A stretch of 64,000 nt of DNA from an uncultured Gammaproteobacteria bacterium. GTDB taxonomy: Bacteria > Patescibacteriota > Patescibacteriia > Magasanikbacterales > UBA922. Location of the stretch: positions 12,252-76,251 of the forward strand of contig CAYSXR010000002.1 of NCBI GenBank assembly GCA_964435035.1, read 5' to 3'. This document shows, piece after piece, positions 1 through 64,000 of this stretch. A program made the translations under genes and the position numbers. The notes under the pieces were generated by a model. That model did not search any database. It saw only the letters and a program-made list of their open reading frames with translations, and was not told the DNA's origin. How positions within the stretch are numbered: position 1 is the first letter of the stretch; every line of letters starts with the position of its first letter.

Positions 1-5
1 AGGGG

Positions 6-284
6 GTGCCCGAAGATGTTGTTGAAATTGATCCACATGCGTATCGAACGTATCTCACTTGTTATCGAGCAAAACATGAATTTAATTTAGAAGAAATTTT
101 GGTGATTACTCAAAATTTTCATTTGCCACGTACGATGTATCTGTGTAGCAAAATGGGAATTAAGACGATTGGTCTTTCTGCTGATCTGAAAGAATATCGA
201 GGGATGTGGAAAGCTCAAGGAAGGGAAGTGTTCTCGCGAGTGAAGGCAGTTGTGCAGGTACTGGTGACAAGGCCGAAGAAATAA
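6..284 (+). CDS. SanA/YdcF (DUF218) family protein, C-terminal part; 5' end outside the window
   Basis: ORF reaches the window edge. C-terminal motif ITQNFHLPRTMYLCSKMG matches the DUF218 TQxFHxxRA signature. Confidence 0.55.
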   Translation: MPEDVVEIDPHAYRTYLTCYRAKHEFNLEEILVITQNFHLPRTMYLCSKMGIKTIGLSADLKEYRGMWKAQGREVFSRVKAVVQVLVTRPKK

Positions 285-285
285 A

Positions 286-316
286 AGTAAAAGCACAAAA
301 GTTAAAACAAAAATAC
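286..316. repeat. GTAAAAG-CGCAAAAG-GTTAAAAG hexamer-word motif copy
   Basis: AAAGTAAAAGCACAAAAGTTAAAACAAAAA. Related copies at 1921-1958, 2316-2352 and 40727-40760. Confidence 0.6.
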
Positions 317-367
317 ACGGGAAAGATCTCGTGTATTTTAATTTGTATTTTGAATTGTCTTTTGCTT

Positions 368-823
368 TTACTTCGTTCCTGGAACCCTTCCTGGAATTTC
401 GAGTTCAATGTCGTTACTGTATACTGTACATTTTTGGTCGACTACTGCACAGACTCGGAAATGAGTGGTGCCAGCAGCTAGACCTTTCCATTCTTTTTCT
501 CGGAATCCTTTGCTTCTTTCGAATACAAATTTAGTGCCTGGATAGCTAGGGTTTTCTTCTGAACCACCGATAAGCCACCATTTTTCTACACTTTCAGCTA
601 CTTCGTTTGTGGGTTCCCATGTGAGATTTACTGAATAGGGACCCGTAATACTTCCGGTCAAAACGATACTATCGTCAATCTTTTCGCCATTTACGGTACC
701 CGTATCAGATGATGTTGGGTTTGTACCAGTATCTTTTGCTGGAGTAGGTTCACTCTGGCGTGAGCAACCAGCTCCTGTTAGGAGTAATACTCCTACTATG
801 ACAGGCAATATTCGTAGACGCAT
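368..823 (-). CDS. Secreted lipoprotein, hypothetical; Fn3-like beta-rich C-terminus
   Basis: Signal peptide with lipobox LLLTGAGCS, followed by a Thr/Ser-rich linker. Confidence 0.5.
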   Translation of the reverse strand: MRLRILPVIVGVLLLTGAGCSRQSEPTPAKDTGTNPTSSDTGTVNGEKIDDSIVLTGSITGPYSVNLTWEPTNEVAESVEKWWLIGGSEENPSYPGTKFVFERSKGFREKEWKGLAAGTTHFRVCAVVDQKCTVYSNDIELEIPGRVPGTK

Positions 824-902
824 AGTGTTTTAGTCTGTTTAAGAATAATGCGATATGGGATTAGTCTAGTAGATTGTTAGGATTTATGCAAGGGGCGGGG
901 GA

Positions 903-935
903 TTAGTTGTCTGGTTTTCTAGTTTTCTGGTTGGG
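903..935. repeat. GTCTGGTT / CTAGTT word repeat copy
   Basis: TAGTTGTCTGGTTTTCTAGTTTTCTGGTT. Confidence 0.7.
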
Positions 936-962
936 AGAGACGCAAAATTTTGCGTCTGTACC

Positions 963-1331
963 TTAGTTGTTTGGTTTAAAGTCGAGGGATAGCGAATTGA
1001 TGCAATATCGCTTGCCTGTAGGACCTGGTCCGTCGTCAAATACATGGCCCAGATGTCCTTTGCATTTCGCGCAGACGACCTCGGTTCGGTGCATGCCGTG
1101 AGTGTTGTCTTCAATAAGCTCTACAGCTCCTGAGTGAGCGAGGTCAGAGAAACTGGGCCAGCCTGTTCCTGAATCAAATTTTGTAACTGACGAAAATAAT
1201 TCTGAATTACAGAGCGCACAATTGTACATACCTTTTTCTTTGTTATGTACATATTTACCGCTGAATGGAGCTTCAGTTCCTTTCTCGAGGAGAATGCCGC
1301 ATTGTTGAGGGGTGAGGTGGGAAGTGTCCAT
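963..1331 (-). CDS. msrB: Peptide-methionine (R)-S-oxide reductase MsrB
   Basis: SelR fold motifs: CxxC ... CxxC zinc site and the catalytic GWPSF / RYCINS region. Confidence 0.9.
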
Positions 1332-1374
1332 AGGGATTTAGTTAGAAAGTTTCAAAGTGTGTATAGTCATATCG

Positions 1375-1920
1375 TTATTTTTTCACTTTTGCGAATTCAT
1401 TTTTGATTTTGATATCCGGTAATAGATGGTTCGATTGTTCGGTGTCTTCCGGTCTATAAATTAGAATTCGTATATCTATATGTGATAGAGGTACATTATT
1501 TTCCTCTCCAATTTTTTGTACTTCTCGATCTTGCATTCCTTTCATTTTGTTTGTTTCTTTTTCGGTATAATCAGGAAATCCGAAGGTGAGGGCTCCAAAA
1601 ATAATGACTCCTTTTGGGTTTTCATAGCTCGATTGATCGAGCAAGAGTTCGTCTTTGCTGTATGTGCTGAATTGGTTGAGTCTATCCACTCTCACACTCG
1701 GTATTCCTTGTTCTGTCAGTCGTGCTTTGATTGCACCTGAAAGAGTGGTTTTTCCAACGTTTGTATCGTTGTTTATTGGTCCTGCGATACCGACCACGAC
1801 ATAGTCTTGTGAATTGAGTAGTGTATGGATGCGTTCAAGCGCTTTTTCAACTCCTTCGTTGAATGAGTATTCTTTTTTTTCTTGTGTTACTTCTGGTGAG
1901 TATTCTCCTCGTTCTGGCAT
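1375..1920 (-). CDS. P-loop kinase-like protein (uridine kinase/PRK-like fold), function uncertain
   Basis: VVVGIAGPINNDTNVGKTT P-loop-like segment. Start moved to the internal ATG at 1920 because the longer ORF reads through an intergenic repeat. Confidence 0.4.
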   Translation of the reverse strand: MPERGEYSPEVTQEKKEYSFNEGVEKALERIHTLLNSQDYVVVGIAGPINNDTNVGKTTLSGAIKARLTEQGIPSVRVDRLNQFSTYSKDELLLDQSSYENPKGVIIFGALTFGFPDYTEKETNKMKGMQDREVQKIGEENNVPLSHIDIRILIYRPEDTEQSNHLLPDIKIKNEFAKVKK

Positions 1921-1958
1921 ATTTAAAAAGTTAAAAGTAAAAGCGCAAAAGGTAAAAG
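1921..1958. repeat. GTAAAAG word motif copy
   Basis: AAAAGTTAAAAGTAAAAGCGCAAAAGGTAAAAG. Confidence 0.6.
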
Positions 1959-1967
1959 ATTGAGAAA

Positions 1968-2070
1968 TTAAATCCGTCTCAATTCTGTCCAATTCCGTGT
2001 CATCCGTGTTCCATTGGGCGAATGTCAGAGAATAGAACACTGATGACACGGATTAAACGGATCGTCACGA
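1968..2070. repeat. ACGGAT-word palindromic intergenic element, copy 1
   Basis: Inverted arms AAATCCGT..CGTGTCATCCGTGTTC and GAATAGAACACTGATGACACGGATTAAACGGAT. Confidence 0.8.
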
Positions 2071-2310
2071 ATTTCTAATTATCAATTTTTCTTTATTAGC
2101 CCTTGTCATCTTTTTTATTTCCATTTCTCGTTTGGTTGCTTTCGATCTATCCTTATGTTTTTCGGTGTAGACCAGAGAGAAAGGGAGACGTGCTCGGACA
2201 TATACCGAACCTTTACCAGTCTGGTGAACTACAAGACGTTTTTCTAGGTCTTTTGCAATTCCGGTGTAGAGTGAGTCGTCGGCGCAACGAATGATGTAGA
2301 GAGTGTACAT
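2065..2310 (-). CDS. GIY-YIG nuclease superfamily protein (YhbQ/UPF0213-like)
   Basis: YTLYIIRC..DSLYTGIAKDLEKRLVVH matches the GIY-YIG motif. 81 aa. Confidence 0.7.
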   Translation of the reverse strand: MYTLYIIRCADDSLYTGIAKDLEKRLVVHQTGKGSVYVRARLPFSLVYTEKHKDRSKATKREMEIKKMTRANKEKLIIRNS

Positions 2311-2315
2311 TTGGG

Positions 2316-2352
2316 GAAAGTAAAAACTTAAAACGCAAAACTTAAAATAGTA
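2316..2352. repeat. GTAAAAG word motif copy (variant)
   Basis: AAAGTAAAAACTTAAAACGCAAAACTTAAAATAG. Confidence 0.55.
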
Positions 2353-2436
2353 GAAATTAGATTTTGACTTTTTTGATACTTTATCTTACTATACCTCATA
2401 TATAAGCCCTACTCAAGGGGTTTTTGTCTGTTATAT

Positions 2437-5001
2437 ATGCAAGAAAAAATTGTTATCAAAGGGGCGAGGGAGCATAATCTTAAGAACATTTCGCTTGAGC
2501 TTCCACGCAACAAAATGATTGTGTTTACCGGACTGTCTGGATCAGGCAAGTCTTCTTTGGCTTTCGACACTATCTTTGCCGAAGGACAGAGACGCTATAT
2601 TGAGAGTCTTTCAGCCTATGCTCGCCAATTTCTTGGTGGGATGCAGAAGCCTGATGTGGATGAGATCGAGGGATTGTCTCCTGCAATTTCTATTGATCAG
2701 AAGGCGCATAGTGCGAATCCCCGTTCAACGGTTGCAACTATTACTGAAATTTATGATTATCTTCGTGTCTTATTTGCGCGTATTGGAGAGCCTTTTTGTC
2801 CGCAGTGTGGTACGAAGATTGAGAAGATGACGACTGATGAAATTGGAGAGAGAATACAAGCTACTGTTTCCAAAATAGAAAAGCTTTCAAAAGGTGCGGA
2901 GCTTATTATTTTTGCACCAGTGGTTCGAGGGAGAAAAGGGGAGTATTATCAGATGCTCTATGATATGTACAATTCTGGATATCTTGAAGTTCGAGTTGAT
3001 GGAAAAATGAAGAGTTTGCGCGATCGGATTGTTCTATCGAAAAATACCAAACACACCATTGAGATTGTGGTAGATAAAATTCCATTGGCTGGTCTTGATA
3101 CACAGCGAATGGCTGAAGCAGTTGAGTCAGCGGTTGATCTGTCCAATGGATTGGTAACTGTATCATTTGACGGGAAACAAGAAGTTATCTATAGCACGCA
3201 GTATTCGTGTCCGAATGATGGATTTGCGTTTCCTGAGATTGAACCTCGGTTGTTTAGTTTCAATAGTCCATACGGTTATTGTACCGCGTGTACTGGTCTT
3301 GGAACTAAAGAATTATTTAGTGAAGAAGTGTGTCTTGTGTGTCAGGGGAAGCGTCTCAATAATACGGCCCTTTCAGTTAAAATCAATAATAAAAATATTT
3401 ACGAGATCACGAGTCTCATGATTAGTGAAGCAAGAGATTTTTTTACTGATCTTCGCAGTACGTTATCTCCACGAGTGATTGAAATATCTACGGCTGCATT
3501 GAATGAAATTGATAATCGTTTGAAATTCATGTTTGATGTGGGACTTCATTATCTTACCCTAAACCGAACTGCAGGCACGCTCTCTGGAGGAGAATCACAA
3601 CGTATTCGATTGGCGTCACAAGTGGGTCAGCGTCTTGTCGGGGCATTATATGTGTTAGACGAGCCTACGATTGGGCTGCATCAGAAAGATAATGATCAGC
3701 TGGTTTCAACACTTCGAAATCTCTGTGATGTCGGGAATACGATTATTGTCGTCGAGCATGATGAAGATACGATTATGGTGTCTGACTGGATTGTGGACAT
3801 TGGTCCAGGTGCGGGAACGCATGGGGGGCATGTAGTGTATTCGGGACCTTTATCCAGTCTGCTTAATAAGAAAAAACCAGAGAGTGTTGCGTATGGTAGC
3901 AAGACGTATGGATCAGTAGAAAAATCTCTTACAGGAAAATATTTGCGTGGAGAGCAGAAAATTTCGGTTCCAGAAAACCGTAGAAAAGTGGACAATACTA
4001 CTCCAAAGATAAAAATTAAAGGAGCGCGGGAACATAATCTCAAAAATATTTCTGTTGAGATTCCGTTGAAACGATTAGTGTGTTTGACCGGAGTGTCTGG
4101 ATCTGGAAAATCCACGCTTATGCATTCGATTCTCTATCGTTCGGTTGCAAATAAATTGAACCATACTCGGTACCATGTCGGAGAGCATGACGCAGTACTC
4201 AATACTGAGTATATTGATAAAATTATCAAGATTGATCAGAAGCCGATTGGGCGGACGCCACGAAGTAATCCTGCGACCTATACCAAGGCATATGATCCGA
4301 TTCGTGAAATTTTTGCCATGACTCCTGAAGCAAAAATCAGAGGATACAAAATTGGACGATTTAGTTTCAACGTACCTGGTGGACGATGTGAGAATTGCGA
4401 AGGAAAAGGATCGCTTGAAATTGAAATGCATTTTCTTCCGACAGTTTCGATTGTGTGTGATGTGTGTAAAGGAGCGAGATTCAATGCGGAAACTCTTGCG
4501 ATTCATTATAAAGAAAAAAATATTGCACAAGTACTGGCAATGACGATTGAAGAGTCACGAGAGTTTTTTCAAGATATTCCTCCAATTGCAGATAAATTGA
4601 ACATGCTTCATGAAGTAGGATTGGATTATCTCACCCTTGGACAATCTGCAAGTACGCTCTCAGGTGGTGAAGCGCAACGAATCAAATTATCTCGAGAACT
4701 GTCAAAGCGTGCGACGAGCAAAACGTTGTATTTGCTTGATGAGCCTACGACTGGACTCCATTTTGATGATGTAAAAAAATTAATTGAAGTATTGCAAAAA
4801 CTTACGTCACACGGCAATACGGTCATGATTATCGAACACAATCTTGAGGTTATCAAATCTGCTGACTGGATTATTGATCTTGGGCCTGAAGGGGGAGATA
4901 AAGGTGGAAAGCTGATTGCGACTGGAACTCCAGAAGAGATTGCGAGAAAATCTACGTCGAGTCATACGGGGTATTATTTGAAGCGAGTATTATCTACTTA
5001 A
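2437..5001 (+). CDS. uvrA: Excinuclease ABC subunit A
   Basis: Two ABC ATPase modules ([12 protein letters not shown] and [10 protein letters not shown]), LSGGE signature motifs twice, and zinc-finger Cys clusters. Confidence 0.95.
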
Positions 5002-5162
5002 TTTTGTGATAAGGTATATAAAAAATACGATTACATTTGGATAGGTTCAGAAAAAAATGAAATTTGTGGTCTATCGAATTGATTGACAACTCTGTTATTT
5101 TATGACAGAGTTTTGTGTATGTGCCGTAATTCAGCGGTACCTGATTCAGGAGGGACAGAGTC

Positions 5163-5579
5163 ATGGAAGAGGGTGTCTATATACTCCATCCACCTGCTCG
5201 CGTTCATAGGGGACCGCGGCCCCATAACCTCATCATCGGGCAGGTGTCCGGGATGATCCACGGCGGAATCGCGGTGTTTCCTGTGGCTGGCGGTGACAAA
5301 GAGCTTGTGCTTGTGTCCCTTCGTTCTCTCGAGAATGCAGATCGCAGCGATTGGAAGAGCAACAGCTGGTTCATGTTCACGGTCGTGTGTCTCGGCTGCA
5401 TCTTGGAGTCGGGAGAGGCCCGTACGTTTGATGGGATCTCTCAGCTCCACCAGCGCGGACTCCACTACATCTGCTGCAGCTTCGATCTCAGTCGTGTGCC
5501 CGATCGCACGGTCACGATCAAGCTTCTCCCGGACGAGCCGCCTGATCCGTCGAAGGGGGCCACGTTCCGTACCTGCTGA
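5163..5579 (+). CDS. Hypothetical protein encoded in high-GC island A
   Basis: Strong RBS AGGAGGG 8 nt before the ATG. On a sampled stretch GC3 (~78%) exceeds GC1, which exceeds GC2, as expected for the coding frame. The ORF track also shows overlapping ORFs in other frames and on the minus strand across the same high-GC stretch. Confidence 0.4.
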   Translation: MEEGVYILHPPARVHRGPRPHNLIIGQVSGMIHGGIAVFPVAGGDKELVLVSLRSLENADRSDWKSNSWFMFTVVCLGCILESGEARTFDGISQLHQRGLHYICCSFDLSRVPDRTVTIKLLPDEPPDPSKGATFRTC

Positions 5580-5766
5580 ATTCATCTATCATACGGACCC
5601 TTCACCTGTGCGTGAAGTGGTCCGTGTGATTTCCATCTATCACTTTGTAAGTGATTTTTTTGTTAGCATGTCTATATTCACTGTATCATTGACTTTTTTG
5701 TATTTATATGAAAGAATCTTTTTTGTTGCGTTGCATTTTCGTACGCACACATGTGGGAGCATCTTC

Positions 5767-6066
5767 ATGCAACATGCGGTTACTGGCGCAATGAAGAAGG
5801 GTAAGGTACGACCCTTCACGGTCGATGATCTTCCTGTACTCGAGAAGAATGGCTACACCCTTCGGGTCAAGAGCTCGGCCATCGAGAATAACGACTTCGA
5901 GGTGGAAGTGGGTCCTCCGAGCAATTCGGCCTTTCAGGTGGGGACTGTTCGTACGTACGTGTTCCACGAGGGAGCACAGCCGGTCTACGATCCACGCCGA
6001 CGGTATGGCTACGCCGAACTCAAATTCGATCTGGCGACGTCTCACGCCACCCTCGAGCTCCGCTGA
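5767..6066 (+). CDS. Hypothetical small protein in high-GC island A
   Basis: ATG preceded by TGGGAG. The ORF ends just before a strong hairpin terminator at 6083-6117. Confidence 0.4.
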   Translation: MQHAVTGAMKKGKVRPFTVDDLPVLEKNGYTLRVKSSAIENNDFEVEVGPPSNSAFQVGTVRTYVFHEGAQPVYDPRRRYGYAELKFDLATSHATLELR

Positions 6067-6082
6067 GCCTCCGTGTCTTCCA

Positions 6083-6117
6083 TAGCAAGGACCTTTCCTT
6101 TCGAGGAATGGTCCTTG
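6083..6117 (+). terminator. Hairpin terminator closing high-GC island A
   Basis: CAAGGACCTTTCCTTTCGAGGAATGGTCCTTG: a 9-bp GC-rich stem. Confidence 0.6.
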
Positions 6118-6184
6118 CATCTTACATATTGTGGATACTGCTATTGTGGCAGTTTTTTTATATTATTTTTTCTTGGTATACTAC

Positions 6185-7441
6185 ATGTCTATGATATCTG
6201 ATGCTTTGCTAAAAATTGTAGCTTCACTTCCTCAGAATCCAGGGATTTATTTGTTTTATAATGTAAAAAAAGAATTAGTCTATGTGGGAAAAGCTACATC
6301 ATTACGAAGTCGTGTGCGAAGCTATTTTCTTGCACGTAAAACTCCTCGCCCGATTGAACAGATGATGCATGAGGTGATTACAATCAAATATATTGAAACT
6401 GATTCTGTACTTGAAGCAGTGATTCTCGAATCAATGTATATCAAAAAATTTCAACCAATTTATAATGTAGAAGGAAAAGATGATAAAAGTTGGAATTATA
6501 TTATGATTACGAATGAGCTGTATCCGCAGGTATATACAATGCGTGAACATGAGTATGTACGTCTGAGTTCTGATGAAATTAAAAAAGATTTTCTACACAT
6601 GTCCGGTCCATATCCTGGGTTGAATGCGAAAGTGACCATGAAGTTACTTCGAAGGTTATTTTATATTTCAACGTGCAAACCGAATGCGAAACGTCCTTGC
6701 TTGTATCGTCAAATGGGACAGTGTCTCGGTGTATGTACGGGAGAGATTACGAGTGGTGACTATCGGAGAAAAGTAATTCGACCCTTGATTACGTTTTTGT
6801 CAGGAGGAAAGAAAAAGCTTATTACATCTTTTGAAACTCAGATGGTGCGTGCTGCGCGTGCAGAGCAATTCGAAGAAGCGGCGCGTCTTCGTAATCAATT
6901 ACATGCACTTACCCGTATTCAGGATATTGCCCTTATTAATAAAGATTTCTTTGCTGATTTGGAACCAAAAAAAGAAGATACAATACACATGCGAATTGAA
7001 GGATATGATATTTCTAATTTAGGAAAGACAGGAAAAGTGGGGAGTATGGTGGTGTTTGATGCCGACGGGCCGATCAAACATTCGTATCGTAAATTTAAAA
7101 TTAAAACTGTTGAAGGGCAGAGTGATGTAGATTGTCTCGAAGAAGTATTAGTCCGTAGATTCAAGCATGTTGAGTGGAAATTTCCCACAGCAATTATGAT
7201 TGATGGGGGATATCCGCAAGTGAATCGCGCAAAAGAAGTGCTTACTCGACTCGGGATTGCAATTCCTCTGGTGGGTATTGCAAAAGGTCCGGAACGCAAG
7301 CGGAATGATTTTATTTTGGGTAATAGGGAGTCTGAGTTTGTGAAGTGGGTAGATCAACATCGAGAATTGTTGATCCGAGTAAGAGACGAAGCTCATCGTT
7401 TTGCGATTACATATCAAAGAAAGTTGAGGAAGATTGGATAA
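6185..7441 (+). CDS. uvrC: Excinuclease ABC subunit C, short form lacking the C-terminal HhH2 region
   Basis: N-terminal GIY-YIG (GIYLFYN..LVYVGKA), Cys-rich segment, and RNase-H-like endonuclease region (IEGYDISNLGKTGKVGSMVVFDADGP). Confidence 0.85.
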   Translation: MSMISDALLKIVASLPQNPGIYLFYNVKKELVYVGKATSLRSRVRSYFLARKTPRPIEQMMHEVITIKYIETDSVLEAVILESMYIKKFQPIYNVEGKDDKSWNYIMITNELYPQVYTMREHEYVRLSSDEIKKDFLHMSGPYPGLNAKVTMKLLRRLFYISTCKPNAKRPCLYRQMGQCLGVCTGEITSGDYRRKVIRPLITFLSGGKKKLITSFETQMVRAARAEQFEEAARLRNQLHALTRIQDIALINKDFFADLEPKKEDTIHMRIEGYDISNLGKTGKVGSMVVFDADGPIKHSYRKFKIKTVEGQSDVDCLEEVLVRRFKHVEWKFPTAIMIDGGYPQVNRAKEVLTRLGIAIPLVGIAKGPERKRNDFILGNRESEFVKWVDQHRELLIRVRDEAHRFAITYQRKLRKIG

Positions 7442-7536
7442 TCAAAAATTGAAGAATAAAGATTGGAAGATTAAAAAAACATCGTATCGATTTTATAATT
7501 TTCCAATCTTTATTTTTTTAATCTTTAATCTTTTTT

Positions 7537-7989
7537 ATGTCATGGGAACAGCGACGACACGAGTGGAAACAATCTCCGCCTGAAATAGATAAAATTGATG
7601 AGTGGTTTCATTCATTATCATCAGACGAGCGCTTTGACGCATTTTTTGGTTCTGCAAGTTTTAGAGATATTACTGATCAGTTTCAGCGTTATTTGCATAG
7701 TATTTTTGATGGTCAAAAATCTTCACAATTTCGTTTTGAGCCAACTTCAAAACTTATTTCTTTTGTGTTGGGTAAAATAGTCATAAAAACTCCTGAGTTT
7801 CGTAACACGGTTAAAGATAACCAGAACGTGGTGAAGGTTTTGTTGGAGCAAGAATCTCGAGTTATGTGTAGAATGTATGCAATTTGCACCTATGAACCCC
7901 AGAAAAAACCGGGTATATCAGAATTTGCATATAATTTGGACATTCCATGGAAATGGGAGGAAACTGCGGTTGAGATACTTGGGTTTTGA
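7537..7989 (+). CDS. Hypothetical protein
   Basis: 150-aa ORF bracketed by hairpin terminators. No recognisable motif. Confidence 0.45.
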   Translation: MSWEQRRHEWKQSPPEIDKIDEWFHSLSSDERFDAFFGSASFRDITDQFQRYLHSIFDGQKSSQFRFEPTSKLISFVLGKIVIKTPEFRNTVKDNQNVVKVLLEQESRVMCRMYAICTYEPQKKPGISEFAYNLDIPWKWEETAVEILGF

Positions 7990-8049
7990 GCTTCTAAAAG
8001 AAGCTATGGTCACTATACCTACGAGAGTGGGTATTTTTTATACACAACA

Positions 8050-8122
8050 AAGTGGATAAGTGGGGTTGTAAAGGGGTGTATGGTGGTGTAAAATGGCTGG
8101 TAGTGGAGAATTGTGGGGAATT
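8050..8122 (+). promoter_or_regulatory. Array of GTGG(G/A) direct repeats upstream of mraZ (MraZ-box operator-like)
   Basis: At least six GTGGR/GGTGG words between about 8052 and 8120, immediately 5' of mraZ. Confidence 0.5.
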
Positions 8123-8187
8123 TCCTCATCTAGAGAGTAATACGCCATGCTTGTCTGTATAACTCTCGCAGGCTCTCAAATCTATAT

Positions 8188-8619
8188 ATGTTTATAGGTG
8201 AATATAGCCACAATTTAGATGAGAAAGGTCGCCTTGCAATACCCAAGAAATTTCGAGCCGATCTTTCACAAGGTGCTGTAGTTACCCGAGGACTCGATAA
8301 CTGCCTTTTTTTGTACACCAAGGCAGAGTGGGCAAAACTTGCGGAAAAACTGGCACAGTTGCCTTTTTCTCAAGCAAATAGTCGTGCATTTGCTCGACTC
8401 ATGCTTGCAGGAGCTATGGATGTTGAAGTAGATACACAGGGACGTATTATTCTTCCTCCATATTTACGTTCGTTTGCTGGACTTAGTAAATCAGTCGTGA
8501 TTGCTGGTCTGTATACTCGTCTTGAAATCTGGGATGAATCAAAATGGAAGTCATATACTACCTCAACTGAGTCTGAAAGTACGACAATTGCAGAACAGAT
8601 GGGTAACCTCGGCGTATGA
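8188..8619 (+). CDS. mraZ: Transcriptional regulator MraZ
   Basis: N-terminus MFIGEYSHNLDEKGRLAIPKKFR and the duplicated MraZ fold. Sits at the head of the dcw cluster. Confidence 0.9.
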   Translation: MFIGEYSHNLDEKGRLAIPKKFRADLSQGAVVTRGLDNCLFLYTKAEWAKLAEKLAQLPFSQANSRAFARLMLAGAMDVEVDTQGRIILPPYLRSFAGLSKSVVIAGLYTRLEIWDESKWKSYTTSTESESTTIAEQMGNLGV

Positions 8620-9560
8620 GACCTGTCTTCGTTAAAACTACGCCAGGCAGGCATATACCAGTCCTTTTACAAGAAGTGCTTCGTTCACTTGAATTGGCAC
8701 CTGGCAAAAATATTATTGATTGCACTGTGGGTGACGCAGGTCATAGTGAGGCAATACTTGCAGGTACTGCCCCAAATGGAAAATTACTTGCAATTGATGC
8801 TGATGCTGAAGCAATACTTCGAGCAAAGAATTTTCTTCATACTTTCGAAGATCGCGTGACATACGCGAGAGAAAATTTCGAACATTTGAAGAGAATTGTT
8901 GATGAAACTACTTTTGGTCCAGTCAATGGAATTCTCATGGATTTTGGATGGTCGAGTCCTCAGTTTGAAGAACGGAAACGTGGATTTAGCTTCCAGAACA
9001 AAGAAGAGGTTCTTGATATGCGCTATACCGCGCAGGGGGACGTTACTCGTCCGAGTGCTGCAGATCTTCTCCTTACTATGGATGAGACTGAGCTTGAAGA
9101 GATGTTCCGTGTATATGGAGAAGAGCGGTTGAGCTTGGAAATTGCACAAGCAATTGTTACTAAGCGGGACGAAAAACCGATTTCGACCGTGGGGGAGTTG
9201 GTCGAAGTGGTGCTTGCGACCTATCGCAGGAAACTGAAGACTGATAAAGAAATTCCGTGGGTGGGAGGATTGCACCCTGCAACGAAAGTGTTTCAGGCAC
9301 TCCGAATTGCGGTAAATGATGAATTAGGAGTGATTGAACGAGTGTTGCCTCAAGCGATTGAGGTGTTAGCTCCACAGGGAATGCTTGCAGTAATCACATT
9401 TCATTCTCTGGAAGATCGGATTGTCAAGCATTATTTCAAAGAACAGGCTAATAAAAATATTACTATTATTACTAAAAAACCAATTGTTGCGGGAGAGACG
9501 GAACACAAAGAAAATTCTCGCGCACGGTCGGCAAAATTACGAGTTATTAAGAAATTATGA
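8616..9560 (+). CDS. rsmH: 16S rRNA (cytosine1402-N4)-methyltransferase RsmH
   Basis: Overlaps the mraZ stop. SAM-MTase motifs (IDCTVGDAGHS, DFGWSSPQ). Confidence 0.9.
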   Translation: MRPVFVKTTPGRHIPVLLQEVLRSLELAPGKNIIDCTVGDAGHSEAILAGTAPNGKLLAIDADAEAILRAKNFLHTFEDRVTYARENFEHLKRIVDETTFGPVNGILMDFGWSSPQFEERKRGFSFQNKEEVLDMRYTAQGDVTRPSAADLLLTMDETELEEMFRVYGEERLSLEIAQAIVTKRDEKPISTVGELVEVVLATYRRKLKTDKEIPWVGGLHPATKVFQALRIAVNDELGVIERVLPQAIEVLAPQGMLAVITFHSLEDRIVKHYFKEQANKNITIITKKPIVAGETEHKENSRARSAKLRVIKKL

Positions 9561-9901
9561 ATGCATACATCAAGAAAAAATCAACCATGAAGGATCGAAG
9601 GGCTATTGTTCGACAGATTGTGCTTGGTAGAACATTTCGTTCTATGCTTTCGTTCGTAATGGTTGGGTTTGGTGTTTTGTATATTTGGCAGGTAAATACA
9701 GTGTCTTCGAAAGGATACGTTATTTCTGATTATGAACAACAAGTTTCTTTACTTGAGAGAGAAACTAGGAGTATTGATGTGGCGATTGCGGAACATACTT
9801 CGATTATGACGGTGAGAGAACGGCTGGTGGATGGACAATTCGAAGCGGTGACTGATGCTGAATATGTCTCACTCACGAGCGATGCGGTGGCGAAGAGATA
9901 A
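9557..9901 (+). CDS. FtsL/DivIC-like cell-division protein
   Basis: Single TM followed by a coiled-coil. Position immediately after rsmH matches ftsL in the dcw cluster. Confidence 0.45.
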   Translation: MNAYIKKKSTMKDRRAIVRQIVLGRTFRSMLSFVMVGFGVLYIWQVNTVSSKGYVISDYEQQVSLLERETRSIDVAIAEHTSIMTVRERLVDGQFEAVTDAEYVSLTSDAVAKR

Positions 9902-9910
9902 TTCATATAC

Positions 9911-9940
9911 TTAAAAACTCCTTAATTAAAAGGAGTTTTT
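9911..9940 (+). terminator. Terminator after the ftsL-like gene
   Basis: AAAAACTCCTTAATTAAAAGGAGTTTTTT. Confidence 0.7.
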
Positions 9941-10075
9941 TGTTTTATAGATTTTAATTCAAAACTCAAATCTCAAAGCTTAAAACTATAACTAAAAACT
10001 CAAAACTAAATTAGGTTTAACATTGGAGTTGTAAGTTTTAACTTTTGAGTTTTTCGTTTTGAGTTGAGCTAGACG
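9941..10075. repeat. CAAAACTC / GAGTTTTG word array forming a long imperfect hairpin
   Basis: TCAAAACTCAAATCTCAAAGCTTAAAACT..AAAAACTCAAAACTAAA, then GTTTTAACTTTTGAGTTTTTCGTTTTGAGTTGAG. Confidence 0.7.
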
Positions 10076-10130
10076 TTAATTCCATGTACGTGTGATTATA
10101 TGCTATACTATTGTACATTAGCTTTATATT

Positions 10131-10481
10131 ATGTGGCTTCTTATTTTACAACGCCTAACTCTCGAATTTTTCATGGATTTTTTGTACGCCCCTTTGTGGT
10201 GGTACACGAGAGGTCTCAAGCGTGCGGCTCAATTTAGTGCTCGATTAGTTGCCGCAGGAAATGCACAATTTGCTCCAGGAATTTGGTTGCTTAATATTTT
10301 TGTCCCCATGTTTGGGCAGTATGATTGGCAGGGTCGTTTGGTGAGTTTTTTTGTTCGTTTGGTAAATGTGATTATACGATCAGTCCTACTTATTTTGTGG
10401 GTACTTTTTTCTCTTGTTGTATTGCTGTTGTGGATTTTTATTCCTATATTTGTAGTGTACACATTGGTGTATTCGTTTTAA
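10131..10481 (+). CDS. Small polytopic membrane protein
   Basis: Hydrophobic helices. Placed immediately upstream of the Clp-like gene. Confidence 0.4.
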   Translation: MWLLILQRLTLEFFMDFLYAPLWWYTRGLKRAAQFSARLVAAGNAQFAPGIWLLNIFVPMFGQYDWQGRLVSFFVRLVNVIIRSVLLILWVLFSLVVLLLWIFIPIFVVYTLVYSF

Positions 10482-10490
10482 TTATTCTGT

Positions 10491-13262
10491 ATGCTTTTTA
10501 CTAAGCCCACACAATTATCTGTATTAAGTTGCACTCTGTGTGGAGGGACAGGGAAAGAAAATGGAAAGAAATGTCCTCAGTGTAGAGGTATGCTTCATGG
10601 AATTTTTGACCACACTACTTTTGTGTATTTTGGAGAACAGTATACTGTGTATTCGATTGGTCTACGTCGAGCTAGAAAATTTTTGAATGTTTTTAGAATT
10701 ATTGGTGCGCTAGTGGTATCATGTGCATCATTTGCAGGTTTTTTTTATTTTTTAATTCACGGAAATCGTCAAGATGCATTATTTAATCCTGTTTTTTGGT
10801 TCGGGCCCACTGCTCATAATTCGTTTCGAGCGCTCGTTTGGATAGGATTTCTCGGGTGTATCTATGTGTGGTATCGGGTATTGGTACAGAGAACTCCTCC
10901 ATCACATTTTACCTACCATGGAACGCAATTAATTCCTACTCAATTATCAGATGATACGTCGGAAATCACATGGGAAAAAGTACATAAATTGCCGCATAAA
11001 AAATATCTTGATATATCGCCATATCTTTCTCCTGAAGCGAGGGTTGTGCTGGAAAAGAGTTTTGAAATTGCACGAGAGTATGGGGCGGGACAGATTTCAC
11101 CATTACATCTCTTGTATGCGTTACTTTCGGATTCTAGCGTCGGTGAGGTTGGTATTAGATTACATATTCCGATGAAGTCGTTGCAGGCAATGATTGGCAA
11201 AACGTTTGGAGAAAAGAAACCATTGGTTCATACTATTTCGCCCACTTTTTCACCCGATACTCAAAATATTATTTTTCGATCATATTTTTTTACACGCGAA
11301 AAACATGACCCTCAAATACGTGTAACAACATTATTTAAATTTGTAGTTGAGCAGAATGATCAAATTCAAGAAATTTTATATGATATTGAAGTGGATAAGA
11401 CCAAACTAGATAATGTGATCGAGTGGGCTCGAATTCGGGAAACGATGACTGAAAATTATCGTGTGTTTGCGAGAGCTACTGCTGGAGTTTCGAAGTATGG
11501 AATGGATAGGGCTATGACTGCAGTTGCCACTCCCGCACTCAATCAGATGAGTCATGATCTCACTATTGCTGCAAAATATGGTGATATTGATATGTGTGTT
11601 GCGCGTGACAAAGAGATTGAAGAAATTTTGCGTATTATTGAAGGTGGGGGAAAAAATATCATGTTGGTTGGTGATCATGGTGTTGGCAAGGTCACGATTG
11701 TTCAGGGAATTGTAGAACGAATGATTAAGGGAGATGTACCTAAACTGTTGCAAGATAAGCGTATGGTGCAGTTGTCGGTAACTTCTCTTTTGGCAGGTAC
11801 TACGGTGGCTGGTGCAGAGGAGAGACTTATTCGTATTATGAATGAGATTACTCGGGCAAAAAATATTATTCTTTTTATTGATAATATTCATGATTTGATT
11901 GGAGTATCTGATGGGGGAGGACAAGGACTTGATGTTTCTGAGTCTCTTGCTGAGTATCTGCGAGCCGATCGATTTATTATGTTTGCAACAACATTACCTG
12001 ACGCGTATGCACGATTTATCGCACATTCAGAAATCGGTACCGTATTTTCAAAAATTGATATCCGTGAAATGGAAATCAATCAAGCAATTCGAGTGCTTGA
12101 ATCAAAGGCAGGCCAGATTGAATACAAAACCCGTGTATTTTTTTCGTATGATGCTGTGGAAAAGACAGTACAATTAGCACACAAATTTTTTACTGATCGA
12201 AATCTTCCTGAGAGTGCTCTTGCACTTATGTCTGAAGCGGGAAGTTATGCTAGGAGTGCACATGGTGAACATACATTAGTATCTGCTGATGATGTGGGTG
12301 CTGTAGTTGCTGATAAGACGGGAATTCCTGTGACGAGTATTACGGCAAATGAGTCAGAAAAATTACTCAAGCTTGAAGAAGAAATGCATACACAGGTTAT
12401 TGGACAGTCAGAAGCTGTAACGTTGGTTGCGAATGCGCTTAGAAGAGCTCGTGCAGACATGCGTTCGACTACACGTCCTATCTCCAGTTTTCTGTTCCTT
12501 GGTCCTACGGGGGTTGGAAAAACCGAACTTGCAAAGACTATTGCACGAGTATATTTTGGTGGTGAAGCTCGTATGATTCGAATTGATATGAGTGAATATC
12601 AGGATAATAATTCCATTTATCGTTTGATTGGGCAAGTAGGTGTGCAGGGTTCTGGTATTCTTACCCAAGCTGTAAAAGATCATCCGTTCTCGCTTGTACT
12701 TCTTGACGAATTTGAAAAAGCTGATTCAAATATTTTGAATTTGTTTTTGCAAGTTCTTGACGATGGACGCTTGACTGATAGTATGGGAAGAGTGGTAGAC
12801 TTTACGAACACAATTATTATTGCTACTTCAAATGCTGGAACTGAATATGTTTCAAAACGCATGAAAGAGGGGGCAACAAGCGAGGACGTTCGACAGGAAT
12901 TGATTCGCGGAGAATTAAAGAGTTATTATCGACCTGAATTATTGAATCGTTTTGATGGAATCGTACTCTTCAAGCCACTCACTGATCAAGAGATCAAACA
13001 GGTTGCCAAATTAATGCTTACACAGGTAGAAAAAGATTTGGAGGCTAAGGGCGTGTCATTCCATGTGGAAGATGTAGCGCTTGATGAACTTGCTCGAGTG
13101 GGATTTGATCCTGAGTTTGGTGCCCGACCTATGCGGAGAGCAATTCAGGATCGAGTGGAAAATGAACTTGCAAATTTAGTACTCAAAGGACAATTACAGA
13201 GAAGAGATATCATTGTTCTGGGAGAAGGACTTGTGCTCAGGGTTGAAAAACCAGTTAGTTGA
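10491..13262 (+). CDS. Membrane-anchored ClpC/ClpB-like AAA+ ATPase with N-terminal zinc ribbon
   Basis: N-terminal CxxC..CxxC ribbon plus 2 TM helices, Clp_N repeats, and two AAA+ modules. AAA-1 has an atypical Walker A (GDHGVGKV) and a Walker B Glu-to-Asn change (LFIDNIHD). AAA-2 is canonical (GPTGVGKTE; LLDEFEKA). Confidence 0.8.
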   Translation: MLFTKPTQLSVLSCTLCGGTGKENGKKCPQCRGMLHGIFDHTTFVYFGEQYTVYSIGLRRARKFLNVFRIIGALVVSCASFAGFFYFLIHGNRQDALFNPVFWFGPTAHNSFRALVWIGFLGCIYVWYRVLVQRTPPSHFTYHGTQLIPTQLSDDTSEITWEKVHKLPHKKYLDISPYLSPEARVVLEKSFEIAREYGAGQISPLHLLYALLSDSSVGEVGIRLHIPMKSLQAMIGKTFGEKKPLVHTISPTFSPDTQNIIFRSYFFTREKHDPQIRVTTLFKFVVEQNDQIQEILYDIEVDKTKLDNVIEWARIRETMTENYRVFARATAGVSKYGMDRAMTAVATPALNQMSHDLTIAAKYGDIDMCVARDKEIEEILRIIEGGGKNIMLVGDHGVGKVTIVQGIVERMIKGDVPKLLQDKRMVQLSVTSLLAGTTVAGAEERLIRIMNEITRAKNIILFIDNIHDLIGVSDGGGQGLDVSESLAEYLRADRFIMFATTLPDAYARFIAHSEIGTVFSKIDIREMEINQAIRVLESKAGQIEYKTRVFFSYDAVEKTVQLAHKFFTDRNLPESALALMSEAGSYARSAHGEHTLVSADDVGAVVADKTGIPVTSITANESEKLLKLEEEMHTQVIGQSEAVTLVANALRRARADMRSTTRPISSFLFLGPTGVGKTELAKTIARVYFGGEARMIRIDMSEYQDNNSIYRLIGQVGVQGSGILTQAVKDHPFSLVLLDEFEKADSNILNLFLQVLDDGRLTDSMGRVVDFTNTIIIATSNAGTEYVSKRMKEGATSEDVRQELIRGELKSYYRPELLNRFDGIVLFKPLTDQEIKQVAKLMLTQVEKDLEAKGVSFHVEDVALDELARVGFDPEFGARPMRRAIQDRVENELANLVLKGQLQRRDIIVLGEGLVLRVEKPVS

Positions 13263-13268
13263 TGAATT

Positions 13269-14333
13269 ATGGTACTTCATAGTATTTATTTTATCCTTGC
13301 TTTTGTGATTTCGGTAGTGATTACTGGGATTATTGCGGTTGCTATGCGTCGTTTGGGGATTATTGATCATCCTCGAGAGAAAAATTCACGAAAAATTCAT
13401 ACCCAAGCAGTGGCTTTGGGTGGTGGAGTTGCGTTATATCTCACTTTTTTTCTTTTGGTGTTTGTGGCTTGGTTTTTTGAACGGGGAACAAGCACTCTCT
13501 TTGATAGTCATGCAATTGTTGGTCTTTTTGTGGGTTCAACTATCCTTATGATTGGGGGAATTATTGATGATAAATATACTATACGTCCACGTTATCAAAT
13601 TATTGCTCCTATTCTTGCTTGTCTCGTTATCATCATGTTGAATGTTGGACCCCAGGTGATTTCAAATCTATGGGGAGGAGTACTTGATTTATCAGGTGTT
13701 CAATGGTCATTTCCGCCTTTTATCCATGTAGTGTTGTTTGCTGATATCCTCTTGTTTATCTGGCTTTTTGGTATGATGTTTACTACCAAATTTCTTGATG
13801 GACTTGATGGGTTGGTTGCAGGAGTGGTTGCGATCGCTGCGATTGTAATGTATCTGGTGTCTATGCAACCTCAATGGTATGATCCTACAGTGGCATTCCT
13901 TTCAATTATATTTGCCGGAACATGTCTCGGATTTTTGGTGTGGAATTTCAATCCTGCTAAAATATTTTTAGGAGAAGGTGGAAGTCTGATGACTGGGTTT
14001 ATTCTTGGATGTCTCGCGATTATTTCGAAAAGTAAAATTGCAGTTACTGTAATGGTTATTGGAATACCTATGATTGATGTGATACGTGTAATGGTGATGC
14101 GTATTAAAAAAGGAAAACCAGTGTATATTGGTGATCGTGAACATTTACATTATCGACTACTCGAATCAGGGTTAAGTCACCGTCAGTCAGTATTATTACT
14201 CTATGCAATTTCTTCTTTATTTGGTATGACCGCATTATTTCTCCAGGCAGAACATCAGATGATTGCCCTTTCTTTTTTGTTTATACTTATGCTTTTGATT
14301 GGGTTGTGGTTTTCTAAGCGTGAAAAACATTGA
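13269..14333 (+). CDS. Polyprenyl-phosphate sugar-1-phosphate transferase, WecA/TagO-like (MraY/WecA GT4 family)
   Basis: Roughly 10 TM helices. N-terminal GIIDHPREKNSRKIHTQAVALGGG and the KFLDGLDGL motif. Confidence 0.75.
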   Translation: MVLHSIYFILAFVISVVITGIIAVAMRRLGIIDHPREKNSRKIHTQAVALGGGVALYLTFFLLVFVAWFFERGTSTLFDSHAIVGLFVGSTILMIGGIIDDKYTIRPRYQIIAPILACLVIIMLNVGPQVISNLWGGVLDLSGVQWSFPPFIHVVLFADILLFIWLFGMMFTTKFLDGLDGLVAGVVAIAAIVMYLVSMQPQWYDPTVAFLSIIFAGTCLGFLVWNFNPAKIFLGEGGSLMTGFILGCLAIISKSKIAVTVMVIGIPMIDVIRVMVMRIKKGKPVYIGDREHLHYRLLESGLSHRQSVLLLYAISSLFGMTALFLQAEHQMIALSFLFILMLLIGLWFSKREKH

Positions 14334-14417
14334 TTACGCAGATTAATATGGATTTAAACAGATTGGATATGATTTTTTCAGTCTAAATCCGTTTTAATCT
14401 GTTTAAATCAATGTTGT
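14333..14417. repeat. Palindromic leader element (CATTGATT...AATCTG arms) ending in TAATCTGTTTAAATCAATGTT directly 5' of the start codon
   Basis: The same 21-nt 3' end recurs at 26711-26731 before rfbB. Contains GGATTTA/TAAATCCGT words related to the ACGGAT family. Confidence 0.7.
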
Positions 14418-14888
14418 ATGAAAGAAAAGAAACCAATAAAGAAAGTGGGAAAGTGGTTTATCTTTGCTTTTTTTGGGGCTGCCTTATTCTTGTTTGCCTG
14501 GAATAGACTTTATTGGCCGAAAGCCACTCTTGATGTAGGAGGTACAACGATTCGAGTGCTTGTGGCAAAGTCTATGTACCAGCAATATCGCGGCTTGGGT
14601 AAACGCGATACGATTGAGCCCTATGATGGTATGATATTTCCATTTTTGCTTTATGGGAGGCATGCAATTGTAATGCGGGATATGCGTTTTTCCCTTGATA
14701 TTGTGTGGCTCCGAGATGGGGTAGTCGCAGATTTAGCTCAGAATGTGCCACTTGAACCAGATGCTCGAGAAGGTGAATTTATGATTTATCGTCCACGAGC
14801 TGATGCAAATGCTGTTTTGGAGCTTCCTACAGGTAGGGCAGCAGAGCTTGGAATCACGATTGGGGCGGAGATTGGGCAGATTCGATAG
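14418..14888 (+). CDS. DUF192 (COG1430) family protein
   Basis: N-terminal TM. Pattern RGLG..MIFPF..MRDMRFSLDIVWL is typical of DUF192. Confidence 0.55.
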   Translation: MKEKKPIKKVGKWFIFAFFGAALFLFAWNRLYWPKATLDVGGTTIRVLVAKSMYQQYRGLGKRDTIEPYDGMIFPFLLYGRHAIVMRDMRFSLDIVWLRDGVVADLAQNVPLEPDAREGEFMIYRPRADANAVLELPTGRAAELGITIGAEIGQIR

Positions 14889-14893
14889 GAGAA

Positions 14894-15000
14894 AGTTGTC
14901 TGGTTTCCTGGTTATCTAGTTGTCTGGTTTTAGAGGTTGTATTTTGACTATTTAGACTAGAAAACTAGACAACTAGTAAACTAGTAGACCAGCAAACTAA
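14894..15000. repeat. GTCTGGTT / CTAGTT word repeat forming a long inverted repeat
   Basis: GTTGTCTGGTTTCCTGGTTATCTAGTTGTCTGGTT ... AGACTAGAAAACTAGACAACTAGTAAACTAGTAGACCAGCAAAC. Confidence 0.75.
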
Positions 15001-15002
15001 GA

Positions 15003-15037
15003 CACTTGACTTTTCCCCCTCTATCAGCTATAGTATC
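15003..15037 (+). promoter_or_regulatory. Sigma70-like promoter upstream of rplU (TTGACT-17-TATAGT)
   Basis: Near-consensus -35 and -10 hexamers with a 17-bp spacer, about 50 nt upstream of the rplU ATG. Confidence 0.5.
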
Positions 15038-15083
15038 CCTGTTTCCCAAAACATTTATTAAAAATCTTAGTTATTTATTCCGT

Positions 15084-15395
15084 ATGTTTGCAGTGATTCA
15101 AACCGGTGGAAAACAGTATCTGGTGAAGGCCGGAGATGTTATCAGAGTTGAAAAAATTGAGCTTGAAAATGGTCAAGAAGCAGTATTTGATAAAGTACTT
15201 CTCACTGCTGATGAAAATGGTGAAAATGTCGTATTCGGCAAGCCATACATTGATGGTGTGAGTATCCGAGCCACTGTTGAAGAACAGGGGCGACATGCGA
15301 AAGTTCGTGTAGTTAAATACAAACGCAAAGTTCGCTATAAGAGAACTATTGGACACAGACAAGCGTTTACCAAAGTAAAAATTTCAAAAGTGTAA
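15084..15395 (+). CDS. rplU: 50S ribosomal protein L21
   Basis: MFAVIQTGGKQYLVKAGDVIRVEKI is the bL21 signature. No rpmA follows it. Confidence 0.9.
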   Translation: MFAVIQTGGKQYLVKAGDVIRVEKIELENGQEAVFDKVLLTADENGENVVFGKPYIDGVSIRATVEEQGRHAKVRVVKYKRKVRYKRTIGHRQAFTKVKISKV

Positions 15396-15405
15396 TACTG
15401 AATAT

Positions 15406-15438
15406 TAAAAACTCCTGCTAAAGCGGGAGTTTTTTTAT
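15406..15438 (+). terminator. Rho-independent terminator after rplU
   Basis: AAAAACTCCTGCTAAAGCGGGAGTTTTTTT: hairpin followed by a T-run. Confidence 0.7.
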
Positions 15439-15493
15439 TGACTAATTTAGTTGAGTAGGTTAGTCTAGTGGCGCGTTACACCAAGGAGGGCGC

Positions 15494-16000
15494 ATGTTCA
15501 ATTGGCTCAAAACTCTGTTTGGTATTCGTAAGGGTCCCCCTGCACTGGAAATTGTGTGGAGTTCGTATACTCCAAAACCACTGCCACCGGCAACGAATGT
15601 CTGCTGTGTCGAGGGTAAGCATGGCGAACTCATCCACTACCGCTGTGGACACACTCAGCCTGAGAGGTACTCCTTCAATCTCTACGGAGATACAATCACC
15701 TGGGATGACGAGAATTACGAACGACGTGATATCTGTGGTGAGTGCTGGCTGGAGAAGCTTCATCCTGGTGTCATCCGCTGTGCGCGGTGTGGGCTCGGCA
15801 TTCCACCGGGTTTTCATGTTGCGCTCTACAATGATGATGAATGCTACAACCCGAAGTGGAAGACTGTGGTCACCGGGTATCCGGGTAAGATGGTGATCGG
15901 GTGTGCACGTGTCGACTGTGAGCCTGGCGGCTTTGTTGCCGGCGTGTGGATGGGTGATCGTGTGGATCTCTTGTTTGGTCAAGGCTCGATTTTCCTCTGA
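15494..16000 (+). CDS. Cys/His-rich hypothetical protein in high-GC island B (putative zinc-binding)
   Basis: RBS CACCAAGGAGGG precedes the ATG. Cysteine pairs CC, CGEC, CARC, CARVDC. Hairpin terminator downstream. Confidence 0.45.
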   Translation: MFNWLKTLFGIRKGPPALEIVWSSYTPKPLPPATNVCCVEGKHGELIHYRCGHTQPERYSFNLYGDTITWDDENYERRDICGECWLEKLHPGVIRCARCGLGIPPGFHVALYNDDECYNPKWKTVVTGYPGKMVIGCARVDCEPGGFVAGVWMGDRVDLLFGQGSIFL

Positions 16001-16143
16001 GTTCATCGCACCAAGAGACCTTCTCGAGAATCCCTCAGACAGTTGAGTTTCTACTCAGACATCCGACCAAGTGCTTGAAATCACTGTAGGTCGGATGTCT
16101 TCTCAAAATTAATATAATAAAATTCCGCTGTATTGGCGGAATT

Positions 16144-16743
16144 TTATATTGATGTTCTATTTTTTAGTGCACTCGAGAGGGTAATATCATCTGCATATTG
16201 CAAATCGCTTCCCATGGGGAGTCCACGTGCGAGACGAGAGACTTTGATTGCAGGAGTGATTTCTTTGATCTTTTTTTCGAGATACATCATGGTGGTTTCT
16301 CCATGTAGATCAGGATTGAGTGCGAGAATAATTTCTTCGATCTGACTTTTGCGGATACGTGCGAGTAGTTCGGGTATTTTTAGACCTCGTAATGAGTTTT
16401 CATCATGCCCTTTGATAACTCCTCGAAGTATGTGGTATCCACCGCGATACGTACCTGTTTTTTCTATTACTTCACGATCTTGGGGTTCAGCTACGATACA
16501 GACGGTCTTTGGGTCTCTTTGAGTTGAACTGCAGAGAATGCAAGGGTTGGTATCAGAAAATGTCCAACAGATTTCACAGCTTTTGACACTTTCGATAAGT
16601 TCTTTTAAGGCTAATGTTAGTTCGGCTACATCTTTTTTTCCAGATTTGAGCAAATAAAAAACAAAGCGTTCTGCAGTTCGAGGACCGACGCTTGGGAGAC
16701 TCCCGAACGCTTGAATGAGGTTTTGAATGCTCTTTGAATACAT
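16144..16743 (-). CDS. recR: Recombination protein RecR
   Basis: HhH segment (GPRTAERFVFYLL), C4 zinc finger and Toprim region. Confidence 0.9.
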   Translation of the reverse strand: MYSKSIQNLIQAFGSLPSVGPRTAERFVFYLLKSGKKDVAELTLALKELIESVKSCEICWTFSDTNPCILCSSTQRDPKTVCIVAEPQDREVIEKTGTYRGGYHILRGVIKGHDENSLRGLKIPELLARIRKSQIEEIILALNPDLHGETTMMYLEKKIKEITPAIKVSRLARGLPMGSDLQYADDITLSSALKNRTSI

Positions 16744-16747
16744 GTGT

Positions 16748-17050
16748 TTAGCTCAAGCCTGGAATTTCAGGAAGCCCTCCCATTTCCTTCATTTTCATGG
16801 CCATAATTCGCTGCATCTTTTTCATACCATCTTTGTGAGCATCTTTGATTCCTTCGGTAAGCTTTGATTTTTTGTCAGGTGAAAGTAGGGAATCTTCAAT
16901 TACTACATTAGTAAGCTCTAGATTACCATTCATCGTAAGTGATACGGAACCACCTGCAGCAGTAGTGGTTACTGATTCCTGACCGAGAGTACTTTGTAAT
17001 TCTTTTGCCTTATCTCGGATATCTTTGAATTGCTTGAGTTTGTTGAACAT
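16748..17050 (-). CDS. ybaB: Nucleoid-associated protein YbaB/EbfC
   Basis: 100-aa YbaB-type sequence. Conserved pairing with recR. Confidence 0.8.
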   Translation of the reverse strand: MFNKLKQFKDIRDKAKELQSTLGQESVTTTAAGGSVSLTMNGNLELTNVVIEDSLLSPDKKSKLTEGIKDAHKDGMKKMQRIMAMKMKEMGGLPEIPGLS

Positions 17051-17131
17051 ATTTCAAATTTAAAACTTAAAGTTCAAAACTCAAAGCTTGGATTAAAAGA
17101 TTTGAGTTTTGAGTTAGAGTTTTATTTTTTT
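17046..17131. repeat. CAAAACTC / GAGTTTTG word array, second locus
   Basis: TTTAAAACTTAAAGTTCAAAACTCAAAGCTT..GATTTGAGTTTTGAGTTAGAGTTTT. Confidence 0.7.
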
Positions 17132-18530
17132 ATTCAAGACTTGAAGCACCACCGCCGTGTTGAAGATCCAGGTTTTTATAGCTTGCTCGAGCTTCGTCGA
17201 AGTATACTTTCACGACACCTGTTGGACCGTTTCTATGTTTTGCAATGTGAATTTCTCCAATATATCTCTCATCTGGAGGAATATCTTCCATACGGTAATT
17301 TCTGTCGGCTGCTTTTCGATAAATAAACATTACCACGTCAGCATCTTGCTCAATACTACCAGATTCACGGAGGTGTGCAAGCTTTGGGATCGCAGGTTTG
17401 CTTTGCTCCACTGCACGAGAGAGCTGTGAAAGCGCGATTACGGGAACATTGAGTTCACGAGCAATACCTTTGAGGTTACGACTAATCACACTAACTTCTT
17501 GTACACGGTTATCACTAAATTTATTACTGTGTGATTCCATGAGCTGTAAGTAATCGATAATAATCATCCCAAGCCCATGTTCTGCTTGAAGTTGTCGTGC
17601 TTTGGTACGGATATGCATGACATTGTTTCCGGGAGTATCGTCAATAAAAATTGGCGCTTCAGCGAGAAGTCCCATGGCATGTCCGATACGAGGAAAATCG
17701 TCGCTGTCTGGGCGGTCGGAGAGATTACCGGTACGCATTTTCCACAAATCAATTCCAGCCTCGGCACAGAGTAGGCGATCTACTAATTGTTCTTTACTCA
17801 TTTCAAGAGAAAATATCCCTACCGGCACTTTCATACGCACGGCAGCATGGCGGGCAATGTCTAGTGCAAACGACGTTTTTCCGACCGAAGGACGTGCTGC
17901 AAGAATTACCAAATCAGATTTCTGAAATCCAGCGAGAAGTTGATCAAGCTGGGTAAATCCACTCGCGACTCCACGAAGTTTTCCTTTTTCTCGATGTAAT
18001 TCATCAATACGATCAAATGCATCATTCAAGATTCCTCTAATTGGCGTAAATGTTTGGCGCAAGTGTTTTTGTGTAATTGCAAAAAGATGCTGTTGTGCTT
18101 CATCAAGCAGTCCATCTACATCTTCTGCATCTTCTTTATATCCTAATTTTGAAATCTCATGCGCAGAATGGAGTAATTTTCGAAGGGTTGATTTGCGACG
18201 AATAATATTTGCATATTCAACAATATGAGAAGCGGAGGGGACGCTATTTGAAAGTTCTACTAAATAGCTTCTTCCACCAATTTGTTCGAGCTGTCCTTTT
18301 TCATGAAGACGGTTCGCAAGGGTGAGTACGTCTATTGGTTCACTTTTGCTATAGAGCTCCTGAATGGCTTCAAAAATCATACCATGCCCCGTCTTGTAAA
18401 AATCTTCGACATCAATCAAATCAGCGATTTTGATTATCGCTTCTTTATCTATCAGAATAGAACCAAGGAGGGATTTTTCGGCCTCGAGGTTCTGTGGGGG
18501 GATCTTTTCAAGGGCTGTAATGTCTGCCAT
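17130..18530 (-). CDS. dnaB: Replicative DNA helicase DnaB
   Basis: N-terminal DnaB domain and a RecA-like domain with Walker A GARPSVGKTSFAL. Confidence 0.95.
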   Translation of the reverse strand: MADITALEKIPPQNLEAEKSLLGSILIDKEAIIKIADLIDVEDFYKTGHGMIFEAIQELYSKSEPIDVLTLANRLHEKGQLEQIGGRSYLVELSNSVPSASHIVEYANIIRRKSTLRKLLHSAHEISKLGYKEDAEDVDGLLDEAQQHLFAITQKHLRQTFTPIRGILNDAFDRIDELHREKGKLRGVASGFTQLDQLLAGFQKSDLVILAARPSVGKTSFALDIARHAAVRMKVPVGIFSLEMSKEQLVDRLLCAEAGIDLWKMRTGNLSDRPDSDDFPRIGHAMGLLAEAPIFIDDTPGNNVMHIRTKARQLQAEHGLGMIIIDYLQLMESHSNKFSDNRVQEVSVISRNLKGIARELNVPVIALSQLSRAVEQSKPAIPKLAHLRESGSIEQDADVVMFIYRKAADRNYRMEDIPPDERYIGEIHIAKHRNGPTGVVKVYFDEARASYKNLDLQHGGGASSLE

Positions 18531-18662
18531 AGTGGACGTATCATATCCCAGCTGTGGCAGAGTTACAATGCGGACACTTGATAATATGTGCAGATACTGT
18601 GCATAGGTGGAAAGTTCAGAGAATCTATGCTAGAGTTAGCTTAAGTTTAGTGAGTTATTAAA

Positions 18663-18844
18663 TAAAAAACTCCCCCATAGGGAGTGGTATAAAATGAAGG
18701 GACGGGGGTGCAGAGTCCTAGAACTGCGCCATCCCGATAGAAACGTCTTGAACGTTTAGAGTTTCCTCAGAGAATTTACCTATAAGGTACGTCCGGCTGC
18801 AAGTTCACTGTAGATACTACATGAACACTCGCTAAGCCTCTCTC
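18663..18844 (-). ncRNA. Candidate small RNA (about 180 nt) with its own promoter and intrinsic terminator; class unknown
   Basis: Minus-strand TTGACA-17-TAAATC promoter at about 18851-18880. Minus-strand hairpin plus U-run terminator CTCCCTATGGGGGAGTTTTTT at 18663-18684. No plausible ORF. Internal hairpins present. Confidence 0.3.
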
Positions 18845-18909
18845 GTCAGTAGATTTATCATTTTTATATTTCACTGTCAAGTGGTTTTATCTAAATCCTT
18901 TTTATATTT

Positions 18910-19866
18910 ATGAATGTATCGGTTGCGAATTTAACGTGTGTTGAGTGTGGGAAACCAATGAATTTGTCTACCACTTCTGAAGCAGAGAAGTATATTTGTG
19001 CTTCCTGTGGACATGATTATCCTGTCCAGGATGGTATTGTGGTTGCTTGGCCGAAAAGCATGGGTGAGTTGGCGCTTGAAGAAGCTCATTATCACGATGA
19101 ATTTGATGAAGACGCTGGGGATGTACACCAACTAACCGCGCATCGAAATAAATTCTATCATGATTTTATTCATGAATATATTAGAAAACACCCTGCTGGA
19201 CGAGCGCTTGAAGTAGGTGCTGGAAGTTCGGGTACTGAAGCTAAGCAGGTTATTCAGCATCATGCGGTGGTGGAAACTGATATCTCGCCTGATACCCTCA
19301 AACGTCTTCGTAATAACTTACCGAAACATCCTGAGGCGTTTGTTGCGGCTGATGGCGAACATATCCCATTTGAGAAAGCCAGTTTTGATATTGTGTATAT
19401 GGTCGCTACGTTTCATCATTTTGAACATCCGGAAATTGCATTAGCTGAATTTGCACGAGTATTGAAACCTGGTGGACTCTTGGTTATGGGAGTAGAACCA
19501 AATACGACGTATTTCAAACCGATAAAACATGTGCGCAAGCATTTATGTCGTGCGACACATATGAATCCTGCTGAAGGATCAAAGGCTGATGCGCTGATGG
19601 AAGGTTTTACGTATGCGAAACTTAAGCAATTGCTTGGTACTCCACAGTGGAGTGCATATACCATTCGGCCAATGTGGCTTTTTGCCGGATTCACCCATTA
19701 TACCCTTGAATTTTTGTACCGAGCATTCAAAATGAAAAAGAGAATCTCACTTCCTAAGGGTCTTGAAAAAAGTATTGTGCGGTTGGATGAATTTCTATTT
19801 TCGATTCCAGGATTTAAGCATGTAGGATGGCATTGGATTATTACGGCTCATAGGTCAGAAAAGTAA
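18910..19866 (+). CDS. Class I SAM-dependent methyltransferase with N-terminal zinc ribbon
   Basis: CVECGKP..CASCGH ribbon, then EVGAGSSG (motif I) and VLKPGGLL (post-I). Confidence 0.7.
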   Translation: MNVSVANLTCVECGKPMNLSTTSEAEKYICASCGHDYPVQDGIVVAWPKSMGELALEEAHYHDEFDEDAGDVHQLTAHRNKFYHDFIHEYIRKHPAGRALEVGAGSSGTEAKQVIQHHAVVETDISPDTLKRLRNNLPKHPEAFVAADGEHIPFEKASFDIVYMVATFHHFEHPEIALAEFARVLKPGGLLVMGVEPNTTYFKPIKHVRKHLCRATHMNPAEGSKADALMEGFTYAKLKQLLGTPQWSAYTIRPMWLFAGFTHYTLEFLYRAFKMKKRISLPKGLEKSIVRLDEFLFSIPGFKHVGWHWIITAHRSEK

Positions 19867-19868
19867 GT

Positions 19869-21053
19869 ATGAAGATTTGTATTATTAATAATATTTATCC
19901 GCCGTATCACCGAGGTGGTGCTGAACAGGTGGTGGTACAAACGGTGAAGAGCCTGCGAGAGCGGGGACACTCGGTTATTGTGATTACCTCAACTCCACAC
20001 CAGGATGAAACAGTAGAAGAGAACGGAGTGCGGATTTATCGCATCAATCCGAAAAATTCTTATTTCTATACCGATGCACATACACATGGAGTATTTTCAC
20101 GTATACGATGGCATATTGAAAATATTTGGAATTCATATGTTGCTCTCCGGGTTGACGCAATTATTATGCAAGAAAAACCTGATGTGGTGCATACACATAA
20201 TTTGATTGGACTATCTTTTCTTATTCCCAAGCGAATTCGTGCTCGGAATATTCGTCATGTGCATACGATTCATGATGTACAACTCGTCGAGCCAAGTGCA
20301 ATGATTTTGAAAACTAGGGAAAAAAGTTTTCGGTATCACGGTCCACATACTGCGTTATATAGTTTTATTACCAAACAATTACTTGGTTCGCCTGATGTGA
20401 TTATTTCACCATCCAAATTTTTATTGGATTTTTATTTAGCGAGAGGTTTTTTCCCCGATTCACGGAGGATTGTTATTAGAAATCCATTAACGTTTTCTCA
20501 TGCTATTGCGGATGAAAAACAGATAACCCCGATACTCACGATGGTATATGCTGGTCAAATCGAATATCATAAGGGGGTAACGGTACTTATTGATGCGTTG
20601 CAAAAAGTTCGCCCTGATTTTCAGAATAACGTAGTGTTACATATCGCAGGGAACGGGTCGCAGCTCGGTGAAATAAAAAAACAAGCTGAGCACAACTCAA
20701 ATATTATTATCCATGGTAGAGTCGAGCGGGAAGTGCTTGGAGAATTATATCGACAGGCGGATATTACGATCGTGCCGTCACTATGCTATGAGAATTCTCC
20801 GACGGTCATATTCGAAAGTTTTTCATTTCATGTGCCGGTTCTTGCAAGTAGGATTGAGGGAATTGCAGAGCTTATTGAAGAGGGGAGAAATGGAATTATG
20901 TTTGAAGCAGGAAATGTGAGTGAACTTGCACAAAAAATTGAGTGGTGTGTAGCGCATCGAGAAGATTTGCAGAATATGAGAGAACTCATTGCAATACCCA
21001 AATCCAATAACGAAGAATATACGACAGCGCTTGAGGCGAGTTATCATTTTTGA
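19869..21053 (+). CDS. Glycosyltransferase family 4 (GT-B)
   Basis: YPPYHRGGAEQVV N-terminus and C-terminal EX7E-type region (CYENSPTVIFESFSFHVPVLAS). Confidence 0.8.
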   Translation: MKICIINNIYPPYHRGGAEQVVVQTVKSLRERGHSVIVITSTPHQDETVEENGVRIYRINPKNSYFYTDAHTHGVFSRIRWHIENIWNSYVALRVDAIIMQEKPDVVHTHNLIGLSFLIPKRIRARNIRHVHTIHDVQLVEPSAMILKTREKSFRYHGPHTALYSFITKQLLGSPDVIISPSKFLLDFYLARGFFPDSRRIVIRNPLTFSHAIADEKQITPILTMVYAGQIEYHKGVTVLIDALQKVRPDFQNNVVLHIAGNGSQLGEIKKQAEHNSNIIIHGRVEREVLGELYRQADITIVPSLCYENSPTVIFESFSFHVPVLASRIEGIAELIEEGRNGIMFEAGNVSELAQKIEWCVAHREDLQNMRELIAIPKSNNEEYTTALEASYHF

Positions 21054-23152
21054 TATTCAAAAATCCACATTTTATCTTCAATTACATGCCAGGAATTGGC
21101 TGTTTTTTTTGCTCCATCGATGATAGCTTCTTTATTTTTCCAATACCAGGGAACTACAAAATAGACTTTGTCTGCCTGTGTGAGCTCGAATACGGTATCA
21201 ACTGTTTCTCTTTTTTGTCCTTCATACAACATACTCTCATACGCCAATTGCAATGGTCCACCTGAGGGGATAGCGTAGTAAAACTGTGGTCCTACTGAGG
21301 TGTCAAAATAATGAGCAAATGGATGTTCAGTCAGGGCAGTTACCGCAGTTAGGATGGATGAAAGTACTACATAATTAGTATCCAGATTTTCCGAATCAAT
21401 CCATTCAACTACTTGTTGATCATATACGGTCACATTAAATCCGGGGAAATATACTTTGTTGTTGTATTGTGGATATGAGAAATAGAGGGAGAGCATGAGT
21501 AGTATTCCAATTTTTATAGAACCGATGATGTAGAGTGTCCTTTGTGTTATGTTAAGTTTAGATGTTACTAATTGGGTTTTTTCTTTGGTAATTTTGTATA
21601 TCCCATACATTGCGAGCGGGATCAATACGACGATTGAGGCAATTAATAATCGAAGTGGATAATTTGCTTGCTCATGAAATGAAACATTCGGGAAGGTAAT
21701 GAGTGTGCGGAGTAAGAAAGCGCCGAGTACTAGTCCAATACTTCCTGATACTAATATTGGTGCGAGTTTTGTTTTTTTGAGGAACCAATATCCGAAACCA
21801 GAAAAAATAAGTATTACTGGAGTAATTGCGTATTGCCAAGCGTAGAGTAATTCAAAATACCATGTAGCATCTGCTCTGTACCAGAATGGGCGTCTGAAGA
21901 AATCGAGGAACAATTGTATGTGTGAAAATGGATTGGTAAGTTTTGGAATACTATATCCAGCGAGCCATTGCTGGGTTGCAAACATAAGTAGTGGAAGTAG
22001 TGCGATACTCATTATTATTCCTGTATACGCGAGTATGTGTATTTTTTTATTTTTTGATCGAACCGTAATGTTACTCGCTATAATTAGTATGAGGATAGGA
22101 ACACCAAGCAGAGGATGTGTAGCGAGTGTACACAATGCGAGACATAATACTATGGTGTAGGGAATAATTGAATATACATACCCGACCAAGGCGATGATTG
22201 TGAGAACTACCAGTAATAGAGCTAGATTGTGAGGAGTGGTGAGGTTAAATGATAGAAAAAATAAGAAAGGGATCGTAAGAGAAAGTGTGAGGGCTGTTTC
22301 TTTTGCTATACCCCATGCCCTGGGCAAGATACTGTATAGAAGCGTTGGAATTGAAAGTGACGCTAGTATTGGCACTAGAAAAATATCTATATATTTGACA
22401 GCGACTCCTGTAATTCGTGAGAGTGTCACCACGAGACTATATTGTCCTAGGTAGAAGGGTTCTTTTGGGTTGATAAAACCATTTTCGAGAATCCATGATT
22501 CTGTTGCGCGGTGAATAAACCCATCAAATCCAAATCCTAGTTTGTATACGATTGCAGCAATGCTGTAGAAAATGAAAAAATGTACTACGGTTGCCGTTAG
22601 CATGAGTTTGGGAGGAGTTTTTTTTGCTAATAGGTAGATGAAGAGAGAGGTCGATATGGTGAATAGTATAAAGAACCATGGGGAGAATGCCATCCAGGGT
22701 GATTGCATGAGCTCTCCGTTTCGAGCGAGTATGATTATCGTAATTTGAATGCATTCAACTATTGCAAAAAGATAGAATAAAAAGTGTATCTTATACGTGT
22801 GTGTGGCTTCTTTTTTTTCAGATGGTGTTTTTTTCTTTTTGAATAATAGGAGAAGTGGTAAAAATATCGCAAGAAGCGAAATCTCTCGAGTAAGTTTATA
22901 AGGATAATATGCGATTACCCCGATAAGGGAAATTAGGGAGAGTGTAAGTGCAATACCAGACCAGTGTTGTATTTCTTTTTCTCCATTAATTCGCTCACCA
23001 ATTGTTTTTCCTAGCGTAACTATATAGGTAAAAAATGCGATGGTTGAAATGATTGGCTGGTGATATAGATATGTTTCTCCAATCAGTAAAAAACCAGTAA
23101 TTAGAAGTAGGTATAGTCGAGTATTGAATTTTTGGCTTATTTTAGCTATCAT
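21044..23152 (-). CDS. Large polytopic membrane protein, putative GT-C-like glycan polymerase/transferase
   Basis: 702 aa. More than 12 TM helices followed by a C-terminal soluble domain. Embedded in the glycan locus. Confidence 0.55.
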   Translation of the reverse strand: MIAKISQKFNTRLYLLLITGFLLIGETYLYHQPIISTIAFFTYIVTLGKTIGERINGEKEIQHWSGIALTLSLISLIGVIAYYPYKLTREISLLAIFLPLLLLFKKKKTPSEKKEATHTYKIHFLFYLFAIVECIQITIIILARNGELMQSPWMAFSPWFFILFTISTSLFIYLLAKKTPPKLMLTATVVHFFIFYSIAAIVYKLGFGFDGFIHRATESWILENGFINPKEPFYLGQYSLVVTLSRITGVAVKYIDIFLVPILASLSIPTLLYSILPRAWGIAKETALTLSLTIPFLFFLSFNLTTPHNLALLLVVLTIIALVGYVYSIIPYTIVLCLALCTLATHPLLGVPILILIIASNITVRSKNKKIHILAYTGIIMSIALLPLLMFATQQWLAGYSIPKLTNPFSHIQLFLDFFRRPFWYRADATWYFELLYAWQYAITPVILIFSGFGYWFLKKTKLAPILVSGSIGLVLGAFLLRTLITFPNVSFHEQANYPLRLLIASIVVLIPLAMYGIYKITKEKTQLVTSKLNITQRTLYIIGSIKIGILLMLSLYFSYPQYNNKVYFPGFNVTVYDQQVVEWIDSENLDTNYVVLSSILTAVTALTEHPFAHYFDTSVGPQFYYAIPSGGPLQLAYESMLYEGQKRETVDTVFELTQADKVYFVVPWYWKNKEAIIDGAKKTANSWHVIEDKMWIFEYQK

Positions 23153-23176
23153 ATAAATAATAGTGTATCTAATCTT

Positions 23177-23800
23177 ATGGGATTTATCAAACGGTTTAAA
23201 GAGCGGAACGGTGATTTATTTGTGTATTTGAAAGCAGAAGAGGTTCATCCGCATGATCATTTTTTGGCAAAAACCATACTCAAATGGTTTCCCACAAGTA
23301 TTACTCCAAATCGGATAAGTATTTTTAGAATTTTAGCGACTCCTGTTGTTTTTTATTTGGTATTGAATGGGTTTTATCGGATTGGGATTATTGCCTTTCT
23401 TTTGGTGGCATTTACTGACGCTCTTGATGGCTCTCTTGCTCGTACAAAGAATAAAGTAACTAAGTTTGGTATGCTTATTGATCCTTTGGCTGATAAATTT
23501 CTTGTTGGCTCTATTGTACTTCTCCTGGTTTTCAGATATTTGAGTCCATGGCTTGGGATTGCTGTTCTTGGTATTGAGATGCTATTCATTACGACTGCAT
23601 TGGTTGCTCGAATCAAGTTCAAGACAGTACATATGGCAAATCGATGGGGGAAGATTAAAATGTTTCTCCAGGTGCTTGCAATGTGTGCGATTATGTTTGG
23701 GTTGGTGCTCGACGTGCCAATATTTTTCTCATTCGCAACTGGAATTTTGGGGCTCGCAATTGGTTTTGCTATTGTGAGTTTGTTTAAACACGGACTTTAG
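23177..23800 (+). CDS. CDP-alcohol phosphatidyltransferase family protein
   Basis: DALDGSLAR..KFGMLIDPLADK matches the D-G-x2-A-R..G-x3-D-x3-D motif. Confidence 0.75.
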   Translation: MGFIKRFKERNGDLFVYLKAEEVHPHDHFLAKTILKWFPTSITPNRISIFRILATPVVFYLVLNGFYRIGIIAFLLVAFTDALDGSLARTKNKVTKFGMLIDPLADKFLVGSIVLLLVFRYLSPWLGIAVLGIEMLFITTALVARIKFKTVHMANRWGKIKMFLQVLAMCAIMFGLVLDVPIFFSFATGILGLAIGFAIVSLFKHGL

Positions 23801-23824
23801 ATTTTGGACTGATATTTTTTTGGT

Positions 23825-25516
23825 ATGGAGATTCCTGCACTTCACAACGAACCACATTCAGCCTCACCTAAAAAGAGATTGGTTTATATACTATTTTCTA
23901 TCTCGGTGATTTTTTTCTGTTCATATTTTTATCTTCACGGGGGTGAGGCGCTGCAAGATCTAAGAAGTGGTATAAGCCATAACATTATTTCAAATCAGCC
24001 GGATGAAATGGCTAATTATTTTTTTATCAAAGAGTTAGTGATTGGTCATTCATTTGGTTGGTATGAACCTCTGAATGAAATTGTATCTAGCCAAGTACAT
24101 GCACGTAGTATGACGGTGATTAATGGTCGACTGGAACCAATTGGATTTCCATTTTTTATTGTATTGGTTTCTGTATTTGCGTTTGTACCGACTATGATTT
24201 TTGGTCCAGGTTTTTTTAATATACTCGCCATTAGTTTAGTACCATTGTTTGCTATTGCATCGAATTTTTTATTATATGACACGGTGAGAAGGTTGTGGAA
24301 TGAACGAATGGCTTTTATTAGTTCGATTTTATTATTTTTGTCACCCGCATGGTGGTATTGGGCGAGCAGACCATTTCAACATACGATTCCGTTTATATTT
24401 TTTGTACTCCTTGGTATATATGGATTATTACGAATACAAGATGCCAGGGTTACGCGTGAAAAATTATGTTATACCGTGGTTAGTGCTTTGGGAATTTCAT
24501 GTGCACTGGCAATTCGTCCTACTGAACTTATTTGGATTGTAGGACTGTATGGATATATCGTGTATTTGATTCGAGCACAGATTTCAAAACAGCAGATCAT
24601 TGTATGGAGTGGGACGATTGCGTTTGTTGTTTTATTATTTTTTGTAGTACAAGATGCTTTTTATGGAAGTCCATTGGCGAGCGGATATGTAAAACCCTCT
24701 GTTGAAGGTAGTGCAGGTAGTGTGTTTGCAGGCGGTCAAGGAGTTTCTTTTTTCCGTGCTTTTTTCTTTCCTTTCGGTTTTGATATTATTACTGCGGTGA
24801 AGACCATATATCAATATTTTTTTCTACTATTTAATTCCTGGGTTTTGTGGGCATTTGTATCGTTTTTGTTTATTTTGGCACGCGGTGAAAAAGCAATTAG
24901 GAAGTATTGCGTTGTATATTGCATACTCAGTCTGTACCTCGTCTTGTGGTATGGGTCATGGAGTTTTAGTGATAACCTACTCGGTCTTCCCTCGGTAGGT
25001 AGTTCACAGGCGCGATATTTTATGCCGATGTATATTGGCATGGTACCTTTGATTGCGTATTTTTGTGATCGAATACTAACAACGTTTTCACGTATCAAAC
25101 AAACTCTTGCGATTAGTGTGTTACTTCTCGTTTTTTCACTAGCTTCATATAGTGCTGTTTTCAAATCTTTCCCTGAAGGGCTTGTGACAATTAAAAATAC
25201 GTTACGTGAAAATGCACAGAGACAAGTCGAAATTTACACGCATGTTCCTGAATATGGATTGGTGGTGACTCGATATGGAGATAAATATATATTTCCAGGT
25301 AGAAAAGTAATGATACGAACAGAAGAAACTGTCTGGGCATATTCAGTAAAACAACTTTTAGAAATTGGTATGCCTGTATGGTGGTATGATTTGGAATTGA
25401 CATCCGAAGAGCAAGAAGAATTGGATGAATTATTGCGTACACATGGATTGGTTCTTGGTGAGGTGGTTGTGGGTACTGATAACCTTCAACTTAGAGAGAT
25501 AGGGTTGAAAAAATAG
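23825..25516 (+). CDS. Polytopic membrane glycosyltransferase, ArnT/PMT (GT39/GT83)-like
   Basis: 563 aa with about 12 TM helices and extracytoplasmic loops. In the glycan locus. Confidence 0.5.
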   Translation: MEIPALHNEPHSASPKKRLVYILFSISVIFFCSYFYLHGGEALQDLRSGISHNIISNQPDEMANYFFIKELVIGHSFGWYEPLNEIVSSQVHARSMTVINGRLEPIGFPFFIVLVSVFAFVPTMIFGPGFFNILAISLVPLFAIASNFLLYDTVRRLWNERMAFISSILLFLSPAWWYWASRPFQHTIPFIFFVLLGIYGLLRIQDARVTREKLCYTVVSALGISCALAIRPTELIWIVGLYGYIVYLIRAQISKQQIIVWSGTIAFVVLLFFVVQDAFYGSPLASGYVKPSVEGSAGSVFAGGQGVSFFRAFFFPFGFDIITAVKTIYQYFFLLFNSWVLWAFVSFLFILARGEKAIRKYCVVYCILSLYLVLWYGSWSFSDNLLGLPSVGSSQARYFMPMYIGMVPLIAYFCDRILTTFSRIKQTLAISVLLLVFSLASYSAVFKSFPEGLVTIKNTLRENAQRQVEIYTHVPEYGLVVTRYGDKYIFPGRKVMIRTEETVWAYSVKQLLEIGMPVWWYDLELTSEEQEELDELLRTHGLVLGEVVVGTDNLQLREIGLKK

Positions 25517-25550
25517 TACACATGAGATAGGATGAGCTAAGTTGACTAAG

Positions 25551-25590
25551 TTATCTGGTTTACTGGTTATCTAGTTGTACAGTTTGTAAT
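25551..25590. repeat. GTCTGGTT / CTAGTT word repeat copy (variant)
   Basis: TTATCTGGTTTACTGGTTATCTAGTTGTACAGTTTG. Confidence 0.6.
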
Positions 25591-25597
25591 TTTATTT

Positions 25598-25630
25598 TCC
25601 GCCCAAGGCGGATCCGCCTTGGGCGGAGAA
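25598..25630. repeat. GC-rich perfect palindrome centred on GGATCC (bidirectional terminator-like)
   Basis: CCGCCCAAGGCGGATCCGCCTTGGGCGG. Confidence 0.6.
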
Positions 25631-25688
25631 CTTTGTCCTGACTTAGTCGGGACGAAGGTGGAACTTTTAATTTTGAACTTTTTTTATT

Positions 25689-26093
25689 ATGGATTGCATT
25701 TTTTGTAGCATAATCAAAAGAGATGTGCCTAATTATACGGTGTACGAAGATGACCATGTTTTGGCATTTCTTGATATTCATCCTACTGTCGAAGGTCATT
25801 CGGTAGTTATACCAAAAACACATGGTGCAACAATCCTTGAATTTAGTGAGGAAGCTCTAGGACAATTAATGAAGGGTGCTCAAAAAGCAAGTGAGAGATT
25901 GAACGATGTATTGCATCCAGATGGATTTTCAATTGGGTGGAATCACGGAGAAGCAGCAAAACAAGGGGTGCCTCATCTCCATGTGCATATTATTCCCCGA
26001 TATCACGGTGATGGTGGGGGAAGTATGCATTCGATTGTTCAGCAAGATGGTATGCGCACGGTGGAGGATGTTTCAAAACTTTTTCATATATAG
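25689..26093 (+). CDS. HIT family hydrolase
   Basis: HIT motif HLHVHIIPR. Confidence 0.85.
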   Translation: MDCIFCSIIKRDVPNYTVYEDDHVLAFLDIHPTVEGHSVVIPKTHGATILEFSEEALGQLMKGAQKASERLNDVLHPDGFSIGWNHGEAAKQGVPHLHVHIIPRYHGDGGGSMHSIVQQDGMRTVEDVSKLFHI

Positions 26094-26098
26094 TATTT

Positions 26099-26638
26099 AT
26101 GCCGTCACCCTTAAAAAAAGTTTCAGAAGAAATATTGCATGAAAATCCATGGTGGAGATATAAGCATGATATTTTTTCTTTCCCTGATGGTAAAGAGGGG
26201 AGTTATTACTATGGAGAAACGTATGGAATGTCCATTATTGTTCCTATTTTACCCGATGGTCGATTGATTTTGGTAAAACAATACCGGTATTTAAATGACA
26301 AATATAGTATTGAATTTCCTGGCGGAGGGATAAAAAAAGGAGAAGCACCGTCAGTTGTTGCTAAGCGAGAACTCATGGAAGAAACTGGTTTTACTGCTGA
26401 GGAATTTATTAATATTTCAAATTTTGAGCCGCATAATGGGTTATTTCTTGATTCGACGCATGTCTTTATTGCCAAACAAATTTCTCAGATCGATACTCAC
26501 AAGCCAAAGGGTGATGAAACCGAATTTATTGAAATATTGTTGCGTCGACCAGATGAAGTTGAACAGCTGATTCGGAATAATGAAATCTGGGATGGACAGA
26601 CTCTTGCGACATGGGCAGTGGCACGGTATTATGTATAA
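26099..26638 (+). CDS. Nudix hydrolase (ADP-ribose pyrophosphatase-like)
   Basis: Nudix box GGGIKKGEAPSVVAKRELMEETG. Confidence 0.8.
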   Translation: MPSPLKKVSEEILHENPWWRYKHDIFSFPDGKEGSYYYGETYGMSIIVPILPDGRLILVKQYRYLNDKYSIEFPGGGIKKGEAPSVVAKRELMEETGFTAEEFINISNFEPHNGLFLDSTHVFIAKQISQIDTHKPKGDETEFIEILLRRPDEVEQLIRNNEIWDGQTLATWAVARYYV

Positions 26639-26640
26639 AC

Positions 26641-26732
26641 ATTGATTTAGATGGATTAATACGGATTTAGACTGAAAATACAAATTCGTTTAATCTGCGT
26701 AATCAATGTCTTAATCTGTTTAAATCAATGTT
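26641..26732. repeat. Palindromic leader element, second copy (tandem hairpins), directly 5' of rfbB
   Basis: CATTGATTTAGATGGATTAA..TTAATCTGCGTAATCAATG..TTAATCTGTTTAAATCAATGTT then ATG. Confidence 0.7.
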
Positions 26733-27794
26733 ATGAAATTATTAGTAACTGGTGGAGCGGGATTTATTGGATCCAATTTTATTCGGTATATGCTCGGGGC
26801 GCATCCTGAGTATACAATCGTAAATTATGACAAGCTTACGTATGCTGGAAATTTGGAAAATCTTCTCGATGTGCAAGATAATCCGAATTACACTTTTGTG
26901 CAGGGGGATATTATTGATCTTGGTCATATTAATACGGTGATGAAAGAACATGGTATTACGCACTTGATTAATTTTGCAGCTGAAACCCATGTAGACCGTT
27001 CAATCCATGGGGGAAGTAAAGATTTTGTGCTTACGAATACCCTTGGAACGCAGATGCTCCTTGATGCTGTTCGATTTAATACACTTGAAAAATTCGTTAA
27101 TGTTTCAACTGATGAAGTATATGGTTCACTTGATCTTGATTCTCCTGATCTATTTACTGAGTCTACTCCCGTCATGCCTAATATGCCTTATGCAGCCGCA
27201 AAAGCTGGAGGCGATCTTATGTGTAATGCGTACTACGTAACGCATAAGGTGCCGGTAGTAGTAACGCATTGCTCTAATAATTATGGGCCCTATCAATTTC
27301 CGGAAAAGCTCATTCCTTTTTTTGTGTTTAAACTTTTGAAAGGTGAAAAAGTACCGGTATATGGAGATGGGCTCAATGTGCGTGATTGGATTCATGTTCG
27401 CGATCATGCCTCAGCACTCGATATATTGCTCCACAAAGGCGAAGCGGGCGGTGTCTATAATATTGGGGTTGATAATGAGCGAAATAATCTCGAAATTACC
27501 AAAATGATTTTGGAGATTATGGGAAATGGTTTAGAAAAAATTGAATATGTGACCGACCGACCAGGGCATGATCGTCGCTATGCAATAGACGCATCAAAAA
27601 TTAAAGCTTTGGGTTGGAAACCAGAATATACCAGAGAAAAGTTTTATCAAGGGCTACAAGAAACCGTTGAATGGTACAAGACCAATACGAAGTGGGTTGA
27701 AAATTTGTGGCAGAAGAAAAGCGATGAAATGAATACATTTCAAAAAGAACTTGACCGATCGACCACAGCTCAAAAAGCGGATATTGTTCAGTAG
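26733..27794 (+). CDS. rfbB: dTDP-glucose 4,6-dehydratase
   Basis: GGAGFIGSN Rossmann motif, YAAAK catalytic motif. Typical RmlB length. Confidence 0.9.
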   Translation: MKLLVTGGAGFIGSNFIRYMLGAHPEYTIVNYDKLTYAGNLENLLDVQDNPNYTFVQGDIIDLGHINTVMKEHGITHLINFAAETHVDRSIHGGSKDFVLTNTLGTQMLLDAVRFNTLEKFVNVSTDEVYGSLDLDSPDLFTESTPVMPNMPYAAAKAGGDLMCNAYYVTHKVPVVVTHCSNNYGPYQFPEKLIPFFVFKLLKGEKVPVYGDGLNVRDWIHVRDHASALDILLHKGEAGGVYNIGVDNERNNLEITKMILEIMGNGLEKIEYVTDRPGHDRRYAIDASKIKALGWKPEYTREKFYQGLQETVEWYKTNTKWVENLWQKKSDEMNTFQKELDRSTTAQKADIVQ

Positions 27795-27802
27795 TTCTGA
27801 TT

Positions 27803-28225
27803 ATGAAAAAAGAATTTAGAAAATTCAGTTTGAAAACGTTTACTGGAAAAGGATATACTTTGACTCCGGTTGAGTTTAAAGATATTTCTCCATTTGAGGT
27901 AAAGCGAATGTATTATATTACTCATTTTGAGCCGGTTGTTCAGACTGGTGAACATTGTCATAAAATTGAAGAAGAAGTATTTATCCAGGCTGAAGGTTCT
28001 TCAGTTGCCATTATTGATCGAGGGCAGGGAAAAGAAGAAATAGCACTTACCGAAGGTGAGGCACTGTATGTTCCAAATTATGTATGGCATGGATTTAAAG
28101 ATCCATCAGTTGATTGTACGATTATTGCGCTTTCCTCTACCAATTACACATCGGATCGAAGTGACTATGTGGAGAATTATGAAGAATATGTGACTTTTCG
28201 AGATGAGAAATTGAGTGAAAGTTAG
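27803..28225 (+). CDS. Cupin-fold dTDP-sugar epimerase/isomerase (RmlC/FdtA-like)
   Basis: 140-aa cupin with His residues, placed between rfbB and rfbD. Confidence 0.5.
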   Translation: MKKEFRKFSLKTFTGKGYTLTPVEFKDISPFEVKRMYYITHFEPVVQTGEHCHKIEEEVFIQAEGSSVAIIDRGQGKEEIALTEGEALYVPNYVWHGFKDPSVDCTIIALSSTNYTSDRSDYVENYEEYVTFRDEKLSES

Positions 28226-28228
28226 AGT

Positions 28229-29092
28229 ATGAGTGAGAAAAAGGTGATTATATTTGGAGCACAGGGAATGCTCGGACAAGAATTAGTCCGTGAATTTGGT
28301 GCTGTAGGGTATGAGATTCATGCACTTGATCGTGATGAATGTGATGTAACTAATGAGACTGCTGTTCGTGAGGTACTTGAAATGATTAAGCCAACTCTCG
28401 TTATTAATGCTGTTGCTCATAATGGTGTTGACGCAATTGAAGATCATGAAGATGAATATGTAAAAGCGCGCATGCTTAATGTAGAGGTCCCAGGAATGCT
28501 CGCACAATTATGTAAGAAAAATACTATTGTTTTTGTACATTATTCGACTGATTATGTGTTTTCTGGTTCCAATATAGATGGATATGATGAGTCGAGTATT
28601 CCCGATCCTGTAAGTAAGTATGGGGAATTGAAAGCACTTGGTGAGGGAGTAGTAATTGATGCTGGTGGATCGTATTATATAATTAGATTATCAAAATTAT
28701 TTGGAAAACCAGCTTTTTCGACTGGTGCCAAGAAAAGTTTTGTAGATACTATTCTTGCACTTGTTCGTGAAGGGGGAAAAAATGAGCTTGATATTGTTGA
28801 TGAAGAAGTAAGTGCTCCGACATACGCTCCGGATCTTGCTCAGTTTACTCGAAAATTGATTGAAGATGCTCCGCTCTCTGGAATTTATCATGGCGCTAAT
28901 AGTGGGGCATGTACCTGGTTTGGTTTTGCAAGTAGAATTTTTGAATATGCGGGATTGTCACCCAAACTTATTCCAGTTACTTCCAATACATTTCCACGAC
29001 CAGCCAAACGACCAGATAATTCGGTACTTCTGAATACTAAGCGGCCAATCCAGCGATCGTGGGAAGAAGCTTTGAAAGAATATCTTGGTTAA
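28229..29092 (+). CDS. rfbD: dTDP-4-dehydrorhamnose reductase
   Basis: RmlD fold: IFGAQGMLG Rossmann motif and YGELK catalytic motif. Confidence 0.85.
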   Translation: MSEKKVIIFGAQGMLGQELVREFGAVGYEIHALDRDECDVTNETAVREVLEMIKPTLVINAVAHNGVDAIEDHEDEYVKARMLNVEVPGMLAQLCKKNTIVFVHYSTDYVFSGSNIDGYDESSIPDPVSKYGELKALGEGVVIDAGGSYYIIRLSKLFGKPAFSTGAKKSFVDTILALVREGGKNELDIVDEEVSAPTYAPDLAQFTRKLIEDAPLSGIYHGANSGACTWFGFASRIFEYAGLSPKLIPVTSNTFPRPAKRPDNSVLLNTKRPIQRSWEEALKEYLG

Positions 29093-29111
29093 GCTTATTT
29101 TAATAACTATA

Positions 29112-29142
29112 AAAAAGCCTTTATTTTAAGGGCTTTTTTGTT
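29112..29142 (+). terminator. Terminator after rfbD; left copy of a 35-bp direct repeat
   Basis: AAAAAAGCCTTTATTTTAAGGGCTTTTTTGTTTT. The same sequence recurs at 30011-30042 with one mismatch. Confidence 0.7.
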
Positions 29143-29154
29143 TTTATACTGTTA

Positions 29155-29183
29155 TTGACATAAATCCTTTTTTATGGTAATTT
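29155..29183 (+). promoter_or_regulatory. Sigma70-like promoter TTGACA-17-TAATTT for the island C Nudix gene
   Basis: Hexamers with a 17-bp spacer located 75 nt upstream of the ATG at 29258. Confidence 0.45.
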
Positions 29184-29257
29184 GTATTGTTTTCTTGGAA
29201 TATCCGAGATACAAGGTAACCTTTACATTGTTCCACCTGGCATTCGCCAAAGAGGAC

Positions 29258-29962
29258 ATGGCTGATAGTGATATCAGAGGTGTTTCTATGGGTTTCGAAA
29301 TGACGCCTATTCCGCCCGAGAAGGCGCGTGGGTGGAAGCTCGAGATCGATGGTGTCGAAGCTACGGCTTCGCTCATCGAGCTCGAGAGCAAGTTCGGAAA
29401 GCTGGTCTACGGTCTTCGCCCCGAAGGCTATGACAGCTGGGTGTTCTACGAGACCGGCGGGGGCGGGTCAGTGACCCTGCCCTTCAGCTGCAACGCCAAG
29501 ACGGGAGAGCTCCTCGTGGGTCTTCTTCCGGAAGTCCGCCCCAACATGGGCCCAGGTCTTCATCTGTGCATCGTTGGCGGCTTCAAGGAGCCGAACGAGA
29601 GCCATGTGGAGGCACAGGCTCGTGAAGCGGATGAGGAGGTTGGCATGGGCCATCTCGAGGCTATTGAGCTCGAGGGTTTGCCCTATAACTCCAACAGAAT
29701 GCTGTTCGTGGCCGATGCCTCTCAGGGTGAGGGAGTCCGCGCCTGGGGAATTCACATCCCATTCGCGTGTCTCGTGCCGAACGACGATGGTGGCTACCAT
29801 CTGACCAACCTCCAGCAGGCGGATGCTGATCGTCTCGGCAAGGCGAAGAACGTCGTCTTCTTCCCGTGGCATATCGCCACGAAGAAGACCTCTGACGCAC
29901 TCGCGCACGCTGCGATCCTGCAGCTACTCGCGATGCAGTGGGAGAACGGTCACATCCCCTGA
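29258..29962 (+). CDS. Nudix hydrolase encoded in high-GC island C
   Basis: Canonical Nudix box GGFKEPNESHVEAQAREADEEVGM. RBS AAAGAGGA. About 58% GC, against a low-GC genome. Confidence 0.65.
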   Translation: MADSDIRGVSMGFEMTPIPPEKARGWKLEIDGVEATASLIELESKFGKLVYGLRPEGYDSWVFYETGGGGSVTLPFSCNAKTGELLVGLLPEVRPNMGPGLHLCIVGGFKEPNESHVEAQAREADEEVGMGHLEAIELEGLPYNSNRMLFVADASQGEGVRAWGIHIPFACLVPNDDGGYHLTNLQQADADRLGKAKNVVFFPWHIATKKTSDALAHAAILQLLAMQWENGHIP

Positions 29963-30010
29963 CCTGTTCCTCCACCCGTCCCACTTGGATTTATTCAAGT
30001 GGGACATCTT

Positions 30011-30042
30011 CAAAAAAGCCTTTATTTTAAAGGCTTTTTTGT
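30011..30042 (+). terminator. Terminator after the island C gene; right copy of the 35-bp direct repeat
   Basis: AAAAAAGCCTTTATTTTAAAGGCTTTTTTGTTTT. Confidence 0.7.
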
Positions 30043-30108
30043 TTTACAAAACACTAGATTCTTGCTAAGCTTGAATATATCTCTATATTTAGTTTTATAG
30101 CCTATTTT

Positions 30109-31176
30109 ATGCTTGATTCACTTATTGCTATCAAAAAAATCGATACTGAAAATATGCTCGGTAGTCTCCAGATGCTTCACAAACAAGTGGATGAGATTGC
30201 TCTGATTGCAGAAGATTTAATGATACCTTCGGCTTACAAAAAGTTTGATCGAATTGTAGTTTTTGGTATGGGTGGATCGGCATTGGGAAGTCAGGTGATC
30301 CAATCGGTCTATCGAAAGGAGCTCAAATATCCGCTTGAAATTATTAATGGATATGAAATGCCAGGGTACGTAAATTCCAAAACGTTGGTAATTTTATCGA
30401 GTTATTCAGGAACTACTGAAGAGGTTTTGTTTGTAGCTGAATTGGCACGAGTACGAAAAGCGAAAATCGCTGTAATTTCTGCCGGTGGGGAACTTGCTCA
30501 GTTTGCAAAGAAAAATAAATATCCAGCACTGATTTTTTCAACAGAAAATAATCCTTGTGGCTCTCCAAGAATGGGGCTCGGGTATTCGATCATTGGGCAA
30601 CTAATTCTTTTTTCAAAGCTTGGAGTTTTGAAAATTTCAAAAAAACAAATTCAAGAAGTTGTCAAAACTATTGCAGTATATGATACTTCGTATGGTGTGC
30701 TTACACCTGAAAAAGAAAATCCTGCAAAACAGCTTGCTCGAAAAACTATTGATCGAAGTGTGTGGTTTGTGGGCAGCGAACATTTGCTTGGGAGTGCACA
30801 TATTGCGGCAAATCAGATGAATGAGAACGCAAAGCGTATGAGTGGATATTTCTCAGTGCCTGAGCTCAACCATCATTTGATGGAAGGGATGATGTATCCA
30901 AAAGGAAATAAAAGTAGTTTATTGTTTGTTCTTCTTGAGTCATCGCTTTATTTTGAACGAGTACAAAAACGGTATAGTGTGACGAAAAAAGTTCTTGAAA
31001 AGAATGGTATTGTGCATGCATCTTACGTTAGTAAAGAAAGTGATTCACTGTTGCAAATGTGTGAATGTCTCGTATTTTTTAGTTATGTAAGCTACTATTC
31101 TGGATTGTTGAAAAAAATTGATCCGACAGCAATTCCATTTGTGGATTATTTTAAGAAAGAAATGGGAAAGAGTTGA
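30109..31176 (+). CDS. SIS-domain bifunctional phosphoglucose/phosphomannose isomerase-like protein
   Basis: VVFGMGGSALGSQV SIS motif and a second SIS half. Confidence 0.65.
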   Translation: MLDSLIAIKKIDTENMLGSLQMLHKQVDEIALIAEDLMIPSAYKKFDRIVVFGMGGSALGSQVIQSVYRKELKYPLEIINGYEMPGYVNSKTLVILSSYSGTTEEVLFVAELARVRKAKIAVISAGGELAQFAKKNKYPALIFSTENNPCGSPRMGLGYSIIGQLILFSKLGVLKISKKQIQEVVKTIAVYDTSYGVLTPEKENPAKQLARKTIDRSVWFVGSEHLLGSAHIAANQMNENAKRMSGYFSVPELNHHLMEGMMYPKGNKSSLLFVLLESSLYFERVQKRYSVTKKVLEKNGIVHASYVSKESDSLLQMCECLVFFSYVSYYSGLLKKIDPTAIPFVDYFKKEMGKS

Positions 31177-31262
31177 TAAGTGATAATCATGTAGGTAGAT
31201 TAGTAGACTCACAAAATGCTTACTCTGCTTATAGCTTATCTTGCTTACTCTGCTTATAGCTT

Positions 31263-32060
31263 ATGACTTTATCAGTAATTACTGTAACATGGAATAGTAA
31301 AGATTTTATTTTGAAACAAATAGAGTCGGTTCGAAATGCAGTAAAAAATATCGAGATTGAGCAGATTGTTGTTGATAATGGGTCAATTGATGGCACTGTT
31401 CAGGTGATACAAGAAAAATTTTCTGATGTTCGGGTAATTGTAAATAAAGAGAATAAAGGTTTTGGAGCAGCAAATAATCAGGGTGTTCTTATTTCAAAAG
31501 GGGAGTATGTATTATTCCTTAACCCTGATATGGTGCTCCATCCAGGTTCGCTCGATTTGTTTGTCGATTGGATGAATAAAAATAATCGGGCGGGTATTGC
31601 AAGCCCTCGATTACTCGACAAGCAGGGAAATTTTAATCGGGATACGGCACCGCGTCGATTTCCGCGCGTATGGGAACAACTTGCGATTGTTTTGAAATTA
31701 CCGCATCTGTTTCCTGGATTGCTTGGTGCATACCGAATGGAGGGTTTTGATAGCACTAGAGAACAAGAAGTGGACTCAGTGCAGGGCTCCTGTATGTTGG
31801 TGAGGAGGGAATTGATTGAGAAATTAGGATATGCGTTTGATCCTCGATATTTTATCTGGTTTGAAGATGTAGATCTTTGTAGGGAAGCGTATAGGCTCGG
31901 ATTTACGGTCGTGTATACTCCCGTTATAAGTGCGATTGATTACAGTGGGCAGAGTTTCAAAAAACGTACTACCTGGTGGAAACAAAAACAATTTATCACC
32001 TCAATGATTGTATATTTTAGAAAATGGGGGTTTGGTAGAGTCGAAAGTCGAAAGTCATAA
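31263..32060 (+). CDS. Glycosyltransferase family 2
   Basis: GT-A fold: VVDNGSIDGT and DxD region (LNPDMV). The C-terminus runs into an AAAGTC hexamer repeat. Confidence 0.8.
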   Translation: MTLSVITVTWNSKDFILKQIESVRNAVKNIEIEQIVVDNGSIDGTVQVIQEKFSDVRVIVNKENKGFGAANNQGVLISKGEYVLFLNPDMVLHPGSLDLFVDWMNKNNRAGIASPRLLDKQGNFNRDTAPRRFPRVWEQLAIVLKLPHLFPGLLGAYRMEGFDSTREQEVDSVQGSCMLVRRELIEKLGYAFDPRYFIWFEDVDLCREAYRLGFTVVYTPVISAIDYSGQSFKKRTTWWKQKQFITSMIVYFRKWGFGRVESRKS

Positions 32061-32075
32061 AGTCGAAAGTAAATT
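32036..32075. repeat. AAAGTC(G) hexanucleotide tandem repeat
   Basis: AGTCGAAAGTCGAAAGTCATAAAGTCGAAAGTAAA, overlapping the stop of the GT2 gene that ends at 32060. Confidence 0.7.
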
Positions 32076-32087
32076 CAACATACTTTT

Positions 32088-33167
32088 ATGCAGAAGTTGC
32101 TTATACAATTGGTGACGTGGAATGGAAAAAAGTATATCCCATATCTTTTTGATTCTTTGCGGAAACAAAGTTTTACAGATTTCCATCTATTTATTCTTGA
32201 TAATGGTTCTACTGATGGGACACAAGAGTTAATTGAAAAAGAATTGCAGAATTTTCAGTTTGAATATACATTTGAAAAAAATGGAAAAAATGTTGGTTTT
32301 GCAGGAGGTCATAATCAAATTTATAAACTCAAAAGTCAAAACTCAAAAGTCAAAAGTTTTGATTATATACTTTTGTTGAATCAAGATGTGTATCTTACGT
32401 CAGATTGTATTGAGAGAATGGTTAATTTTTTGAAGAAAAATCCAGACGCTGCGGCAGTAAGCCCCAGACTTATGCGATGGAATTTTGCGGAAGCATCTGA
32501 AGGTATAGAAAAGAGTTTTAGTTTTTTTGTTGATTCACTTGGACTGCGAGTATTTCGAAATCGTCGGGTAATTGAGAAATATGCTGGACAAGTTTGGGAA
32601 GAAAAGAAATCACGGATGGAGTTATCGTTTCGAACCCATGATGATGCGATGGAAGTTTTTGGAGTGTCCGGAGCACTGCCCATGTTTCGGTGGAGTTGTC
32701 TTGAAGTGGTAAGTTTTGATGATCATACTTTTTTTGATACTAGTTATCACTCATACAAAGAGGATGTGGATCTTGCATATCGGCTTCGAATCGCGGGGCT
32801 CCGTTCGTATATACTTCTTGATTCAGTTGCATACCATGATCGAAGTGCGTTCGGCGTTGATCGGGTGGGAGATCGTATTTCTATACAAAATAAGAAAGTA
32901 CAACCTGAATGGATAAAATACCATAGCTATAAAAATCATCTGATGACGTTCTATAAGAATGAGTACTGGCAGAACACCATCCTTGATTTTCCGTGGATTT
33001 TGTGGTATGAGTTAAAGAAGTTTATATATTTTTTCCTATTTGATCGTTCGATTTTGAGGGGGTTAGGTGAAGTGTGGAAGGGGCGCACTGAGCTCCGCAA
33101 GAAAAGGCTTATGGTCAAAAAAATAAGGAAAGCTTCGTGGCAAGATCTGCGTGAGTGGTGGAAATAA
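32088..33167 (+). CDS. Glycosyltransferase family 2
   Basis: ILDNGSTDGT and LLLNQDV motifs. Contains an in-frame AAAGTC/AAAACTC hexamer repeat at 32325-32362. Confidence 0.75.
   Translation: MQKLLIQLVTWNGKKYIPYLFDSLRKQSFTDFHLFILDNGSTDGTQELIEKELQNFQFEYTFEKNGKNVGFAGGHNQIYKLKSQNSKVKSFDYILLLNQDVYLTSDCIERMVNFLKKNPDAAAVSPRLMRWNFAEASEGIEKSFSFFVDSLGLRVFRNRRVIEKYAGQVWEEKKSRMELSFRTHDDAMEVFGVSGALPMFRWSCLEVVSFDDHTFFDTSYHSYKEDVDLAYRLRIAGLRSYILLDSVAYHDRSAFGVDRVGDRISIQNKKVQPEWIKYHSYKNHLMTFYKNEYWQNTILDFPWILWYELKKFIYFFLFDRSILRGLGEVWKGRTELRKKRLMVKKIRKASWQDLREWWK
32325..32362. repeat. AAAAGTC/AAAACTC hexanucleotide repeat inside a GT2 coding region (in frame)
   Basis: CTCAAAAGTCAAAACTCAAAAGTCAAAAGTTTT encodes KLKSQNSKVKSF. 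Confidence 0.7.
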
Positions 33168-33170
33168 AAT

Positions 33171-34004
33171 ATGAAAGATATTGCAATTATTGTGGTGAAT
33201 TACAAGATGAGAAAACATATTGAAAAATGTTTCTCTTCTTTATTTCCTGAAATTGCTACTTCTAATCTTCAGGTCGAGGTTGTTGTTATTGATAATGCTT
33301 CAAGTGATGGTATTGAGTTTTTTTTGAAAGAAAAATATCCGAGCGTACATTTTGTCGGACTTCAAGAAAATCAAGGTTTTGGTCGGGCGCAAAATATAGG
33401 TATGAAAAGTGTTGAGGCAAAATATTATTTTGTACTCAATCCTGACACGTTTTTTAGGTCCGGAGGACAGGCGCTTCAAAAATTGTTTCGTTTTATGGAG
33501 GCACATCTACATGTTGGAATGGTGGGTCCTAAATTACTTAATGAGGATGGAACACTCCAGTCTTCATGTTGGAGATTTCCAACTTTTTTTCAGCCAGTGT
33601 TTAGTCGTACTGTGTTGGGACATAGAGGGAGAGGAAAGAAAATCTCAGATCATTACTTCATGAAAGATTTTGACCATAATTCTACTCGTCCTGTTGATGT
33701 AGTCATGGGTTCTGCTATGTTTGTGCGTGCAGAAGCAATACAACAGGTGGGTGGATTTGATGAAAAATTTAAAATGTATTTTGAGGATACTGATTGGTGT
33801 CTCCGAATGTGGGAAAAAAAGTGGGCAGTCTATTATGTACATGATATTATACTGACACATACTCACCGACGCGGGTCTGCGGAGATTCCAGGAATTATTA
33901 AAGGTTTTTTTAAGAATAAATTAGCGCGTATTCATTTTGTTAGTTGGCTTACGTATATGTGGAAATGGCAACGTGTATATAAGTATTATGTTGAAAAACA
34001 TTAA
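33171..34004 (+). CDS. Glycosyltransferase family 2
   Basis: VIDNASSDG, NPDTFF and FEDTDWC motifs. Confidence 0.8.
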   Translation: MKDIAIIVVNYKMRKHIEKCFSSLFPEIATSNLQVEVVVIDNASSDGIEFFLKEKYPSVHFVGLQENQGFGRAQNIGMKSVEAKYYFVLNPDTFFRSGGQALQKLFRFMEAHLHVGMVGPKLLNEDGTLQSSCWRFPTFFQPVFSRTVLGHRGRGKKISDHYFMKDFDHNSTRPVDVVMGSAMFVRAEAIQQVGGFDEKFKMYFEDTDWCLRMWEKKWAVYYVHDIILTHTHRRGSAEIPGIIKGFFKNKLARIHFVSWLTYMWKWQRVYKYYVEKH

Positions 34005-34006
34005 GT

Positions 34007-35113
34007 ATGTCTGGTAATCAACCAAAAATTGGCATTGTTTATTTACTCTACTATCATAATGAGTCATACATCGATGATGTAGTTTCTGCTTTGAAAAAAG
34101 TAACTTATCCGAAGGATAGGTTGGAACTTATTATTGTAGCAAATGAGCATCCGAACGACGGGTCATTTATGCATTATATAGACTCTACGGTAGTTCCACT
34201 TTCTGGAGTAGATTTTCCGCATGTAACTGTCTTGCCTCAGAAGACAAATTTGGGATTTGCTGGTGGAAATAATATTGGCGCAAAGTGGGCAGTGGATCAT
34301 GGTTGTAAGTATGTTTTTTTTCATAATAACGATGGATTTGTTGCGACTAATGCGTTTGAGCCTTTGGTGGATACTCTTGAAACAGATAAAACTATTGGAC
34401 TTGCTCAGTCGCTTGTGATGCTTCATCCAGAAACTAATCTACTTAATAGTGCGGGGAATTCTTTTCACTATTTGGGTTTTGGATACTGCGATCAATACCG
34501 TCTCGATATTAAAAACTTGTCTTTTCCTCCGATTACAGATGTTGATTATACGAGTGGTGCAGCACTGTTTGTACGTAGTGATTTGATTGAGAAATATGGT
34601 GCGTGGGATAGTGACTTTTTTATGTATCATGAAGATTTGGAATGGTCATTTCGTCTGCGAACATTAGGATACCGTTCGGTGCTGGTACGGGATTCATTGT
34701 TTTATCATAAATATCAATTTGGACGGAGTATCGAAAAATTATTTTTTATGGAGCGGAATCGAGTTGCTATCATGATTATGTTTTTCAAATTTCCTACCTT
34801 GCTACTACTTCTTCCGATGAGCTTGATTCTTGAGATCGGACTTTGGACTTTTGCAATCAAAGCAAAGAATGGTCGTAAGCGTCTGGAAATGTATCGATAT
34901 TGGATCAAGAAAAAAAACTGGGATATATGGCTCGCAAAACGCAGAAAAATTCAGAAAGAGCGTGTGGTTGGTGACCGTGAATTATTGAAACATTCTGTCC
35001 CTGGTATTTATTTTCAAGACTCACAAATGGATAACCCGCTTCTCGTGTATGTGGGCAATCCTATTATGAAATTGTATTGGTGGGTTGTGGTAAAAGGTCT
35101 GATCTGGTGGTAG
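34007..35113 (+). CDS. Glycosyltransferase family 2 with C-terminal TM segment
   Basis: GFAGGNNIG and HNNDGFV motifs. C-terminal hydrophobic helices. Confidence 0.75.
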   Translation: MSGNQPKIGIVYLLYYHNESYIDDVVSALKKVTYPKDRLELIIVANEHPNDGSFMHYIDSTVVPLSGVDFPHVTVLPQKTNLGFAGGNNIGAKWAVDHGCKYVFFHNNDGFVATNAFEPLVDTLETDKTIGLAQSLVMLHPETNLLNSAGNSFHYLGFGYCDQYRLDIKNLSFPPITDVDYTSGAALFVRSDLIEKYGAWDSDFFMYHEDLEWSFRLRTLGYRSVLVRDSLFYHKYQFGRSIEKLFFMERNRVAIMIMFFKFPTLLLLLPMSLILEIGLWTFAIKAKNGRKRLEMYRYWIKKKNWDIWLAKRRKIQKERVVGDRELLKHSVPGIYFQDSQMDNPLLVYVGNPIMKLYWWVVVKGLIWW

Positions 35114-35170
35114 CCTTGAAAAAGTTTTATCCTTATGATAAGATTCTGTGTCTTCCGAAATATATAGCGT

Positions 35171-36256
35171 ATGCGTATAAGAAAAGCGATTTTGACTGGT
35201 GGAGGTCGTGCAACACGGCTGCAGCCAATTACTACAACCATTAATAAACACTTACTTCCGCTTGCAAATAAGCCGATGATTTTTCATGCAATTGAAAAAG
35301 CTGTTCAGGCTGGGGTGACGGAGATTTTTATTAATACGAATCCCGGAGAAACTCAGCTGCAGGCTATGATTGGAGATGGGGGCCACTGGGGAGTCACTAT
35401 TAAGTTTTTTGAGCAGACTGGAGGACCTCAGGGAATTGCTCATGTAGTGAATGAAGCAAGAGCTTTTATTGGTGACGAACCGTTTATGTTCTATCTCTCT
35501 GATAATGTGTTACTTGGTGATCTAAACGGGATGTTTGATGAATTTAGTGCAGGGACCTATGATTGTATGCTCGCATTGTCAGAAGTACATGACCCTGAAC
35601 GTTTTGGTGTGCCTGTATTTAATGATAAGAAAGAATTGATTGATGTGATTGAAAAGCCTGCACGAGCACCAAATAATTTTGCAGTTACGGGGATTTATTT
35701 GTATGGACCACGTGTTTTTTTTGATGCTTTTAAAAATATTGAAAAAAGTGAGCGTGGAGAATATGAGATTTCAACTATTCATTCGCTATTCCTGAAGCAG
35801 GGAAAGAAGGTAGGGTATAAGGAAATTACTGGTTGGTGGAAAGATACTGGGAAGATGGATGATTTACTTGTTGCAAATAGACTATTACTCGATCAAACTC
35901 CGCGAGATTATTTTACCTACGCCACGGAAATGGTAAAAAATGCGAAAATTAGTGGACTTGTGCATATTGGAAATGGATCGCAAATTGGCGAAGAGGTGAC
36001 TGTAAATGGACCTGTAATTATTGGGGAAAATGTAGTTTTGGAGAATTGTACTATTGGTCCTTACGTTACTGTTAGTTCAGGTAGTGAAATTAGGGGGGCT
36101 CGAATTGATGATTCAATTATCCTTGATAATGCAAGTATTACTATTGATATGCATATTACGCATAGTATTATTGGTAAACAAGTGAAATTGGTCAAAAAAA
36201 ATACCGAGGGTGGTCGGTCAATGATTATTGGAGATAAGACTAGTGTAGAGTTGTAA
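35171..36256 (+). CDS. rfbA: Glucose-1-phosphate thymidylyltransferase, long form with C-terminal left-handed beta-helix
   Basis: AILTGGGRATRLQPIT nucleotidyltransferase motif. C-terminal hexapeptide repeats. Confidence 0.8.
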   Translation: MRIRKAILTGGGRATRLQPITTTINKHLLPLANKPMIFHAIEKAVQAGVTEIFINTNPGETQLQAMIGDGGHWGVTIKFFEQTGGPQGIAHVVNEARAFIGDEPFMFYLSDNVLLGDLNGMFDEFSAGTYDCMLALSEVHDPERFGVPVFNDKKELIDVIEKPARAPNNFAVTGIYLYGPRVFFDAFKNIEKSERGEYEISTIHSLFLKQGKKVGYKEITGWWKDTGKMDDLLVANRLLLDQTPRDYFTYATEMVKNAKISGLVHIGNGSQIGEEVTVNGPVIIGENVVLENCTIGPYVTVSSGSEIRGARIDDSIILDNASITIDMHITHSIIGKQVKLVKKNTEGGRSMIIGDKTSVEL

Positions 36257-36305
36257 TTTTTTCTCTCGTGAAACTAAAATATTGGAATGAGATTCCAATA
36301 TTTTT

Positions 36306-37637
36306 TTAATACTCTAAAGAATGTATTCCTATTCTTCCTGCGAAAGTACCAAAGAAGTAGAGAGTGCGTCTCGTTGTGTTTATAGAAACAAGGGTATATG
36401 AATCTGTTGATACGAGTGTATGTCGAACATAATATCCTGGATTGAATGCTGATAATTCTTTTTCGGTGGCAAGTAAGAGGACTCCATTTTGATCGAGAAG
36501 GGAAACGTTTTTAATTCTATCACCACTTCGATTGAGCAAGCTTATTCCACCGTCGGCATACACACTTGAGAGTTCCCATGGAGACCATATGAGCCATTCC
36601 TCGGTTCTGCGATTATAGTGCGTGTCGATTCCATTGATTGTCTGAATTGATTCGATTCCATTATTTACTAATTTTGCAACAATGGTTTTGTCTTTGTGTG
36701 TTACGATAATTTTCGAATTGTCCGCATGAATAATTGAATCTATTTCGTCGCCCAAGCTGTACAGTGTTTGTGTATGAGGGTTTTTGATTGTATTTCCATA
36801 TGCCTCCCATATTCCACCCTCTTTATCTCGATACCAGATACTACTAGATACTATGCCAGCAATTCGATCTGATCGCGTTAGTGAGTGTATGAGTATATTT
36901 TTATCTTGGTAGATATACAGAGGTTCTGTAGGATTGATTGAATTCCATGTGAGGACTGCATCATTTTTGATGGGAGTAATATTAGTGGTTTCTGGATTGG
37001 TGAGTGAGATTAGATATAGGGTATCTTCATTTACTCCACGTATTCGGCTATAGGCGAGTGAGGCGTAGGGGGAAACTTCAACTATTGGTTCAACTGCATT
37101 AAGTGTACGATATACGAGTGTGTCATTGTCTGTTGTGACATTGATTACGTGTAATTCGTAGAGCTCATTTACTTTTTTTAAAACCAACAGTGTGTCATTG
37201 TATCCTTTTACACTCAATACTGTTTCGTCTGTCTCAAATAGGCGTACCGGTAGCGCATCTTTGATGAGTGTCACCCCTTTAATATATGTGGTGTTATTAC
37301 TTTCGATTGCTATGTCTCGTTCCCAGGTTTTGTAGCCAGGGCGTTCTATTTTTAATGCGTAGGTCCCTGGTGCGCGATTGGTAAGTTTAATCGGAATATC
37401 TCGTTCAATCTGAATTCCATTAAGACTCACGACAGAATTTCGGGGCTCCACGTCAACGCTTAATACTCCTGTCTGTTTGATTTGTTTTTTTACAAAATCA
37501 TACCGGTACCCTGCAGTGTATAGGATTACTGATGGTGTGATAATCAGAAAAGCCATCCATAAACCAAACATAAAAACTCTTCGTACGGGTCGGGTGAAAA
37601 TATGGCCTATTTTATGGGTTTTTGGGTGTTTATTCAC
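36306..37637 (-). CDS. Membrane-anchored PEGA-domain protein with beta-propeller-like C-terminus
   Basis: N-terminal TM. PEGA-like segment (VDVEPRNSVVSLNGIQIERDIPIKLTNRAPGTYALKIERPGYKTWERDI). Confidence 0.55.
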   Translation of the reverse strand: MNKHPKTHKIGHIFTRPVRRVFMFGLWMAFLIITPSVILYTAGYRYDFVKKQIKQTGVLSVDVEPRNSVVSLNGIQIERDIPIKLTNRAPGTYALKIERPGYKTWERDIAIESNNTTYIKGVTLIKDALPVRLFETDETVLSVKGYNDTLLVLKKVNELYELHVINVTTDNDTLVYRTLNAVEPIVEVSPYASLAYSRIRGVNEDTLYLISLTNPETTNITPIKNDAVLTWNSINPTEPLYIYQDKNILIHSLTRSDRIAGIVSSSIWYRDKEGGIWEAYGNTIKNPHTQTLYSLGDEIDSIIHADNSKIIVTHKDKTIVAKLVNNGIESIQTINGIDTHYNRRTEEWLIWSPWELSSVYADGGISLLNRSGDRIKNVSLLDQNGVLLLATEKELSAFNPGYYVRHTLVSTDSYTLVSINTTRRTLYFFGTFAGRIGIHSLEY

Positions 37638-37703
37638 AAATTGCTTAAATTGTTATTATTTGGTATCATTATAAGCGAAAATTGCTTTAAATTCAATTGT
37701 AGT

Positions 37704-39008
37704 ATGGCAACGTACGTAATCAATGGTGGTAAGAAGCTGCATGGTTCTATTGCAGTTCGAAACGCAAAAAATTCAGCGCTTGGACTTTTATCAGCAGCTG
37801 TTATGGTGGCTGGTAGGGTGACTCTCAAAGACATGCCTCGAATTGAAGAGGTATATCGTTTTATTGAGATGTTGCAGAGTATTAATGTTTTGTGTGAATG
37901 GAAAGATGAACACACTCTTGTTATTGATAGTTCGGAAAAATTACATTTGGAAACAATTGATAGACAATCGTCTTCGAAAATTCGTTCATCATTATTATTA
38001 CTCGGTTCACTTGCTTCACGAGTACTCTCATACCGGTTATATCGTTCCGGTGGGTGCAAGCTTGGGGAACGCACGGTACGACCTCATCTCTACGCACTTG
38101 AAAAATTTGGTATACATATTACAACAACCGAAGATCATTACGAAGTGGTTACAAGTAAGAAATTACAGGCTGCATATGTAGTAATGTATGAAGCGGGGGA
38201 TACACCTACTGAAAATGCAATTATGGCCGCGGCATGTGCTGAAGGTACTACCATTATTAAATTTGCTTCAGCAAATTATATGGTGCAGGATCTGTGTTAT
38301 TTTTTGGTGAAAGCTGGTGTGAAGATTTCTGGAATTGGTACACAGACACTTACGATACAGGGAACTAAAAAATTCAAATCAAACATTGAATATTCAGTGA
38401 TGCCTGATCCGATTGAAGCAATGGCTTTTATTGCTGCAGCAATAACGACGCAGTCTCGTCTGGTAATTGAAAATTGTCCGATAGATTTTCTTGAACTTGA
38501 GCTTGAAAAATTAAGAGTAATGGGGCAACAGTTTACCTTACATAAAGAGAGAAAATCTAAGAATGGAAAATTTGCTATCGTGGATATTGAAATTACTCCT
38601 TCGAAATTAGTAGCTCTTCCAGATAAAATTCATGGCATGCCATTCCCTGGAATTAATATTGACAATGTTCCATTTTTTGTACCGATTGCGACGACTGCAA
38701 AAGGAAGAACACTCATCCATGATTGGGTATTTGAAAATCGTACTTTTTATTATCTTGAATTTCAAAAATTAGGAGCTAAAATTACACTTCTTGATCCTCA
38801 TCGCGTGTTTGTGGAAGGTGTAACTCCACTCATAGGGCGAGAAATTATTGCACCAGATGGGATTCGTCCTGCAATGGCACTTTTAGTAGGAATGCTTGCG
38901 GCAAAAGGAATTTCAAAATTGCGTGATATTTATGTGATTGAACGTGGTTATGAAGATCTTGAAACAAGACTTCGGAGTATCGGGGTAGATATTACGAGAA
39001 CTGAATAG
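37704..39008 (+). CDS. murA: UDP-N-acetylglucosamine 1-carboxyvinyltransferase
   Basis: EPT fold. Start taken at MATYVINGGKKLHGSIAVRNAKNSALGLLSAA. Catalytic Cys region GGCKLG. Confidence 0.9.
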   Translation: MATYVINGGKKLHGSIAVRNAKNSALGLLSAAVMVAGRVTLKDMPRIEEVYRFIEMLQSINVLCEWKDEHTLVIDSSEKLHLETIDRQSSSKIRSSLLLLGSLASRVLSYRLYRSGGCKLGERTVRPHLYALEKFGIHITTTEDHYEVVTSKKLQAAYVVMYEAGDTPTENAIMAAACAEGTTIIKFASANYMVQDLCYFLVKAGVKISGIGTQTLTIQGTKKFKSNIEYSVMPDPIEAMAFIAAAITTQSRLVIENCPIDFLELELEKLRVMGQQFTLHKERKSKNGKFAIVDIEITPSKLVALPDKIHGMPFPGINIDNVPFFVPIATTAKGRTLIHDWVFENRTFYYLEFQKLGAKITLLDPHRVFVEGVTPLIGREIIAPDGIRPAMALLVGMLAAKGISKLRDIYVIERGYEDLETRLRSIGVDITRTE

Positions 39009-39104
39009 TGAAATTATTCTAATTAACCTAATTTCTAAAAATGAATTTGAAATTTATTTAGAGTACTTAGGTTAATTAGAATAATTAACAACATAACTTT
39101 TGTT

Positions 39105-40364
39105 ATGGAAGAATCAAAGAAAAATAAATTTACTCGACATATTGTCACCAGTGCTTTAATTTTGGGTGTTTTTGTTTCGGGAGTTCTTACAGGTACTTCA
39201 TACGGAATGCGGGCAATACTTCGTGGCGATAATCCTTCTGCAGTGCATGCTGTCACTCATTTATTTTCACCTGCAGAAAACTCGGAAGTTTCTTTTGATC
39301 AGTTCTGGGAGGTGTGGAGGAAAATTCAGGAAAAATATGTGTATAAGCCAGTAGCTGATACTGATTTGTTTTATGGTTCAATGGTGGGTCTTGTTCAATC
39401 GCTTGGTGATCCGTATTCGGTGTACATGCCACCGGCAAAAGCAGAAGAATTCAGACAGGATTTATCGGGTGAATTTTTTGGTATTGGTGCTGAGGTGGGA
39501 CTCAAAGATAATAAGGTAACTGTGATTGCTCCATTGCCCAAATCTCCTGCAGAAAAAGCAGGATTACGAGCAGGGGACGTGATTATTATGGTGGATGGTA
39601 CTGATGTGTCAGGAAAAGGAATTGACGAAGTGATTACACAGATTAGAGGACCTAAAGGTACGGTCGTTACTCTCACTATATTAAAAGTAGGAGCAGTAAC
39701 CGCTACTGAAATAAAGATTACGCGCGATGTAATTACGGTGCCAACTGCGACATGGAGTATGAAAGAAGGAAATATTGCGTACCTTCGTGTTAGCTATTTT
39801 AATGATACGACGTGGGGAGAATTCGATAAAATAGTAAAAGAAATCACCAATAAGAAGGTGCAGGGAATTGTGCTTGATCTTCGAAGTAATCCAGGAGGAT
39901 ATCTTGATACATCGGTACAAGTTGCGAGTGAGTGGATAGACTCTGGGGTGATTGTGTATGAAAAATTAAACGATGGGTACCGTGATCAGTTTAGTGCAGA
40001 CTCAGGTAAACATCGATTTGTGGGTATTCCTACGGTTATTCTTGTAGACGAAGGGACTGCATCTGGGGCTGAGATTGTGTCTGGCGCACTTCAGGATTAT
40101 GGTGTAGCAACTCTTGTTGGAAATAAAACGTTTGGAAAAGGATCGGTGCAGGATTTCGAATATTTCCCTGATGGATCAGCGCTGAAGCTTACTATTGCAG
40201 AATGGCTTACTCCTCATGAACGCCAGATTAATAAGCTGGGAATCGAGCCTGATATTACGATCGAAAAAATGTTTGTGCAAAAAGAGGGAACTGATGGAAC
40301 ATCACCTGATCATTTTGACGACATTGGACTTGTAAAAGCTTTAGAGCTTTTACAGAAAAAATAA
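39105..40364 (+). CDS. ctpA: Carboxyl-terminal processing peptidase, S41 family
   Basis: N-terminal TM, PDZ domain, and the S41 catalytic region (NPGGYLD...GTASGAEIV). Confidence 0.85.
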   Translation: MEESKKNKFTRHIVTSALILGVFVSGVLTGTSYGMRAILRGDNPSAVHAVTHLFSPAENSEVSFDQFWEVWRKIQEKYVYKPVADTDLFYGSMVGLVQSLGDPYSVYMPPAKAEEFRQDLSGEFFGIGAEVGLKDNKVTVIAPLPKSPAEKAGLRAGDVIIMVDGTDVSGKGIDEVITQIRGPKGTVVTLTILKVGAVTATEIKITRDVITVPTATWSMKEGNIAYLRVSYFNDTTWGEFDKIVKEITNKKVQGIVLDLRSNPGGYLDTSVQVASEWIDSGVIVYEKLNDGYRDQFSADSGKHRFVGIPTVILVDEGTASGAEIVSGALQDYGVATLVGNKTFGKGSVQDFEYFPDGSALKLTIAEWLTPHERQINKLGIEPDITIEKMFVQKEGTDGTSPDHFDDIGLVKALELLQKK

Positions 40365-40376
40365 GCCCATTTTTCT

Positions 40377-40730
40377 ATGCTTCATATTATCGGTATCGTT
40401 GTCCAAGGGGAGAAGCGTGGGCGTATTTTGGGTTTTCCTACTGCAAATATTGATATCAAAAAGAAAAAACTATATGTAACTCCTGGAATTTTTGCAGGAT
40501 GGGCAGTGGTTGGAAAAAAGAGGTATAAGGCGGCGGTATTTATTCCTACTACTCTTGATCGAGCTGAGGCTCATTTGCTCGATTATACAGGAAAGGAATT
40601 TTATGGAAAGCATATTGAACTCGAAGTATTGCAAAAGGTGAGCGAAATTGAGCGTTATGATACTACTGATGAATTGATCGAAAAAATTAAGAGTGATGTT
40701 GAGCTCGTAAGAGAAGTGTTGGAAAAGTAA
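40377..40730 (+). CDS. Riboflavin kinase (monofunctional RibF C-terminal-domain homolog)
   Basis: GIVVQGEKRGRILGFPTANI flavokinase motif. Confidence 0.7.
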   Translation: MLHIIGIVVQGEKRGRILGFPTANIDIKKKKLYVTPGIFAGWAVVGKKRYKAAVFIPTTLDRAEAHLLDYTGKEFYGKHIELEVLQKVSEIERYDTTDELIEKIKSDVELVREVLEK

Positions 40731-40760
40731 AAGTGAAAAAGTTAAAAGGTAAAAAAATCC
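40727..40760. repeat. GTAAAAG word motif copy
   Basis: AAGTAAAAGTGAAAAAGTTAAAAGGTAAAAAAATCC. Confidence 0.55.
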
Positions 40761-40788
40761 GCGATAAAGCGGATTTTTTTGATGTTGA

Positions 40789-41637
40789 TTATAGTCTCTC
40801 CACCCAATGCTTATCGACAACTACTTCAAGTTCGAGATACACTTTTTTTGCCAAGGCTTGTTCGAGTTCACGACGAGCCATCTGTCCGATTTCTTTGATA
40901 CGTTTTCCTCCTGCGCCAATAATTAATTTTTTGTATCGTTCTTCGTCGGTCAAAATTCTTGCAGTGATTACAAAAATATCTGACTTTTCTTCTACGTTGT
41001 CTACTTCAACAGTCATCGAGTAGGGGATTTCTTTATCAAATACTGAAAACACTTTTTCACGGATAAGTTCTGATATAAAGAAATATTCGTGTACATTGGT
41101 TAGTTGTCCATCGGTGTACATTGGTTCACCTTCAGGCATCAATTCCATTACCTTCTCTTTGAGAGGTTGAATATGACTTGCTCGAAGTGCTGAGAGTGAG
41201 AATACTGCGTTGAAATCTTTTCCTAATAATTCGTAGTCCCTTTGGTGCTTTCGGTCACGTTCTGGAAGATCACTCTTGTTTATTACTAGAATTTTTGGAA
41301 GATCAATGTGTCGGATTAGTCCGAATGCATATCGCTCTTCATCACCAATTTCTCGTGTTGGGTCTACTACATAGATAATCATGTCTACCCCTTCAAGTGC
41401 TTCTTTTGCTCGCTGAATAAGTTTACTCGTAAGTGAACTTTTGCGATCTTTGAAGATACCTGGGGTGTCAACGAAGGTTATTTGTCCCTCAGGAGTATTC
41501 ACTACCCCATGAATCACGTTTCGGGTCATCTGTGCACGAAAACTCGTAGCTGAAACTTTGGTTCCTACGAGGGTGTTTAAGAGGGTGGATTTTCCTACAT
41601 TTGAGCGTCCAATTAGGATGGCAAAGCCTGATTTCAT
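40789..41637 (-). CDS. era: GTPase Era
   Basis: G1 motif GRSNVGKSTLLN, G3 motif DTPG, and C-terminal KH domain. Confidence 0.9.
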   Translation of the reverse strand: MKSGFAILIGRSNVGKSTLLNTLVGTKVSATSFRAQMTRNVIHGVVNTPEGQITFVDTPGIFKDRKSSLTSKLIQRAKEALEGVDMIIYVVDPTREIGDEERYAFGLIRHIDLPKILVINKSDLPERDRKHQRDYELLGKDFNAVFSLSALRASHIQPLKEKVMELMPEGEPMYTDGQLTNVHEYFFISELIREKVFSVFDKEIPYSMTVEVDNVEEKSDIFVITARILTDEERYKKLIIGAGGKRIKEIGQMARRELEQALAKKVYLELEVVVDKHWVERL

Positions 41638-41640
41638 AAT

Positions 41641-41676
41641 GGTTTTCTGGTTGTCTAGATTACTAGTTGTCTGGTC
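41641..41676. repeat. GTCTGGTT / CTAGTT word repeat copy
   Basis: GGTTTTCTGGTTGTCTAGATTACTAGTTGTCTGGT, immediately 5' of the era start. Confidence 0.7.
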
Positions 41677-41736
41677 AGTAAAAAGAATATATCATGTTAT
41701 TGCCTAAATTTCAAGGATGTTGTATCATATTCCCAT

Positions 41737-42186
41737 ATGAAAGTACTTCTTTTGAGCGATGTACAGACGCTTGGAAAAAAGGGAGAGATCAAAGAAGTTT
41801 CCGAAGGTTATGCTCGGAATTTTCTCATCCGTCAGGGATTGGCAGAGATTGCGACTTCAAAAACATTCTCGATGATTGATTCTCGCAAGAGAAAAGCGGA
41901 CAAAGTCAAAGCAGAAGAAGAAAAAAAACATCGCAAGGTGTTCTCGGCACTTAATGGTAGAAGTATTACTATTCCTGCTAAAGTTGCGGGAGGAACGACA
42001 TTATATGCCGCTGTATCTCCTGCGACGATCTCGGAAGAACTCGAAGAAGTGTATAAGGTTGAAATTGATCCGGCAGATATCGTGATTGAAACACCACTTA
42101 AAATCGTTGGAACACACAAAATCGTCATTGTCTGTAGTAAAGATCTCAAGGCAAAAATGAACGTTATTGTTGAAGCTCTTGATTAA
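41737..42186 (+). CDS. rplI: 50S ribosomal protein L9
   Basis: MKVLLLSDVQTLGKKGEIKEVSEGYARNFLI is the bL9 signature. Confidence 0.9.
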   Translation: MKVLLLSDVQTLGKKGEIKEVSEGYARNFLIRQGLAEIATSKTFSMIDSRKRKADKVKAEEEKKHRKVFSALNGRSITIPAKVAGGTTLYAAVSPATISEELEEVYKVEIDPADIVIETPLKIVGTHKIVIVCSKDLKAKMNVIVEALD

Positions 42187-42245
42187 GAATCTTCCTCCTT
42201 TCTCGGAGGATTTTACTTTTTATTTTTTTGAATATTTATTTTTTT

Positions 42246-43880
42246 ATGAAAAAATCCATCAAACGCAAATTTATATTTGTAGTTGGAGGTGTACTTTCGG
42301 GAGTAGGGAAGGGTGTTACTTCTGCATCAGTTGGAGCAATTCTTAAAGCAAAGGGTTTTTCGGTTACTGCATTGAAAATTGATCCGTATGTAAATGTAGA
42401 TGCAGGTACGATGAATCCTGTTGAACATGGAGAAGTTTTTGTGACGGATGATCGTGATGAGACGGATCAGGATATGGGGAATTATGAGCGATTTTTGGAC
42501 GTTGATCTCTCCAGTTTGAATTACATGACGACGGGGAGAGTGTATCTCAGTGTCATTGAAGCAGAACGTGCGATGAAATACAAAGGAAAATGTGTGCAAG
42601 TAGTACCACATATTCCTGAACATATTATTGAACGTATTGAGACTGCAGCTGCGGCTGCCAATGCTGAGATTAGTATTGTTGAAATTGGTGGGACCGTTGG
42701 TGAATATGAAAATATTTTGTTTCTTGAGGCAGCACGTATGATGAAACTCCGAGATCCTGAGAGTATTGCACTCGTTCTCGTGAGTTATTTACCCGTACCT
42801 TCACATTTGGGAGAGATGAAAACCAAACCTACCCAACACGCCTCACGCGCTCTGAACAGTGTTGGACTTCAGGCTGATATGATTGTGGCGCGTGGACCGT
42901 CTGATCTGGATGCGCCACGTCGAGAAAAGCTTGCAATATTTTGTGGAGTGAAGAAAGATTATTGTATTTCAGCTCCTGATGTTTCTAGTATTTATGAGAT
43001 ACCAATCAAGATGGAAGATCAGGATATTGGAAATAAATTACTTTCAATTTTGAAAATAAATAAACGAAAAACTGATTTGAGTGCGTGGAATAAATTATTA
43101 GAGCATGTCCGAAATGGGAAGCGTGAAGTAAAAATTGCTGTTGTGGGAAAATATTTTGGTACTGGAAATTTTACACTTGCTGATTCGTATATTTCAGTGA
43201 TTGAAGCTATTAAGCATGCGTCATGGAGTCAGTCGGTAAAACCAATGCTTGAGTGGGTCGATTCTGAGGAGTTTGAAAAAGATCCAAAATCAATCAAAAA
43301 TTTAAGTAATTTTGATGCAGTGATTGTTCCTGGTGGATTTGGAACACGTGGTGTTGAGGGAATTATTTCTGCAATTGAATATGTTCGAAAAAATAATATT
43401 CCATATTTAGGATTGTGCTACGGTATGCAGCTTGCTACCATTGAATTTGCACGGCATATCTTGAAAAAAACAGATGCACATACACTAGAAGTTAATGCAA
43501 AAACTAAGGATCCGATTATTCATATCAATCCGATGCAAGCTAGTAATGTACGTGAGCAGAAATATGGTGGAACGATGCGATTGGGTGCTTATGACTGTGC
43601 TCTTCGAAAAGACACCAAAGTGTATAAGGCGTATGGAGAAGGTGTTATTTCAGAACGTCATCGTCATCGATATGAGTTTAATAACGAATATCGAGAGGAG
43701 ATGGATGCGGCCGGACTCAAGATAGTTGGTATTAATCCAGAGACTGATTTGGTAGAAATTGTTGAGCTTGAAAATCATCCTTATTTTGTCGGAGTGCAAT
43801 TTCATCCTGAGTTCAAATCTCGCCCCATGCGACCACATCCACTCTTTGTGGGGCTCATCAAAGCTGCTCTTCAGAAATAG
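42246..43880 (+). CDS. pyrG: CTP synthase
   Basis: N-terminal synthetase domain (FVVGGVLSGVGKG) and C-terminal GATase domain (GLCYGMQ). Confidence 0.95.
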   Translation: MKKSIKRKFIFVVGGVLSGVGKGVTSASVGAILKAKGFSVTALKIDPYVNVDAGTMNPVEHGEVFVTDDRDETDQDMGNYERFLDVDLSSLNYMTTGRVYLSVIEAERAMKYKGKCVQVVPHIPEHIIERIETAAAAANAEISIVEIGGTVGEYENILFLEAARMMKLRDPESIALVLVSYLPVPSHLGEMKTKPTQHASRALNSVGLQADMIVARGPSDLDAPRREKLAIFCGVKKDYCISAPDVSSIYEIPIKMEDQDIGNKLLSILKINKRKTDLSAWNKLLEHVRNGKREVKIAVVGKYFGTGNFTLADSYISVIEAIKHASWSQSVKPMLEWVDSEEFEKDPKSIKNLSNFDAVIVPGGFGTRGVEGIISAIEYVRKNNIPYLGLCYGMQLATIEFARHILKKTDAHTLEVNAKTKDPIIHINPMQASNVREQKYGGTMRLGAYDCALRKDTKVYKAYGEGVISERHRHRYEFNNEYREEMDAAGLKIVGINPETDLVEIVELENHPYFVGVQFHPEFKSRPMRPHPLFVGLIKAALQK

Positions 43881-43969
43881 TAAGAACGTGTGTAGTTAAA
43901 ATATTTCATAGAAAATATAAACTCTATCTTTTCATTGGCTTTCTTGCTATTGGCTATGGACTATGTATA

Positions 43970-45073
43970 ATGGAAGATATGGCTGAAAATTCTGAATATA
44001 GTATTTATCACACCACGAGAGAAGCATGGGAAGCCATGCTTCTCTCTATTGCTGAAGCGAAACACTCGGTTTATTGGGAGATGTATATTTTGGTTGATGA
44101 TGATGCGGGTAATCGATTTTTTGATGTCCTTGTTAAGAAAGCAAAAGAAGGGGTGCGTATCAAAATTATTATTGATTATTGGGGAAGTTTTTGGCTTTCC
44201 AACAAAAAAATCCAAGAACTTCGAGCTGTCGGTATTGATATCAGAATGTTTCATCCAGGCAAAAATCCTTTGTTTGGATTTAAAGATTGGCTCATGCGTC
44301 GAACACATCGCAAAATTTTGATTATTGATGAAAAAATTGGGTTTGTTGGAGGAGTGAATGTACATAAGAGTTTTGAACAGTGGGATGATTTGGTGGTGAA
44401 ACTACAAGGTAAACCAGTCCGCTCGCTCCTTCGGTCATTTGCAAAATTTTATATCAGATGCGGAGGAAACAAAGATGAAGTTCGTCACATGTTCAAATTT
44501 CGTTATCGAGTACGACGTGATACGTTTGATTTTGTCTACGATGATATTGATCGTACTAAGTCAAAAATAAAACGACGATATCTAGATGCTATTTATAAAG
44601 CGCGTGAACGGGTAATTTTATTTTCCCCATATTATTTTCCTGATAGACATTTTCTCGCAGCGCTTTGGGCTGCACGAAACAGAAATGTGCGTGTTGACCT
44701 TTTGATTCCATTTCGTACTGATGTTCGGTTGGCAACATATGCTGCGTATGCGTGGTTTTCACTTATGACTAAACGTGGTGTGAAGGTACACCTCACTAAA
44801 AAAATGATGCATGGGAAAGGTGTGGTGGTAGATGATGATTTGGCATTTGTAGGGACAAGTAATTTGGAACATTCGAGTTTTGACTATAATCAAGAAGTAA
44901 ATATTTCGATGACTGATAAAAAAGCAGTCGCTGAGGTTAAAGGCGTGGTTGAAAAATGGATTGAAGATGCAGATGAACTTGATCGTGAAGTATGGGGAAA
45001 ACGTGGAAAGTGGGCAAGGTTCAAGGAGAAAGTGGCTCAGAAATTGTATGCGTATTGGTTTGATGTAAAATAG
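43970..45073 (+). CDS. Phospholipase D / cardiolipin-synthase-like protein (two HKD motifs)
   Basis: HRKILIIDEKIGFVGGVN and HGKGVVVDDDLAFVGTSN. Confidence 0.8.
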   Translation: MEDMAENSEYSIYHTTREAWEAMLLSIAEAKHSVYWEMYILVDDDAGNRFFDVLVKKAKEGVRIKIIIDYWGSFWLSNKKIQELRAVGIDIRMFHPGKNPLFGFKDWLMRRTHRKILIIDEKIGFVGGVNVHKSFEQWDDLVVKLQGKPVRSLLRSFAKFYIRCGGNKDEVRHMFKFRYRVRRDTFDFVYDDIDRTKSKIKRRYLDAIYKARERVILFSPYYFPDRHFLAALWAARNRNVRVDLLIPFRTDVRLATYAAYAWFSLMTKRGVKVHLTKKMMHGKGVVVDDDLAFVGTSNLEHSSFDYNQEVNISMTDKKAVAEVKGVVEKWIEDADELDREVWGKRGKWARFKEKVAQKLYAYWFDVK

Positions 45074-45078
45074 TTTTT

Positions 45079-45753
45079 TTGGTTAATTTGTGTATTATGA
45101 AAAAAATTTTATTTAATTTGGAGAATGAGCCAATGAGTGGGCTAACCCATTTTATTGGTTTTCTATTCGCTTTAGCGGGTCTGGTTTTACTTACCGTATT
45201 TGCTAGCCTTCAGGGAAATGTGTGGCATGTGGTAAGCTTTTCTATTTTTGGCACCAGTATGGTTTTGTTGTATGCCGCAAGTTCGGCTTACCATTTTGTT
45301 CCTATTACGTCGCGTGTGAAATCATTGATGCAGCGGATTGATCAGTCAATGGTGTATGTGTTGATTGCGGGTACGTACACTCCACTTGCACTGGTTACAT
45401 TACGAGGTCCGTGGGGTTGGTCTTTGTTTGGGGTGATTTGGGGGCTTGCTCTCGTGGGTGTGGTATTGAGAATCTTTAATATTGTGGTGCCAAAGTCTAT
45501 CTCTCTTGGCCTATATCTAGTCATGGGTTGGCTCGCACTTATCTTTATTTTTCCTCTAAAACAACACCTATCTTCTGTTGCATTATTTTTATTATTTCTT
45601 GGGGGTATATTTTATACGCTTGGTTCTATTGCTTTTGCATTTGGTCATATTACTTTTTATCCCAAATGGTTTGGTATGCACGAAGTGTTCCATATTTTTG
45701 TCATGTGTGGCACTGCTGCACATTTTTGCCTTATTTTTGGATATTTATTATAA
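45079..45753 (+). CDS. Hemolysin III / PAQR family membrane protein (start may be the ATG at 45133)
   Basis: 7-TM Hly-III pattern with SSAYHFVP and HxxxH motifs. Confidence 0.8.
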   Translation: MVNLCIMKKILFNLENEPMSGLTHFIGFLFALAGLVLLTVFASLQGNVWHVVSFSIFGTSMVLLYAASSAYHFVPITSRVKSLMQRIDQSMVYVLIAGTYTPLALVTLRGPWGWSLFGVIWGLALVGVVLRIFNIVVPKSISLGLYLVMGWLALIFIFPLKQHLSSVALFLLFLGGIFYTLGSIAFAFGHITFYPKWFGMHEVFHIFVMCGTAAHFCLIFGYLL

Positions 45754-45765
45754 GGGTTTTTTGGT

Positions 45766-47013
45766 ATGGACATGTCACAAAAACAATCCATTCGTGAACC
45801 CCTTGCGTATCGGATGAGACCGAGGAATTTTGATGAGTACGTAGGCCAAGAAAAACTTACAGGCAAAAATTCTTCTTTGCGTAGTATGATCGAAAGAGGA
45901 GTTGTTCCTCCGATGATGCTCTGGGGTCCGCCAGGGGTTGGGAAGACGAGTCTTGCAATGCTTATTTCAGAAGTTGCAGGATTGCCTTTTGTAACACTTT
46001 CAGCAGTTGAGAGTGGAAAGAAGGTGTTGACTGAAACTGTTCGTGAAGCAGAAGAGTTATTTCAGAAGGAAGGTAAACGTACGATTCTTTTTGTTGATGA
46101 AATCCATCGCTGGAATAAGGCTCAGCAGGATGCATTATTGCCCTATGTAGAGCGGGGCACGGTGATTCTCATTGGTGCAACCACTGAAAATCCATCATTT
46201 GAAATTATCTCTCCATTATTATCTCGTACTCGAGTCTATATATTGGAACGTTTGGAGAATGAACATATTATCGAAATTGTTAATCGTGCCTTGAAAGATG
46301 AAGAGAGGGGGCTAGGGAAAATGAATATTAAGTTCGAGGCAAATGTACTCGAGTATATTGCATTTATTTCAGGGGGTGATGCGCGAGTAGCACTGAATGC
46401 ACTTGAGATTGCGTATGTTTCAAAGTCTGGCATCAAGAAAAAAAATGGTGAGATAGTTATTACTGAAAAAGATATTAAGGAAGCTTTGCAACGAACGCAT
46501 GTTATTTTTGATAAAAAAGGTGAGGAATTTTATAATCTTATTTCTGCGTTGCACAAATCAATGCGGGGGAGTGATCCGAATGCTTCTCTGTATTGGCTTG
46601 CGCGTATGCTCGAAGGCGGGGCTGATCCGCTCTATATTGCTCGTCGTGTACTCCGATTTGCAAGTGAGGATATTGGTATGGCAAATAGTGAAGCTATGAT
46701 CCAGGCAAATGCAGCATACGATGCGTGCCACAAGATTGGTATGCCGGAATGTTCGGTTCATCTCGCCCAGGCAGTGGTGTATTGCGCAAAATCGAAGAAA
46801 TCAAATGCATTGTATCGAGCATATGGACTGGCTGCAGCTGACGCACGAAATACATCGCATCTTGGAGTGCCTATTCATCTTCGCAATGCGCCGACCAAAC
46901 TGATGAAAGATATTGGGTATGGGAAGGACTATAAATATAATCCTGATTATACAGAACCAGTAGATCAAGATTATCTTCCTCCTGAATTAAAAAAAAGAGA
47001 CTATTTTGGTTAA
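45766..47013 (+). CDS. rarA: Replication-associated recombination protein A (MgsA/RarA AAA+ ATPase)
   Basis: LWGPPGVGKTSLA Walker A, DEIHRWNK Walker B, and the MgsA C-terminal domain. Confidence 0.9.
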   Translation: MDMSQKQSIREPLAYRMRPRNFDEYVGQEKLTGKNSSLRSMIERGVVPPMMLWGPPGVGKTSLAMLISEVAGLPFVTLSAVESGKKVLTETVREAEELFQKEGKRTILFVDEIHRWNKAQQDALLPYVERGTVILIGATTENPSFEIISPLLSRTRVYILERLENEHIIEIVNRALKDEERGLGKMNIKFEANVLEYIAFISGGDARVALNALEIAYVSKSGIKKKNGEIVITEKDIKEALQRTHVIFDKKGEEFYNLISALHKSMRGSDPNASLYWLARMLEGGADPLYIARRVLRFASEDIGMANSEAMIQANAAYDACHKIGMPECSVHLAQAVVYCAKSKKSNALYRAYGLAAADARNTSHLGVPIHLRNAPTKLMKDIGYGKDYKYNPDYTEPVDQDYLPPELKKRDYFG

Positions 47014-47444
47014 ATAGTCTCTATGGTAATTTTTCTTTCAGTCGTAGTACCTGCAGTAAGTGTAACGACAATCAATTTTTTATTTTCAAGTAACTTCTCT
47101 ACTTTTTCTGGCCACTCTATGATCGTAAGTGTGTCTGGTCTACCTAGATATTCTTCAATTCCTATTTCTATCAGATCTTTGTAGGTTTCAAGTCGGTAGG
47201 TGTCTACATGGACTAATTCTTTGATTGTCTCATGATCCACCGGGTAGACGCTCATGAGTGTGAATGTGGGACTCATCACTTCTTTTTCAATTCCCAATCC
47301 TTCTGCAATTCCTTTGGTAAAGGCAGTTTTGCCTGCACCTAATTCTCCTTTGAGAATAATAATATCTCCGCCCTCAAGCGTGCGAGCAAGCTCTTTGCCA
47401 ATTTCTTTGGTTTCATGTGCTGAGTGGGAGATGTGGGTGGACAT
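47010..47444 (-). CDS. tsaE: tRNA threonylcarbamoyladenosine biosynthesis protein TsaE
   Basis: GDIIILKGELGAGKTAFTKGI P-loop. 144 aa. Confidence 0.85.
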   Translation of the reverse strand: MSTHISHSAHETKEIGKELARTLEGGDIIILKGELGAGKTAFTKGIAEGLGIEKEVMSPTFTLMSVYPVDHETIKELVHVDTYRLETYKDLIEIGIEEYLGRPDTLTIIEWPEKVEKLLENKKLIVVTLTAGTTTERKITIETI

Positions 47445-47451
47445 AGGTTGT

Positions 47452-47545
47452 ATTTATCCGTGTAGATCCGTGTCATCAGTGTTCTATTCTAAAACATTCG
47501 CTAATGGAACACGGATGACACGGATCTAACGGATTGGAACGGATT
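47452..47545. repeat. ACGGAT-word palindromic intergenic element, copy 2
   Basis: GGAACACGGATGACACGGATCTAACGGATTGGAACGGATTT plus an upstream inverted arm. Abuts the tsaE start codon. Confidence 0.85.
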
Positions 47546-47550
47546 TAATT

Positions 47551-48807
47551 CTATTTACTTACAAGTTCAGGATACAACGGAAACTTTTCATTAAGTTTTT
47601 TTACTTCAGCTTTTATTTCGCTGAGCATTACTTCATCATGTGAATTGGTAAGTGCTCTATCAATATATTCTGCAACGAGTTTCATTTCTTCTTCTTTAAA
47701 TCCTCTGGTAGTGAGTGCTGGAGTTCCGAGGCGAATACCGCTTGGATCCATTGCTGAACGGGCATCGTCTGGGATCATATTTTTGTTTACGGTGATTCCA
47801 GCCTTATCAAGTGCTTTTTCTGCTTCAGCACCGCTAATTCCCTTACTAGTTACTGCGTCAATCAAGAGTAGGTGATTGTCAGTTCCTCCAAACATGAGCT
47901 TGTAGTTTCGGTTGTTGAATTCACTTTCTAATACTTTTGCATTCTTTCTGATTTGTTGTGCATATTCTTTGAATGCTGGCTCAAGTGCTTCTTTGAATGC
48001 TACTGCTTTTGCTGCAATATTATTTTCATGCGGACCACCCTGGAATCCGGGGAATACTGATTTATCAATTGCTTTTGCGATTTCTTTTTTGCACATAATC
48101 ATTCCGCCTCGAGGTCCACGAAGTGTTTTGTGTGTGGTTGTTGTTACTACGTCAAATAGGGGAACGGGATTATTCATTTCACCGCCAGCAATGAGTCCTG
48201 CGATGTGTGCAATATCAGCCATCGTGAGTGCCCCTACTTCGTCTGCAATTTTTTTGATTTCAGCGTATTCGATTTCACGTGAGTATGCACTGTAGCCAAC
48301 GAGAATCATTTTTGGTTTGTGTTCCAGTGCCATTGCTCGAAGATTATCAAGGTCTATTTTTCCTTCGGCATTAGTTTTATATCTAATAAAATTGAATACT
48401 TTCGTCATGTGTGTGACGGGGTGTCCATGTGTTAGGTGTCCGCCATGTGATAAGTCCATACCAAGAATCGTATCTCCTGGATTGAGTAAACCAAAATACA
48501 CAGCAATATTTGCAGGTGCTCCGGATAATGGTTGTACATTCACATGTTCGGCACCAAATAATTGTTTGGCACGATCGATTGCAAGTGTTTCAATTTCATC
48601 AATAAATTCACAACCGCCGTAATATCGCTTTCCTGGGTATCCTTCGGAATATTTATTAGTAGCGATTGATCCGAGTGCTTCAAGTACAGGGAGTGATACA
48701 AAGTTTTCAGAAGGGATCATTTCAAGTCCGGTCTCTTGCCTGTTTCGTTCACGCTCGAGTGCTGCAAATAGGGAAGGGTCGAAATCTTTAATTTTTTGTT
48801 TGTTCAT
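47551..48807 (-). CDS. glyA: Serine hydroxymethyltransferase
   Basis: SHMT signature TTTTHKTLRGPRGGMI with the PLP lysine. Confidence 0.95.
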   Translation of the reverse strand: MNKQKIKDFDPSLFAALERERNRQETGLEMIPSENFVSLPVLEALGSIATNKYSEGYPGKRYYGGCEFIDEIETLAIDRAKQLFGAEHVNVQPLSGAPANIAVYFGLLNPGDTILGMDLSHGGHLTHGHPVTHMTKVFNFIRYKTNAEGKIDLDNLRAMALEHKPKMILVGYSAYSREIEYAEIKKIADEVGALTMADIAHIAGLIAGGEMNNPVPLFDVVTTTTHKTLRGPRGGMIMCKKEIAKAIDKSVFPGFQGGPHENNIAAKAVAFKEALEPAFKEYAQQIRKNAKVLESEFNNRNYKLMFGGTDNHLLLIDAVTSKGISGAEAEKALDKAGITVNKNMIPDDARSAMDPSGIRLGTPALTTRGFKEEEMKLVAEYIDRALTNSHDEVMLSEIKAEVKKLNEKFPLYPELVSK

Positions 48808-48883
48808 AAAATAGTTAGTCGTAACTGATGAGTAAGAAAGAAAATTTAACCTAAATTACAACATACTAATTTAATGTATTAAT

Positions 48884-49285
48884 TTATTTGTATTCTTTGA
48901 TAACTTCAATTACATTTGGGGCACAATCTTCAGGGAGATTATTAATATCAAACCATTCCCATTCTACAATATTAGACCCAGGTTTTATTTCTCCAATTCG
49001 TTTTGCAAGATAGTGAATAAGAATCACTAATTTTTCTGGTTGGTCTGGACGAAATACGAGCATTGGTTTGAGGGGTTGTATAATTTCAACTTCAATTCCC
49101 ATTTCTTCCATCACTTCACGCTTACATGCGTCTTCGAGTGAAATGTCAAAAGACTCGACTTCTCCTCCAGGAAAAAGCCAGGGAGTAATCCGTCCATCAT
49201 CTTTTTGTTCTTTATTTAGCAACACCTTACCATCTTCGATAATGACAGGTCCTGAGGCAATGATTGTTTGGGCGGGGAGATTCAT
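48884..49285 (-). CDS. Nudix hydrolase
   Basis: Nudix box GGEVESFDISLEDACKREVMEEMG. Confidence 0.75.
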   Translation of the reverse strand: MNLPAQTIIASGPVIIEDGKVLLNKEQKDDGRITPWLFPGGEVESFDISLEDACKREVMEEMGIEVEIIQPLKPMLVFRPDQPEKLVILIHYLAKRIGEIKPGSNIVEWEWFDINNLPEDCAPNVIEVIKEYK

Positions 49286-49697
49286 ATGCAGGTATTGTAG
49301 CTAAGATGGCGAAATATCACAAGCTGGTTTTGGTTGACTTTCGGTGGGATGTATTGTATGCTTTTCTGCGGATTTTGCCCGAAGTACGGGTCCGTCACCC
49401 AAGTACTGTGGAGGTTAGTTCATGTTCACTCTGGTGTGCGTCATGGGACTCTGGACCCAGATCGTGTGTGTCCCGGACAAGGGAAGGAAGATTACTCGAG
49501 TTCGGAATCGCAAACATGGCTGGCACGTCGGAGGGGCGGGACAGCTTCCGATGGGTCATCGGCGGAAATTCAGGAAGCCGCGTTGAGTGACTGGGAGTGG
49601 TAGATCTGGGAACAGATCTTAGCTCAGGAGCGCTTTCCTGGATTCATCATGTCGTCGACGGGACTGTGCATCGCACGGTCCCGTCAGTTCTCTTACC

Positions 49698-49728
49698 TAT
49701 TTATTCGAGCCCTATCGGGCTTTTATTA
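49698..49728 (+). terminator. Intrinsic terminator ending a high-GC plus-strand transcript within island D
   Basis: GAGCCCTATCGGGCTTTTATTATTTT. Confidence 0.6.
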
Positions 49729-49833
49729 TTTTACCAAATAAAGTATTGACTTTATGATAATGTTTATATATCCTATTGCGGTGCTTAGCTCGACCTCGGT
49801 CGAGTTGTGCCGTCAACCAGAGGAAACATCATC

Positions 49834-50040
49834 ATGTCAGATTCAGAAAGAAATGATCAGCCGCGCCTTCGGAGTCGCCGTCGAGTCCATACTGCCGGAG
49901 CTTTCGATCACATTCAACGTGTGCTCGTCGACGAAGAGCAGAATATGCCACCCTATCGGAACGTAGGGCATCAGCAGCCCGGAGTGCGTCTCAGTGATGC
50001 ATGCATCATTCCCAACCAGCGGCCGGACTACAAGTCCTGA
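49834..50040 (+). CDS. Hypothetical small protein (68 aa) in high-GC island D
   Basis: RBS AGAGGAAA 7 nt upstream of the ATG. Arg-rich N-terminus. A bidirectional terminator lies at 50108-50134. Confidence 0.3.
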   Translation: MSDSERNDQPRLRSRRRVHTAGAFDHIQRVLVDEEQNMPPYRNVGHQQPGVRLSDACIIPNQRPDYKS

Positions 50041-50107
50041 TCCGTGATCCTCTTGCCCGGAGACTGCTCGCTCAATGCGAGTAGTCTTCCTGGCCCCTTC
50101 GTCAAAT

Positions 50108-50134
50108 TAAAAGAAGCTCCTAATAGGAGCTTCT
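50108..50134. terminator. Bidirectional terminator between island D and elp3
   Basis: AAAAGAAGCTCCTAATAGGAGCTTCTT. Confidence 0.6.
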
Positions 50135-51807
50135 TATGTTATTTCTTTAATCATGTACGTTCCTTCTTTTTTGTAGCCAAGCTTTTCATAATATCCCCGT
50201 ACACCTACTCCGGAAATTACGGCAAGTTTTTTTACGTTATTTTTTTTGGTAATGCGTTCAGCCTCGGCCATTAATTTTTTTCCATATCCTTTGTGCTGAC
50301 TACCGATTGTTTTTGTCTTTCCAATTCCAATCATTTGTCCGTATACATGGAGTTCACGGATGAATGCGCTTCCTTTGATTTCGGGCATGAGGGTGTGCAG
50401 GGTTTCTAGTTGTCTGGTTTTCTGGTTGTCTGGTTCGTGAGGAATGCGGAGACGAAGAAAACCGTAGACTGCGATACGATTTTTATCTTCCATTGAAATA
50501 AAGTATTCGGTCCCTCCAATAGTTTCGTAGGTGTCTACGAAAACGTGTGGTTCAGCGTCTGGATCTATCTTGTCTTTTTGGCGATAAATCTCTCGGCAAC
50601 GCAAACACTCGCAATGTTTTCCTTCTTTTTTGAGTTGGTACTCGAGCATTTCACGGAGGTTGGTGATGATATTTCCATTTTCAATTTCTGTTGCAGGAAT
50701 ATCTCGAATAAGTCGGGAAATACGGCAATAGCGTGGAGTTGCAAGTTTCATTTCGAGTAATGCCCGGAACAATCCTTCATCTCCATATGATTTGTAACGA
50801 CCATCTAAGAACCATTGGTATAATTCTGCTGATTTAATTACGGTGTTTGGATAAATCTTAATCATGTCTGGACGAAGTCCTAAATCTGAAAAGATTTCTT
50901 TATACATTTCAATATCATGTTCAGGTGTGGTTCCAGGTAAATCTGGCATGAAGTGTAAATCCACTTTGAATCCCGCTTCGCGAAGCAAATAAATTGCGTC
51001 ACGGAATTGTTGTACCGTATGTCCTCGATTGATCAGCTTTAAAATAGTATCATCAGTTGCTTGAAGTCCGAGTTCAATTCGCGTACAACCTTGTAAACGC
51101 ATGTGATGAATAGATTTCGGTGAAATTGCATCGGGTCTGGTTTCAAGGGTCAAGCCAATAATACGATGTCCGGTTGATTCATTGATGGTTTGTTCCATAT
51201 CTAATGCAGCTTGTAGGTCAGCAATAGATTTGTCATTCCAATATTCTTCAGGTGTGGGACCTATAGGTACTTCTCGATTGAAGTCATTGCAAGCTTTAAA
51301 GGATTCGAGAATAAACCAATATTGGTATTTGAGAGGGTAGGCATTCCAGGTTCCACCTTTTAATATGTATTCAATTTTGTCTGTTGGGTGTCCGTTCAAT
51401 TCAAGCATTTCAAGACGTTTTTTCATTTGCTCGTACGGACTAAAATCAAGTCTGAGAGCTCGTGCTGCTGCTGGTTCGGTGGCAATATAGCTTTTTGGCA
51501 TTCTAAGTTCGGTAGGGCAGTAAATGCATTTACCGGGGCAGGTATAGGGTTTTACCAGAGAGGTAATTATTACTACTCCAGAGAGTGTTCGCACATTTGC
51601 TTTGCGTAGGAAAAATTCCATCTGTTCGTCGGGTAGAATACTTTTCTTTTCAATAAGACTCTGGTAGGCTATGAGCAGTGCCTGATTTGCAGGCTGTCGA
51701 ATATTTAGCTTCGAAGCACCACGACGTTTTGCATCGTCAAAATCGTCCTTGGTTAGAGGCTTGTCGTCGACAATATATTTCATTAGTTTTTCAGCGATTT
51801 CGTTCAT
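50134..51807 (-). CDS. elp3: Elp3-family radical-SAM/GNAT protein (tRNA uridine-34 modification acetyltransferase homolog)
   Basis: Radical SAM core (CPGKCIYCP) and C-terminal GNAT domain (HKGYGKKLMAEAERI). 557 aa. Confidence 0.85.
   Translation of the reverse strand: MNEIAEKLMKYIVDDKPLTKDDFDDAKRRGASKLNIRQPANQALLIAYQSLIEKKSILPDEQMEFFLRKANVRTLSGVVIITSLVKPYTCPGKCIYCPTELRMPKSYIATEPAAARALRLDFSPYEQMKKRLEMLELNGHPTDKIEYILKGGTWNAYPLKYQYWFILESFKACNDFNREVPIGPTPEEYWNDKSIADLQAALDMEQTINESTGHRIIGLTLETRPDAISPKSIHHMRLQGCTRIELGLQATDDTILKLINRGHTVQQFRDAIYLLREAGFKVDLHFMPDLPGTTPEHDIEMYKEIFSDLGLRPDMIKIYPNTVIKSAELYQWFLDGRYKSYGDEGLFRALLEMKLATPRYCRISRLIRDIPATEIENGNIITNLREMLEYQLKKEGKHCECLRCREIYRQKDKIDPDAEPHVFVDTYETIGGTEYFISMEDKNRIAVYGFLRLRIPHEPDNQKTRQLETLHTLMPEIKGSAFIRELHVYGQMIGIGKTKTIGSQHKGYGKKLMAEAERITKKNNVKKLAVISGVGVRGYYEKLGYKKEGTYMIKEIT
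50401..50437. repeat. GTCTGGTT / CTAGTT word repeat copy embedded in-frame in the elp3 coding region
   Basis: GGTTTCTAGTTGTCTGGTTTTCTGGTTGTCTGGTT encodes the HEPDNQKTRQLET insert on the minus strand. Confidence 0.7.
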
Positions 51808-51811
51808 GCTA

Positions 51812-51915
51812 TCTTTATAGAATAGAACACGGATGACACGGATCTAACGGATTAGAACGGATTTGTATTTATCCGTGTCTATCCATTTAATCCGTTAAAT
51901 CAGTGTTCCATTTAT
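51812..51915. repeat. ACGGAT-word palindromic intergenic element, copy 3
   Basis: TAGAATAGAACACGGATGACACGGATCTAACGGATTAGAACGGATTT plus inverted arm. Lies between divergent elp3 and the MTase-Nudix gene. Confidence 0.85.
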
Positions 51916-51921
51916 CAAATT

Positions 51922-53061
51922 ATGCAAAATAACAATTTCATTTCCCAAAATAAAGACGTCTATAATACTATTGCTTCGTATTTTTCTAGTACCCGTCAAT
52001 TTGTCTGGGAAGATTTAAAGGATTTTTCCCAGTATATCACGAAGGAAGACACGGTTCTTGATATTGGCTGTGGGAACGGTAGAGTATATCAATTATGCGA
52101 GAATTTGCAAGTAGCTTACACTGGAATTGATCAGAGTGAAGAGCTCATCGCGATTGCTAAAAATAAGTATCCGACAGTTCATTTTGATGTAGGGGAGATG
52201 ACTGAGCTTCCATACGAGGATGCCTCTTTTTCTATAATTATTTGTGTTGCAACTTTTAATCATTTACCTGATCGTGATTCACGATTGAAATCACTTGGTG
52301 AGATGAAGCGGGTACTCAAACCTGGTGGAATAATTCTCATGACGAATTGGAATGTATTATCAGATAATGCACAGAAGTACATTGATCGTGAAAAATGGAA
52401 AATTGTAGATAATAATAGACAAGATGTATTAGTGCCATGGATGACGCCGGTTGGTGAAAAAATGCCGGGTGATCGGTATTATCATGGGTATGAGTTATCG
52501 GAATTATTTGAATTATTTACGGATATTGGGTTTATTGTCGAGCAACAATATTATGCAAAAAAAGGGAAGCGAAGTAATAAACATCAAGGGCATAATATGG
52601 TAAGTATCGTACGGAATAAGTGGACCGGTGTGCCTTCTGCTGGGGGAGTGGTAGTGCGAAAAGAGGGTGATAAATATGTAGTGGCACTTGAACGCGATAC
52701 TGCATTGGAAAAATCCGACTACTGGTTTATTCCCAAGGGGCACCTGGATTCAGGAGAAACATTGGAAGAAGCTGCACGAAGAGAAATTAGTGAGGAAGTT
52801 GGAATTTTAGAATTGGAATATGAATGTTTTCTGATGAAAAGTGAACGAAAGTCGTTTGTCGGGGATGAGTGGAAGAATATGTATTATTTTTTGTATATCA
52901 CAAAACAAATTGAATTAAAACCAAAGCTATTGTCAGGAGAGAGACATCATGAAGCTAAATGGGTAGATTTGTTTCAAAAGGAACCTATATCTTCGTTTGA
53001 GGAGCAAGAAAACGTTTTTAAATTGGTACGGACTTATATTGACGCGCGTAAGATTTCTTGA
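51922..53061 (+). CDS. Fusion protein: class I SAM methyltransferase (N-terminal) plus Nudix hydrolase (C-terminal)
   Basis: VLDIGCGNGRV and VLKPGGIIL MTase motifs, then Nudix box GHLDSGETLEEAARREISEEVG. Confidence 0.7.
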   Translation: MQNNNFISQNKDVYNTIASYFSSTRQFVWEDLKDFSQYITKEDTVLDIGCGNGRVYQLCENLQVAYTGIDQSEELIAIAKNKYPTVHFDVGEMTELPYEDASFSIIICVATFNHLPDRDSRLKSLGEMKRVLKPGGIILMTNWNVLSDNAQKYIDREKWKIVDNNRQDVLVPWMTPVGEKMPGDRYYHGYELSELFELFTDIGFIVEQQYYAKKGKRSNKHQGHNMVSIVRNKWTGVPSAGGVVVRKEGDKYVVALERDTALEKSDYWFIPKGHLDSGETLEEAARREISEEVGILELEYECFLMKSERKSFVGDEWKNMYYFLYITKQIELKPKLLSGERHHEAKWVDLFQKEPISSFEEQENVFKLVRTYIDARKIS

Positions 53062-53086
53062 CGCTTTTGTGCATTTGCATTAGAGT
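53058..53086 (+). promoter_or_regulatory. Sigma70-like promoter TTGACG-17-TAGAGT for the island E gene
   Basis: Hexamers with an exact 17-bp spacer. They overlap the stop codon of the upstream gene. Confidence 0.45.
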
Positions 53087-53140
53087 ACATCCGGTTTCTT
53101 TCATGACTGGGTTTGTTCCATCACCAAGGAGGTGTGGTGT

Positions 53141-53428
53141 ATGCGGAGCTACCGATTGTTTACTGAAGCGGTCAAGAAAATCATCCCCGATGTCGAGCTG
53201 CATACAGCTCTTGATGCTCAGCAGGAGACGATCGTCGATAGCCTCCTCCCTCAGAATGTGGATGATGTTCCGATCGAGGTCATCATTTTGTATCTCGAAG
53301 GTGGTAGACATGGCGCGCTCCTCAAAAGGCTCAAAGGAGCTGAAGCTGTGCGTGTGCTCTTCGAGGAGTGGAAACATGGCAAGTGGAGCGACTGGGTCAG
53401 GGTGGGGGCGAGGCGCGAGGGTAGATGA
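53141..53428 (+). CDS. Hypothetical small protein (95 aa) in high-GC island E
   Basis: RBS CACCAAGGAGG 8 nt upstream of the ATG. Hairpin ACGTAGGGT..ACCCTACGT downstream. Confidence 0.4.
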   Translation: MRSYRLFTEAVKKIIPDVELHTALDAQQETIVDSLLPQNVDDVPIEVIILYLEGGRHGALLKRLKGAEAVRVLFEEWKHGKWSDWVRVGARREGR

Positions 53429-53495
53429 AAGAGCGGGAGCAGCGCCAGGTGAGTAATTAATGAAGGAAGCACGTAGGGTGTGGATTCCCCATACC

Positions 53496-54383
53496 CTACG
53501 TTCCTGTAATCAGGCATGCGACCGACCCATCGAATTTCCATCCTTTGTCTAGAGCTTTTTGCAGTCCTGCGATTGATAGGGCAGAGTTTGGGGAGACTAA
53601 AATTTCACAGGTGTCCTCGGTGAGTTTGATTGCAGATTGAATTTTCTCATCGCTTACAATCCAACCAGATCCCTTGGATTTTTTTATTATGTCGATTACT
53701 TTTTCTTTTCGGTGAGCCACATTGTCGACAATTGCACTAGCGAGTGATGTTTCTGTATGGGTAAATTCTGTATCAAAATATTCGGCCATAGGGTGACAAT
53801 GTTCGGTTTGTACAATATGAATTTGTGGTTTTGGTTCTGATAGTTTTTCAAATTCAAGTCCTAGTGCTTGTGCAGTGGTTCCTGAAGATGTGGGAATGAA
53901 AATGGCGGACAAATTTGGAATGTGAGCGAGTTCTTTTGCGAGTTCAAAGTATCCCTCGAGTGCGAGGTCATCAGTTGATTGTCGGAGATTCAATGCGGTT
54001 CCTGTTTTGTGCATGTGAAGTGCTTCTTTTTTTGGTCGTTCGGTTTGTATAATCGTAATATGTGCATCTTCTTCTTTTTCTGTTTCAAGAATTATGAGTT
54101 TTTTTGGTTGTATTTTTTGTCCGACAAATACCGTGAGTTTGAGTGGGGTTTCAGTATTGTTTCGATTATGTGATCGTACATACTTTATTGCAGAGAGCGC
54201 TGCATTTCCAGATGATGAAATAACAAAAGACGTTTTATTTTCTTTTTGCACATAATGCTCAATCATGTGGGGAATTGAACGTCCCTTGTGCGATCCAAAC
54301 GCGTGTAGATCTTCACGTTTGAGGTACACTTCAACCCCGAACATGTCGTTTAGATTTTGATATGATTGTTGAGTAGTTTTCAT
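53496..54383 (-). CDS. PLP-dependent enzyme of the tryptophan-synthase-beta (fold type II) superfamily
   Basis: LKREDLHAFGSHKGRS lysine motif. Start moved to the internal ATG at 54383 so that it does not overlap the divergent promoter. Confidence 0.55.
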   Translation of the reverse strand: MKTTQQSYQNLNDMFGVEVYLKREDLHAFGSHKGRSIPHMIEHYVQKENKTSFVISSSGNAALSAIKYVRSHNRNNTETPLKLTVFVGQKIQPKKLIILETEKEEDAHITIIQTERPKKEALHMHKTGTALNLRQSTDDLALEGYFELAKELAHIPNLSAIFIPTSSGTTAQALGLEFEKLSEPKPQIHIVQTEHCHPMAEYFDTEFTHTETSLASAIVDNVAHRKEKVIDIIKKSKGSGWIVSDEKIQSAIKLTEDTCEILVSPNSALSIAGLQKALDKGWKFDGSVACLITGT

Positions 54384-54389
54384 ACATTT

Positions 54390-54418
54390 TTGACTATGGG
54401 AAAATATCGTGTTATAGT
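54390..54418 (+). promoter_or_regulatory. Sigma70-like promoter TTGACT-17-TATAGT reading toward the LysW-like micro-ORF
   Basis: Near-consensus hexamers with a 17-bp spacer. Confidence 0.45.
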
Positions 54419-54502
54419 TTTTCTTGCGCATATACTTTGCGCAACTTTATTTTAGTCCTGCCCCTGCTCAAGCTGTGGCAGACGATGTAAACACTACCAT
54501 GT

Positions 54503-54664
54503 ATGAGACTTATCTGTCCAGAATGTAAAAATGAAGTCGATATTTCAACATTCCCTAATCTTGCTATTGATCAGGTACTTGAGTGTGATACCTGTGGAAT
54601 TACACTTGTGGTGATTGATGTGGGCGACGAAGTATTTGCCGAAATTGTTGATGAGGGGAAATAA
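54503..54664 (+). CDS. LysW-like zinc-ribbon micro-protein (53 aa)
   Basis: MRLICPECKNEVDISTFPNLAIDQVLECDTCGITLVVIDVGDEVFAEIVDEGK: CPxC...CDTCG pattern and acidic tail. Not in the supplied ORF track because it is under 60 aa. Confidence 0.4.
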   Translation: MRLICPECKNEVDISTFPNLAIDQVLECDTCGITLVVIDVGDEVFAEIVDEGK

Positions 54665-54679
54665 ATTAGTTATTGCATT

Positions 54680-55035
54680 ACGTCATCCCCGCGAAAGCGG
54701 GGATCTTGTGTAATAGGAGGGGTATGGAATATTTTTTTGTGTATATTTTAGCTAGTAAAAAGTGCGGTGTTTTGTATATTGGAGTTACGAATGATCTAAC
54801 GCGTAGGGTTCAGGAATATAAAGCAGGAATTATTGAGGGGTTTACAAAAAAGTATTTTGTACACAAACTAGTATATTTTGAAACGTATACTTTTATTTTA
54901 GAAGCGATTAAACGAGAAAAGCAGCTTAAGAAATGGAATAGAGAGTGGAAGATAGGCTTAATAGAAAAGCAAAATCCAAATTGGTTAGACTTAGCTTCAG
55001 AGGAAAAAAGATCCCCGCTTTCGCGGGGATGACGT
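54680..55035 (+). mobile_element. GIY-YIG nuclease gene bounded by perfect 28-bp terminal inverted repeats (candidate miniature mobile cassette)
   Basis: TIR-L at 54680-54707 is ACGTCATCCCCGCGAAAGCGGGGATCTT. TIR-R at 55008-55035 is its exact reverse complement. Each TIR is itself a hairpin. Confidence 0.5.
54724..55032 (+). CDS. GIY-YIG nuclease superfamily protein
   Basis: YFFVYILASKKCGVLYIGVTNDLTRRVQEH-like GIY-YIG motif. RBS TAGGAGGGG. C-terminal codons overlap the right TIR. Confidence 0.7.
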   Translation: MEYFFVYILASKKCGVLYIGVTNDLTRRVQEYKAGIIEGFTKKYFVHKLVYFETYTFILEAIKREKQLKKWNREWKIGLIEKQNPNWLDLASEEKRSPLSRG

Positions 55036-55078
55036 CTTAAATGTAGTAATTTGCTAAGCGTTAGTCGGAATGACGCTG

Positions 55079-55627
55079 TCACTCAAATAGCATTTTTTTG
55101 AATTCGTCCAGTTTTCCTTGGTAATGAAGTTTGAGAATATCAAGTGTGAGATCTTTTGAACGGAAATCCGGATGCATGAGTATTTCCATGAATTCATCGA
55201 ATGATACTAGACGTGTTCTGATACGTTCACCAGGATCTAGGCGTTGTTCGGTGACTTTTGTACAATTTTTTGCAATAAAACATGAAATAGTCCAGTCCAT
55301 TTTATTGTATAGGTTTCGTTCACGATATAATTTCCAGTGTTCTGCGGTATACCCGGTTTCCTCGAGCATTTCACGTTTGGCTCCCTCAAGTGCACTTTCA
55401 CCTTCGTTAATTACTCCACCGATGAGGCCAATACGTTTTGAAATGGTTGGTTGTTCCTCCTCTGCAACCATGATTTTATCTCCCATAATCGGTAGTACTT
55501 GTACGCTTCCGAGCCGTGTAAGTCCTTCGAATGTTTCAGTCGTTCCATCAAACATTTCTTGTTCCCATTGATATACATCAAAGATTTTTCCTTTGAATAC
55601 TTTTTTTGCATGTTTGGGTATGGACAT
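55079..55627 (-). CDS. Nudix hydrolase
   Basis: Nudix box GGVINEGESALEGAKREMLEETG. Confidence 0.8.
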   Translation of the reverse strand: MSIPKHAKKVFKGKIFDVYQWEQEMFDGTTETFEGLTRLGSVQVLPIMGDKIMVAEEEQPTISKRIGLIGGVINEGESALEGAKREMLEETGYTAEHWKLYRERNLYNKMDWTISCFIAKNCTKVTEQRLDPGERIRTRLVSFDEFMEILMHPDFRSKDLTLDILKLHYQGKLDEFKKMLFE

Positions 55628-55628
55628 A

Positions 55629-57005
55629 TTATTTTTTTATTCTCTCCACCAGTTCTTCTATCATACCACGAAATCCGTGGCTTCCGAGAAATGCAATCGT
55701 GTCTCCTTTTTTTGCCATTTCAGAAAGTTTTGTAATCAAATTACCATCATTATCGAGATATTCAACATTGCGATGGGTTTCCCCAATTACATTTACAAGC
55801 TCTGCTCCATCGAGTGGGGTTTCTGAGTTTTTATCTGTTTTGATTACGGTAAGTCGGGGGATAATCACTATATCTGCATCTTTGAACGCATGATCGTATC
55901 CTTTTGCAGCACTTGGCTGTCGGTTTCCCGTGTTTGGTTCGAATAGTGCAATTACTTTACCTTTCGTTATTTTTCGAACGGTAGAAAGTGCTGAACTTGC
56001 TTTTGCAGGGGAGTGAGCAATATCATCAATGATAGTAATATCTCCTTTCAGTCTTTTTTCCATGCGACGCTTGAGTCCTTGGTGATTGGCTATACTTTTG
56101 ATAATTGAGTTTACTTCGACTCCAATTGTGTGTGCGAGTGCAAAACAGCCAGTAATATTTTCCGCTTGATACTCACTGAGAAATGGAGATTGAATATTGA
56201 ATACTGAATGTTGATTTTTTATTTTGAATGTCATGCCTGTTGTTGAAGTTTTTACCTCAAAAAATTGGTAGTCATTATGCTCGCTTAGTCCATAACTCAC
56301 GGTTTTGCATAATGCGTGTTTTGCATAGTCGTGCGCACGTTCAGAAATTACTAAGAGACCGTTTGCTGGCAGTGACAAAATTAATGTTTCAAAAGTTTCA
56401 AAATATTTTTGTTCAGTTGGGTAGATATCAGCATGATCCCATTCAACTGCGGTTAATAATAAATGTGTTGGATCATAGTGTGCGAATTTGGGGCTATTGT
56501 CCCATCGTGCAGTTTTGTATTCATCACCTTCGAGTACATTCCATATACCACTTCCAATTACGGCTGAAGGTATCTCATCAATACTTAATCCTCCAAACAT
56601 GTAGCTTGGATCATAGTTTGCATCAGTAAGAATCTGCGATAGGAGTGCTGCTGAACTCGTTTTGCCGTATGTGCCAGCACAGACAATAGAGTTTTCTTTG
56701 AGAAAAAACTTTTTGATTAATTCTGGATAGGAGACGTAAGGTATTTTATTCTCTTGTACAAAAATCCATTCTGGATTAGTAGAGGCTGCAACATTTCCTA
56801 CGACCACGAGATCAGGATTTCCATTTGAGCACATTTTGGTAGGATGCCATCCTGGATAGTAGGGGACGTCATTATTTTTTAGATATGTTGAAATAGGAGG
56901 AAAGAATCCTTTGTCACTACCTGTCACGTTGTGCCCAGCTTTTTTGAGCGCGAGTGCGAGACCTCCCATGGCTACGCCGCAAATTCCGATAAAGTGGATT
57001 TTCAT
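55629..57005 (-). CDS. Mur ligase family protein, Mpl/MurC-like
   Basis: N-terminus IHFIGICGVAMGGLALALKKAGHNVTGSD..FFPPIS is close to Mpl. Mur ligase middle domain (GTYGKTS) and C-terminal domain. Confidence 0.8.
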   Translation of the reverse strand: MKIHFIGICGVAMGGLALALKKAGHNVTGSDKGFFPPISTYLKNNDVPYYPGWHPTKMCSNGNPDLVVVGNVAASTNPEWIFVQENKIPYVSYPELIKKFFLKENSIVCAGTYGKTSSAALLSQILTDANYDPSYMFGGLSIDEIPSAVIGSGIWNVLEGDEYKTARWDNSPKFAHYDPTHLLLTAVEWDHADIYPTEQKYFETFETLILSLPANGLLVISERAHDYAKHALCKTVSYGLSEHNDYQFFEVKTSTTGMTFKIKNQHSVFNIQSPFLSEYQAENITGCFALAHTIGVEVNSIIKSIANHQGLKRRMEKRLKGDITIIDDIAHSPAKASSALSTVRKITKGKVIALFEPNTGNRQPSAAKGYDHAFKDADIVIIPRLTVIKTDKNSETPLDGAELVNVIGETHRNVEYLDNDGNLITKLSEMAKKGDTIAFLGSHGFRGMIEELVERIKK

Positions 57006-57709
57006 ACGCTTAAAATTTTCTTTAACTCATCAACATTAGTATTCCATTTCTCCCCATCAAACCATTCAGCTCCGGAAAATTGGAATTTGTAGGTATCAGT
57101 AGGACGTTGTGCTGAGCCTAGGTACACATATTTTTTTCCAGTATCTTTCGCCCATACAATTGCCTTCGTCATCATACCGATACCGATATTGGTAAATTGA
57201 CTTACGTTTGTAAGTTCGTAGAATGGGTATGAGTAATGCAGAATGTCTTTATTGGTATAACAAATTGCGTAGCCGAGTGTTGATACTTCACTCTGATTGG
57301 TTGTAACGACCCTCTCTAACTCCCCCTTGTAGGGGGAGGAATATTCGAGAAGCAGATTAAAGTTGCGATTATCCGCGTCGGTCAGCAATTCTTTTACTTT
57401 GTTTGCGCTAAAGGTGCCGTCACCAAATTTGGTGGTATAAAAATCTTTGGCAAGTTTGCCAATTGACCAGTGGTAGTCGGAATAGGGAAGGGGAATGGTA
57501 ACCAGTGTGATTTCATCTGTCTTTTTGAGCACACGTCGATTTTCGCTTGATAATTCAAATTTTGATAAATCAATTCGTACACTGCGTGTCTGATCCATCT
57601 CACCTTTGCCTCTGCGTGTAAAAACAAAACCATCAGCGTACATTTTACTGATGTTCTCTGAGGAAAAATCGGTGATTGTTTGTTTTTTCCAGCTTAAGTA
57701 GTTTGACAT
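57002..57709 (-). CDS. Arginyl/leucyl-tRNA-protein transferase (Ate/Bpt) family protein
   Basis: ATE_N-like GFVFTRRG, then ATE_C-like SENRRVLKK...EYS...YVYLGS...KFQF..EW. Start moved to the ATG at 57709 because the longer ORF reads through an intergenic repeat. Confidence 0.6.
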   Translation of the reverse strand: MSNYLSWKKQTITDFSSENISKMYADGFVFTRRGKGEMDQTRSVRIDLSKFELSSENRRVLKKTDEITLVTIPLPYSDYHWSIGKLAKDFYTTKFGDGTFSANKVKELLTDADNRNFNLLLEYSSPYKGELERVVTTNQSEVSTLGYAICYTNKDILHYSYPFYELTNVSQFTNIGIGMMTKAIVWAKDTGKKYVYLGSAQRPTDTYKFQFSGAEWFDGEKWNTNVDELKKILSV

Positions 57710-57775
57710 AGAATAGAACACGGATGACACGGATTTAACGGATTGGGACGGATTATATTTATTATTGATCTTGTT
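57710..57775. repeat. ACGGAT-word element, copy 4 (single arm)
   Basis: TAGAATAGAACACGGATGACACGGATTTAACGGATTGGGACGGATT, abutting the start codon at 57709. Confidence 0.8.
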
Positions 57776-57795
57776 ATGTTTACCCAATCAGTATG

Positions 57796-58197
57796 CTATT
57801 TAATTTTTGTTTTTTGAGTGTGAAATCTTTTTTCCATCCATCGGTAGATTCCAATAAATGCGCCCGTGCTTAGTATTGTAAAGAATGCCACCACTATATT
57901 GAATTCTGAGAAAAAAGCAGCAACGATTCCTCCAATCATGAGAATGTAGCTCCATGTTTTCATCTGCATTGCAGCAAAAAACATATTTGCGGCAGGGTCG
58001 GAGAGATGCCAGTATCGGTCGACGAGGAGGATGCTAACTCCAAAAATGAATATCCACATTGGTACTAGCATCGCACCGAGTGTTTCTTCGGGTATCGATG
58101 AACCGAATACTGCAAATGCGATGATTGCCCATACAAATGAAATGCCGAATGCGATTGCGCCTGCATAAAGCGCCTTTAGTCTAAACCAGATTAACAT
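57796..58197 (-). CDS. Small polytopic membrane protein
   Basis: Four predicted TM helices. Confidence 0.45.
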   Translation of the reverse strand: MLIWFRLKALYAGAIAFGISFVWAIIAFAVFGSSIPEETLGAMLVPMWIFIFGVSILLVDRYWHLSDPAANMFFAAMQMKTWSYILMIGGIVAAFFSEFNIVVAFFTILSTGAFIGIYRWMEKRFHTQKTKIK

Positions 58198-58239
58198 ATG
58201 GTATACTTAGAATACTTAATTTTTTAAATTGTGTAATCT

Positions 58240-58419
58240 ATGGAAGAAAAACCAGTTGCACCTTCGAGTAAAACTCGTTTGGTGTTCAGTATCATAGTAC
58301 TTGCGGTCGGTCTTATCATGCTTGGTACTATGGAAGCGAAGCAATGGGCTTGGGTCGTGACGGTGGTCGGCGCATTGTCGATTATGTACAACGTGTTTAT
58401 GATGAAAAAAGGGAAATAG
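58240..58419 (+). CDS. Small membrane protein (59 aa, 2 TM), hypothetical
   Basis: ATG-initiated ORF with two hydrophobic helices, followed by hairpin terminator AAAAATACGTACGTACTGTACGTATTTTTT. Confidence 0.3.
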   Translation: MEEKPVAPSSKTRLVFSIIVLAVGLIMLGTMEAKQWAWVVTVVGALSIMYNVFMMKKGK

Positions 58420-58464
58420 CCTTTTTTGTCTTTCGAAAAATACGTACGTACTGTACGTATTTTT

Positions 58465-59595
58465 TTAATATAATGCAATCCAGAGACCAAGTAGTACCAT
58501 CCCTGAATGCACGATCCAGAATCGCATTACGGTCTTTTCCTCGCTCCATCCGCGAATTTCAAAATGGTGATGGATGGGTGCCATAGAGAAAATGCGACGA
58601 CCAAGTGTGTGTCTGCCGATGATTTGAATCACGACGCTTATAAGTTCAGCAAAGAAGATAAATCCGAATAATGGGAGGAGGAGCATGTGATTGATGACAA
58701 TCGTATTGATCGCAAGGAGTGCTCCCAGTCCGAGTGAACCTACATCTCCCATCTGGAAACGTGCAGGTTTGATATTGAAATAGGTATATGCAATGAGTGC
58801 TCCTGCAACCATAGTATTTAGAATTGCAATTTCTTGGTAGCCCTGGAGCCAGCTTAGTACGCCGAGTGTTGAGAAGGTGACTAAGAGAGATCCTCCTGCA
58901 AGACCGTCCATTCCATCAGCTACGTTTACAGCATTTGCCGTAAACATAACAAAGAAAATAATAAGCGGAATAATCCAGATGCCGATATTTACAAATCCAT
59001 CAAATGGAATATGAATTTCTCTCCAGGTTTCGCCGAGTTTGAAATATACCCACCATGCGGTGATAGCACCTGCGATAAACTGCAATAATAATTTTTCATG
59101 TACATGAATACCACGACCTGGGTGTCTCGAGAGCCAGACTGAGGTGCGTTTGAACAGTGACCAGGGGAGTGTGATTGTATACCACACACGCATTTTCCAG
59201 TCATGGTGTACGTGAATGAGGCGGAATACTTGGCTTAGTTTTCTACTGCGACGTTTTTGTCCATAGATATTCATCACATCATCAATTCCTCCAAGGAGGG
59301 CTGACAAAAGCATTACTCCAATTGGTACCCAGGTGTATTTTCTCTCCCAATTAAAAATCATGGTAAGTATGGCGACCGTGACAATGACCAATAGGCCTCC
59401 CATCACGGGGACACCGGCTTTTCCTTTGCGAGCGCCCATCGCTAGGGTTGCGTCGTATTCGGGGCGTCGGGTGAGTTTGTATCGGTAGAGAATTTTGGTA
59501 AGCAGAGGTGCCCAAGCAAATGCGGCAAGGCAAGAGAGAAGTCCATAGCCTATGATGGAGCGTAGGAGATCGAGAGAAGATTCAGGAATTACCAT
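58465..59595 (-). CDS. mraY: Phospho-N-acetylmuramoyl-pentapeptide transferase
   Basis: Ten TM helices and MraY motifs NAVNVADGMDGLAGG and HHH. Confidence 0.85.
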   Translation of the reverse strand: MVIPESSLDLLRSIIGYGLLSCLAAFAWAPLLTKILYRYKLTRRPEYDATLAMGARKGKAGVPVMGGLLVIVTVAILTMIFNWERKYTWVPIGVMLLSALLGGIDDVMNIYGQKRRSRKLSQVFRLIHVHHDWKMRVWYTITLPWSLFKRTSVWLSRHPGRGIHVHEKLLLQFIAGAITAWWVYFKLGETWREIHIPFDGFVNIGIWIIPLIIFFVMFTANAVNVADGMDGLAGGSLLVTFSTLGVLSWLQGYQEIAILNTMVAGALIAYTYFNIKPARFQMGDVGSLGLGALLAINTIVINHMLLLPLFGFIFFAELISVVIQIIGRHTLGRRIFSMAPIHHHFEIRGWSEEKTVMRFWIVHSGMVLLGLWIALY

Positions 59596-59700
59596 AGTTT
59601 GTTAGTTTGTAGTCAGTAGAGAAAGCCAATGGTTGGTATAAAAAGAATGGCTTATTTAAGCCACTCCAGTCTACTGCAAAATAAGGAAAAATTCAAGTTA

Positions 59701-60360
59701 TTACGTATCTTTGATTTTTCTTCTTAGTTCATTGATATTTCTGAGGTCATTACCCATAATATTTTCTCTGGAAACTACGCCGGTTTGATCTACTGGCTGT
59801 TCTACCATTTTCATTACACATTCAATGAGGCAGTCTCGTAATCCTTGGCTACTCTCAGGTGAGATTTGATCTGGTGTAATTCCACGTTCTTTCATTGCTT
59901 GTTCAAGTGTTTCTTCGGTTATAATACCCTTGAATATATCTCTTTGAGCTTTTGGTGTGCCATATTCTTTTACTACTCCTTTAATAAAAGATAGTATTTC
60001 ATCAATTGTCAGGTTGTTTTCAGGGTCTTTTCCGATTTGTATTCTTTGTACTTGAGCCTCTTTGAGGAGATAGAGATGATCGTTTAGATCTTCAAAATTG
60101 TTTTTGTCGAATAGCTTGTCTATGGTGCGTACTGCGTGATCGAGTTCCTCAGTATGTACTGATTCTTGTTCCAATGTTGCACGGCGTATTTTTAATTTTT
60201 CTATTTCACGGTCTATTGCCTCTATGTCACTGTCTATTTCAAGAAGGTCTTTTTCAAAAGAGGATTGTATTTGTGTGTATGCAGATCTGTTTTCAGAGCC
60301 TACTGTTTGTCGTTTTTCTGCTGAACCACCCCAGAACGGACCTTTTTTAGATTCTGTCAT
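59701..60360 (-). CDS. Hypothetical coiled-coil protein
   Basis: Charged heptad-rich sequence with no recognisable motif. Confidence 0.45.
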   Translation of the reverse strand: MTESKKGPFWGGSAEKRQTVGSENRSAYTQIQSSFEKDLLEIDSDIEAIDREIEKLKIRRATLEQESVHTEELDHAVRTIDKLFDKNNFEDLNDHLYLLKEAQVQRIQIGKDPENNLTIDEILSFIKGVVKEYGTPKAQRDIFKGIITEETLEQAMKERGITPDQISPESSQGLRDCLIECVMKMVEQPVDQTGVVSRENIMGNDLRNINELRRKIKDT

Positions 60361-60364
60361 ATGT

Positions 60365-61135
60365 TTAAAATTTATTGATACGCTTTATGATTACTGTATC
60401 AGCCGACTTAAGGTATGTCCATGTTTCATTTTTCTCACCATTCTTTCCATCCTCAGTCCATTTTTGTTCAAGAATAGTTCCGTTTGGCTTGGTAATTTCA
60501 ATTGTACCTCGTCTGATACCTTTGGTGTATTTTCCTTCGCTTTTCCAGGTATATGAATGTGCATATTCTAGTGACTGTACTTTTTCTGAGTCGTCACGAG
60601 TGACTGAGGTAATAATAATTACATGATTGTAGTCATGTTGGGGTCCTCCGCCAAGTGAGATTATCAAATCGCTTGGTCTCACCTCAGCGAGAGAAATTTC
60701 GGTGGAATTTTCATGAAGTGTAGTTACTCCAGTATTTTCCGTTGTTCTGATTTTTGCAATCATTCTTCGGAGTAGTCTTTTTGATTTGAATGACAGTATT
60801 TTTTTGAGTGTTTTTCCTTTGGATTGAAGTTCTGCATCAAGAATGTAGTATGCAAAAGCAGAACAATCAAGTCCGATATGATGTTCGGTTAGAAATTTTA
60901 CGAGATCGCCTTCATTTAATTCATCGAGTTCAAACTTATCTCGAAGCGAGAGAATGCGTGCTTCGTCAGCAATTTCCAGAGGAGTTCCTTTTCCTACCAG
61001 TACTCGAAGTGCTCCCCGGAGATTGGTTGTGCGATTGTTGAAATAGGGGCAATTGATTGTTTTGTTTCCAATTTTGAGGTGTTCGTATGAATCGATCACT
61101 GCGAGTGCTTGGTCTGAAAGTTTTTTTGTAATCAT
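60365..61135 (-). CDS. Cytoplasmic NlpC/P60-like (papain-fold Cys-His) domain protein
   Basis: GLDCSAFAYYIL (Cys nucleophile context) and DLIISLGGGPQHDYNHVIIITSV (His context). No signal peptide. Confidence 0.4.
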   Translation of the reverse strand: MITKKLSDQALAVIDSYEHLKIGNKTINCPYFNNRTTNLRGALRVLVGKGTPLEIADEARILSLRDKFELDELNEGDLVKFLTEHHIGLDCSAFAYYILDAELQSKGKTLKKILSFKSKRLLRRMIAKIRTTENTGVTTLHENSTEISLAEVRPSDLIISLGGGPQHDYNHVIIITSVTRDDSEKVQSLEYAHSYTWKSEGKYTKGIRRGTIEITKPNGTILEQKWTEDGKNGEKNETWTYLKSADTVIIKRINKF

Positions 61136-61139
61136 AATT

Positions 61140-61248
61140 GCATTAATCCGTGTAAACCCGTGTTATCCGTTAAATCCGCGTTCTATTAAGTGAATGTTAT
61201 AGAATAGCACACGGATGACACGGATTTAACGGATTGGGACGGATTTTT
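61140..61248. repeat. ACGGAT-word palindromic intergenic element, copy 5
   Basis: Both arms present. Abuts the NlpC/P60-like start (61135) and the ATP-grasp stop (61247). Confidence 0.85.
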
Positions 61249-62467
61249 ATATTGAAATAATATCCTTAATCTCTATTCCGACATCGGTAAACTCCCTATC
61301 AGTTTCAATAATGCTTGTGTCTGATTGTATTCGTAATAGATCGCTATTGTGTTCAGTGTTATTATATGGAATCACTTTGAAATTTTTCTCTGTTAGTTTT
61401 TTTGACGCTTCTTCAAGTTGTGTAACGGATGTTATCTTTTTTGTTACTCGTTGAATAATCTGTGCTCCGTTAGAAATTTTTACGAGAGTCACTTCGTCCA
61501 ATGGTTCACCAAGTAGTGCATTCACATGTGCTTCAAGAACGGTGAGCGTACTTTCGTCTTTTTTAATCTTATTCTGTAGTTCGCTTTCGTGCGAAGTACT
61601 TGCTGGCTGACGTGCATTGATTTCTATCAGATACCATCGGCTTTCTTTGGTACTCCAGATTGCGTCGATTCCAAATAATCCGACCCAACCAAGGTTACGA
61701 AGTGTATTAGCCACCTCTCGTGCTATGAGATCATACGAAGTGCGTTCTGATTCATTTAATATGCGATAGGGAGCTCCCCAGTCATTTCCAATAGTAGCAA
61801 ATGCACTGTCAGTGAATGGTTTTATTCCCGTAATCTGATAGCTGATATTTCCAGTGAGTGTGGTGTCTTGTGCAACTACAATATTACTTGTAAACACCGG
61901 TCCTTCAATAAGTGGTGCAATTCGTGATTCACGTTTTGGAAATTGATTTTTTAGTTCATCTAATTTTTCTGCTGCATCAATAATCATTGTTCCACTTCCC
62001 GTGTGAGAATGATTAAATTGAAGTACAAAAGGTGTGTCTAGCCATTGAATTTCTTCAATTCTTTTTTTCTCATATCGGGGCATGAGTTCGCTTAATTTTT
62101 CAAGTGTGGTGAGCTGTGTAATTTTTTCTTCAAGCGAAGCTGCTAATTTTGATGCAGGATTTAGAAGCGTATATTCCATTTTTTTACACCATTTTTCTAT
62201 GAGCGATGTATTTTTGAATACAAGGATTTTTGGTGAGTCAAATGTGCTCAAAAGCTTTTCGGTTTCTTCATGAGCTAGTAGCTCGTGAGTATCAAGTGTA
62301 TTCGGGCTATCTATAAGGTGTATGCGGTCAGGGTATGCATTCTGAACTGACTTGGCAAACGGTGTTTCATTTGAGATAATGAAAATAGACGGAATGGTAA
62401 GGCATCCGATAGCGCGTTCGATGTCACGAGTGATATAGATGATTGTATTTTTGCCAACTTTTTTCAT
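61247..62467 (-). CDS. ATP-grasp domain protein (peptide/D-Ala-D-Ala-ligase-like)
   Basis: C-terminal ATP-grasp signature GLFGIDAIWSTKESRWYLIEINARQ. Unknown 190-aa N-terminal domain. Confidence 0.6.
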   Translation of the reverse strand: MKKVGKNTIIYITRDIERAIGCLTIPSIFIISNETPFAKSVQNAYPDRIHLIDSPNTLDTHELLAHEETEKLLSTFDSPKILVFKNTSLIEKWCKKMEYTLLNPASKLAASLEEKITQLTTLEKLSELMPRYEKKRIEEIQWLDTPFVLQFNHSHTGSGTMIIDAAEKLDELKNQFPKRESRIAPLIEGPVFTSNIVVAQDTTLTGNISYQITGIKPFTDSAFATIGNDWGAPYRILNESERTSYDLIAREVANTLRNLGWVGLFGIDAIWSTKESRWYLIEINARQPASTSHESELQNKIKKDESTLTVLEAHVNALLGEPLDEVTLVKISNGAQIIQRVTKKITSVTQLEEASKKLTEKNFKVIPYNNTEHNSDLLRIQSDTSIIETDREFTDVGIEIKDIISI

Positions 62468-62502
62468 AATTTAGACTCAAGCATACTATTTTTTCTTTCT
62501 AA

Positions 62503-63471
62503 TTGCAACGTATGGAAGCACTCGCACCAAAATTGAAACAGTACGGAAAAGTAAAAATAAGTGAACCATTATTCAAACATACGTCATTTAAAATTGGTGG
62601 GTCAGCTCGATTTTTTGTGTCTCCTGAAACACTAGAGAGTCATGTGGAACTGATGCAGTACCTCGATGGTATTGGAGTCTCATATGTGATTCTTGGTGGG
62701 GGGAGTAATATGCTTGCGCCAGATACTGGTTTTGACGGCGTGGTCATTCACCCTGAATACCAAGAAATTAAACGTGAAGGGTCCAAAGTTATTGCAGATG
62801 CCGGAGCGCTCACCGTGTCCGTTGCGCGATTTTCTATGAAAGAACAATTGACTGGTTTTGAGTGGGGAGTTGGGGTGCCTGGTACCATCGGTGGTGCGGT
62901 TCGCGGAAATGCAGGTGCGATGGGATTTGAAATGAAAGATTCGGTAACAAAAGTAACCATGTACCAAGATGGAGAAGTGATGGATTTTAATATTGAACAA
63001 TGTGCTTTTGAGTATCGATCAAGTATTTTTAAACGTAAAGGTGGAGTAGTCTTGCAAGTTACACTTGAGTTGGAACAAACAGAAAATAAAGAACTAATCA
63101 AACATGCACTTGAGTATCTTAATTACCGAAATTCTACTCAGCCTCAAGGCCATGCTTCGACTGGATGTATCTTCCAAAATCCTGATGTTGGTAAATACCG
63201 TCCTCAGTTAGTTGAGCATTTTGATAAATATAGCGAGCATGTACAGAAATTTCTATCACTGGGCAAGATCTCCGCGGGTTGGCTTATTGAACAAGCGGGG
63301 TTGAAAGGTGAACAGGTGGGGCAAGCACTGGTTTCTGAACAACATGGTAATTTTATTGTGAATTTAGGAGGTGCCACTTCTCACGATGTACGCACTCTTA
63401 TTGATAGAATCAAAGAAACGGTCTATACTAAATTTGGGATCACACTTGAGGAGGAAATATACACTTTTTAG
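62503..63471 (+). CDS. murB: UDP-N-acetylenolpyruvoylglucosamine reductase
   Basis: FAD-binding region (FKIGGSARFFV, ILGGGSN) and MurB C-terminal domain. Confidence 0.9.
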   Translation: MQRMEALAPKLKQYGKVKISEPLFKHTSFKIGGSARFFVSPETLESHVELMQYLDGIGVSYVILGGGSNMLAPDTGFDGVVIHPEYQEIKREGSKVIADAGALTVSVARFSMKEQLTGFEWGVGVPGTIGGAVRGNAGAMGFEMKDSVTKVTMYQDGEVMDFNIEQCAFEYRSSIFKRKGGVVLQVTLELEQTENKELIKHALEYLNYRNSTQPQGHASTGCIFQNPDVGKYRPQLVEHFDKYSEHVQKFLSLGKISAGWLIEQAGLKGEQVGQALVSEQHGNFIVNLGGATSHDVRTLIDRIKETVYTKFGITLEEEIYTF

Positions 63472-63499
63472 TCAATATTTTATTCTTAATCCGAATTGT

Positions 63500-63847
63500 A
63501 TGAACATTTCAATTCATGCTAATAGTACTGAGCTTACTGATGCGCTTCGTGAATATGCTGAAAAGAAAATGGAAGGTTTGGTAAAATATTTTGATGGTAT
63601 TACTCGGGTGGTTGTAGATATTGGACTTATTTCGACTCATCATCAAAAAGGTAAAATATTTTTTGCCGAGGCAAATGTACATCTTCCTCAGGGTAAAATG
63701 ATTCGCGTGAGAAAAGAAGCTGAAGATTTGTATAAAGCGATTGATAAAGTGAAAGATCATTTGAAAGTAGAACTTGATGAATTCAAGAGTAAGTTGCGAT
63801 CAAAAGATCGTGAAGTACTTCGGGATGTCAAAGGGTATCAGGAGTAG
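63500..63847 (+). CDS. hpf: Ribosome hibernation promoting factor (HPF/RaiA short form)
   Basis: MNISIHANSTELTDALREYAEKK is the typical sigma-54-modulation-protein N-terminus. Confidence 0.85.
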   Translation: MNISIHANSTELTDALREYAEKKMEGLVKYFDGITRVVVDIGLISTHHQKGKIFFAEANVHLPQGKMIRVRKEAEDLYKAIDKVKDHLKVELDEFKSKLRSKDREVLRDVKGYQE

Positions 63848-63849
63848 GT

Positions 63850-63876
63850 TTTTTTGGTTGTCTAGTTGTCTGGTTA
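63850..63876. repeat. GTCTGGTT / CTAGTT word repeat copy after hpf
   Basis: TTGGTTGTCTAGTTGTCTGGTT. Confidence 0.7.
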
Positions 63877-64000
63877 ATGACGTACTATGAAACGTGAAGG
63901 TGGAGAAAATGGTGGTGTAGGATTTGAATCAAAATTTAGAGAAGGTGAAACAGAATTTCAGAAAGTTCTTTTTGATGTTGCACGAAGTGCACATTATCTA

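Follow-up and report, generated by a model that had tools for sequence, protein, structure and literature searches.

The region between uvrA and uvrC in this genome is best explained as a chromosomal accessory-gene hotspot in which small autonomous units are gained, lost and swapped, a reading to which we assign a probability of roughly 0.6. The hotspot is of an ordinary kind and has one oddity, namely that its genes are GC-rich in every relative; what was found exemplifies a phenomenon already known, the accessory-gene hotspot, here filled with orphans. The source genome is that of a Candidatus Magasanikbacteria, and the CPR origin claimed by the initial annotation was therefore correct. Three observations characterize the locus: (i) a deviant composition, (ii) a patchy presence of the genes between conserved flanks, with some sites empty, and (iii) an incongruent gene history.

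The window, by which we mean the whole 64-kb stretch of DNA that was analysed, has a GC content of 39.8% (0.398; standard deviation 0.059 in 150-bp windows). The 150-bp GC content is at least 0.52 at 5099-5659 and at 5728-6156. The initial annotation had described about 1 kb at 55–60% GC. This holds for the bodies of the two open reading frames, ORF1 (5163-5579; 59% GC, with.61/.46/.69 at codon positions 1/2/3) and ORF2 (5767-6066; 57% GC, with.64/.41/.65), but not for the entire uvrA-uvrC gap (5002-6184), the GC content of which is just 0.495; the spacer between the ORFs (5650-5749) has 0.29. The features of the locus are as follows.

2437-5001, forward strand: uvrA, the 5' anchor of the hotspot (NCBIfam NF001503, 1282 bits)
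5088-5112, forward strand: hairpin resembling a terminator, T-rich tail, downstream of uvrA (terminator scan)
5100-5585, reverse strand: antisense ORF of 161 amino acids, codon-aligned with ORF1; a shadow, not a gene
5148-5154, forward strand: Shine-Dalgarno sequence AGGAGGG, ending 8-9 nt before the ORF1 ATG and kept in L001
5163-5579, forward strand: ORF1, 138-aa orphan, probable protein (dN/dS, homolog P0001)
5594-5624, forward strand: GC-rich hairpin after ORF1, lacking a T-run (folding)
5640-5661, forward strand: short hairpin plus T7, closing the ORF1 module (folding)
5689-5717, forward strand: predicted ORF2 promoter, TTGACT-N17-AAGAAT with an upstream TG (promoter scan)
5704-6120, reverse strand: antisense ORF of 138 amino acids, codon-aligned with ORF2; a shadow, not a gene
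5755-5759, forward strand: weak Shine-Dalgarno sequence GGGAG, 7 nt before the ORF2 ATG (sequence)
5767-6066, forward strand: ORF2, 99-aa clade-restricted protein, its position downstream of uvrA kept
6085-6118, forward strand: GC-rich hairpin with 15-nt arms and a UUCG-type loop, lacking a T-run (inverted-repeat search)
6137-6160 (hairpin 6137-6153), forward strand: canonical intrinsic terminator, 7-bp stem and T7 (terminator scan)
6185-7441, forward strand: uvrC, the 3' anchor of the hotspot (NCBIfam TIGR00194, 320 bits)

The AGGAGGG element, the ATG at 5163 and the 138-aa frame had been correctly read in the initial annotation, as had the 99-aa second ORF and the TTGACT box, which belongs to the predicted ORF2 promoter and is kept in relatives. 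The "9-bp hairpin terminator at 6083-6117" does exist as an inverted repeat; however, its arms are 15 nt long (6085-6099 and 6104-6118) and it has no T-run. The hairpin at 5088-5112 was assigned to the ORF1 module because the uvrA terminator differs in the related loci L002 and L005. The hairpin at 5640-5661 was missed by the terminator scan because of its high AT content, and the stem at 5594-5624 changes from TTCAC/GTGAA to TCCAC/GTGGA in L001 with pairing retained. A hairpin stands at the site equivalent to 6085-6118 in all ORF2 homologs, with two-sided compensatory changes in 3 of 14 pairs. The terminator at 6137-6160 precedes the uvrC promoter region, and the stretch downstream of it, TTTTTTTATAT..TTGGTATACT, is kept in all close relatives.

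Thirty-two related loci were found. The adjacency of uvrA and uvrC is kept across Candidatus Magasanikbacteria, with a gap of 4 bp to 4.5 kb among relatives. In the close clade, within which uvrA identity is 89-97%, the gap is filled with 1.1-4.5 kb of mosaic GC-rich cargo, present in that clade only; in several more distant members it is essentially empty (4-170 bp), as the comparison of spacings proposed in the initial annotation brought out. The window carries ORF1 and ORF2, L001 carries ORF1 and an unrelated gene, and L002 carries ORF2 without ORF1. Besides the window, L001 alone has ORF1 (L016 being the same contig), and ORF2 is missing from L001, L007 and L032. Since the presence of ORF1 among relatives is independent of that of ORF2, the locus is not the one self-contained cassette that had been proposed, but two units. 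The boundary between them is visible in the alignments: gap positions 1-664 are common to the window and L001 at 90.6% identity, whereas nothing is common to the window and L002 there; homology to L001 stops at about 5665 and homology to L002 starts at about 5688, and the module junctions fall between a T-run and the next -35 box. The flanks are themselves mosaic, the nucleotide identity of uvrA between the window and L001 varying from 74 to 99%.

The abrupt compositional jump at the borders could be that of an assembly chimera or of contamination, the former having been named in the initial annotation as grounds for abandoning its proposal. However, the uvrA-ORF1 and uvrA-ORF2 junctions are reproduced in independent assemblies (NCBI GCA_052033375.1, JGI 3300056623 and the Logan runs SRR26425196, SRR15221268, SRR15237813, SRR30502334, SRR26424809 and SRR26425193), so that a chimera is refuted, and we consider the probability of an artefact of this kind to be negligible.

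ORF2 is a real protein-coding gene, under purifying selection, with a third-position bias and with protein conservation exceeding DNA conservation. Its dN/dS ratio against L002 is 0.20 (dS 0.66), with 15, 12 and 32 differences at the three codon positions. Both the gap and its strong hairpins, with a folding z of -3.4 for 5140-5660, are what structured non-coding RNAs would display, this being the classical meaning of a GC-rich intergenic stretch in an AT-rich genome. However, the z value is driven by the 3' hairpins: folding of the ORF1 coding sequence is no better than that of shuffles (z = -0.53), the ORF2 region gives z = -1.1, and compensatory pairs occur in the 3' hairpin only. Neither the gathering threshold (whole window) nor an E-value threshold (4950-6250) gave a meaningful Rfam match, and a tRNA scan gave nothing meaningful. 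Moreover, the ORF2 protein is still recognisable at 40% identity (tblastn 1.6e-16) in a comparison in which blastn finds nothing within the coding sequence. A non-coding RNA reading of ORF2 is effectively refuted, and we regard such a reading of the GC-rich stretches as a whole as extremely improbable.

The ORF2 family comprises 8 sequence clusters in 5.8 billion proteins; 15 columns are invariant when 8 sequences are aligned, and 19 when 7 are. AlphaFold2 modelled the protein with a pLDDT of 91.7 and a pTM of 0.83, and a fold search with the model against PDB and BFVD gave no match. The product is predicted to be a folded 99-aa cytoplasmic protein of a clade-restricted family. Every located member lies directly downstream of uvrA, with uvrC next where the contig is long enough. 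In most of the clade the family takes the place immediately behind uvrA, and it exists in several allelic types of deep divergence. Its history is incongruent with that of the core genome: UvrA and UvrC of L005 are 96.5 and 88% identical to those of the window and those of L002 96.8 and 87%, whereas ORF2 is 40% identical in L005 and 80% in L002. The predicted ORF2 promoter is kept in both, despite this divergence in L005.

ORF1 is probably a protein-coding gene, although it could be a decaying or non-functional ORF. That it is a chance or decaying frame in stop-poor GC-rich DNA, with ORF2 as the only real gene, would agree with the three open frames across the region, the single homolog, the AlphaFold2 pLDDT of 36 (from a 2-sequence alignment) and the promoter scan, which found no clear ORF1 promoter. 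The sense-frame dN/dS ratio against L001 is 0.38, compared with 0.74 for the antisense frame, and comes from 46 substitutions only. However, 42% of the changes in ORF1 are synonymous against 23% expected under neutrality, an excess not seen in the antisense frame; the one indel against L001 is of 6 nt and in frame; the AGGAGGG element is well spaced and kept; and the NCBI annotation of the relative calls the frame of ORF1. We consider a non-functional ORF1 unlikely. The long antisense ORFs are codon-aligned shadows of the GC3-rich sense frames: neither has a Pfam match, and in tblastn against L002 the antisense frame of ORF2 reaches 59% where the sense frame reaches 80%. ORF1 and ORF2 both behave as coding on the forward strand, as had been claimed for the region.

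Each unit ends in a hairpin of conserved structure and variable sequence, and cassette C, another GC-rich island of the window, lies between 34-nt direct repeats of a terminator, as might be expected of site-specific mobile cassettes, integron-like or in the form of integrative elements targeting terminators. However, no direct repeats were found flanking cassette A, the cargo of the uvrA-uvrC gap. ORF2 has its own promoter, and no integrase or recombinase gene was found in the gap of the window, which has only the two ORFs. Recombinase and integrase domains were also absent from the ten cargo ORFs scanned from the hotspots of relatives (nine from the gap, and the window gene downstream of uvrC), which, pyrC and pyrD apart, are orphans. 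Near-perfect hairpins stand at 5594-5624 and 6085-6118, and no GTTRRRY/RYYYAAC cores (R''/R') were seen in them by eye; integron attC sites are not supported, and we judge site-specific mobility of these units very improbable. The repeat around cassette C hints that some insertions may use another mechanism. Apart from that repeat, no repeats common to the islands, such as the template and variable repeats of a DGR, were detected.

Comparison of all small hotspot proteins by hhalign showed them to be mutually unrelated, with the exception of a weak link between the second-gene family of L008, L009, L010 and L038 and the second gene of L001. Homologs were found within the clade only. When each ORF and the ORF2 family profile were run against 5.8 billion proteins by word-indexed search, all matches were internal to the clade, and in a full HMMER search of 1.84 billion representatives the sole homolog of ORF1 was P0001, at 82% identity. 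Neither ORF matched Pfam, NCBIfam, PHROGs or PADLOC; scans of IMG/VR with both ORFs and of JGI metagenomes with ORF1 gave no relatives; and nothing significant came from plasmid or phage collections at the DNA level or, with profiles, from PDB sequences. In the collections searched, no relative was found outside the same slot of the same clade. Several identities for the cargo are not supported. A prophage remnant or moron had no PHROGs match and nothing significant in IMG/VR, phage DNA or BFVD, an anti-phage defence system had no PADLOC match, and a type II toxin-antitoxin pair disagrees with the terminator and promoter between the ORFs, with their independent assortment and with the lack of Pfam and NCBIfam domains. 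The pyrD gene in the hotspot of one relative was used to hunt for a donor. Its nearest relatives, at 61% identity or less, are also GC-rich and often lie on compositionally patchy contigs, the two examined more closely having ORFs in common with loci of Magasanikbacteria and Patescibacteria; they pointed to no clear donor outside the CPR.

These searches bear on the origin put forward in the initial annotation, in which a GC-rich donor outside the CPR, host or phage, recently passed on a self-contained cassette whose GC content is an unameliorated signature. The composition of the region speaks in its favour and is foreign to the core, as had been claimed: GC3 is 0.65-0.70 in ORF1 and ORF2 against 0.34 in the core, the islands lack the strand-specific C3 depletion of the core, and their dinucleotide signature is distinct from that of the core and mostly common to the islands. 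The hairpins lacking a T-run after each ORF, and the dS of ORF1 against L001 (0.23, below the 0.6-0.7 of the flanks), would also be in line with a recent arrival. However, no host, phage or plasmid donor was found in any collection searched, no homolog was found beyond the clade and the slot, and ORF1 and ORF2 assort independently of each other. The promoter of ORF2 has the AT-richness of the host and is kept across allelic types. Furthermore, ORF2 homologs from nine lineages have a GC3 of 0.64-0.83 at the same locus of AT-rich genomes, next to uvrA genes with a GC3 of 0.31-0.47, and this holds between allelic types with a dS above 1, that is, at synonymous saturation. The persistence of a high GC3 in ORF2 despite saturated dS speaks against a simple import of recent date, be it from a host or from a phage, and we consider such an import unlikely. 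The initial annotation had also named relatives carrying the ORFs at native low GC as evidence against its proposal; the relatives carry them at equally high GC. Polarised counts of AT-to-GC against GC-to-AT changes, meant as an amelioration test, are subject to parsimony bias and show a mirror-image skew in uvrA.

The same persistence could mean that the genes are long-term residents with an actively maintained GC3, the composition being a consequence of the hotspot and not a foreign mark; candidate forces are GC-biased gene conversion in a highly recombining slot and selection on codon usage or mRNA structure. In agreement with this, ORF2 is GC3-rich in 9 of 9 lineages, and its GC3 roughly follows that of the local uvrA, lying 0.2 to 0.36 above it (Pearson r 0.64, over n=9 non-independent points). 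The dS of ORF2 against L002 (0.66) is similar to that of uvrA (0.60) and uvrC (0.69) against L001 while its GC3 is still about 0.66-0.68, and a dS in the core-gene range suggests co-divergence; the mosaic recombination in the flanks points the same way. However, the spacer has not been driven GC-rich, although promoter and terminator function may constrain it, and we know of no reported effect of GC-biased gene conversion in bacteria as large as the +0.3 GC3 seen here. Maintenance of this kind looks unlikely to us, and if the units are long-term residents, their lasting high GC3 would need an extra force beyond the hotspot explanation. A broader statement, also tentative and unlikely, is that a small set of accessory genes has resided in fixed slots of AT-rich Magasanikbacteria chromosomes beyond synonymous saturation, held about 0.3 GC3 above the core and with A-ending codons nearly absent, for instance by strong GC-biased gene conversion where slots recombine extremely often or by selection on codon usage or mRNA structure that governs expression, ORF2 being a trans-lineage polymorphism under balancing or diversifying selection with a fold new to solved structures.

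The four further GC-rich islands announced in the initial annotation were found at 15465-16075, 29218-30038, 49326-50136 and 53101-53582, and the ribosome-binding context said to be common to two of them, CACCAAGGAGG, matches exactly at 15479 and 53122. The cargo of the slot and these four islands have in common a codon regime foreign to the core, with an A3 of 0.01-0.15 and a C3 of 0.23-0.52 against core values of about 0.25-0.3 and 0.07-0.10. In dinucleotide composition the islands resemble one another more than the core (pooled delta* = 124), five of the six having a signature nearer to the rest of the islands than to the core. A second island, cassette B, behaves like the uvrA-uvrC slot: its site is empty in L006, L008 and L009 and holds a 63% homolog in L011.

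Taken together, these results favour the hotspot over the alternatives discussed above and suggest the following scheme. The slot is anchored by uvrA and uvrC in one Candidatus Magasanikbacteria clade and, in the window, holds two independent monocistronic units on the forward strand. Unit 1 consists of a replacement uvrA terminator, the strong Shine-Dalgarno sequence, the probably coding ORF1, the GC hairpin and the T7 hairpin; it is the rarer of the two and probably a later insertion between uvrA and the ORF2 promoter. Unit 2 comprises the predicted promoter, a Shine-Dalgarno sequence, ORF2, the GC hairpin and the T-run terminator. Related lineages may exchange the units by taking up DNA and recombining it homologously via the conserved flanks, with exchange junctions at terminator/promoter boundaries and apparently no involvement of site-specific mobility machinery. 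The common foreign codon regime suggests that the cargo belongs to a compositionally distinct pool of accessory genes circulating among Patescibacteria; because no donor or reservoir was found, we infer exchange from this pool from the distribution of the genes and their incongruence.

Chromosomal hotspots, as Oliveira, Touchon and Rocha reportedly described them in 2017, are sets of variable accessory genes between two conserved core genes. The slot is like them in its conserved flanking core genes, in being empty or differently filled among relatives, in its compositionally deviant cargo and in the mosaic recombination of its flanks. It differs in being very small and made of single-gene units, each with a ribosome-binding site, an ORF and hairpins, in having no mobile-element genes and in the conserved position of the ORF2 family across the clade. 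Phage morons, studied by Hendrix and co-workers, are said to be autonomous promoter-gene-terminator units of deviant GC content between conserved genes. The ORF2 unit likewise has its own promoter, each unit has one ORF and its own terminator, and the units, of GC content unlike that of their neighbours, are inserted between genes adjacent in relatives; in contrast to morons, they lie in a cellular chromosome between DNA-repair genes, outside any phage context and unmatched in PHROGs and IMG/VR. Integron cassettes are also small, shuffling single-ORF units with a trailing hairpin conserved more in structure than in sequence. However, the present units have no attC core, integrase or attI, ORF2 has a promoter of its own, and the islands are dispersed over the chromosome and not arrayed.

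Genomic islands and individually transferred genes have been described in groundwater Patescibacteria, most transfers being reported as occurring between Patescibacteria (PMC12455944), which fits a gene pool confined to the group. Like the slot, these islands concern a CPR lineage and genes transferred between genomes, whereas the survey requires an identifiable donor-recipient pair, which the slot does not offer; the passages of PMC12455944 considered give no account of a persistent GC3 offset or of the uvrA-uvrC slot.

We speculate, as a best guess, that the hotspot proteins serve in conflicts or in dealings with a partner, be it as immunity, as anti-defence or in interaction with a host, because the slot is hypervariable, the alleles are deep, and the proteins are small orphans. 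The locus provides two new unannotated protein families, one of them with a confident predicted structure matching no solved or viral fold. It also allows a clean test of whether a foreign composition within a CPR genome reflects recent transfer or a maintained state, a question that affects how HGT detectors based on GC content or codon usage are to be read in CPR lineages. The uvrA-uvrC gap is a concrete and easily recognised slot that serves one clade of Magasanikbacteria for storing and swapping units of a single gene. The genomes of CPR bacteria are tiny and streamlined, and the few accessory genes exchanged by these bacteria are probably important to their dependent way of life.

A GC scan of the window (39.8% GC overall, standard deviation 0.059 in 150-bp windows) located all five GC-rich islands that the initial annotation had named. 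Stretches of at least 0.52 GC occupy the uvrA-uvrC gap, the site of cassette A (5099-5659 and 5728-6156), and four others coincide with cassettes B (15465-16075), C (29218-30038), D (49326-50136) and E (53101-53582). Judged by their profile matches, both genes flanking cassette A are genuine.

Features of the uvrA-uvrC gap and its flanks
2437-5001: uvrA (UvrA equivalog, 1282 bits)
5163-5579, + strand: ORF1, 138 aa
5767-6066, + strand: ORF2, 99 aa
6085-6118: GC hairpin 3' of ORF2, 15-nt arms, without a T-run
6137-6153: second hairpin 3' of ORF2, a T-run terminator
6185-7441: uvrC (UvrC equivalog, 320 bits)

The two ORFs, the AGGAGGG ribosome-binding site and the TTGACT box are as first described; however, the GC hairpin after ORF2, initially taken as the terminator, has longer arms and no T-run, and the terminator is a separate hairpin. 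GC at codon positions 1/2/3 is.61/.46/.69 in ORF1 and.64/.41/.65 in ORF2, compared to.51/.39/.34 in uvrA, and GC drops to 0.29 in the spacer (5650-5749). Long antisense ORFs are also present, but their codons coincide with those of the sense frames, and the avoidance of TTA, CTA and TCA in GC3-rich genes keeps them free of stops; they were therefore rejected as genes and considered shadows of ORF1 and ORF2. Downstream, the -10 box of the uvrC promoter (TGgTATACT, 6174-6182), a motif kept in all close relatives, stops 2 nt short of the first ATG (6185). Another ATG is found at 6191, and the mRNA from which uvrC is translated may therefore be leaderless, beginning near that position. The 418-aa UvrC of the window, whose match length is comparable in all Magasanikbacteria relatives, appears to lack the C-terminal part: the NCBIfam UvrC profiles matched span 567-698 positions, and the best stretch covers positions 3-233 of 574.

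The coding status of the two ORFs was assessed by comparison with their homologs. ORF2 is a real protein: its dN/dS is 0.20 and 0.23 compared to the related loci L002 and L004 respectively, and differences fall on codon positions 1/2/3 in the numbers 15/12/32. More distant homologs in L005, L008 and L010 were found by tblastn at 39-40% identity (E-values down to 1.6e-16), whereas blastn matched only the promoter and not the ORF2 coding sequence in these comparisons. The family alignment retains 19 invariant columns with seven sequences and 15 with eight, and an AlphaFold2 model built from only 8 sequences is confident (pLDDT 91.7, pTM 0.83), beta-rich and with one helix. ORF1 is probably coding: its sense frame has a dN/dS of 0.38 and the antisense frame one of 0.74, synonymous changes account for 19.5 of 46 (versus ~23% expected under neutrality), and the single indel relative to L001 is in frame, with the Shine-Dalgarno sequence conserved. 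On the other side, it has a single homolog and its structure prediction fails (pLDDT 36). The initial claim of real coding thus stands for ORF2 and is only probable for ORF1. A structured RNA was also considered; Rfam returned no match for the cassette A region and the coding sequences fold no better than shuffled sequences (z = -0.53 for ORF1 and -1.1 for ORF2), which argues against it.

Cassette A had been described as one self-contained element. Gap-to-gap blastn comparisons between the window and its relatives show instead that it comprises two units, each a single gene with its own signals. The first 664 bp of the gap (the ORF1 unit) are shared only with L001, at 90.6% identity, and gap positions 687-1114 (the ORF2 unit) are common to the window and L002, at 80.8% identity. 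In L001, ORF1 is followed by an unrelated 106-aa gene, and in L002 and L003 ORF2 lies directly after uvrA and is followed by pyrC, pyrD and more orphans. The units share a layout (a TTGACx promoter, a leader of ~40-60 nt, a Shine-Dalgarno sequence, a GC-rich ORF, a long GC hairpin without a T-run and a short T-run hairpin), and their junctions fall between the T-run and the next -35 box; the sole departure is ORF1, for which the promoter scan found no clear promoter. The GC hairpin is present after all ORF2 homologs, with two-sided compensatory changes in 3 of 14 pairs, and that after ORF1 has one compensatory change relative to L001.

We then compared the gap in 32 loci recovered with UvrC from species-representative genomes, nearly all labelled Candidatus Magasanikbacteria/Magasanikiibacteriota or carrying a generic bulk-MAG-survey label. 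Many records (L005, L007, L008, L010-L013, L017, L020, L022 and L032) are titled 'uncultured Gammaproteobacteria bacterium', though they belong to Magasanikbacteria by their UvrA and UvrC; this title is evidently a generic mislabel from bulk submission. As uvrA lies directly 5' of uvrC in most loci, this adjacency is ancestral. The gap is short in several distant members (UvrC 46-61% identical to that of the window), with 4 bp in L018, 32 bp in L031 and 98-166 bp in L030, L029, L035 and L021. Other members, at ~57-62% UvrC identity, have a longer gap, which is not GC-rich in L012, L014, L017, L019, L022 and L033 and reaches 0.63 GC over 300 bp in L020 (background 0.505). By contrast, in the close clade, where UvrC is at least 75% identical, all members have a GC-rich gap of 1.1-4.5 kb, with a 300-bp maximum of 0.58-0.63 and a background of 0.40-0.46. 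This spacing comparison, which the initial annotation had proposed, favours a gap that is normally empty and was filled in this clade. The cassette A finding is real, and most of the checks proposed in the initial annotation favour it. The locus belongs to a familiar class, the accessory-gene hotspots, and contains two independent moron-like units, similar to phage morons, whose products are orphan proteins.

The products had been proposed to belong to no recognised family and to come from a foreign host or phage. The first proposal holds, as PHROGs, PADLOC, Pfam and NCBIfam gave nothing for ORF1 or ORF2. A single relative of ORF1 (P0001 on L001, 82% identity) was found both among 5.8 billion clustered proteins and when 1.84 billion representatives were searched in full with HMMER; IMG/VR and JGI metagenome contigs contain none. 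The ORF2 family comprises 8 clusters in the same 5.8 billion proteins; all located members lie immediately 3' of uvrA, with uvrC downstream where the contig extends far enough. Collections of plasmid and phage DNA and PDB sequences gave nothing for cassette A, fold searches with the ORF2 model found no match (best E-values 0.34 in PDB and 0.48 in BFVD), and the cargo ORFs scanned from the hotspots of relatives contain no recombinase domain. It is thus not possible to name a donor, or a phage or plasmid reservoir; the host or phage donor is not supported by any match, and is made less likely by the conserved position and persistent GC richness of ORF2. A role for the proteins in conflict or in interaction with a partner is speculative.

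The history of ORF2 differs from that of its neighbours. Its identity to the window is 40% in L005 and 80% in L002, although both are equally close in UvrA and UvrC; by these identities, ORF2 does not track the core. At least four deep allelic types are distinguished (window/L002/L004/L039; L005; L008/L010; L009/L038). Along uvrA, the window and L001 match in a mosaic fashion, with 150-bp segments between 74% and 99% identical, indicating frequent homologous exchange among these lineages. In the same pair, dS is 0.23 in ORF1 and 0.60-0.69 in the flanks, which fits a more recent spread of ORF1, although the case is weaker because the flanks are mosaic.

Sister genomes carry GC-rich pyrC/pyrD in the slot (L002 8505-10695, L003 2428-4617, L005 6168-7235, L007 7188-9365). 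The slot pyrC encodes a TIGR00856-like dihydroorotase (283 bits) and the best PDB matches of pyrD are class-1A dihydroorotate dehydrogenases; in L002, both pyrD (two ORFs) and uvrA are split. These genes are a metabolic gain for a lineage generally regarded as lacking nucleotide synthesis. Just 3' of uvrC, a 150-aa gene without family match (7537-7989) is only 27-52% identical among relatives, whereas its neighbours are 87-99% identical, yet it has native low GC (~0.37); hence, not all fast-changing genes here are GC-rich.

A second such hotspot is the cassette B site (15396-16143, between genes 15006-15395 and 16144-16743). L006, L008 and L009 have an empty site of 47-71 bp; in L011, the Cys-rich 168-aa protein has a 63% homolog there, and L005 has ~525 bp in which no similarity to cassette B could be detected. 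Cassette C encodes a NUDIX-box protein (29174-29962) and is flanked by a 34-nt direct repeat (29111-29144 and 30012-30045, 33/34 identical), a bidirectional terminator hairpin (AAAAAAGCCTTTATTTTAAGGGCTTTTTTGTTTT). It looks as if insertion duplicated a target terminator, or as if the repeats were attL/attR-like ends; a repeat search found no such flanking repeat at cassette A. Island D (49286-50133) has two promoter-like TTGACT boxes, two GC hairpins and short ORFs (at most 108 aa) without a clear frame signal, GC1, GC2 and GC3 being about equal. As had been noticed, two cassettes, B and E, share the exact ribosome-binding context CACCAAGGAGG (15479-15489 and 53122-53132). Similar ACC(C)AAGGAG contexts precede the GC-rich pyrC of L002 and L007, and this type of context may be a translation-initiation signature common to the GC-rich gene pool.

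All hotspot cargo, in all lineages, shares a third-position regime (A3 0.01-0.15, C3 0.23-0.52) distinct from that of core genes on the same strand (A3 ~0.25-0.3, C3 0.07-0.10), whose values result from strong replication-strand skew. In the two core genes sampled on the minus strand, C3 is 0.22-0.23. Most 400-bp windows have a positive GC skew, typically of 0.1-0.35, which suggests that a single replichore contains all 64 kb; the skew is missing from islands A and C, and B, D and E are not clearly without it. By dinucleotide signature, five of the six window islands are nearer to each other than to the core, the exception being cassette B; for island A1, delta* is 71 versus the other islands and 180 versus the core.

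GC3 is 0.64-0.83 in ORF2 homologs and 0.31-0.47 in the adjoining uvrA, even between alleles with dS above 1. The ORF2 dS between the window and L002 (0.66) falls among the values obtained for core genes when the window is compared with L001 (0.60-0.69), and a back-of-the-envelope, unfitted two-state model suggests that neutral decay at such synonymous turnover would have roughly halved the GC3 excess. Its persistence implies either repeated re-import of ORF2 alleles from a GC-rich pool that has not been seen, or a force that holds GC3 up. Polarised substitutions do not decide between the two, as parsimony bias gives mirror-image skews in ORF2 and uvrA. For the pyrD of a sister genome's hotspot, the nearest relatives (at most 61% identical) are also GC-rich, on contigs of 0.40-0.55 GC, some compositionally patchy, and the two contigs examined have ORFs in common with Magasanikbacteria or Patescibacteria loci. 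This fits a gene pool circulating inside the group, as described for groundwater Patescibacteria (PMC12455944). Under the other and more novel reading, the GC excess may be actively maintained at a recombination hotspot, and would then arise from the hotspot itself instead of marking a donor.

Follow-up and report, generated by a model that had tools for sequence, protein, structure and literature searches.

A Patescibacteria two-gene cassette encoding a small membrane protein and a predicted membrane-anchored Clp/Hsp100-like ATPase with a degenerate first AAA+ module

Results

Genes at the locus

The window, a 64,000-nucleotide stretch of DNA from an uncultured member of the Magasanikbacterales, carries the genes mraZ and rsmH followed by an FtsL-like ORF, a small membrane protein, a 923-aa Clp-like ATPase and a WecA-like GT4 transferase (Table 1). 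This order, given in a first-pass annotation, is borne out by coordinates and domain searches. The GT4 gene starts 6 nt past the ATPase stop.

The first 4 nt of the FtsL-like ORF overlap the rsmH stop, and its product has one hydrophobic helix. Pfam gave no match, FtsL and DivIC included, even at E values up to 10, and NCBIfam and PDB searches were likewise empty; its place after rsmH, its size and its single-TM topology are the features that agree with the FtsL family, and sequence membership was not found. The gene was recovered by tblastn in 52 of 69 related loci. Against NCBIfam, the GT4 scored 97.5 bits on the WecA model TIGR02380 (cut-off 326) and 52.4 on MraY, both below the cut-offs, and its PDB sequence matches were to MraY only and weak. 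A better MraY match lies elsewhere in the window with MurC-like, MurB and MurA-like genes, as had been stated for the peptidoglycan genes at first reading. No window ORF of at least 400 aa matched the PBP/transpeptidase families.

Table 1. Coordinates of the genes and features discussed, numbered within the window
Feature	Position	Strand	Evidence or remark
mraZ	8188-8619	+	Pfam MraZ, E 8.6e-43; neighbour, outside cassette
rsmH (mraW), 16S rRNA methyltransferase	8616-9560	+	Methyltransf_5, E 5.6e-97; neighbour
FtsL-like bitopic membrane protein, 114 aa	9557-9901	+	Position and topology only
Intrinsic-terminator-like hairpin	9913-9950 (hairpin 9913-9940)	+	11-bp stem, 6-nt loop, T tract; 3' of FtsL-like stop
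Long imperfect hairpin of degenerate short repeats	9953-10069	+	Gap before cassette
Small membrane partner, 116 aa	10131-10481	+	AF2, conserved adjacency; no Pfam match
Membrane-anchored class-I Clp/Hsp100-like ATPase (predicted), 923 aa	10491-13262	+	Pfam, NCBIfam, PDB search, AF2, Foldseek
C4 zinc ribbon, CxxCxGxG type, aa 12-47	10524-10631	+	Cysteine conservation, AF2
Transmembrane hairpin, aa 64-133	10680-10889	+	AF2 helices, charge counts
Clp N-domain, aa 161-345	10971-11525	+	Pfam Clp_N; AF2 helical domain
D1 (AAA-1) pseudo-ATPase, aa 350-591	11538-12263	+	Walker A nt 11670-11693, Walker B nt 11865-11885
D2 (AAA-2) motor and D2-small domain, aa 595-923	12273-13259	+	Atypical pore loop nt 12630-12656
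GT4 polyprenyl-phosphate sugar-phosphate transferase, WecA/TagO-like	13269-14333	+	PF00953, E 8.4e-27, 94.5 bits
DUF192 protein, N-terminal membrane anchor	14418-14888	+	PF02643, E 5.9e-21; frequent downstream neighbour
MurA-like gene	37602-39008		
MurC-like ligase	55629-57005	-	
Better MraY match	58465-59595	-	TIGR00445, 176 bits
MurB	62503-63471		

Class and architecture of the ATPase

Domain annotation of the 923-aa ORF returned all five Pfam domains of a class-I Clp/Hsp100 protein, namely the N-domain (Clp_N), AAA with AAA_lid_9, and AAA_2 with ClpB_D2-small. A PDB sequence search identified ClpC, ClpB and ClpA, with E values from 1e-127 to 1e-101, and the best Foldseek matches of the AF2 model (pLDDT 82.8) were ClpC and ClpB. 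The domain order is zinc ribbon, TM hairpin (predicted N-in/C-in), Clp N-domain, D1 and D2.

The protein had been described as ClpC/ClpB-like, which is correct for its closest sequence and structure matches. Nevertheless, no M-domain is present in the PDB alignment (D1 ends at query residue ~588 and D2 starts at ~587, vs 403 and 461 in ClpC), and in that respect the protein is ClpA-like. DnaK or MecA coupling requires the M-domain. The top NCBIfam match, ClpB TIGR03346, scored 546 bits against an equivalog cut-off of 1232, and ClpA TIGR02639 scored 479.6 against 993. Judged by its sequence, the ATPase is a previously undescribed variant of class-I Clp/Hsp100 and neither ClpC, ClpB nor ClpA.

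N-terminal zinc ribbon, membrane hairpin and N-domain

Both of the N-terminal additions noted at first reading, the zinc ribbon and two TM helices, are present. The ribbon reads CTLCGGTGKENGKKCPQC at residues 14-31. Its match to DnaJ_CXXCXGXG is weak (E 0.012), AF2 gives beta strands, and the four cysteines are kept in 94-100 of 121 homologues; some family members are missing the ribbon.

The hydrophobic helices span residues ~64-88 and 113-132, within AF2 helices 53-90 and 111-133. K+R residues average 4.4 ahead of TM1, 1.6 within the loop and 3.1 beyond TM2, and because of this positive-inside distribution the hairpin is predicted to be N-in/C-in. The short outer loop carries an invariant W103. 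A hydrophobic N-terminal segment is present in nearly all full-length distant representatives. The Clp N-domain is followed by a highly conserved pre-D1 linker motif, KYGMDRAMTAVATP, with 72% mean pairwise identity and conservation that extends to the distant representatives.

A conserved pseudo-ATPase in D1

An active AAA+ module has Walker A GxxGxGK[ST], Walker B hhhhDE and an Arg finger. D1 departs from this pattern, having Walker A GDHGVGKV and Walker B ILFIDN, and the degeneracy reported for AAA-1 is confirmed and recurs across the family. The family-wide Walker A is GxxGVGK[M/V], with M94/V8/T4 at position 401; of the two Walker B acid positions, the first is [N50/K31/D21/H9] and the second N111 (n=121 in both cases). 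The Arg-finger positions are occupied by T/S and V. The pore loop, AGTTVSGAQER (family form AGTTV(S/A)GA), has no Tyr. Among the distant representatives, the catalytic Walker B Glu is found in only 6 of 151. As read from these motifs, D1 is a conserved pseudo-ATPase in which the Walker A Lys survives and the Thr of Walker A, the two acids of Walker B, the Arg fingers and the Tyr of the pore loop are gone.

An intact D2 motor with an atypical pore loop

The first-pass annotation regarded AAA-2 as canonical. This holds for the catalytic motifs, GPTGVGKT and LLDEFEK here, with Walker A GPTGVGKT, Walker B LLLDExEKA, sensor-1 N781, R820 and the GAR sensor-2 invariant (n=121). When the 150 distant representatives are included, the GPTGVGKT, LLLDExEKA, TSN, NR(F)D and GARP motifs of an active AAA+ module are invariant or nearly so. 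It does not hold for the pore loop, GQPGQQGTG, which lacks any aromatic residue and falls 4 aa short of GAPPGYVGY in length.

This loop hardly varies within the Magasanikbacteria subfamily. Across the superfamily it is highly variable; a few members keep GAPPGY and most do not, a variability that could reflect relaxed constraint instead of new specificity. Translocation by ClpB, ClpA and Hsp104 depends on the D2 Tyr of their YVG pore loop. Because both pore loops lack an aromatic residue, the label "unfoldase" given to the protein earlier is doubtful, and the sequences of the loops argue against any classical substrate handling.

ClpP docking requires an IGL/VGF loop. No ClpP-docking loop of the form [LIV]-G-[FL] was found at aa 785-800 in the 121-sequence family or the 150 representatives. 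These residues read EYVSKRMKEGATSEDV; the ClpC counterpart is KYVGFNVQD.

Family breadth and the two-gene cassette

Relatives of the ATPase are encoded in 181 species genomes, and clustering at 50% identity gives more than 150 clusters with scores of 647 bits or higher. The architecture and motif changes described above are shared by more than 120 close homologues and by 150 distant cluster representatives, and for this reason they are not ascribed to chance. The original description of the protein as lineage-specific, membrane-anchored and half-inactive is upheld, with a generic ClpC excluded and the D1 degeneracy family-wide.

The small partner is predicted by AF2 (pLDDT 93.6) to be a hairpin of two long helices, 2-47 and 66-115, with the conserved motifs PxWWYTxG and FVPMFGQxDWQGR. 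Its 1551 homologues are all ~105-135 aa, none with a Pfam match. PDB and Pfam searches with the partner were empty, and a fold search gave no match below E 1. The partner gene lies directly 5' of the ATPase gene in 83 of 83 close loci, with a gap of 9 nt here, and is adjacent to it in all 10 distant Patescibacteria loci. The two genes form a cassette conserved across Patescibacteria.

GT4 and DUF192 are frequent yet dispensable neighbours of the cassette. In close loci they are found downstream in 55/62 and 58/62 cases, respectively. In distant loci, GT4 occurs within 3 kb in 3 of 10 (L086, L088 and L089, the last with a gap of 8 nt) and DUF192 in 2 of 10. Because both are missing near most distant loci, a link to the envelope is not obligatory. 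The small partner is the sole invariant companion of the ATPase, a point overlooked in the first-pass annotation.

Two further identities were considered. A pseudogene or decaying paralogue was ruled out, the ORF being intact in more than 120 homologues with a mean pairwise identity of 62% in D1 (73% in D2). An anti-phage defence system was also ruled out; similarity in PADLOC was confined to D2, with the ClpB-like defence ATPases PDC-M37B and DolB, and the small partner, GT4 and DUF192 gave no PADLOC matches.

Comparison with ClpA, ClpC, ClpE and ClpB

ClpA shares the order N-domain, D1, D2 without an M-domain, and query residues 180-902 align with ClpA 3-725 (E ~1e-101). In contrast to ClpA, the ATPase has no IGL loop, a dead D1 and no pore-loop Tyr, and it has the N-terminal zinc ribbon and TM hairpin. 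ClpA is also expected to reach its equivalog score and to have two active modules, whereas here D1 has Asn in place of the Walker B Glu and no longer has Arg fingers.

The best matches were to Firmicutes ClpC/ClpE (E 2.9e-127; Foldseek 9.5e-57), which share the TPxLDxxxxDLT junction and the Clp N-domain. ClpE has an N-terminal zinc finger. ClpC has a short M-domain inserted in D1 for MecA/McsB docking and a ClpP loop, the latter also found in ClpA and ClpE. The ATPase differs in having no counterpart to ClpC M-domain residues ~403-461, no VGF loop and a degenerate D1, and in being membrane-anchored.

ClpB/Hsp104 likewise forms a double AAA+ ring without a ClpP loop, with AAA_2 and ClpB_D2-small domains. 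A long M-domain and Tyr residues in the KYRG and GYVG loops characterize these proteins, whereas the ATPase has neither the coiled-coil M-domain nor the pore-loop tyrosines, and its D1 is inactive. A generic ClpC, ClpB or ClpA identity was ruled out, as the membership features fail.

It could still be proposed that the protein is a housekeeping chaperone, the lineage's ClpB/ClpC orthologue with a membrane tether, serving general quality control (disaggregation or unfolding) with incidental neighbours. It is widespread and apparently single-copy, and it holds a conserved backbone position beside housekeeping genes. ClpC and ClpB are its closest sequence and structure matches, the D2 catalytic motifs appear complete, and a few superfamily members keep the GAPPGY loop. 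Nevertheless, the M-domain, the ClpP loop, an active D1 and the aromatics of both pore loops, all needed for ClpB/ClpC, are missing, and the scores are far under the equivalog cut-offs. The obligatory, dedicated membrane partner also suggests a dedicated job. A housekeeping role is considered unlikely.

Relationship to the dcw cluster

The original interpretation made the ATPase and GT4 integral to the dcw cluster, where they would replace ftsI, murE, murF and mraY and act as a septum or division unfoldase placed under MraZ control. The synteny comparison showed that the position of the ATPase is kept in Magasanikbacteria, the order mraZ-rsmH-ftsL-like-cassette being present in 67 of 69 loci, with looser versions in L084 (Uhrbacteria) and L089 (another distant locus). 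No ftsI or mur ligase gene follows ftsL at any locus examined, and the GT4 is a MraY paralogue.

Against this stands the terminator-like hairpin after the FtsL-like gene. Comparable hairpins were found in 42 of 57 related gaps, vs a mean of 0.72 (maximum 3) in shuffled sequences; the opposite strand gave 12. The gap, which also holds the long imperfect hairpin, folds at -54.4 kcal/mol (z -4.58). Related copies of the long hairpin occur in L005 and L007, and an Rfam search of 7400-15600 gave nothing at the gathering score. Moreover, 2.7-3.4 kb of unrelated genes lie between the FtsL-like gene and the cassette in L024 and L074, which in L074 is a gene of 940 aa encoded on the other strand, and unrelated genes likewise intervene in L084 and L089. 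No ftsI or mur genes were found between the FtsL-like gene and the cassette in relatives, the L024 and L074 inserts encoding unrelated membrane/repeat proteins. Because of the hairpin and the intervening and opposite-strand genes in relatives, the unit of small membrane protein, ATPase and GT4, with or without DUF192, is likely transcribed apart from mraZ-rsmH-ftsL-like. The terminator may be leaky, and some read-through from the mraZ promoter is possible.

A dcw member would be expected to keep its placement and co-transcription across lineages. By gene order and terminator, the ATPase does not; its adjacency is restricted to Magasanikbacteria and two other loci. Among the 10 distant Patescibacteria loci, only 2 have mraZ-rsmH within 6 kb of the ATPase and 8 have no nearby dcw genes, the ATPase following ATP synthase, ribosomal, glycan or other genes. 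In close loci the division-unrelated flanking genes uvrC, rplU, recR and dnaB are equally syntenic, and adjacency within Magasanikbacteria is therefore weak functional evidence. In a slowly rearranging clade, gene order can mimic a dcw "replacement", and the dcw adjacency of the ATPase is a lineage habit. With the aromatic expected of an unfoldase also missing from both pore loops, the claims of replacement and of MraZ control are not sustained, and an integral division role is very unlikely.

Discussion

Proposed mechanism

The reading preferred here, which is given about an even chance, is that the ATPase is a D2-driven, ClpP-independent, membrane-docked remodeller that works with the small partner on envelope-associated clients and is encoded in a separate transcription unit. 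The remodelling role is inferred by analogy with the family. The ATPase hexamer would be docked under the membrane with its N-domain/D1 face toward the bilayer. D1 would bind nucleotide and scaffold the ring, as p97 D1 or NSF D2 does, leaving D2 as the sole motor.

The small partner hairpin would have its termini in the membrane and point its conserved tip, FVPMFGQxDWQGR, into the cytoplasm toward the ATPase. Charge distribution and AF2 support this topology. The partner might serve as an adaptor, an anchor or a regulated client. The machine would remodel or release a narrow set of membrane-associated envelope proteins, for which the often co-transcribed GT4 is a candidate. ClpP would play no part in this, and processive tyrosine-mediated threading probably none either.

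Alternatively, D2 hydrolysis could drive a non-threading motor or gate, a switch that gates or energizes the movement of non-protein or folded cargo at the membrane, such as a GT4 lipid-linked glycan, or that provides FtsEX-like transmembrane signalling. The near-invariance of the Gly/Gln/Thr-rich D2 loop GQPGQQGTG in the Magasanikbacteria subfamily points to selection, not decay. The GT4 gene is closely coupled to the cassette, at 6-8 nt, glycan genes lie upstream of the cassette in L091, the outer loop has its invariant Trp, and the conserved tip of the partner is predicted to face the ATPase. However, most distant loci have no glycan genes nearby and the D2 loop varies widely over the superfamily. 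To our knowledge, no Clp/Hsp100 acts as a non-threading motor or gate, and such a function is improbable here. In its strongest form, as a long shot, the Hsp100 double ring would have been repurposed as a membrane-embedded, D2-powered machine without polypeptide threading, whose aromatic-free, Gly/Gln-rich axial loops, with a TM collar of six ATPase hairpins plus the partner, gate or energize the handling of non-protein or folded cargo at the membrane, or which relays a mechanical signal to the surface. If this is true, AAA+ envelope machines would gain a new functional class.

Significance and relation to other AAA+ machines

Patescibacteria (CPR) account for much of bacterial diversity, and almost nothing is known of how their envelopes work; the cassette is among the conserved membrane machines specific to this lineage. 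In the limited collection of literature searched, no account of a membrane-anchored CPR Hsp100 was found. The database name "ATP-dependent Clp protease ATP-binding subunit" implies a ClpP partnership, tyrosine-loop unfolding and two active rings, which the sequence contradicts. With its dead D1 and aromatic-free pore loops, the Hsp100 ring of the cassette is a natural experiment, and the ATPase and its ~120-aa partner are a concrete, testable pair for structural and genetic work.

Outside the Hsp100 family, the nearest parallels are in arrangement. As in FtsH, Msp1/ATAD1 and Bcs1, the N-terminal TM anchor would hold the AAA+ ring beneath the membrane, its entry face turned to the bilayer. FtsH itself has a pair of TM helices and is accompanied by small membrane proteins. 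These proteins are nevertheless single-ring classic AAA proteins, FtsH with an M41 protease, whereas the ATPase has two rings and no protease domain, and homology does not extend beyond the AAA core.

A division of labour in which one ring both binds nucleotide and scaffolds and the other hydrolyses would, by analogy only, resemble that of p97/Cdc48 D1 and NSF D2. Torsins are Clp-D2-like, membrane-associated proteins without pore-loop aromatics that depend on small membrane cofactors. In contrast to all of these, the dead ring here is an Hsp100 D1, and D2 retains its Arg finger, unlike that of the Torsins.

Locus layout and peptidoglycan genes

The gene order read in the first-pass annotation (mraZ, rsmH, an ftsL-like gene, a small membrane protein, a Clp-like protein and a WecA-like transferase) was found at 8-15 kb on the plus strand. 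The ORF after rsmH agrees with the FtsL-like label in position, size and topology, but has neither a profile nor a PDB match to support it. The polyprenyl-phosphate sugar-phosphate transferase (GT4) downstream of the ATPase scored 97.5 bits with the WecA model versus 52.4 bits with the MraY model. A second GT4 gene, which neighbors a MurC-like ligase and MurB, fits MraY better (176 bits). No PBP was found among the large ORFs of the 64-kb window. The peptidoglycan genes of the source genome are dispersed and do not form one dcw (division and cell wall) cluster. The second peptidoglycan gene group comprises the MurC-like ligase, a Fem-like ORF with a weak arginyltransferase/Fem-like match, MraY, an ATP-grasp ORF with a faint Ddl-like match, and MurB.

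Features of the ATPase locus and of other regions of the window
Feature	Position	Strand	Description
mraZ	8188-8619	+	
rsmH	8616-9560	+	
FtsL-like ORF	9557-9901	+	114 aa, single TM
Hairpin with T tract	9913-9940		11-bp stem
Long imperfect hairpin	9953-10069		
Small partner	10131-10481	+	hydrophobic ORF, 116 aa
Clp-like ATPase	10491-13262	+	923 aa
Pre-D1 linker of ATPase	11481-11570		aa 331-360
GT4 transferase	13269-14333	+	PF00953
DUF192	14418-14888	+	
Long imperfect hairpin	14891-15000		
rplU	3' of DUF192	+	
Overlapping ORFs	15468-16006	both	three ORFs, 142-176 aa
Surface-glycan gene cluster	18910-36256		
Large ORF	21044-23152	-	702 aa
Large ORF	23825-25516		563 aa
MurA-like gene	37602-39008		
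Second peptidoglycan gene group	55629-63471		
Fem-like ORF	57002-57787		
Second GT4 gene (MraY)	58465-59595	-	
ATP-grasp ORF	61247-62467		

Architecture of the Clp-like ATPase

Domain content, sequence and predicted fold all identify the 923-aa protein as a class-I Clp/Hsp100 ATPase. Its matches to ClpC, ClpB and ClpA have E values of 1e-127 to 1e-101, and the best Foldseek matches of its AF2 model (pLDDT 82.8) are ClpC and ClpB. Nevertheless, it belongs to none of ClpA, ClpB and ClpC/ClpE, as the defining features of each are missing. The M-domain of ClpC (residues about 403-461) is without a counterpart, and the segment of D2 (AAA-2) where ClpP partners carry VGF/IGL reads EYVSKRMKEGATSEDV. 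The protein scores 546 bits versus 1232 for ClpB, and 480 bits versus 993 for ClpA. ClpC/ClpE are nearest by sequence and zinc finger, ClpA is nearest in domain order, with an alignment running end to end, and ClpB shares the absence of the ClpP loop. None of the curated NCBIfam and Pfam models sets the family apart, and no paper on it was found in the literature searched.

In the AF2 model, a beta zinc ribbon (aa 12-47) is followed by two helices (53-90 and 111-133) flanking a short loop with an invariant W103, then by a disordered linker and a helical Clp N-domain (161-345). Mean K+R counts of 4.4 ahead of TM1, 1.6 within the loop and 3.1 past TM2 fit an N-in/C-in hairpin, an orientation with the zinc ribbon and both rings on the cytoplasmic side. 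In its CxxCxGxG spacing the ribbon resembles DnaJ-type fingers, but the profile match is weak (E 0.012), and some family members have no ribbon.

The motifs of the two ATPase modules were compared in an alignment of 121 family members. The Walker A motif of D1 (AAA-1) reads GxxGVGK, with M (94), V (8) or T (4) as the next residue. The Walker B acid positions hold N (50), K (31), D (21) or H (9) and then N (111), the Arg-finger positions are T/S and V, and the pore loop, AGTTV(S/A)GAQER, lacks the tyrosine. D1 is strongly conserved all the same (62% mean pairwise identity, versus 73% for D2) and is therefore a maintained pseudo-ATPase and not a decaying one. In D2, GPTGVGKT, LLLDExEKA, the sensor-1 Asn, the Arg finger and the GAR sensor-2 are invariant. 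The D2 pore loop, YRLIGQPGQQGTGLLTE, has no aromatic, falls four residues short of the canonical GAPPGYVGYEEGG and hardly varies within the subfamily. The first-pass annotation was thus right at residue level about the zinc ribbon, the two TM helices, GDHGVGKV and the D-N in place of D-E, and the degeneracy of D1 recurs across the alignment. Its description of AAA-2 as canonical holds for the catalytic motifs but not for the pore loop.

Among the best-conserved stretches of the protein is the pre-D1 linker, KYGMDRAMTAVATPxLNxxSxDLT (72% mean pairwise identity), in which T343, T347 and P348 hardly change across 150 distant representatives. Despite this conservation its AF2 confidence is low, at about 55. 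An interaction or autoregulatory motif is one possibility.

The small partner

The 116-aa protein encoded directly upstream is modeled by AF2 (pLDDT 93.6) as two long helices, 2-47 and 66-115, linked by an invariant PG(I/L)WLxNIFVPMFGQYDWQGR. Its hydrophobic ends (1-25 and 85-116) are almost uncharged, and the segments beside the tip are basic. By inference, the termini would be embedded in the membrane, with the conserved tip extending into the cytoplasm by some tens of angstroms, toward the expected N-domain/D1 face of the ATPase. Searches returned 1551 homologues, about 112-155 aa and without names among the matches listed, but no Pfam family and no structural neighbor.

Conservation of the two-gene cassette

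When one genome per species was scanned, 181 genomes had a relative, the best 80 being essentially all Magasanikbacteria. At the close loci (these 80 and three others) the small partner gene lies directly upstream in 83/83, mraZ and rsmH upstream in 67/69, and GT4 and DUF192 downstream in 55/62 and 58/62, respectively. Genes without a division link (uvrC, rplU, recR, ybaB and dnaB) are equally syntenic; gene order simply changes little in this clade. Many MAGs with this type of locus are titled "uncultured Gammaproteobacteria bacterium", which looks like a submission-label artefact and not real taxonomy.

Searching 1.84 billion cluster representatives with a profile yielded over 150 clusters at 647 bits or above. 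The few representatives with taxon names are Uhrbacteria or "Patescibacteria group". In nearly all full-length sequences the N-terminal part includes one or two hydrophobic segments, and many have the zinc ribbon. The D2 Walker motifs are intact in all, and a Glu occupies the D1 catalytic position in only 6 of 151. A few D2 pore loops read GAPPGY(S/A)G; most are Gly-rich and aromatic-free.

At ten distant loci inspected for neighbors, a partner homologue adjoins the ATPase gene every time, nine times directly upstream and once divergently; seven of these, outside the profile, matched with E values of 1e-15 to 1e-38. In contrast, mraZ-rsmH lies within 6 kb at only two of the ten, with TGT, GGDEF or opposite-strand genes intervening. 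GT4 lies within 3 kb at three and DUF192 is nearby at two. What is conserved is thus the two-gene cassette of partner and ATPase and not the dcw arrangement, and the earlier proposal that the ATPase belongs to this cluster, replacing ftsI, murE, murF and mraY, is not supported. At two distant loci, L084 (Uhrbacteria) and L089, a TGT gene separates mraZ-rsmH-ftsL-like from the cassette, joined at L089 by a GGDEF gene. This arrangement suggests an older, looser linkage of both units in that part of Patescibacteria.

Transcription of the cassette

The hairpin with the T tract begins 12 nt past the FtsL-like stop codon. Under stricter criteria (7 bp or more in the stem, three or more G-C pairs, a T tail), a hairpin is present in 42 of the 57 corresponding gaps of relatives, compared with a mean of 0.72 (maximum 3) in shuffles and 12 on the opposite strand. 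At the related locus L074 a 940-aa opposite-strand gene lies between the FtsL-like gene and the cassette, so that the cassette at this locus must have a promoter of its own. Gaps of 9 nt (partner-ATPase) and 6 nt (ATPase-GT4) separate the genes downstream. The cassette operon is likely separate from mraZ-rsmH-ftsL-like, although there may be read-through past the hairpin.

Two long imperfect intergenic hairpins of about 110-115 nt consist of degenerate short repeats. One lies 3' of the terminator-like hairpin, in the gap leading up to the cassette (a gap that folds at -54.4 kcal/mol, z -4.58), and has relatives in the same gap of locus L005 and elsewhere in L007. The other lies between DUF192 and rplU. 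Rfam gave only sub-threshold miRNA-precursor matches.

Proposed function

The architecture, motif states, membrane topology indicators, obligatory partner and frequent GT4/DUF192 linkage are established; the function is only proposed, for a family of interest to AAA+ and CPR specialists. From general AAA+ knowledge the ATPase is expected to hexamerise. Nucleotide-binding, non-hydrolysing rings serve as scaffolds in p97 (D1) and NSF (D2); D1 would likewise bind nucleotide without hydrolysis and scaffold the ring, with D2 as the motor. On the same general grounds, a protein without the ClpP loop could not feed ClpP, one without the M-domain would not couple to DnaK or MecA, and the absence of pore-loop aromatics makes processive threading as in ClpB/ClpA unlikely. 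These absences and the scaffold/motor split favor a membrane-docked remodeller. The package as a whole, a partner-dependent remodeller docked at the membrane, with a narrow range of envelope-associated clients, is given roughly an even chance. The co-transcribed GT4 transferase might be one client, as a guess.

A tethered housekeeping chaperone is a doubtful reading of the same protein. Improbable, and to the same degree, are a non-threading gate or energiser with non-protein cargo and the division-specific unfoldase of the first-pass annotation, whose control by MraZ is unsupported given the recurrent hairpin after the FtsL-like gene and the L074 insert. In working principle, as a ring beneath the membrane, the ATPase resembles FtsH, Msp1 and Bcs1, and its non-catalytic ring, aromatic-free loops and small membrane cofactor recall p97, NSF and Torsin; both likenesses are analogies only.

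Other features of the window

A large surface-glycan gene cluster encodes a methyltransferase, a GT1, RmlB-/RmlD-like dTDP-sugar enzymes, a SIS isomerase, four GT2 and a sugar nucleotidyltransferase, and includes two large ORFs without a Pfam match. The gap between rplU and recR holds three overlapping candidate ORFs, one of them Cys-rich (168 aa).

Follow-up and report, generated by a model that had tools for sequence, protein, structure and literature searches.

The segment at positions 15438-16143 of the window (the whole 64,000-nucleotide stretch of DNA analysed) is probably a horizontally acquired, strain-variable and self-contained transcription unit with a single gene, which belongs to a family of zinc proteins. 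Taken jointly, the acquisition, the variability, the family membership and the zinc domain are well supported. The unit would be an acquired accessory cassette, a kind already known, with a gene from an unannotated zinc-protein family. Little is understood of how the tiny, streamlined genomes of the CPR/Patescibacteria acquire and exchange accessory functions, and this locus provides an example at base-pair resolution, with one gap that is either empty or holds one of three different GC-rich single-gene units. In the scenario that we propose, the unit would be made up of a TTGACT box and a strong RBS in front of a GC-rich ORF, with a GC hairpin of its own and a second terminator behind it. It would have become lodged in a chromosome of Candidatus Magasanikbacteria (Patescibacteria/CPR), with the terminator of rplU on one side and the stop codon of recR on the other, and could there be seen as a chromosomal analogue of the phage “moron”.

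On the left, the host gene rplU (ribosomal protein L21; 15084-15395, plus strand; Pfam Ribosomal_L21p, E = 3.5e-35) is followed by an intrinsic terminator at 15407-15436 (-16.9 kcal/mol, z = -6.0) consisting of an A-run, a CTCCTGC/GCGGGAG stem and a T-run. The initial annotation had placed the block directly behind such a terminator, and comparison with an empty site (see below) indeed makes this hairpin the left boundary of the cassette. A promoter-like element, as read from the sequence, occupies 15438-15466 of the plus strand, with TTGACT at 15438-15443, a spacing of 17 nt and TAGTCT. The TTGACT box had been noticed before and is present, but it lies to the left of the start then given for the block (15455), the -10 hexamer TAGTCT is weak, and a consensus promoter scan left the element below threshold and made no call. 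It is kept at the same locus in two relatives (L004 and L041), and the TTGACT element is a candidate for use as a promoter. The RBS CACCAAGGAGGG begins at 15479 and contains the Shine-Dalgarno sequence AAGGAGG (15483-15489, plus strand), 4 nt 5′ of the ATG of a 168-aa ORF (15494-16000, plus strand); both had been described correctly, the ORF being present in the ORF list, preceded by a strong RBS and conserved, and its coding nature is borne out by dN/dS, a family HMM, the zinc-ligand columns and an AF2 model. Behind the stop codon lies a vestigial C-terminal coding remnant (16001-16039, plus strand), recognized by its in-frame match to the L004 ortholog.

Two hairpins close the unit. The first, specific to the cassette, is a GC hairpin with a 12-bp stem (16057-16100, plus strand; -24.4 kcal/mol, z = -5.7). 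It had been annotated as the gene's own terminator, and while the hairpin does fold, its terminator function is something we infer, since it is followed by UCUUCUC and not by a U-run; probably it serves the gene as an imperfect terminator of its own, or else stabilizes the 3′ end. The second, described at the outset as shared with recR, was found at 16117-16147 (-15.8 kcal/mol, z = -4.5); flanked by AT-rich sequence and called as a terminator on both strands, it overlaps the recR stop codon and forms the right end of the inserted segment. The convergent host gene recR follows at 16144-16743 on the minus strand (Pfam RecR_HhH, Toprim_4 and RecR_C, matched on an identical gene). The entire cassette, about 706 bp on the plus strand (15438-16143), sits in surroundings made up of uvrA, a clpB-like and an mraY-like gene, rplU, recR and dnaB. 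A search of the window against Rfam and for tRNAs gave no matches, and the GC islands are therefore not structured-RNA genes.

The rplU-recR gap was compared among genomes with an rplU at least 90% identical to that of the window and five flanking genes that are 85-93% identical, as well as with a more distant outgroup (L003/L004), the flanks of which share about 78% nucleotide identity with the window. In L043/L044 the slot is empty, with rplU, one bidirectional hairpin and recR, only 38 nt separating the genes and the single hairpin (in L043) serving both of them; this empty site delimits the insert to approximately 15438-16143. L041/L042 carry instead a 103-aa member of the family corresponding to its C-terminal half, behind the same leader as in the window, and L045/L046 a GC-rich ORF of 139 aa that is unrelated and has another promoter in front of it. 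Among the compared genomes the full-length gene is found in the window and in the outgroup. Independent assemblies (Logan, JGI, NCBI) gave the same rplU-recR junctions. At the level of sequence comparison, the gap is thus shown to be strain-variable and the gene to be an insertion, in agreement with the foreign look initially ascribed to it. The gene had further been thought to occupy the place of rpmA, an interpretation that we abandon: no compared relative has rpmA in this slot, which is either empty or filled with other cassettes, and there is no rpmA anywhere in the 64-kb window. One member of the outgroup pair, L004 (CAZCHJ010000019.1), is deposited as an “uncultured Gammaproteobacteria bacterium”, yet it shows synteny with the Magasanikbacteria loci and, over five genes, 78% identity to them, and the label is probably wrong.

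The cassette does not appear to be a recent arrival, because an ortholog is found at the same position where the flanks are only 78% identical and dS is saturated (about 1.3 for the gene, with similar, saturated values in the genes on either side). Entry into the slot would then have taken place before the lineages of the window and L004 split. The half-length gene in L041 matches positions 78-159 of the family HMM (E = 5e-23) and, of the conserved ligands, has retained just the second CxxC and the Cys pair that follows it; it also has the CCPS motif of the family, whereas the window and L004 have CEPGG, so that it does not simply descend from the window/L004 gene.

The composition of the block sets it apart from its host, albeit less strongly than first stated. 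The initial figure of roughly 60% GC is too high, with 51.8% over 15455-16110, 52.7% over the ORF and 58% in the best 200-nt stretch, but the block is still an outlier: the window averages about 39.8-39.9%, the ORF has a z of 3.35, and its GC content is matched or exceeded in no more than 1.3% of stretches of 507 nt. GC3 is 55% in the window gene as opposed to 28-37% in six neighboring genes. Codon usage gives an intermediate picture for this cassette, with a correlation of r = 0.14 with the host genes and 0.38 with the other GC-rich cassettes of the window; for the GC-rich ORFs as a whole the correlation with the host genes is r = -0.33.

The ortholog at the same position in L003/L004, with a divergence similar to that of the flanks, is what one would expect of a native and vertically inherited gene, its GC content resulting only from a protein rich in Gly, Cys, Arg and Pro, and the initial annotation had named homologs widespread at this position in related low-GC genomes, with matching GC, as evidence against a foreign origin. 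A homolog does occur there in a related low-GC genome, but its GC does not match, its GC3 being 67%. In both copies the excess is one of third codon positions (0.55-0.67, as opposed to about 0.30), closer relatives have an empty site or alternative cargos, and in the low-GC genomes L011, L014, L024 and L052 members of the family stand out as GC islands at loci unrelated to this one. The GC3 values and the empty site largely refute this explanation, and we consider it very improbable.

Foreign DNA is more often AT-rich. For the present family, located on 23 distinct contigs, the GC content of the ORF exceeds that of the flanks in 21 of 23 distinct genes. The mean is 65% for the ORF and 61% for the host where the hosts have at least 55% GC (about 60%), as compared to 55% and 40% where the hosts have less than 45%. 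The most extreme island is that of L011 (57% in the ORF, 36% in the host), and in L052, another Magasanikbacteria genome, a family gene at an unrelated locus (6001-6579) has 60% GC in a host of 38%. Across the family the slope of GC3 on host GC is positive but only 0.79. Since the composition of the family is native in Patescibacteria of about 60% GC and forms an island in low-GC hosts, the simplest reading of these sequences would be that family genes passed from Patescibacteria of high GC to others of low GC and then ameliorated slowly. In line with this, most of the individual gene transfers detected in the Patescibacteria are reported to have taken place within the group (PMC12455944). The GC-richness of the cassette would accordingly have been inherited from high-GC Patescibacteria, and since its entry the gene has probably remained under purifying selection, while being partly ameliorated and losing a C-terminal tail. 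By a rough two-state estimate, a GC3 of 55-67% kept despite a dS of about 1.3 or more is above what neutral amelioration would leave, and selection on nucleotide composition, or a later exchange, might lie behind it. A second GC-rich stretch (56-58%) was seen at the contig end of L052 (1-600), which suggests that GC-rich islands are common across the phylum.

The gene itself is under purifying selection and encodes a real protein, as shown by a dN/dS of 0.205 over 167 codons between the window gene and the L003/L004-type ortholog. A word-indexed search returned only the gene itself and one protein of 66% identity, on a JGI contig (L003) with the context DUF192-rplU-X-recR; a scan of genome collections added a 17-kb contig from the same organism (L004), with one mismatch. 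A first metagenome scan with the close pair as query found no relatives. An exhaustive HMMER search of 1.84 billion representatives yielded 335 proteins at E ≤ 1e-3, of which 160 also passed E ≤ 1e-10, with lengths nearly always between 150 and 230 aa. To a family HMM built without it, the window protein aligns over positions 8-154 with 162 bits (E = 7e-52). The named source organisms are Magasanikbacteria, Pacebacteria and “Patescibacteria group”, and the family is apparently restricted to the Patescibacteria. No significant family was found in Pfam, NCBIfam, PHROGs or PADLOC, DZR_2 being the only sub-threshold match; no relative of the gene or of a typical family member was found in viral, phage, plasmid and IMG/VR collections, and no paralog elsewhere in the window. 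Among 67 neighbors of 24 family genes no recurrent partner gene emerged, the only recurring neighbor pair being TruB-X-IF2 in two contigs (L017 and L019). With at least 335 protein clusters that are without annotation in the searched libraries, the family is a target for structural and functional work. Among the hits, P0056 (540 aa) is repetitive and probably spurious, and the N-terminal extension of P0084 resembles a translated tRNA gene, so that its long form is probably a gene-calling artefact and not a domain fusion.

That the coding signal might be an artefact, of an antisense ORF, a structured RNA or an assembly chimera, can practically be dismissed. A full-length antisense ORF does exist (15476-16006, 176 aa), but it is not conserved, a 105-aa ORF being all that overlaps in L004, and chance alone would produce long ORFs on the antisense strand of GC-rich DNA. 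The lack of Rfam and tRNA matches, the hundreds of plus-strand protein homologs with invariant Cys and the recurrence of the junctions in independent assemblies likewise argue against it.

The protein is built of an N-terminal amphipathic segment (MFNWLKTLFGIRKG), a Pro-rich linker and a beta-rich domain. It had been called Cys/His-rich with a suspected zinc-binding fold, and this description was upheld: it contains 10 Cys and 5 His, the four Cys motifs quoted at the time were all found, and eight invariant or near-invariant Cys/His over 150 diverse homologs strongly suggest such a fold. Invariant across these 150 members are C51, C81, C84, C96 and C99, and conserved in at least 90% are G52, H53, G65, R95, G100, I103, V109, C137, C142, G150 and W152; all eight ligand positions and W152 are present in the window protein. 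The eight ligands are consistent with two zinc sites, putatively a Cys3His site (C51, H53, C81, C84) and a Cys4 site (C96, C99, C137, C142), a partition drawn because the half-length L041 member keeps the ligands of the second half; the assignment rests on conservation and on this variant, not on coordinates. Alternatively, the central CxxC-11-CxxC (C81/C84/C96/C99) could form a single classical zinc ribbon, and it is to C81xxC84…C96xxC99 that the weak, non-significant PDB and Pfam profile matches align.

The resemblance to C4 zinc ribbons (Rpb12/RPABC4, L37e, DZR/DZR_2) lies in C81-x2-C84, 11 residues and C96-x2-C99, that is, two CxxC knuckles spaced within 10-20 residues of each other. However, DZR_2 scores 14.9 bits against a gathering cut-off of 27, the E-values in the PDB are at least 0.037, weak matches of the DZR type occur in only 3 of 34 family members, and the domain of the family, about 130 aa long, has a beta-rich body and four more conserved ligands. 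A ZAS-type anti-sigma factor (HxxxCxxC) was also considered and rejected, the arrangement being H90-x5-C96-x2-C99 with an H90 that is not conserved in the family. The structure prediction proposed in the initial annotation gave a confident AF2 model (pLDDT 89.6, pTM 0.79) with the 150-sequence alignment, as compared to a pLDDT of 32 with a two-sequence alignment; no similar structure was found by Foldseek in the PDB or BFVD.

At the N-terminus, 47 of 150 members have a TM-like segment, and many others, the window protein included, begin with a basic amphipathic motif of the MFxWxK type. From these segments we infer a membrane-proximal cytoplasmic domain. The architecture of the family may thus comprise an N-terminal membrane anchor, a linker rich in Pro and Glu and a beta-rich domain held by two putative zinc ions, the anchor being a TM helix in about one third and possibly a basic amphipathic helix of the MFxWxK type in many others, among them the window protein.

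Within the family, the sequence of the window protein is that of a divergent and shortened member. Both it and L004 have CEPGGFV(A/V)G(V/I)W, in the window CEPGGFVAGVW, in place of the family's CCPSGGFFAGHW motif (the 150-sequence alignment being too diverse for pattern scans, the subset carrying CCPSGGFFAGHW was used for these). The window copy has an in-frame TGA where L004, in its 180-aa form, continues for 12 codons, and it is without the C-terminal “AE…TG” tail found in most members. The remnant behind the TGA reads VHRTKRPSRE in frame and aligns with ETVRTKKEIF of the L004 ortholog, and the shortening is therefore ascribed to a nonsense change. The use of TGA as a sense codon under an alternative genetic code was rejected, as the long host ORFs are intact under table 11.

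The loss by this in-frame TGA of a conserved tail kept by L004 and the family raises the question of whether the window copy is a decaying and non-functional remnant, an early pseudogene of an old acquisition. The replaced CCPSGGFFAGHW motif, the lower GC3 in comparison to L004 and a slot emptied or overwritten in sister lineages would fit such a decay. Yet dN/dS is 0.2 over 167 codons, the eight ligands, the RBS and the start codon are all intact, the protein still reaches 162 bits against the family HMM, and AF2 is confident for the domain that is retained, so that we consider a pseudogene unlikely.

The cassette is one of at least seven GC-rich ORFs in the window, there being at least six others besides the zinc-protein gene (cassette B, 15494-16000, plus strand). 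Cassettes A1 (5163-5579, 138 aa) and A2 (5767-6066, 99 aa), both without a Pfam match, lie between uvrA and uvrC; C (29258-29962) is a NUDIX-like ORF of 234 aa with 59% GC; D1 (49422-49586, 54 aa) is very basic with a hydrophobic N-terminus, and is followed by D2 (49834-50041, 68 aa); and E (53141-53428, 95 aa) has the same RBS sequence, CACCAAGGAGG, as B. All seven have TTGAC 56-103 nt upstream, for which P is about 0.04 at any one random position, and an RBS of the GGAGG type; past the stop codon, at a distance of 8-70 nt, each has a GC hairpin of 9-13 bp. In L047, where A1 and uvrC are not adjacent, uvrA is followed by an A2 homolog (6666-7028) that has the same promoter. Cassette C is bracketed by direct repeats of the host terminator, 34 nt long and 97% identical (29111-29144 and 30012-30045), and is missing from three relatives (L049-L051), in which a single terminator copy lies between rmlD and an SIS/PGI gene. 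D1 and D2 account for a GC island at 49.3-50.1 kb that had seemed to have no long ORF, and the 3′ hairpin of E extends into the end of a convergent host gene (53496-54431). Searches of viral, phage and plasmid collections with two other cassette cargos were negative, and PADLOC-DB v2 gave no match for the six other cassette proteins except one weak partial match for D1.

The recurrence of such units, seven in 64 kb, each with a strong hairpin at its end, together with three different cargos at exactly one junction after the T-run of the rplU terminator and the terminator repeats around cassette C, could be taken to reflect a dedicated site-specific mobilization that targets intrinsic terminators, in the manner of integrons, PATEs or MITEs and with a recombinase located elsewhere. 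This we regard as improbable. The hairpins are analogous and not homologous, no sequence being shared among 12 cassettes, and the junctions have no common core site or terminal repeat; the two terminators flanking cassette B are unrelated to one another, the 5′ leader is specific to the locus and does not travel with the gene, and no recombinase is seen adjoining any cassette. In consisting of one small ORF with a hairpin at the 3′ end, in occurring several times per genome and in varying between strains, the units do recall integron cassettes. In contrast to these, the cassettes of the window are scattered, possess promoter-like elements and an RBS of their own and have hairpins without an attC-like core, and no integrase is adjacent in the ORF list. 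The mechanisms of integron attC, IS200/IS605-PATE and MITE were rejected, as the cassettes are without common ends, and so was a mobile leader borne by the cassette, the leader being conserved at the rplU-recR locus only. As neither hairpins nor junctions share sequence and the leader is locus-specific, we claim no dedicated mobilization mechanism for the acquired unit. A mobile vector was not identified in the phage, plasmid and IMG/VR collections. Should GC-rich cassettes next to terminators prove general in Magasanikbacteria, they could mark gene exchange between Patescibacteria of high and of low GC content.

The closest parallel described may be the morons of phages, accessory genes that each bring a promoter and a terminator of their own and lie singly between genes adjacent in related phages (PMC4378225). 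Cassette B likewise is a single ORF with a promoter-like element, of presumed activity, and hairpin terminators, of deviant composition and inserted where a close relative has the two flanking genes side by side. It differs in its location among housekeeping genes of a cellular CPR chromosome with no phage genes nearby, and no viral homolog of its gene was found. With the islets and transferred genes of Patescibacteria (PMC12455944) it has in common an accessory nature, an atypical composition and an apparent exchange among Patescibacteria. That report, however, describes neither the zinc family nor a single-gene unit of promoter, ORF and hairpin, and the islands of the window differ from the islets in being 0.3-0.9 kb long and GC-rich in an AT-rich host.

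As for function, we tentatively suggest a membrane-tethered, zinc-stabilized binding module with a dispensable accessory role. Its partner might be a protein or a nucleic acid, and its role, for example, one in conflict or niche adaptation rather than a core one; because the gene is strain-variable, a role in conflict or host interaction is conceivable. None of five family members matched the defense models of PADLOC-DB v2. A bolder scenario, which we hold to be rather doubtful, is that of an unseen zinc-stabilized fold confined to the Patescibacteria and carried, between lineages that differ greatly in GC content, by a “chromosomal moron” system that is recombinase-independent or mobilized in trans, and the GC content of which is actively maintained and not a passing sign of transfer. 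Cassettes would then land preferentially just downstream of intrinsic terminators, and the seven GC-rich units would supply ultra-small genomes with genes for conflict or host interaction.

Some further observations concern other variable elements of the region. Genes encoding four-helix bundles of the 23S_rRNA_IVP/bAvd type are inserted between recR and ybaB in L045 (6562-6915) and between PGI and a glycosyltransferase in L051 (5121-5495), and they represent another kind of strain-variable single-gene insertion in the clade. Between DUF192 and the rplU promoter, the window contains an imperfect palindrome (14894-14998; 38-nt arms, 79% complementary) with AGTTGTCTGGTTT-type repeats, which is missing at the matching spot in L003/L004. 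The AGTTGTCTGGTTT 13-mer occurs eight times in the window as opposed to 0.12 expected, mostly in short tandem arrays, with copies near 905, 965, 25549, 50408 and 63864, at least that at 50408 lying inside a long ORF; these repeats could be a dispersed repeat or an array of binding sites.
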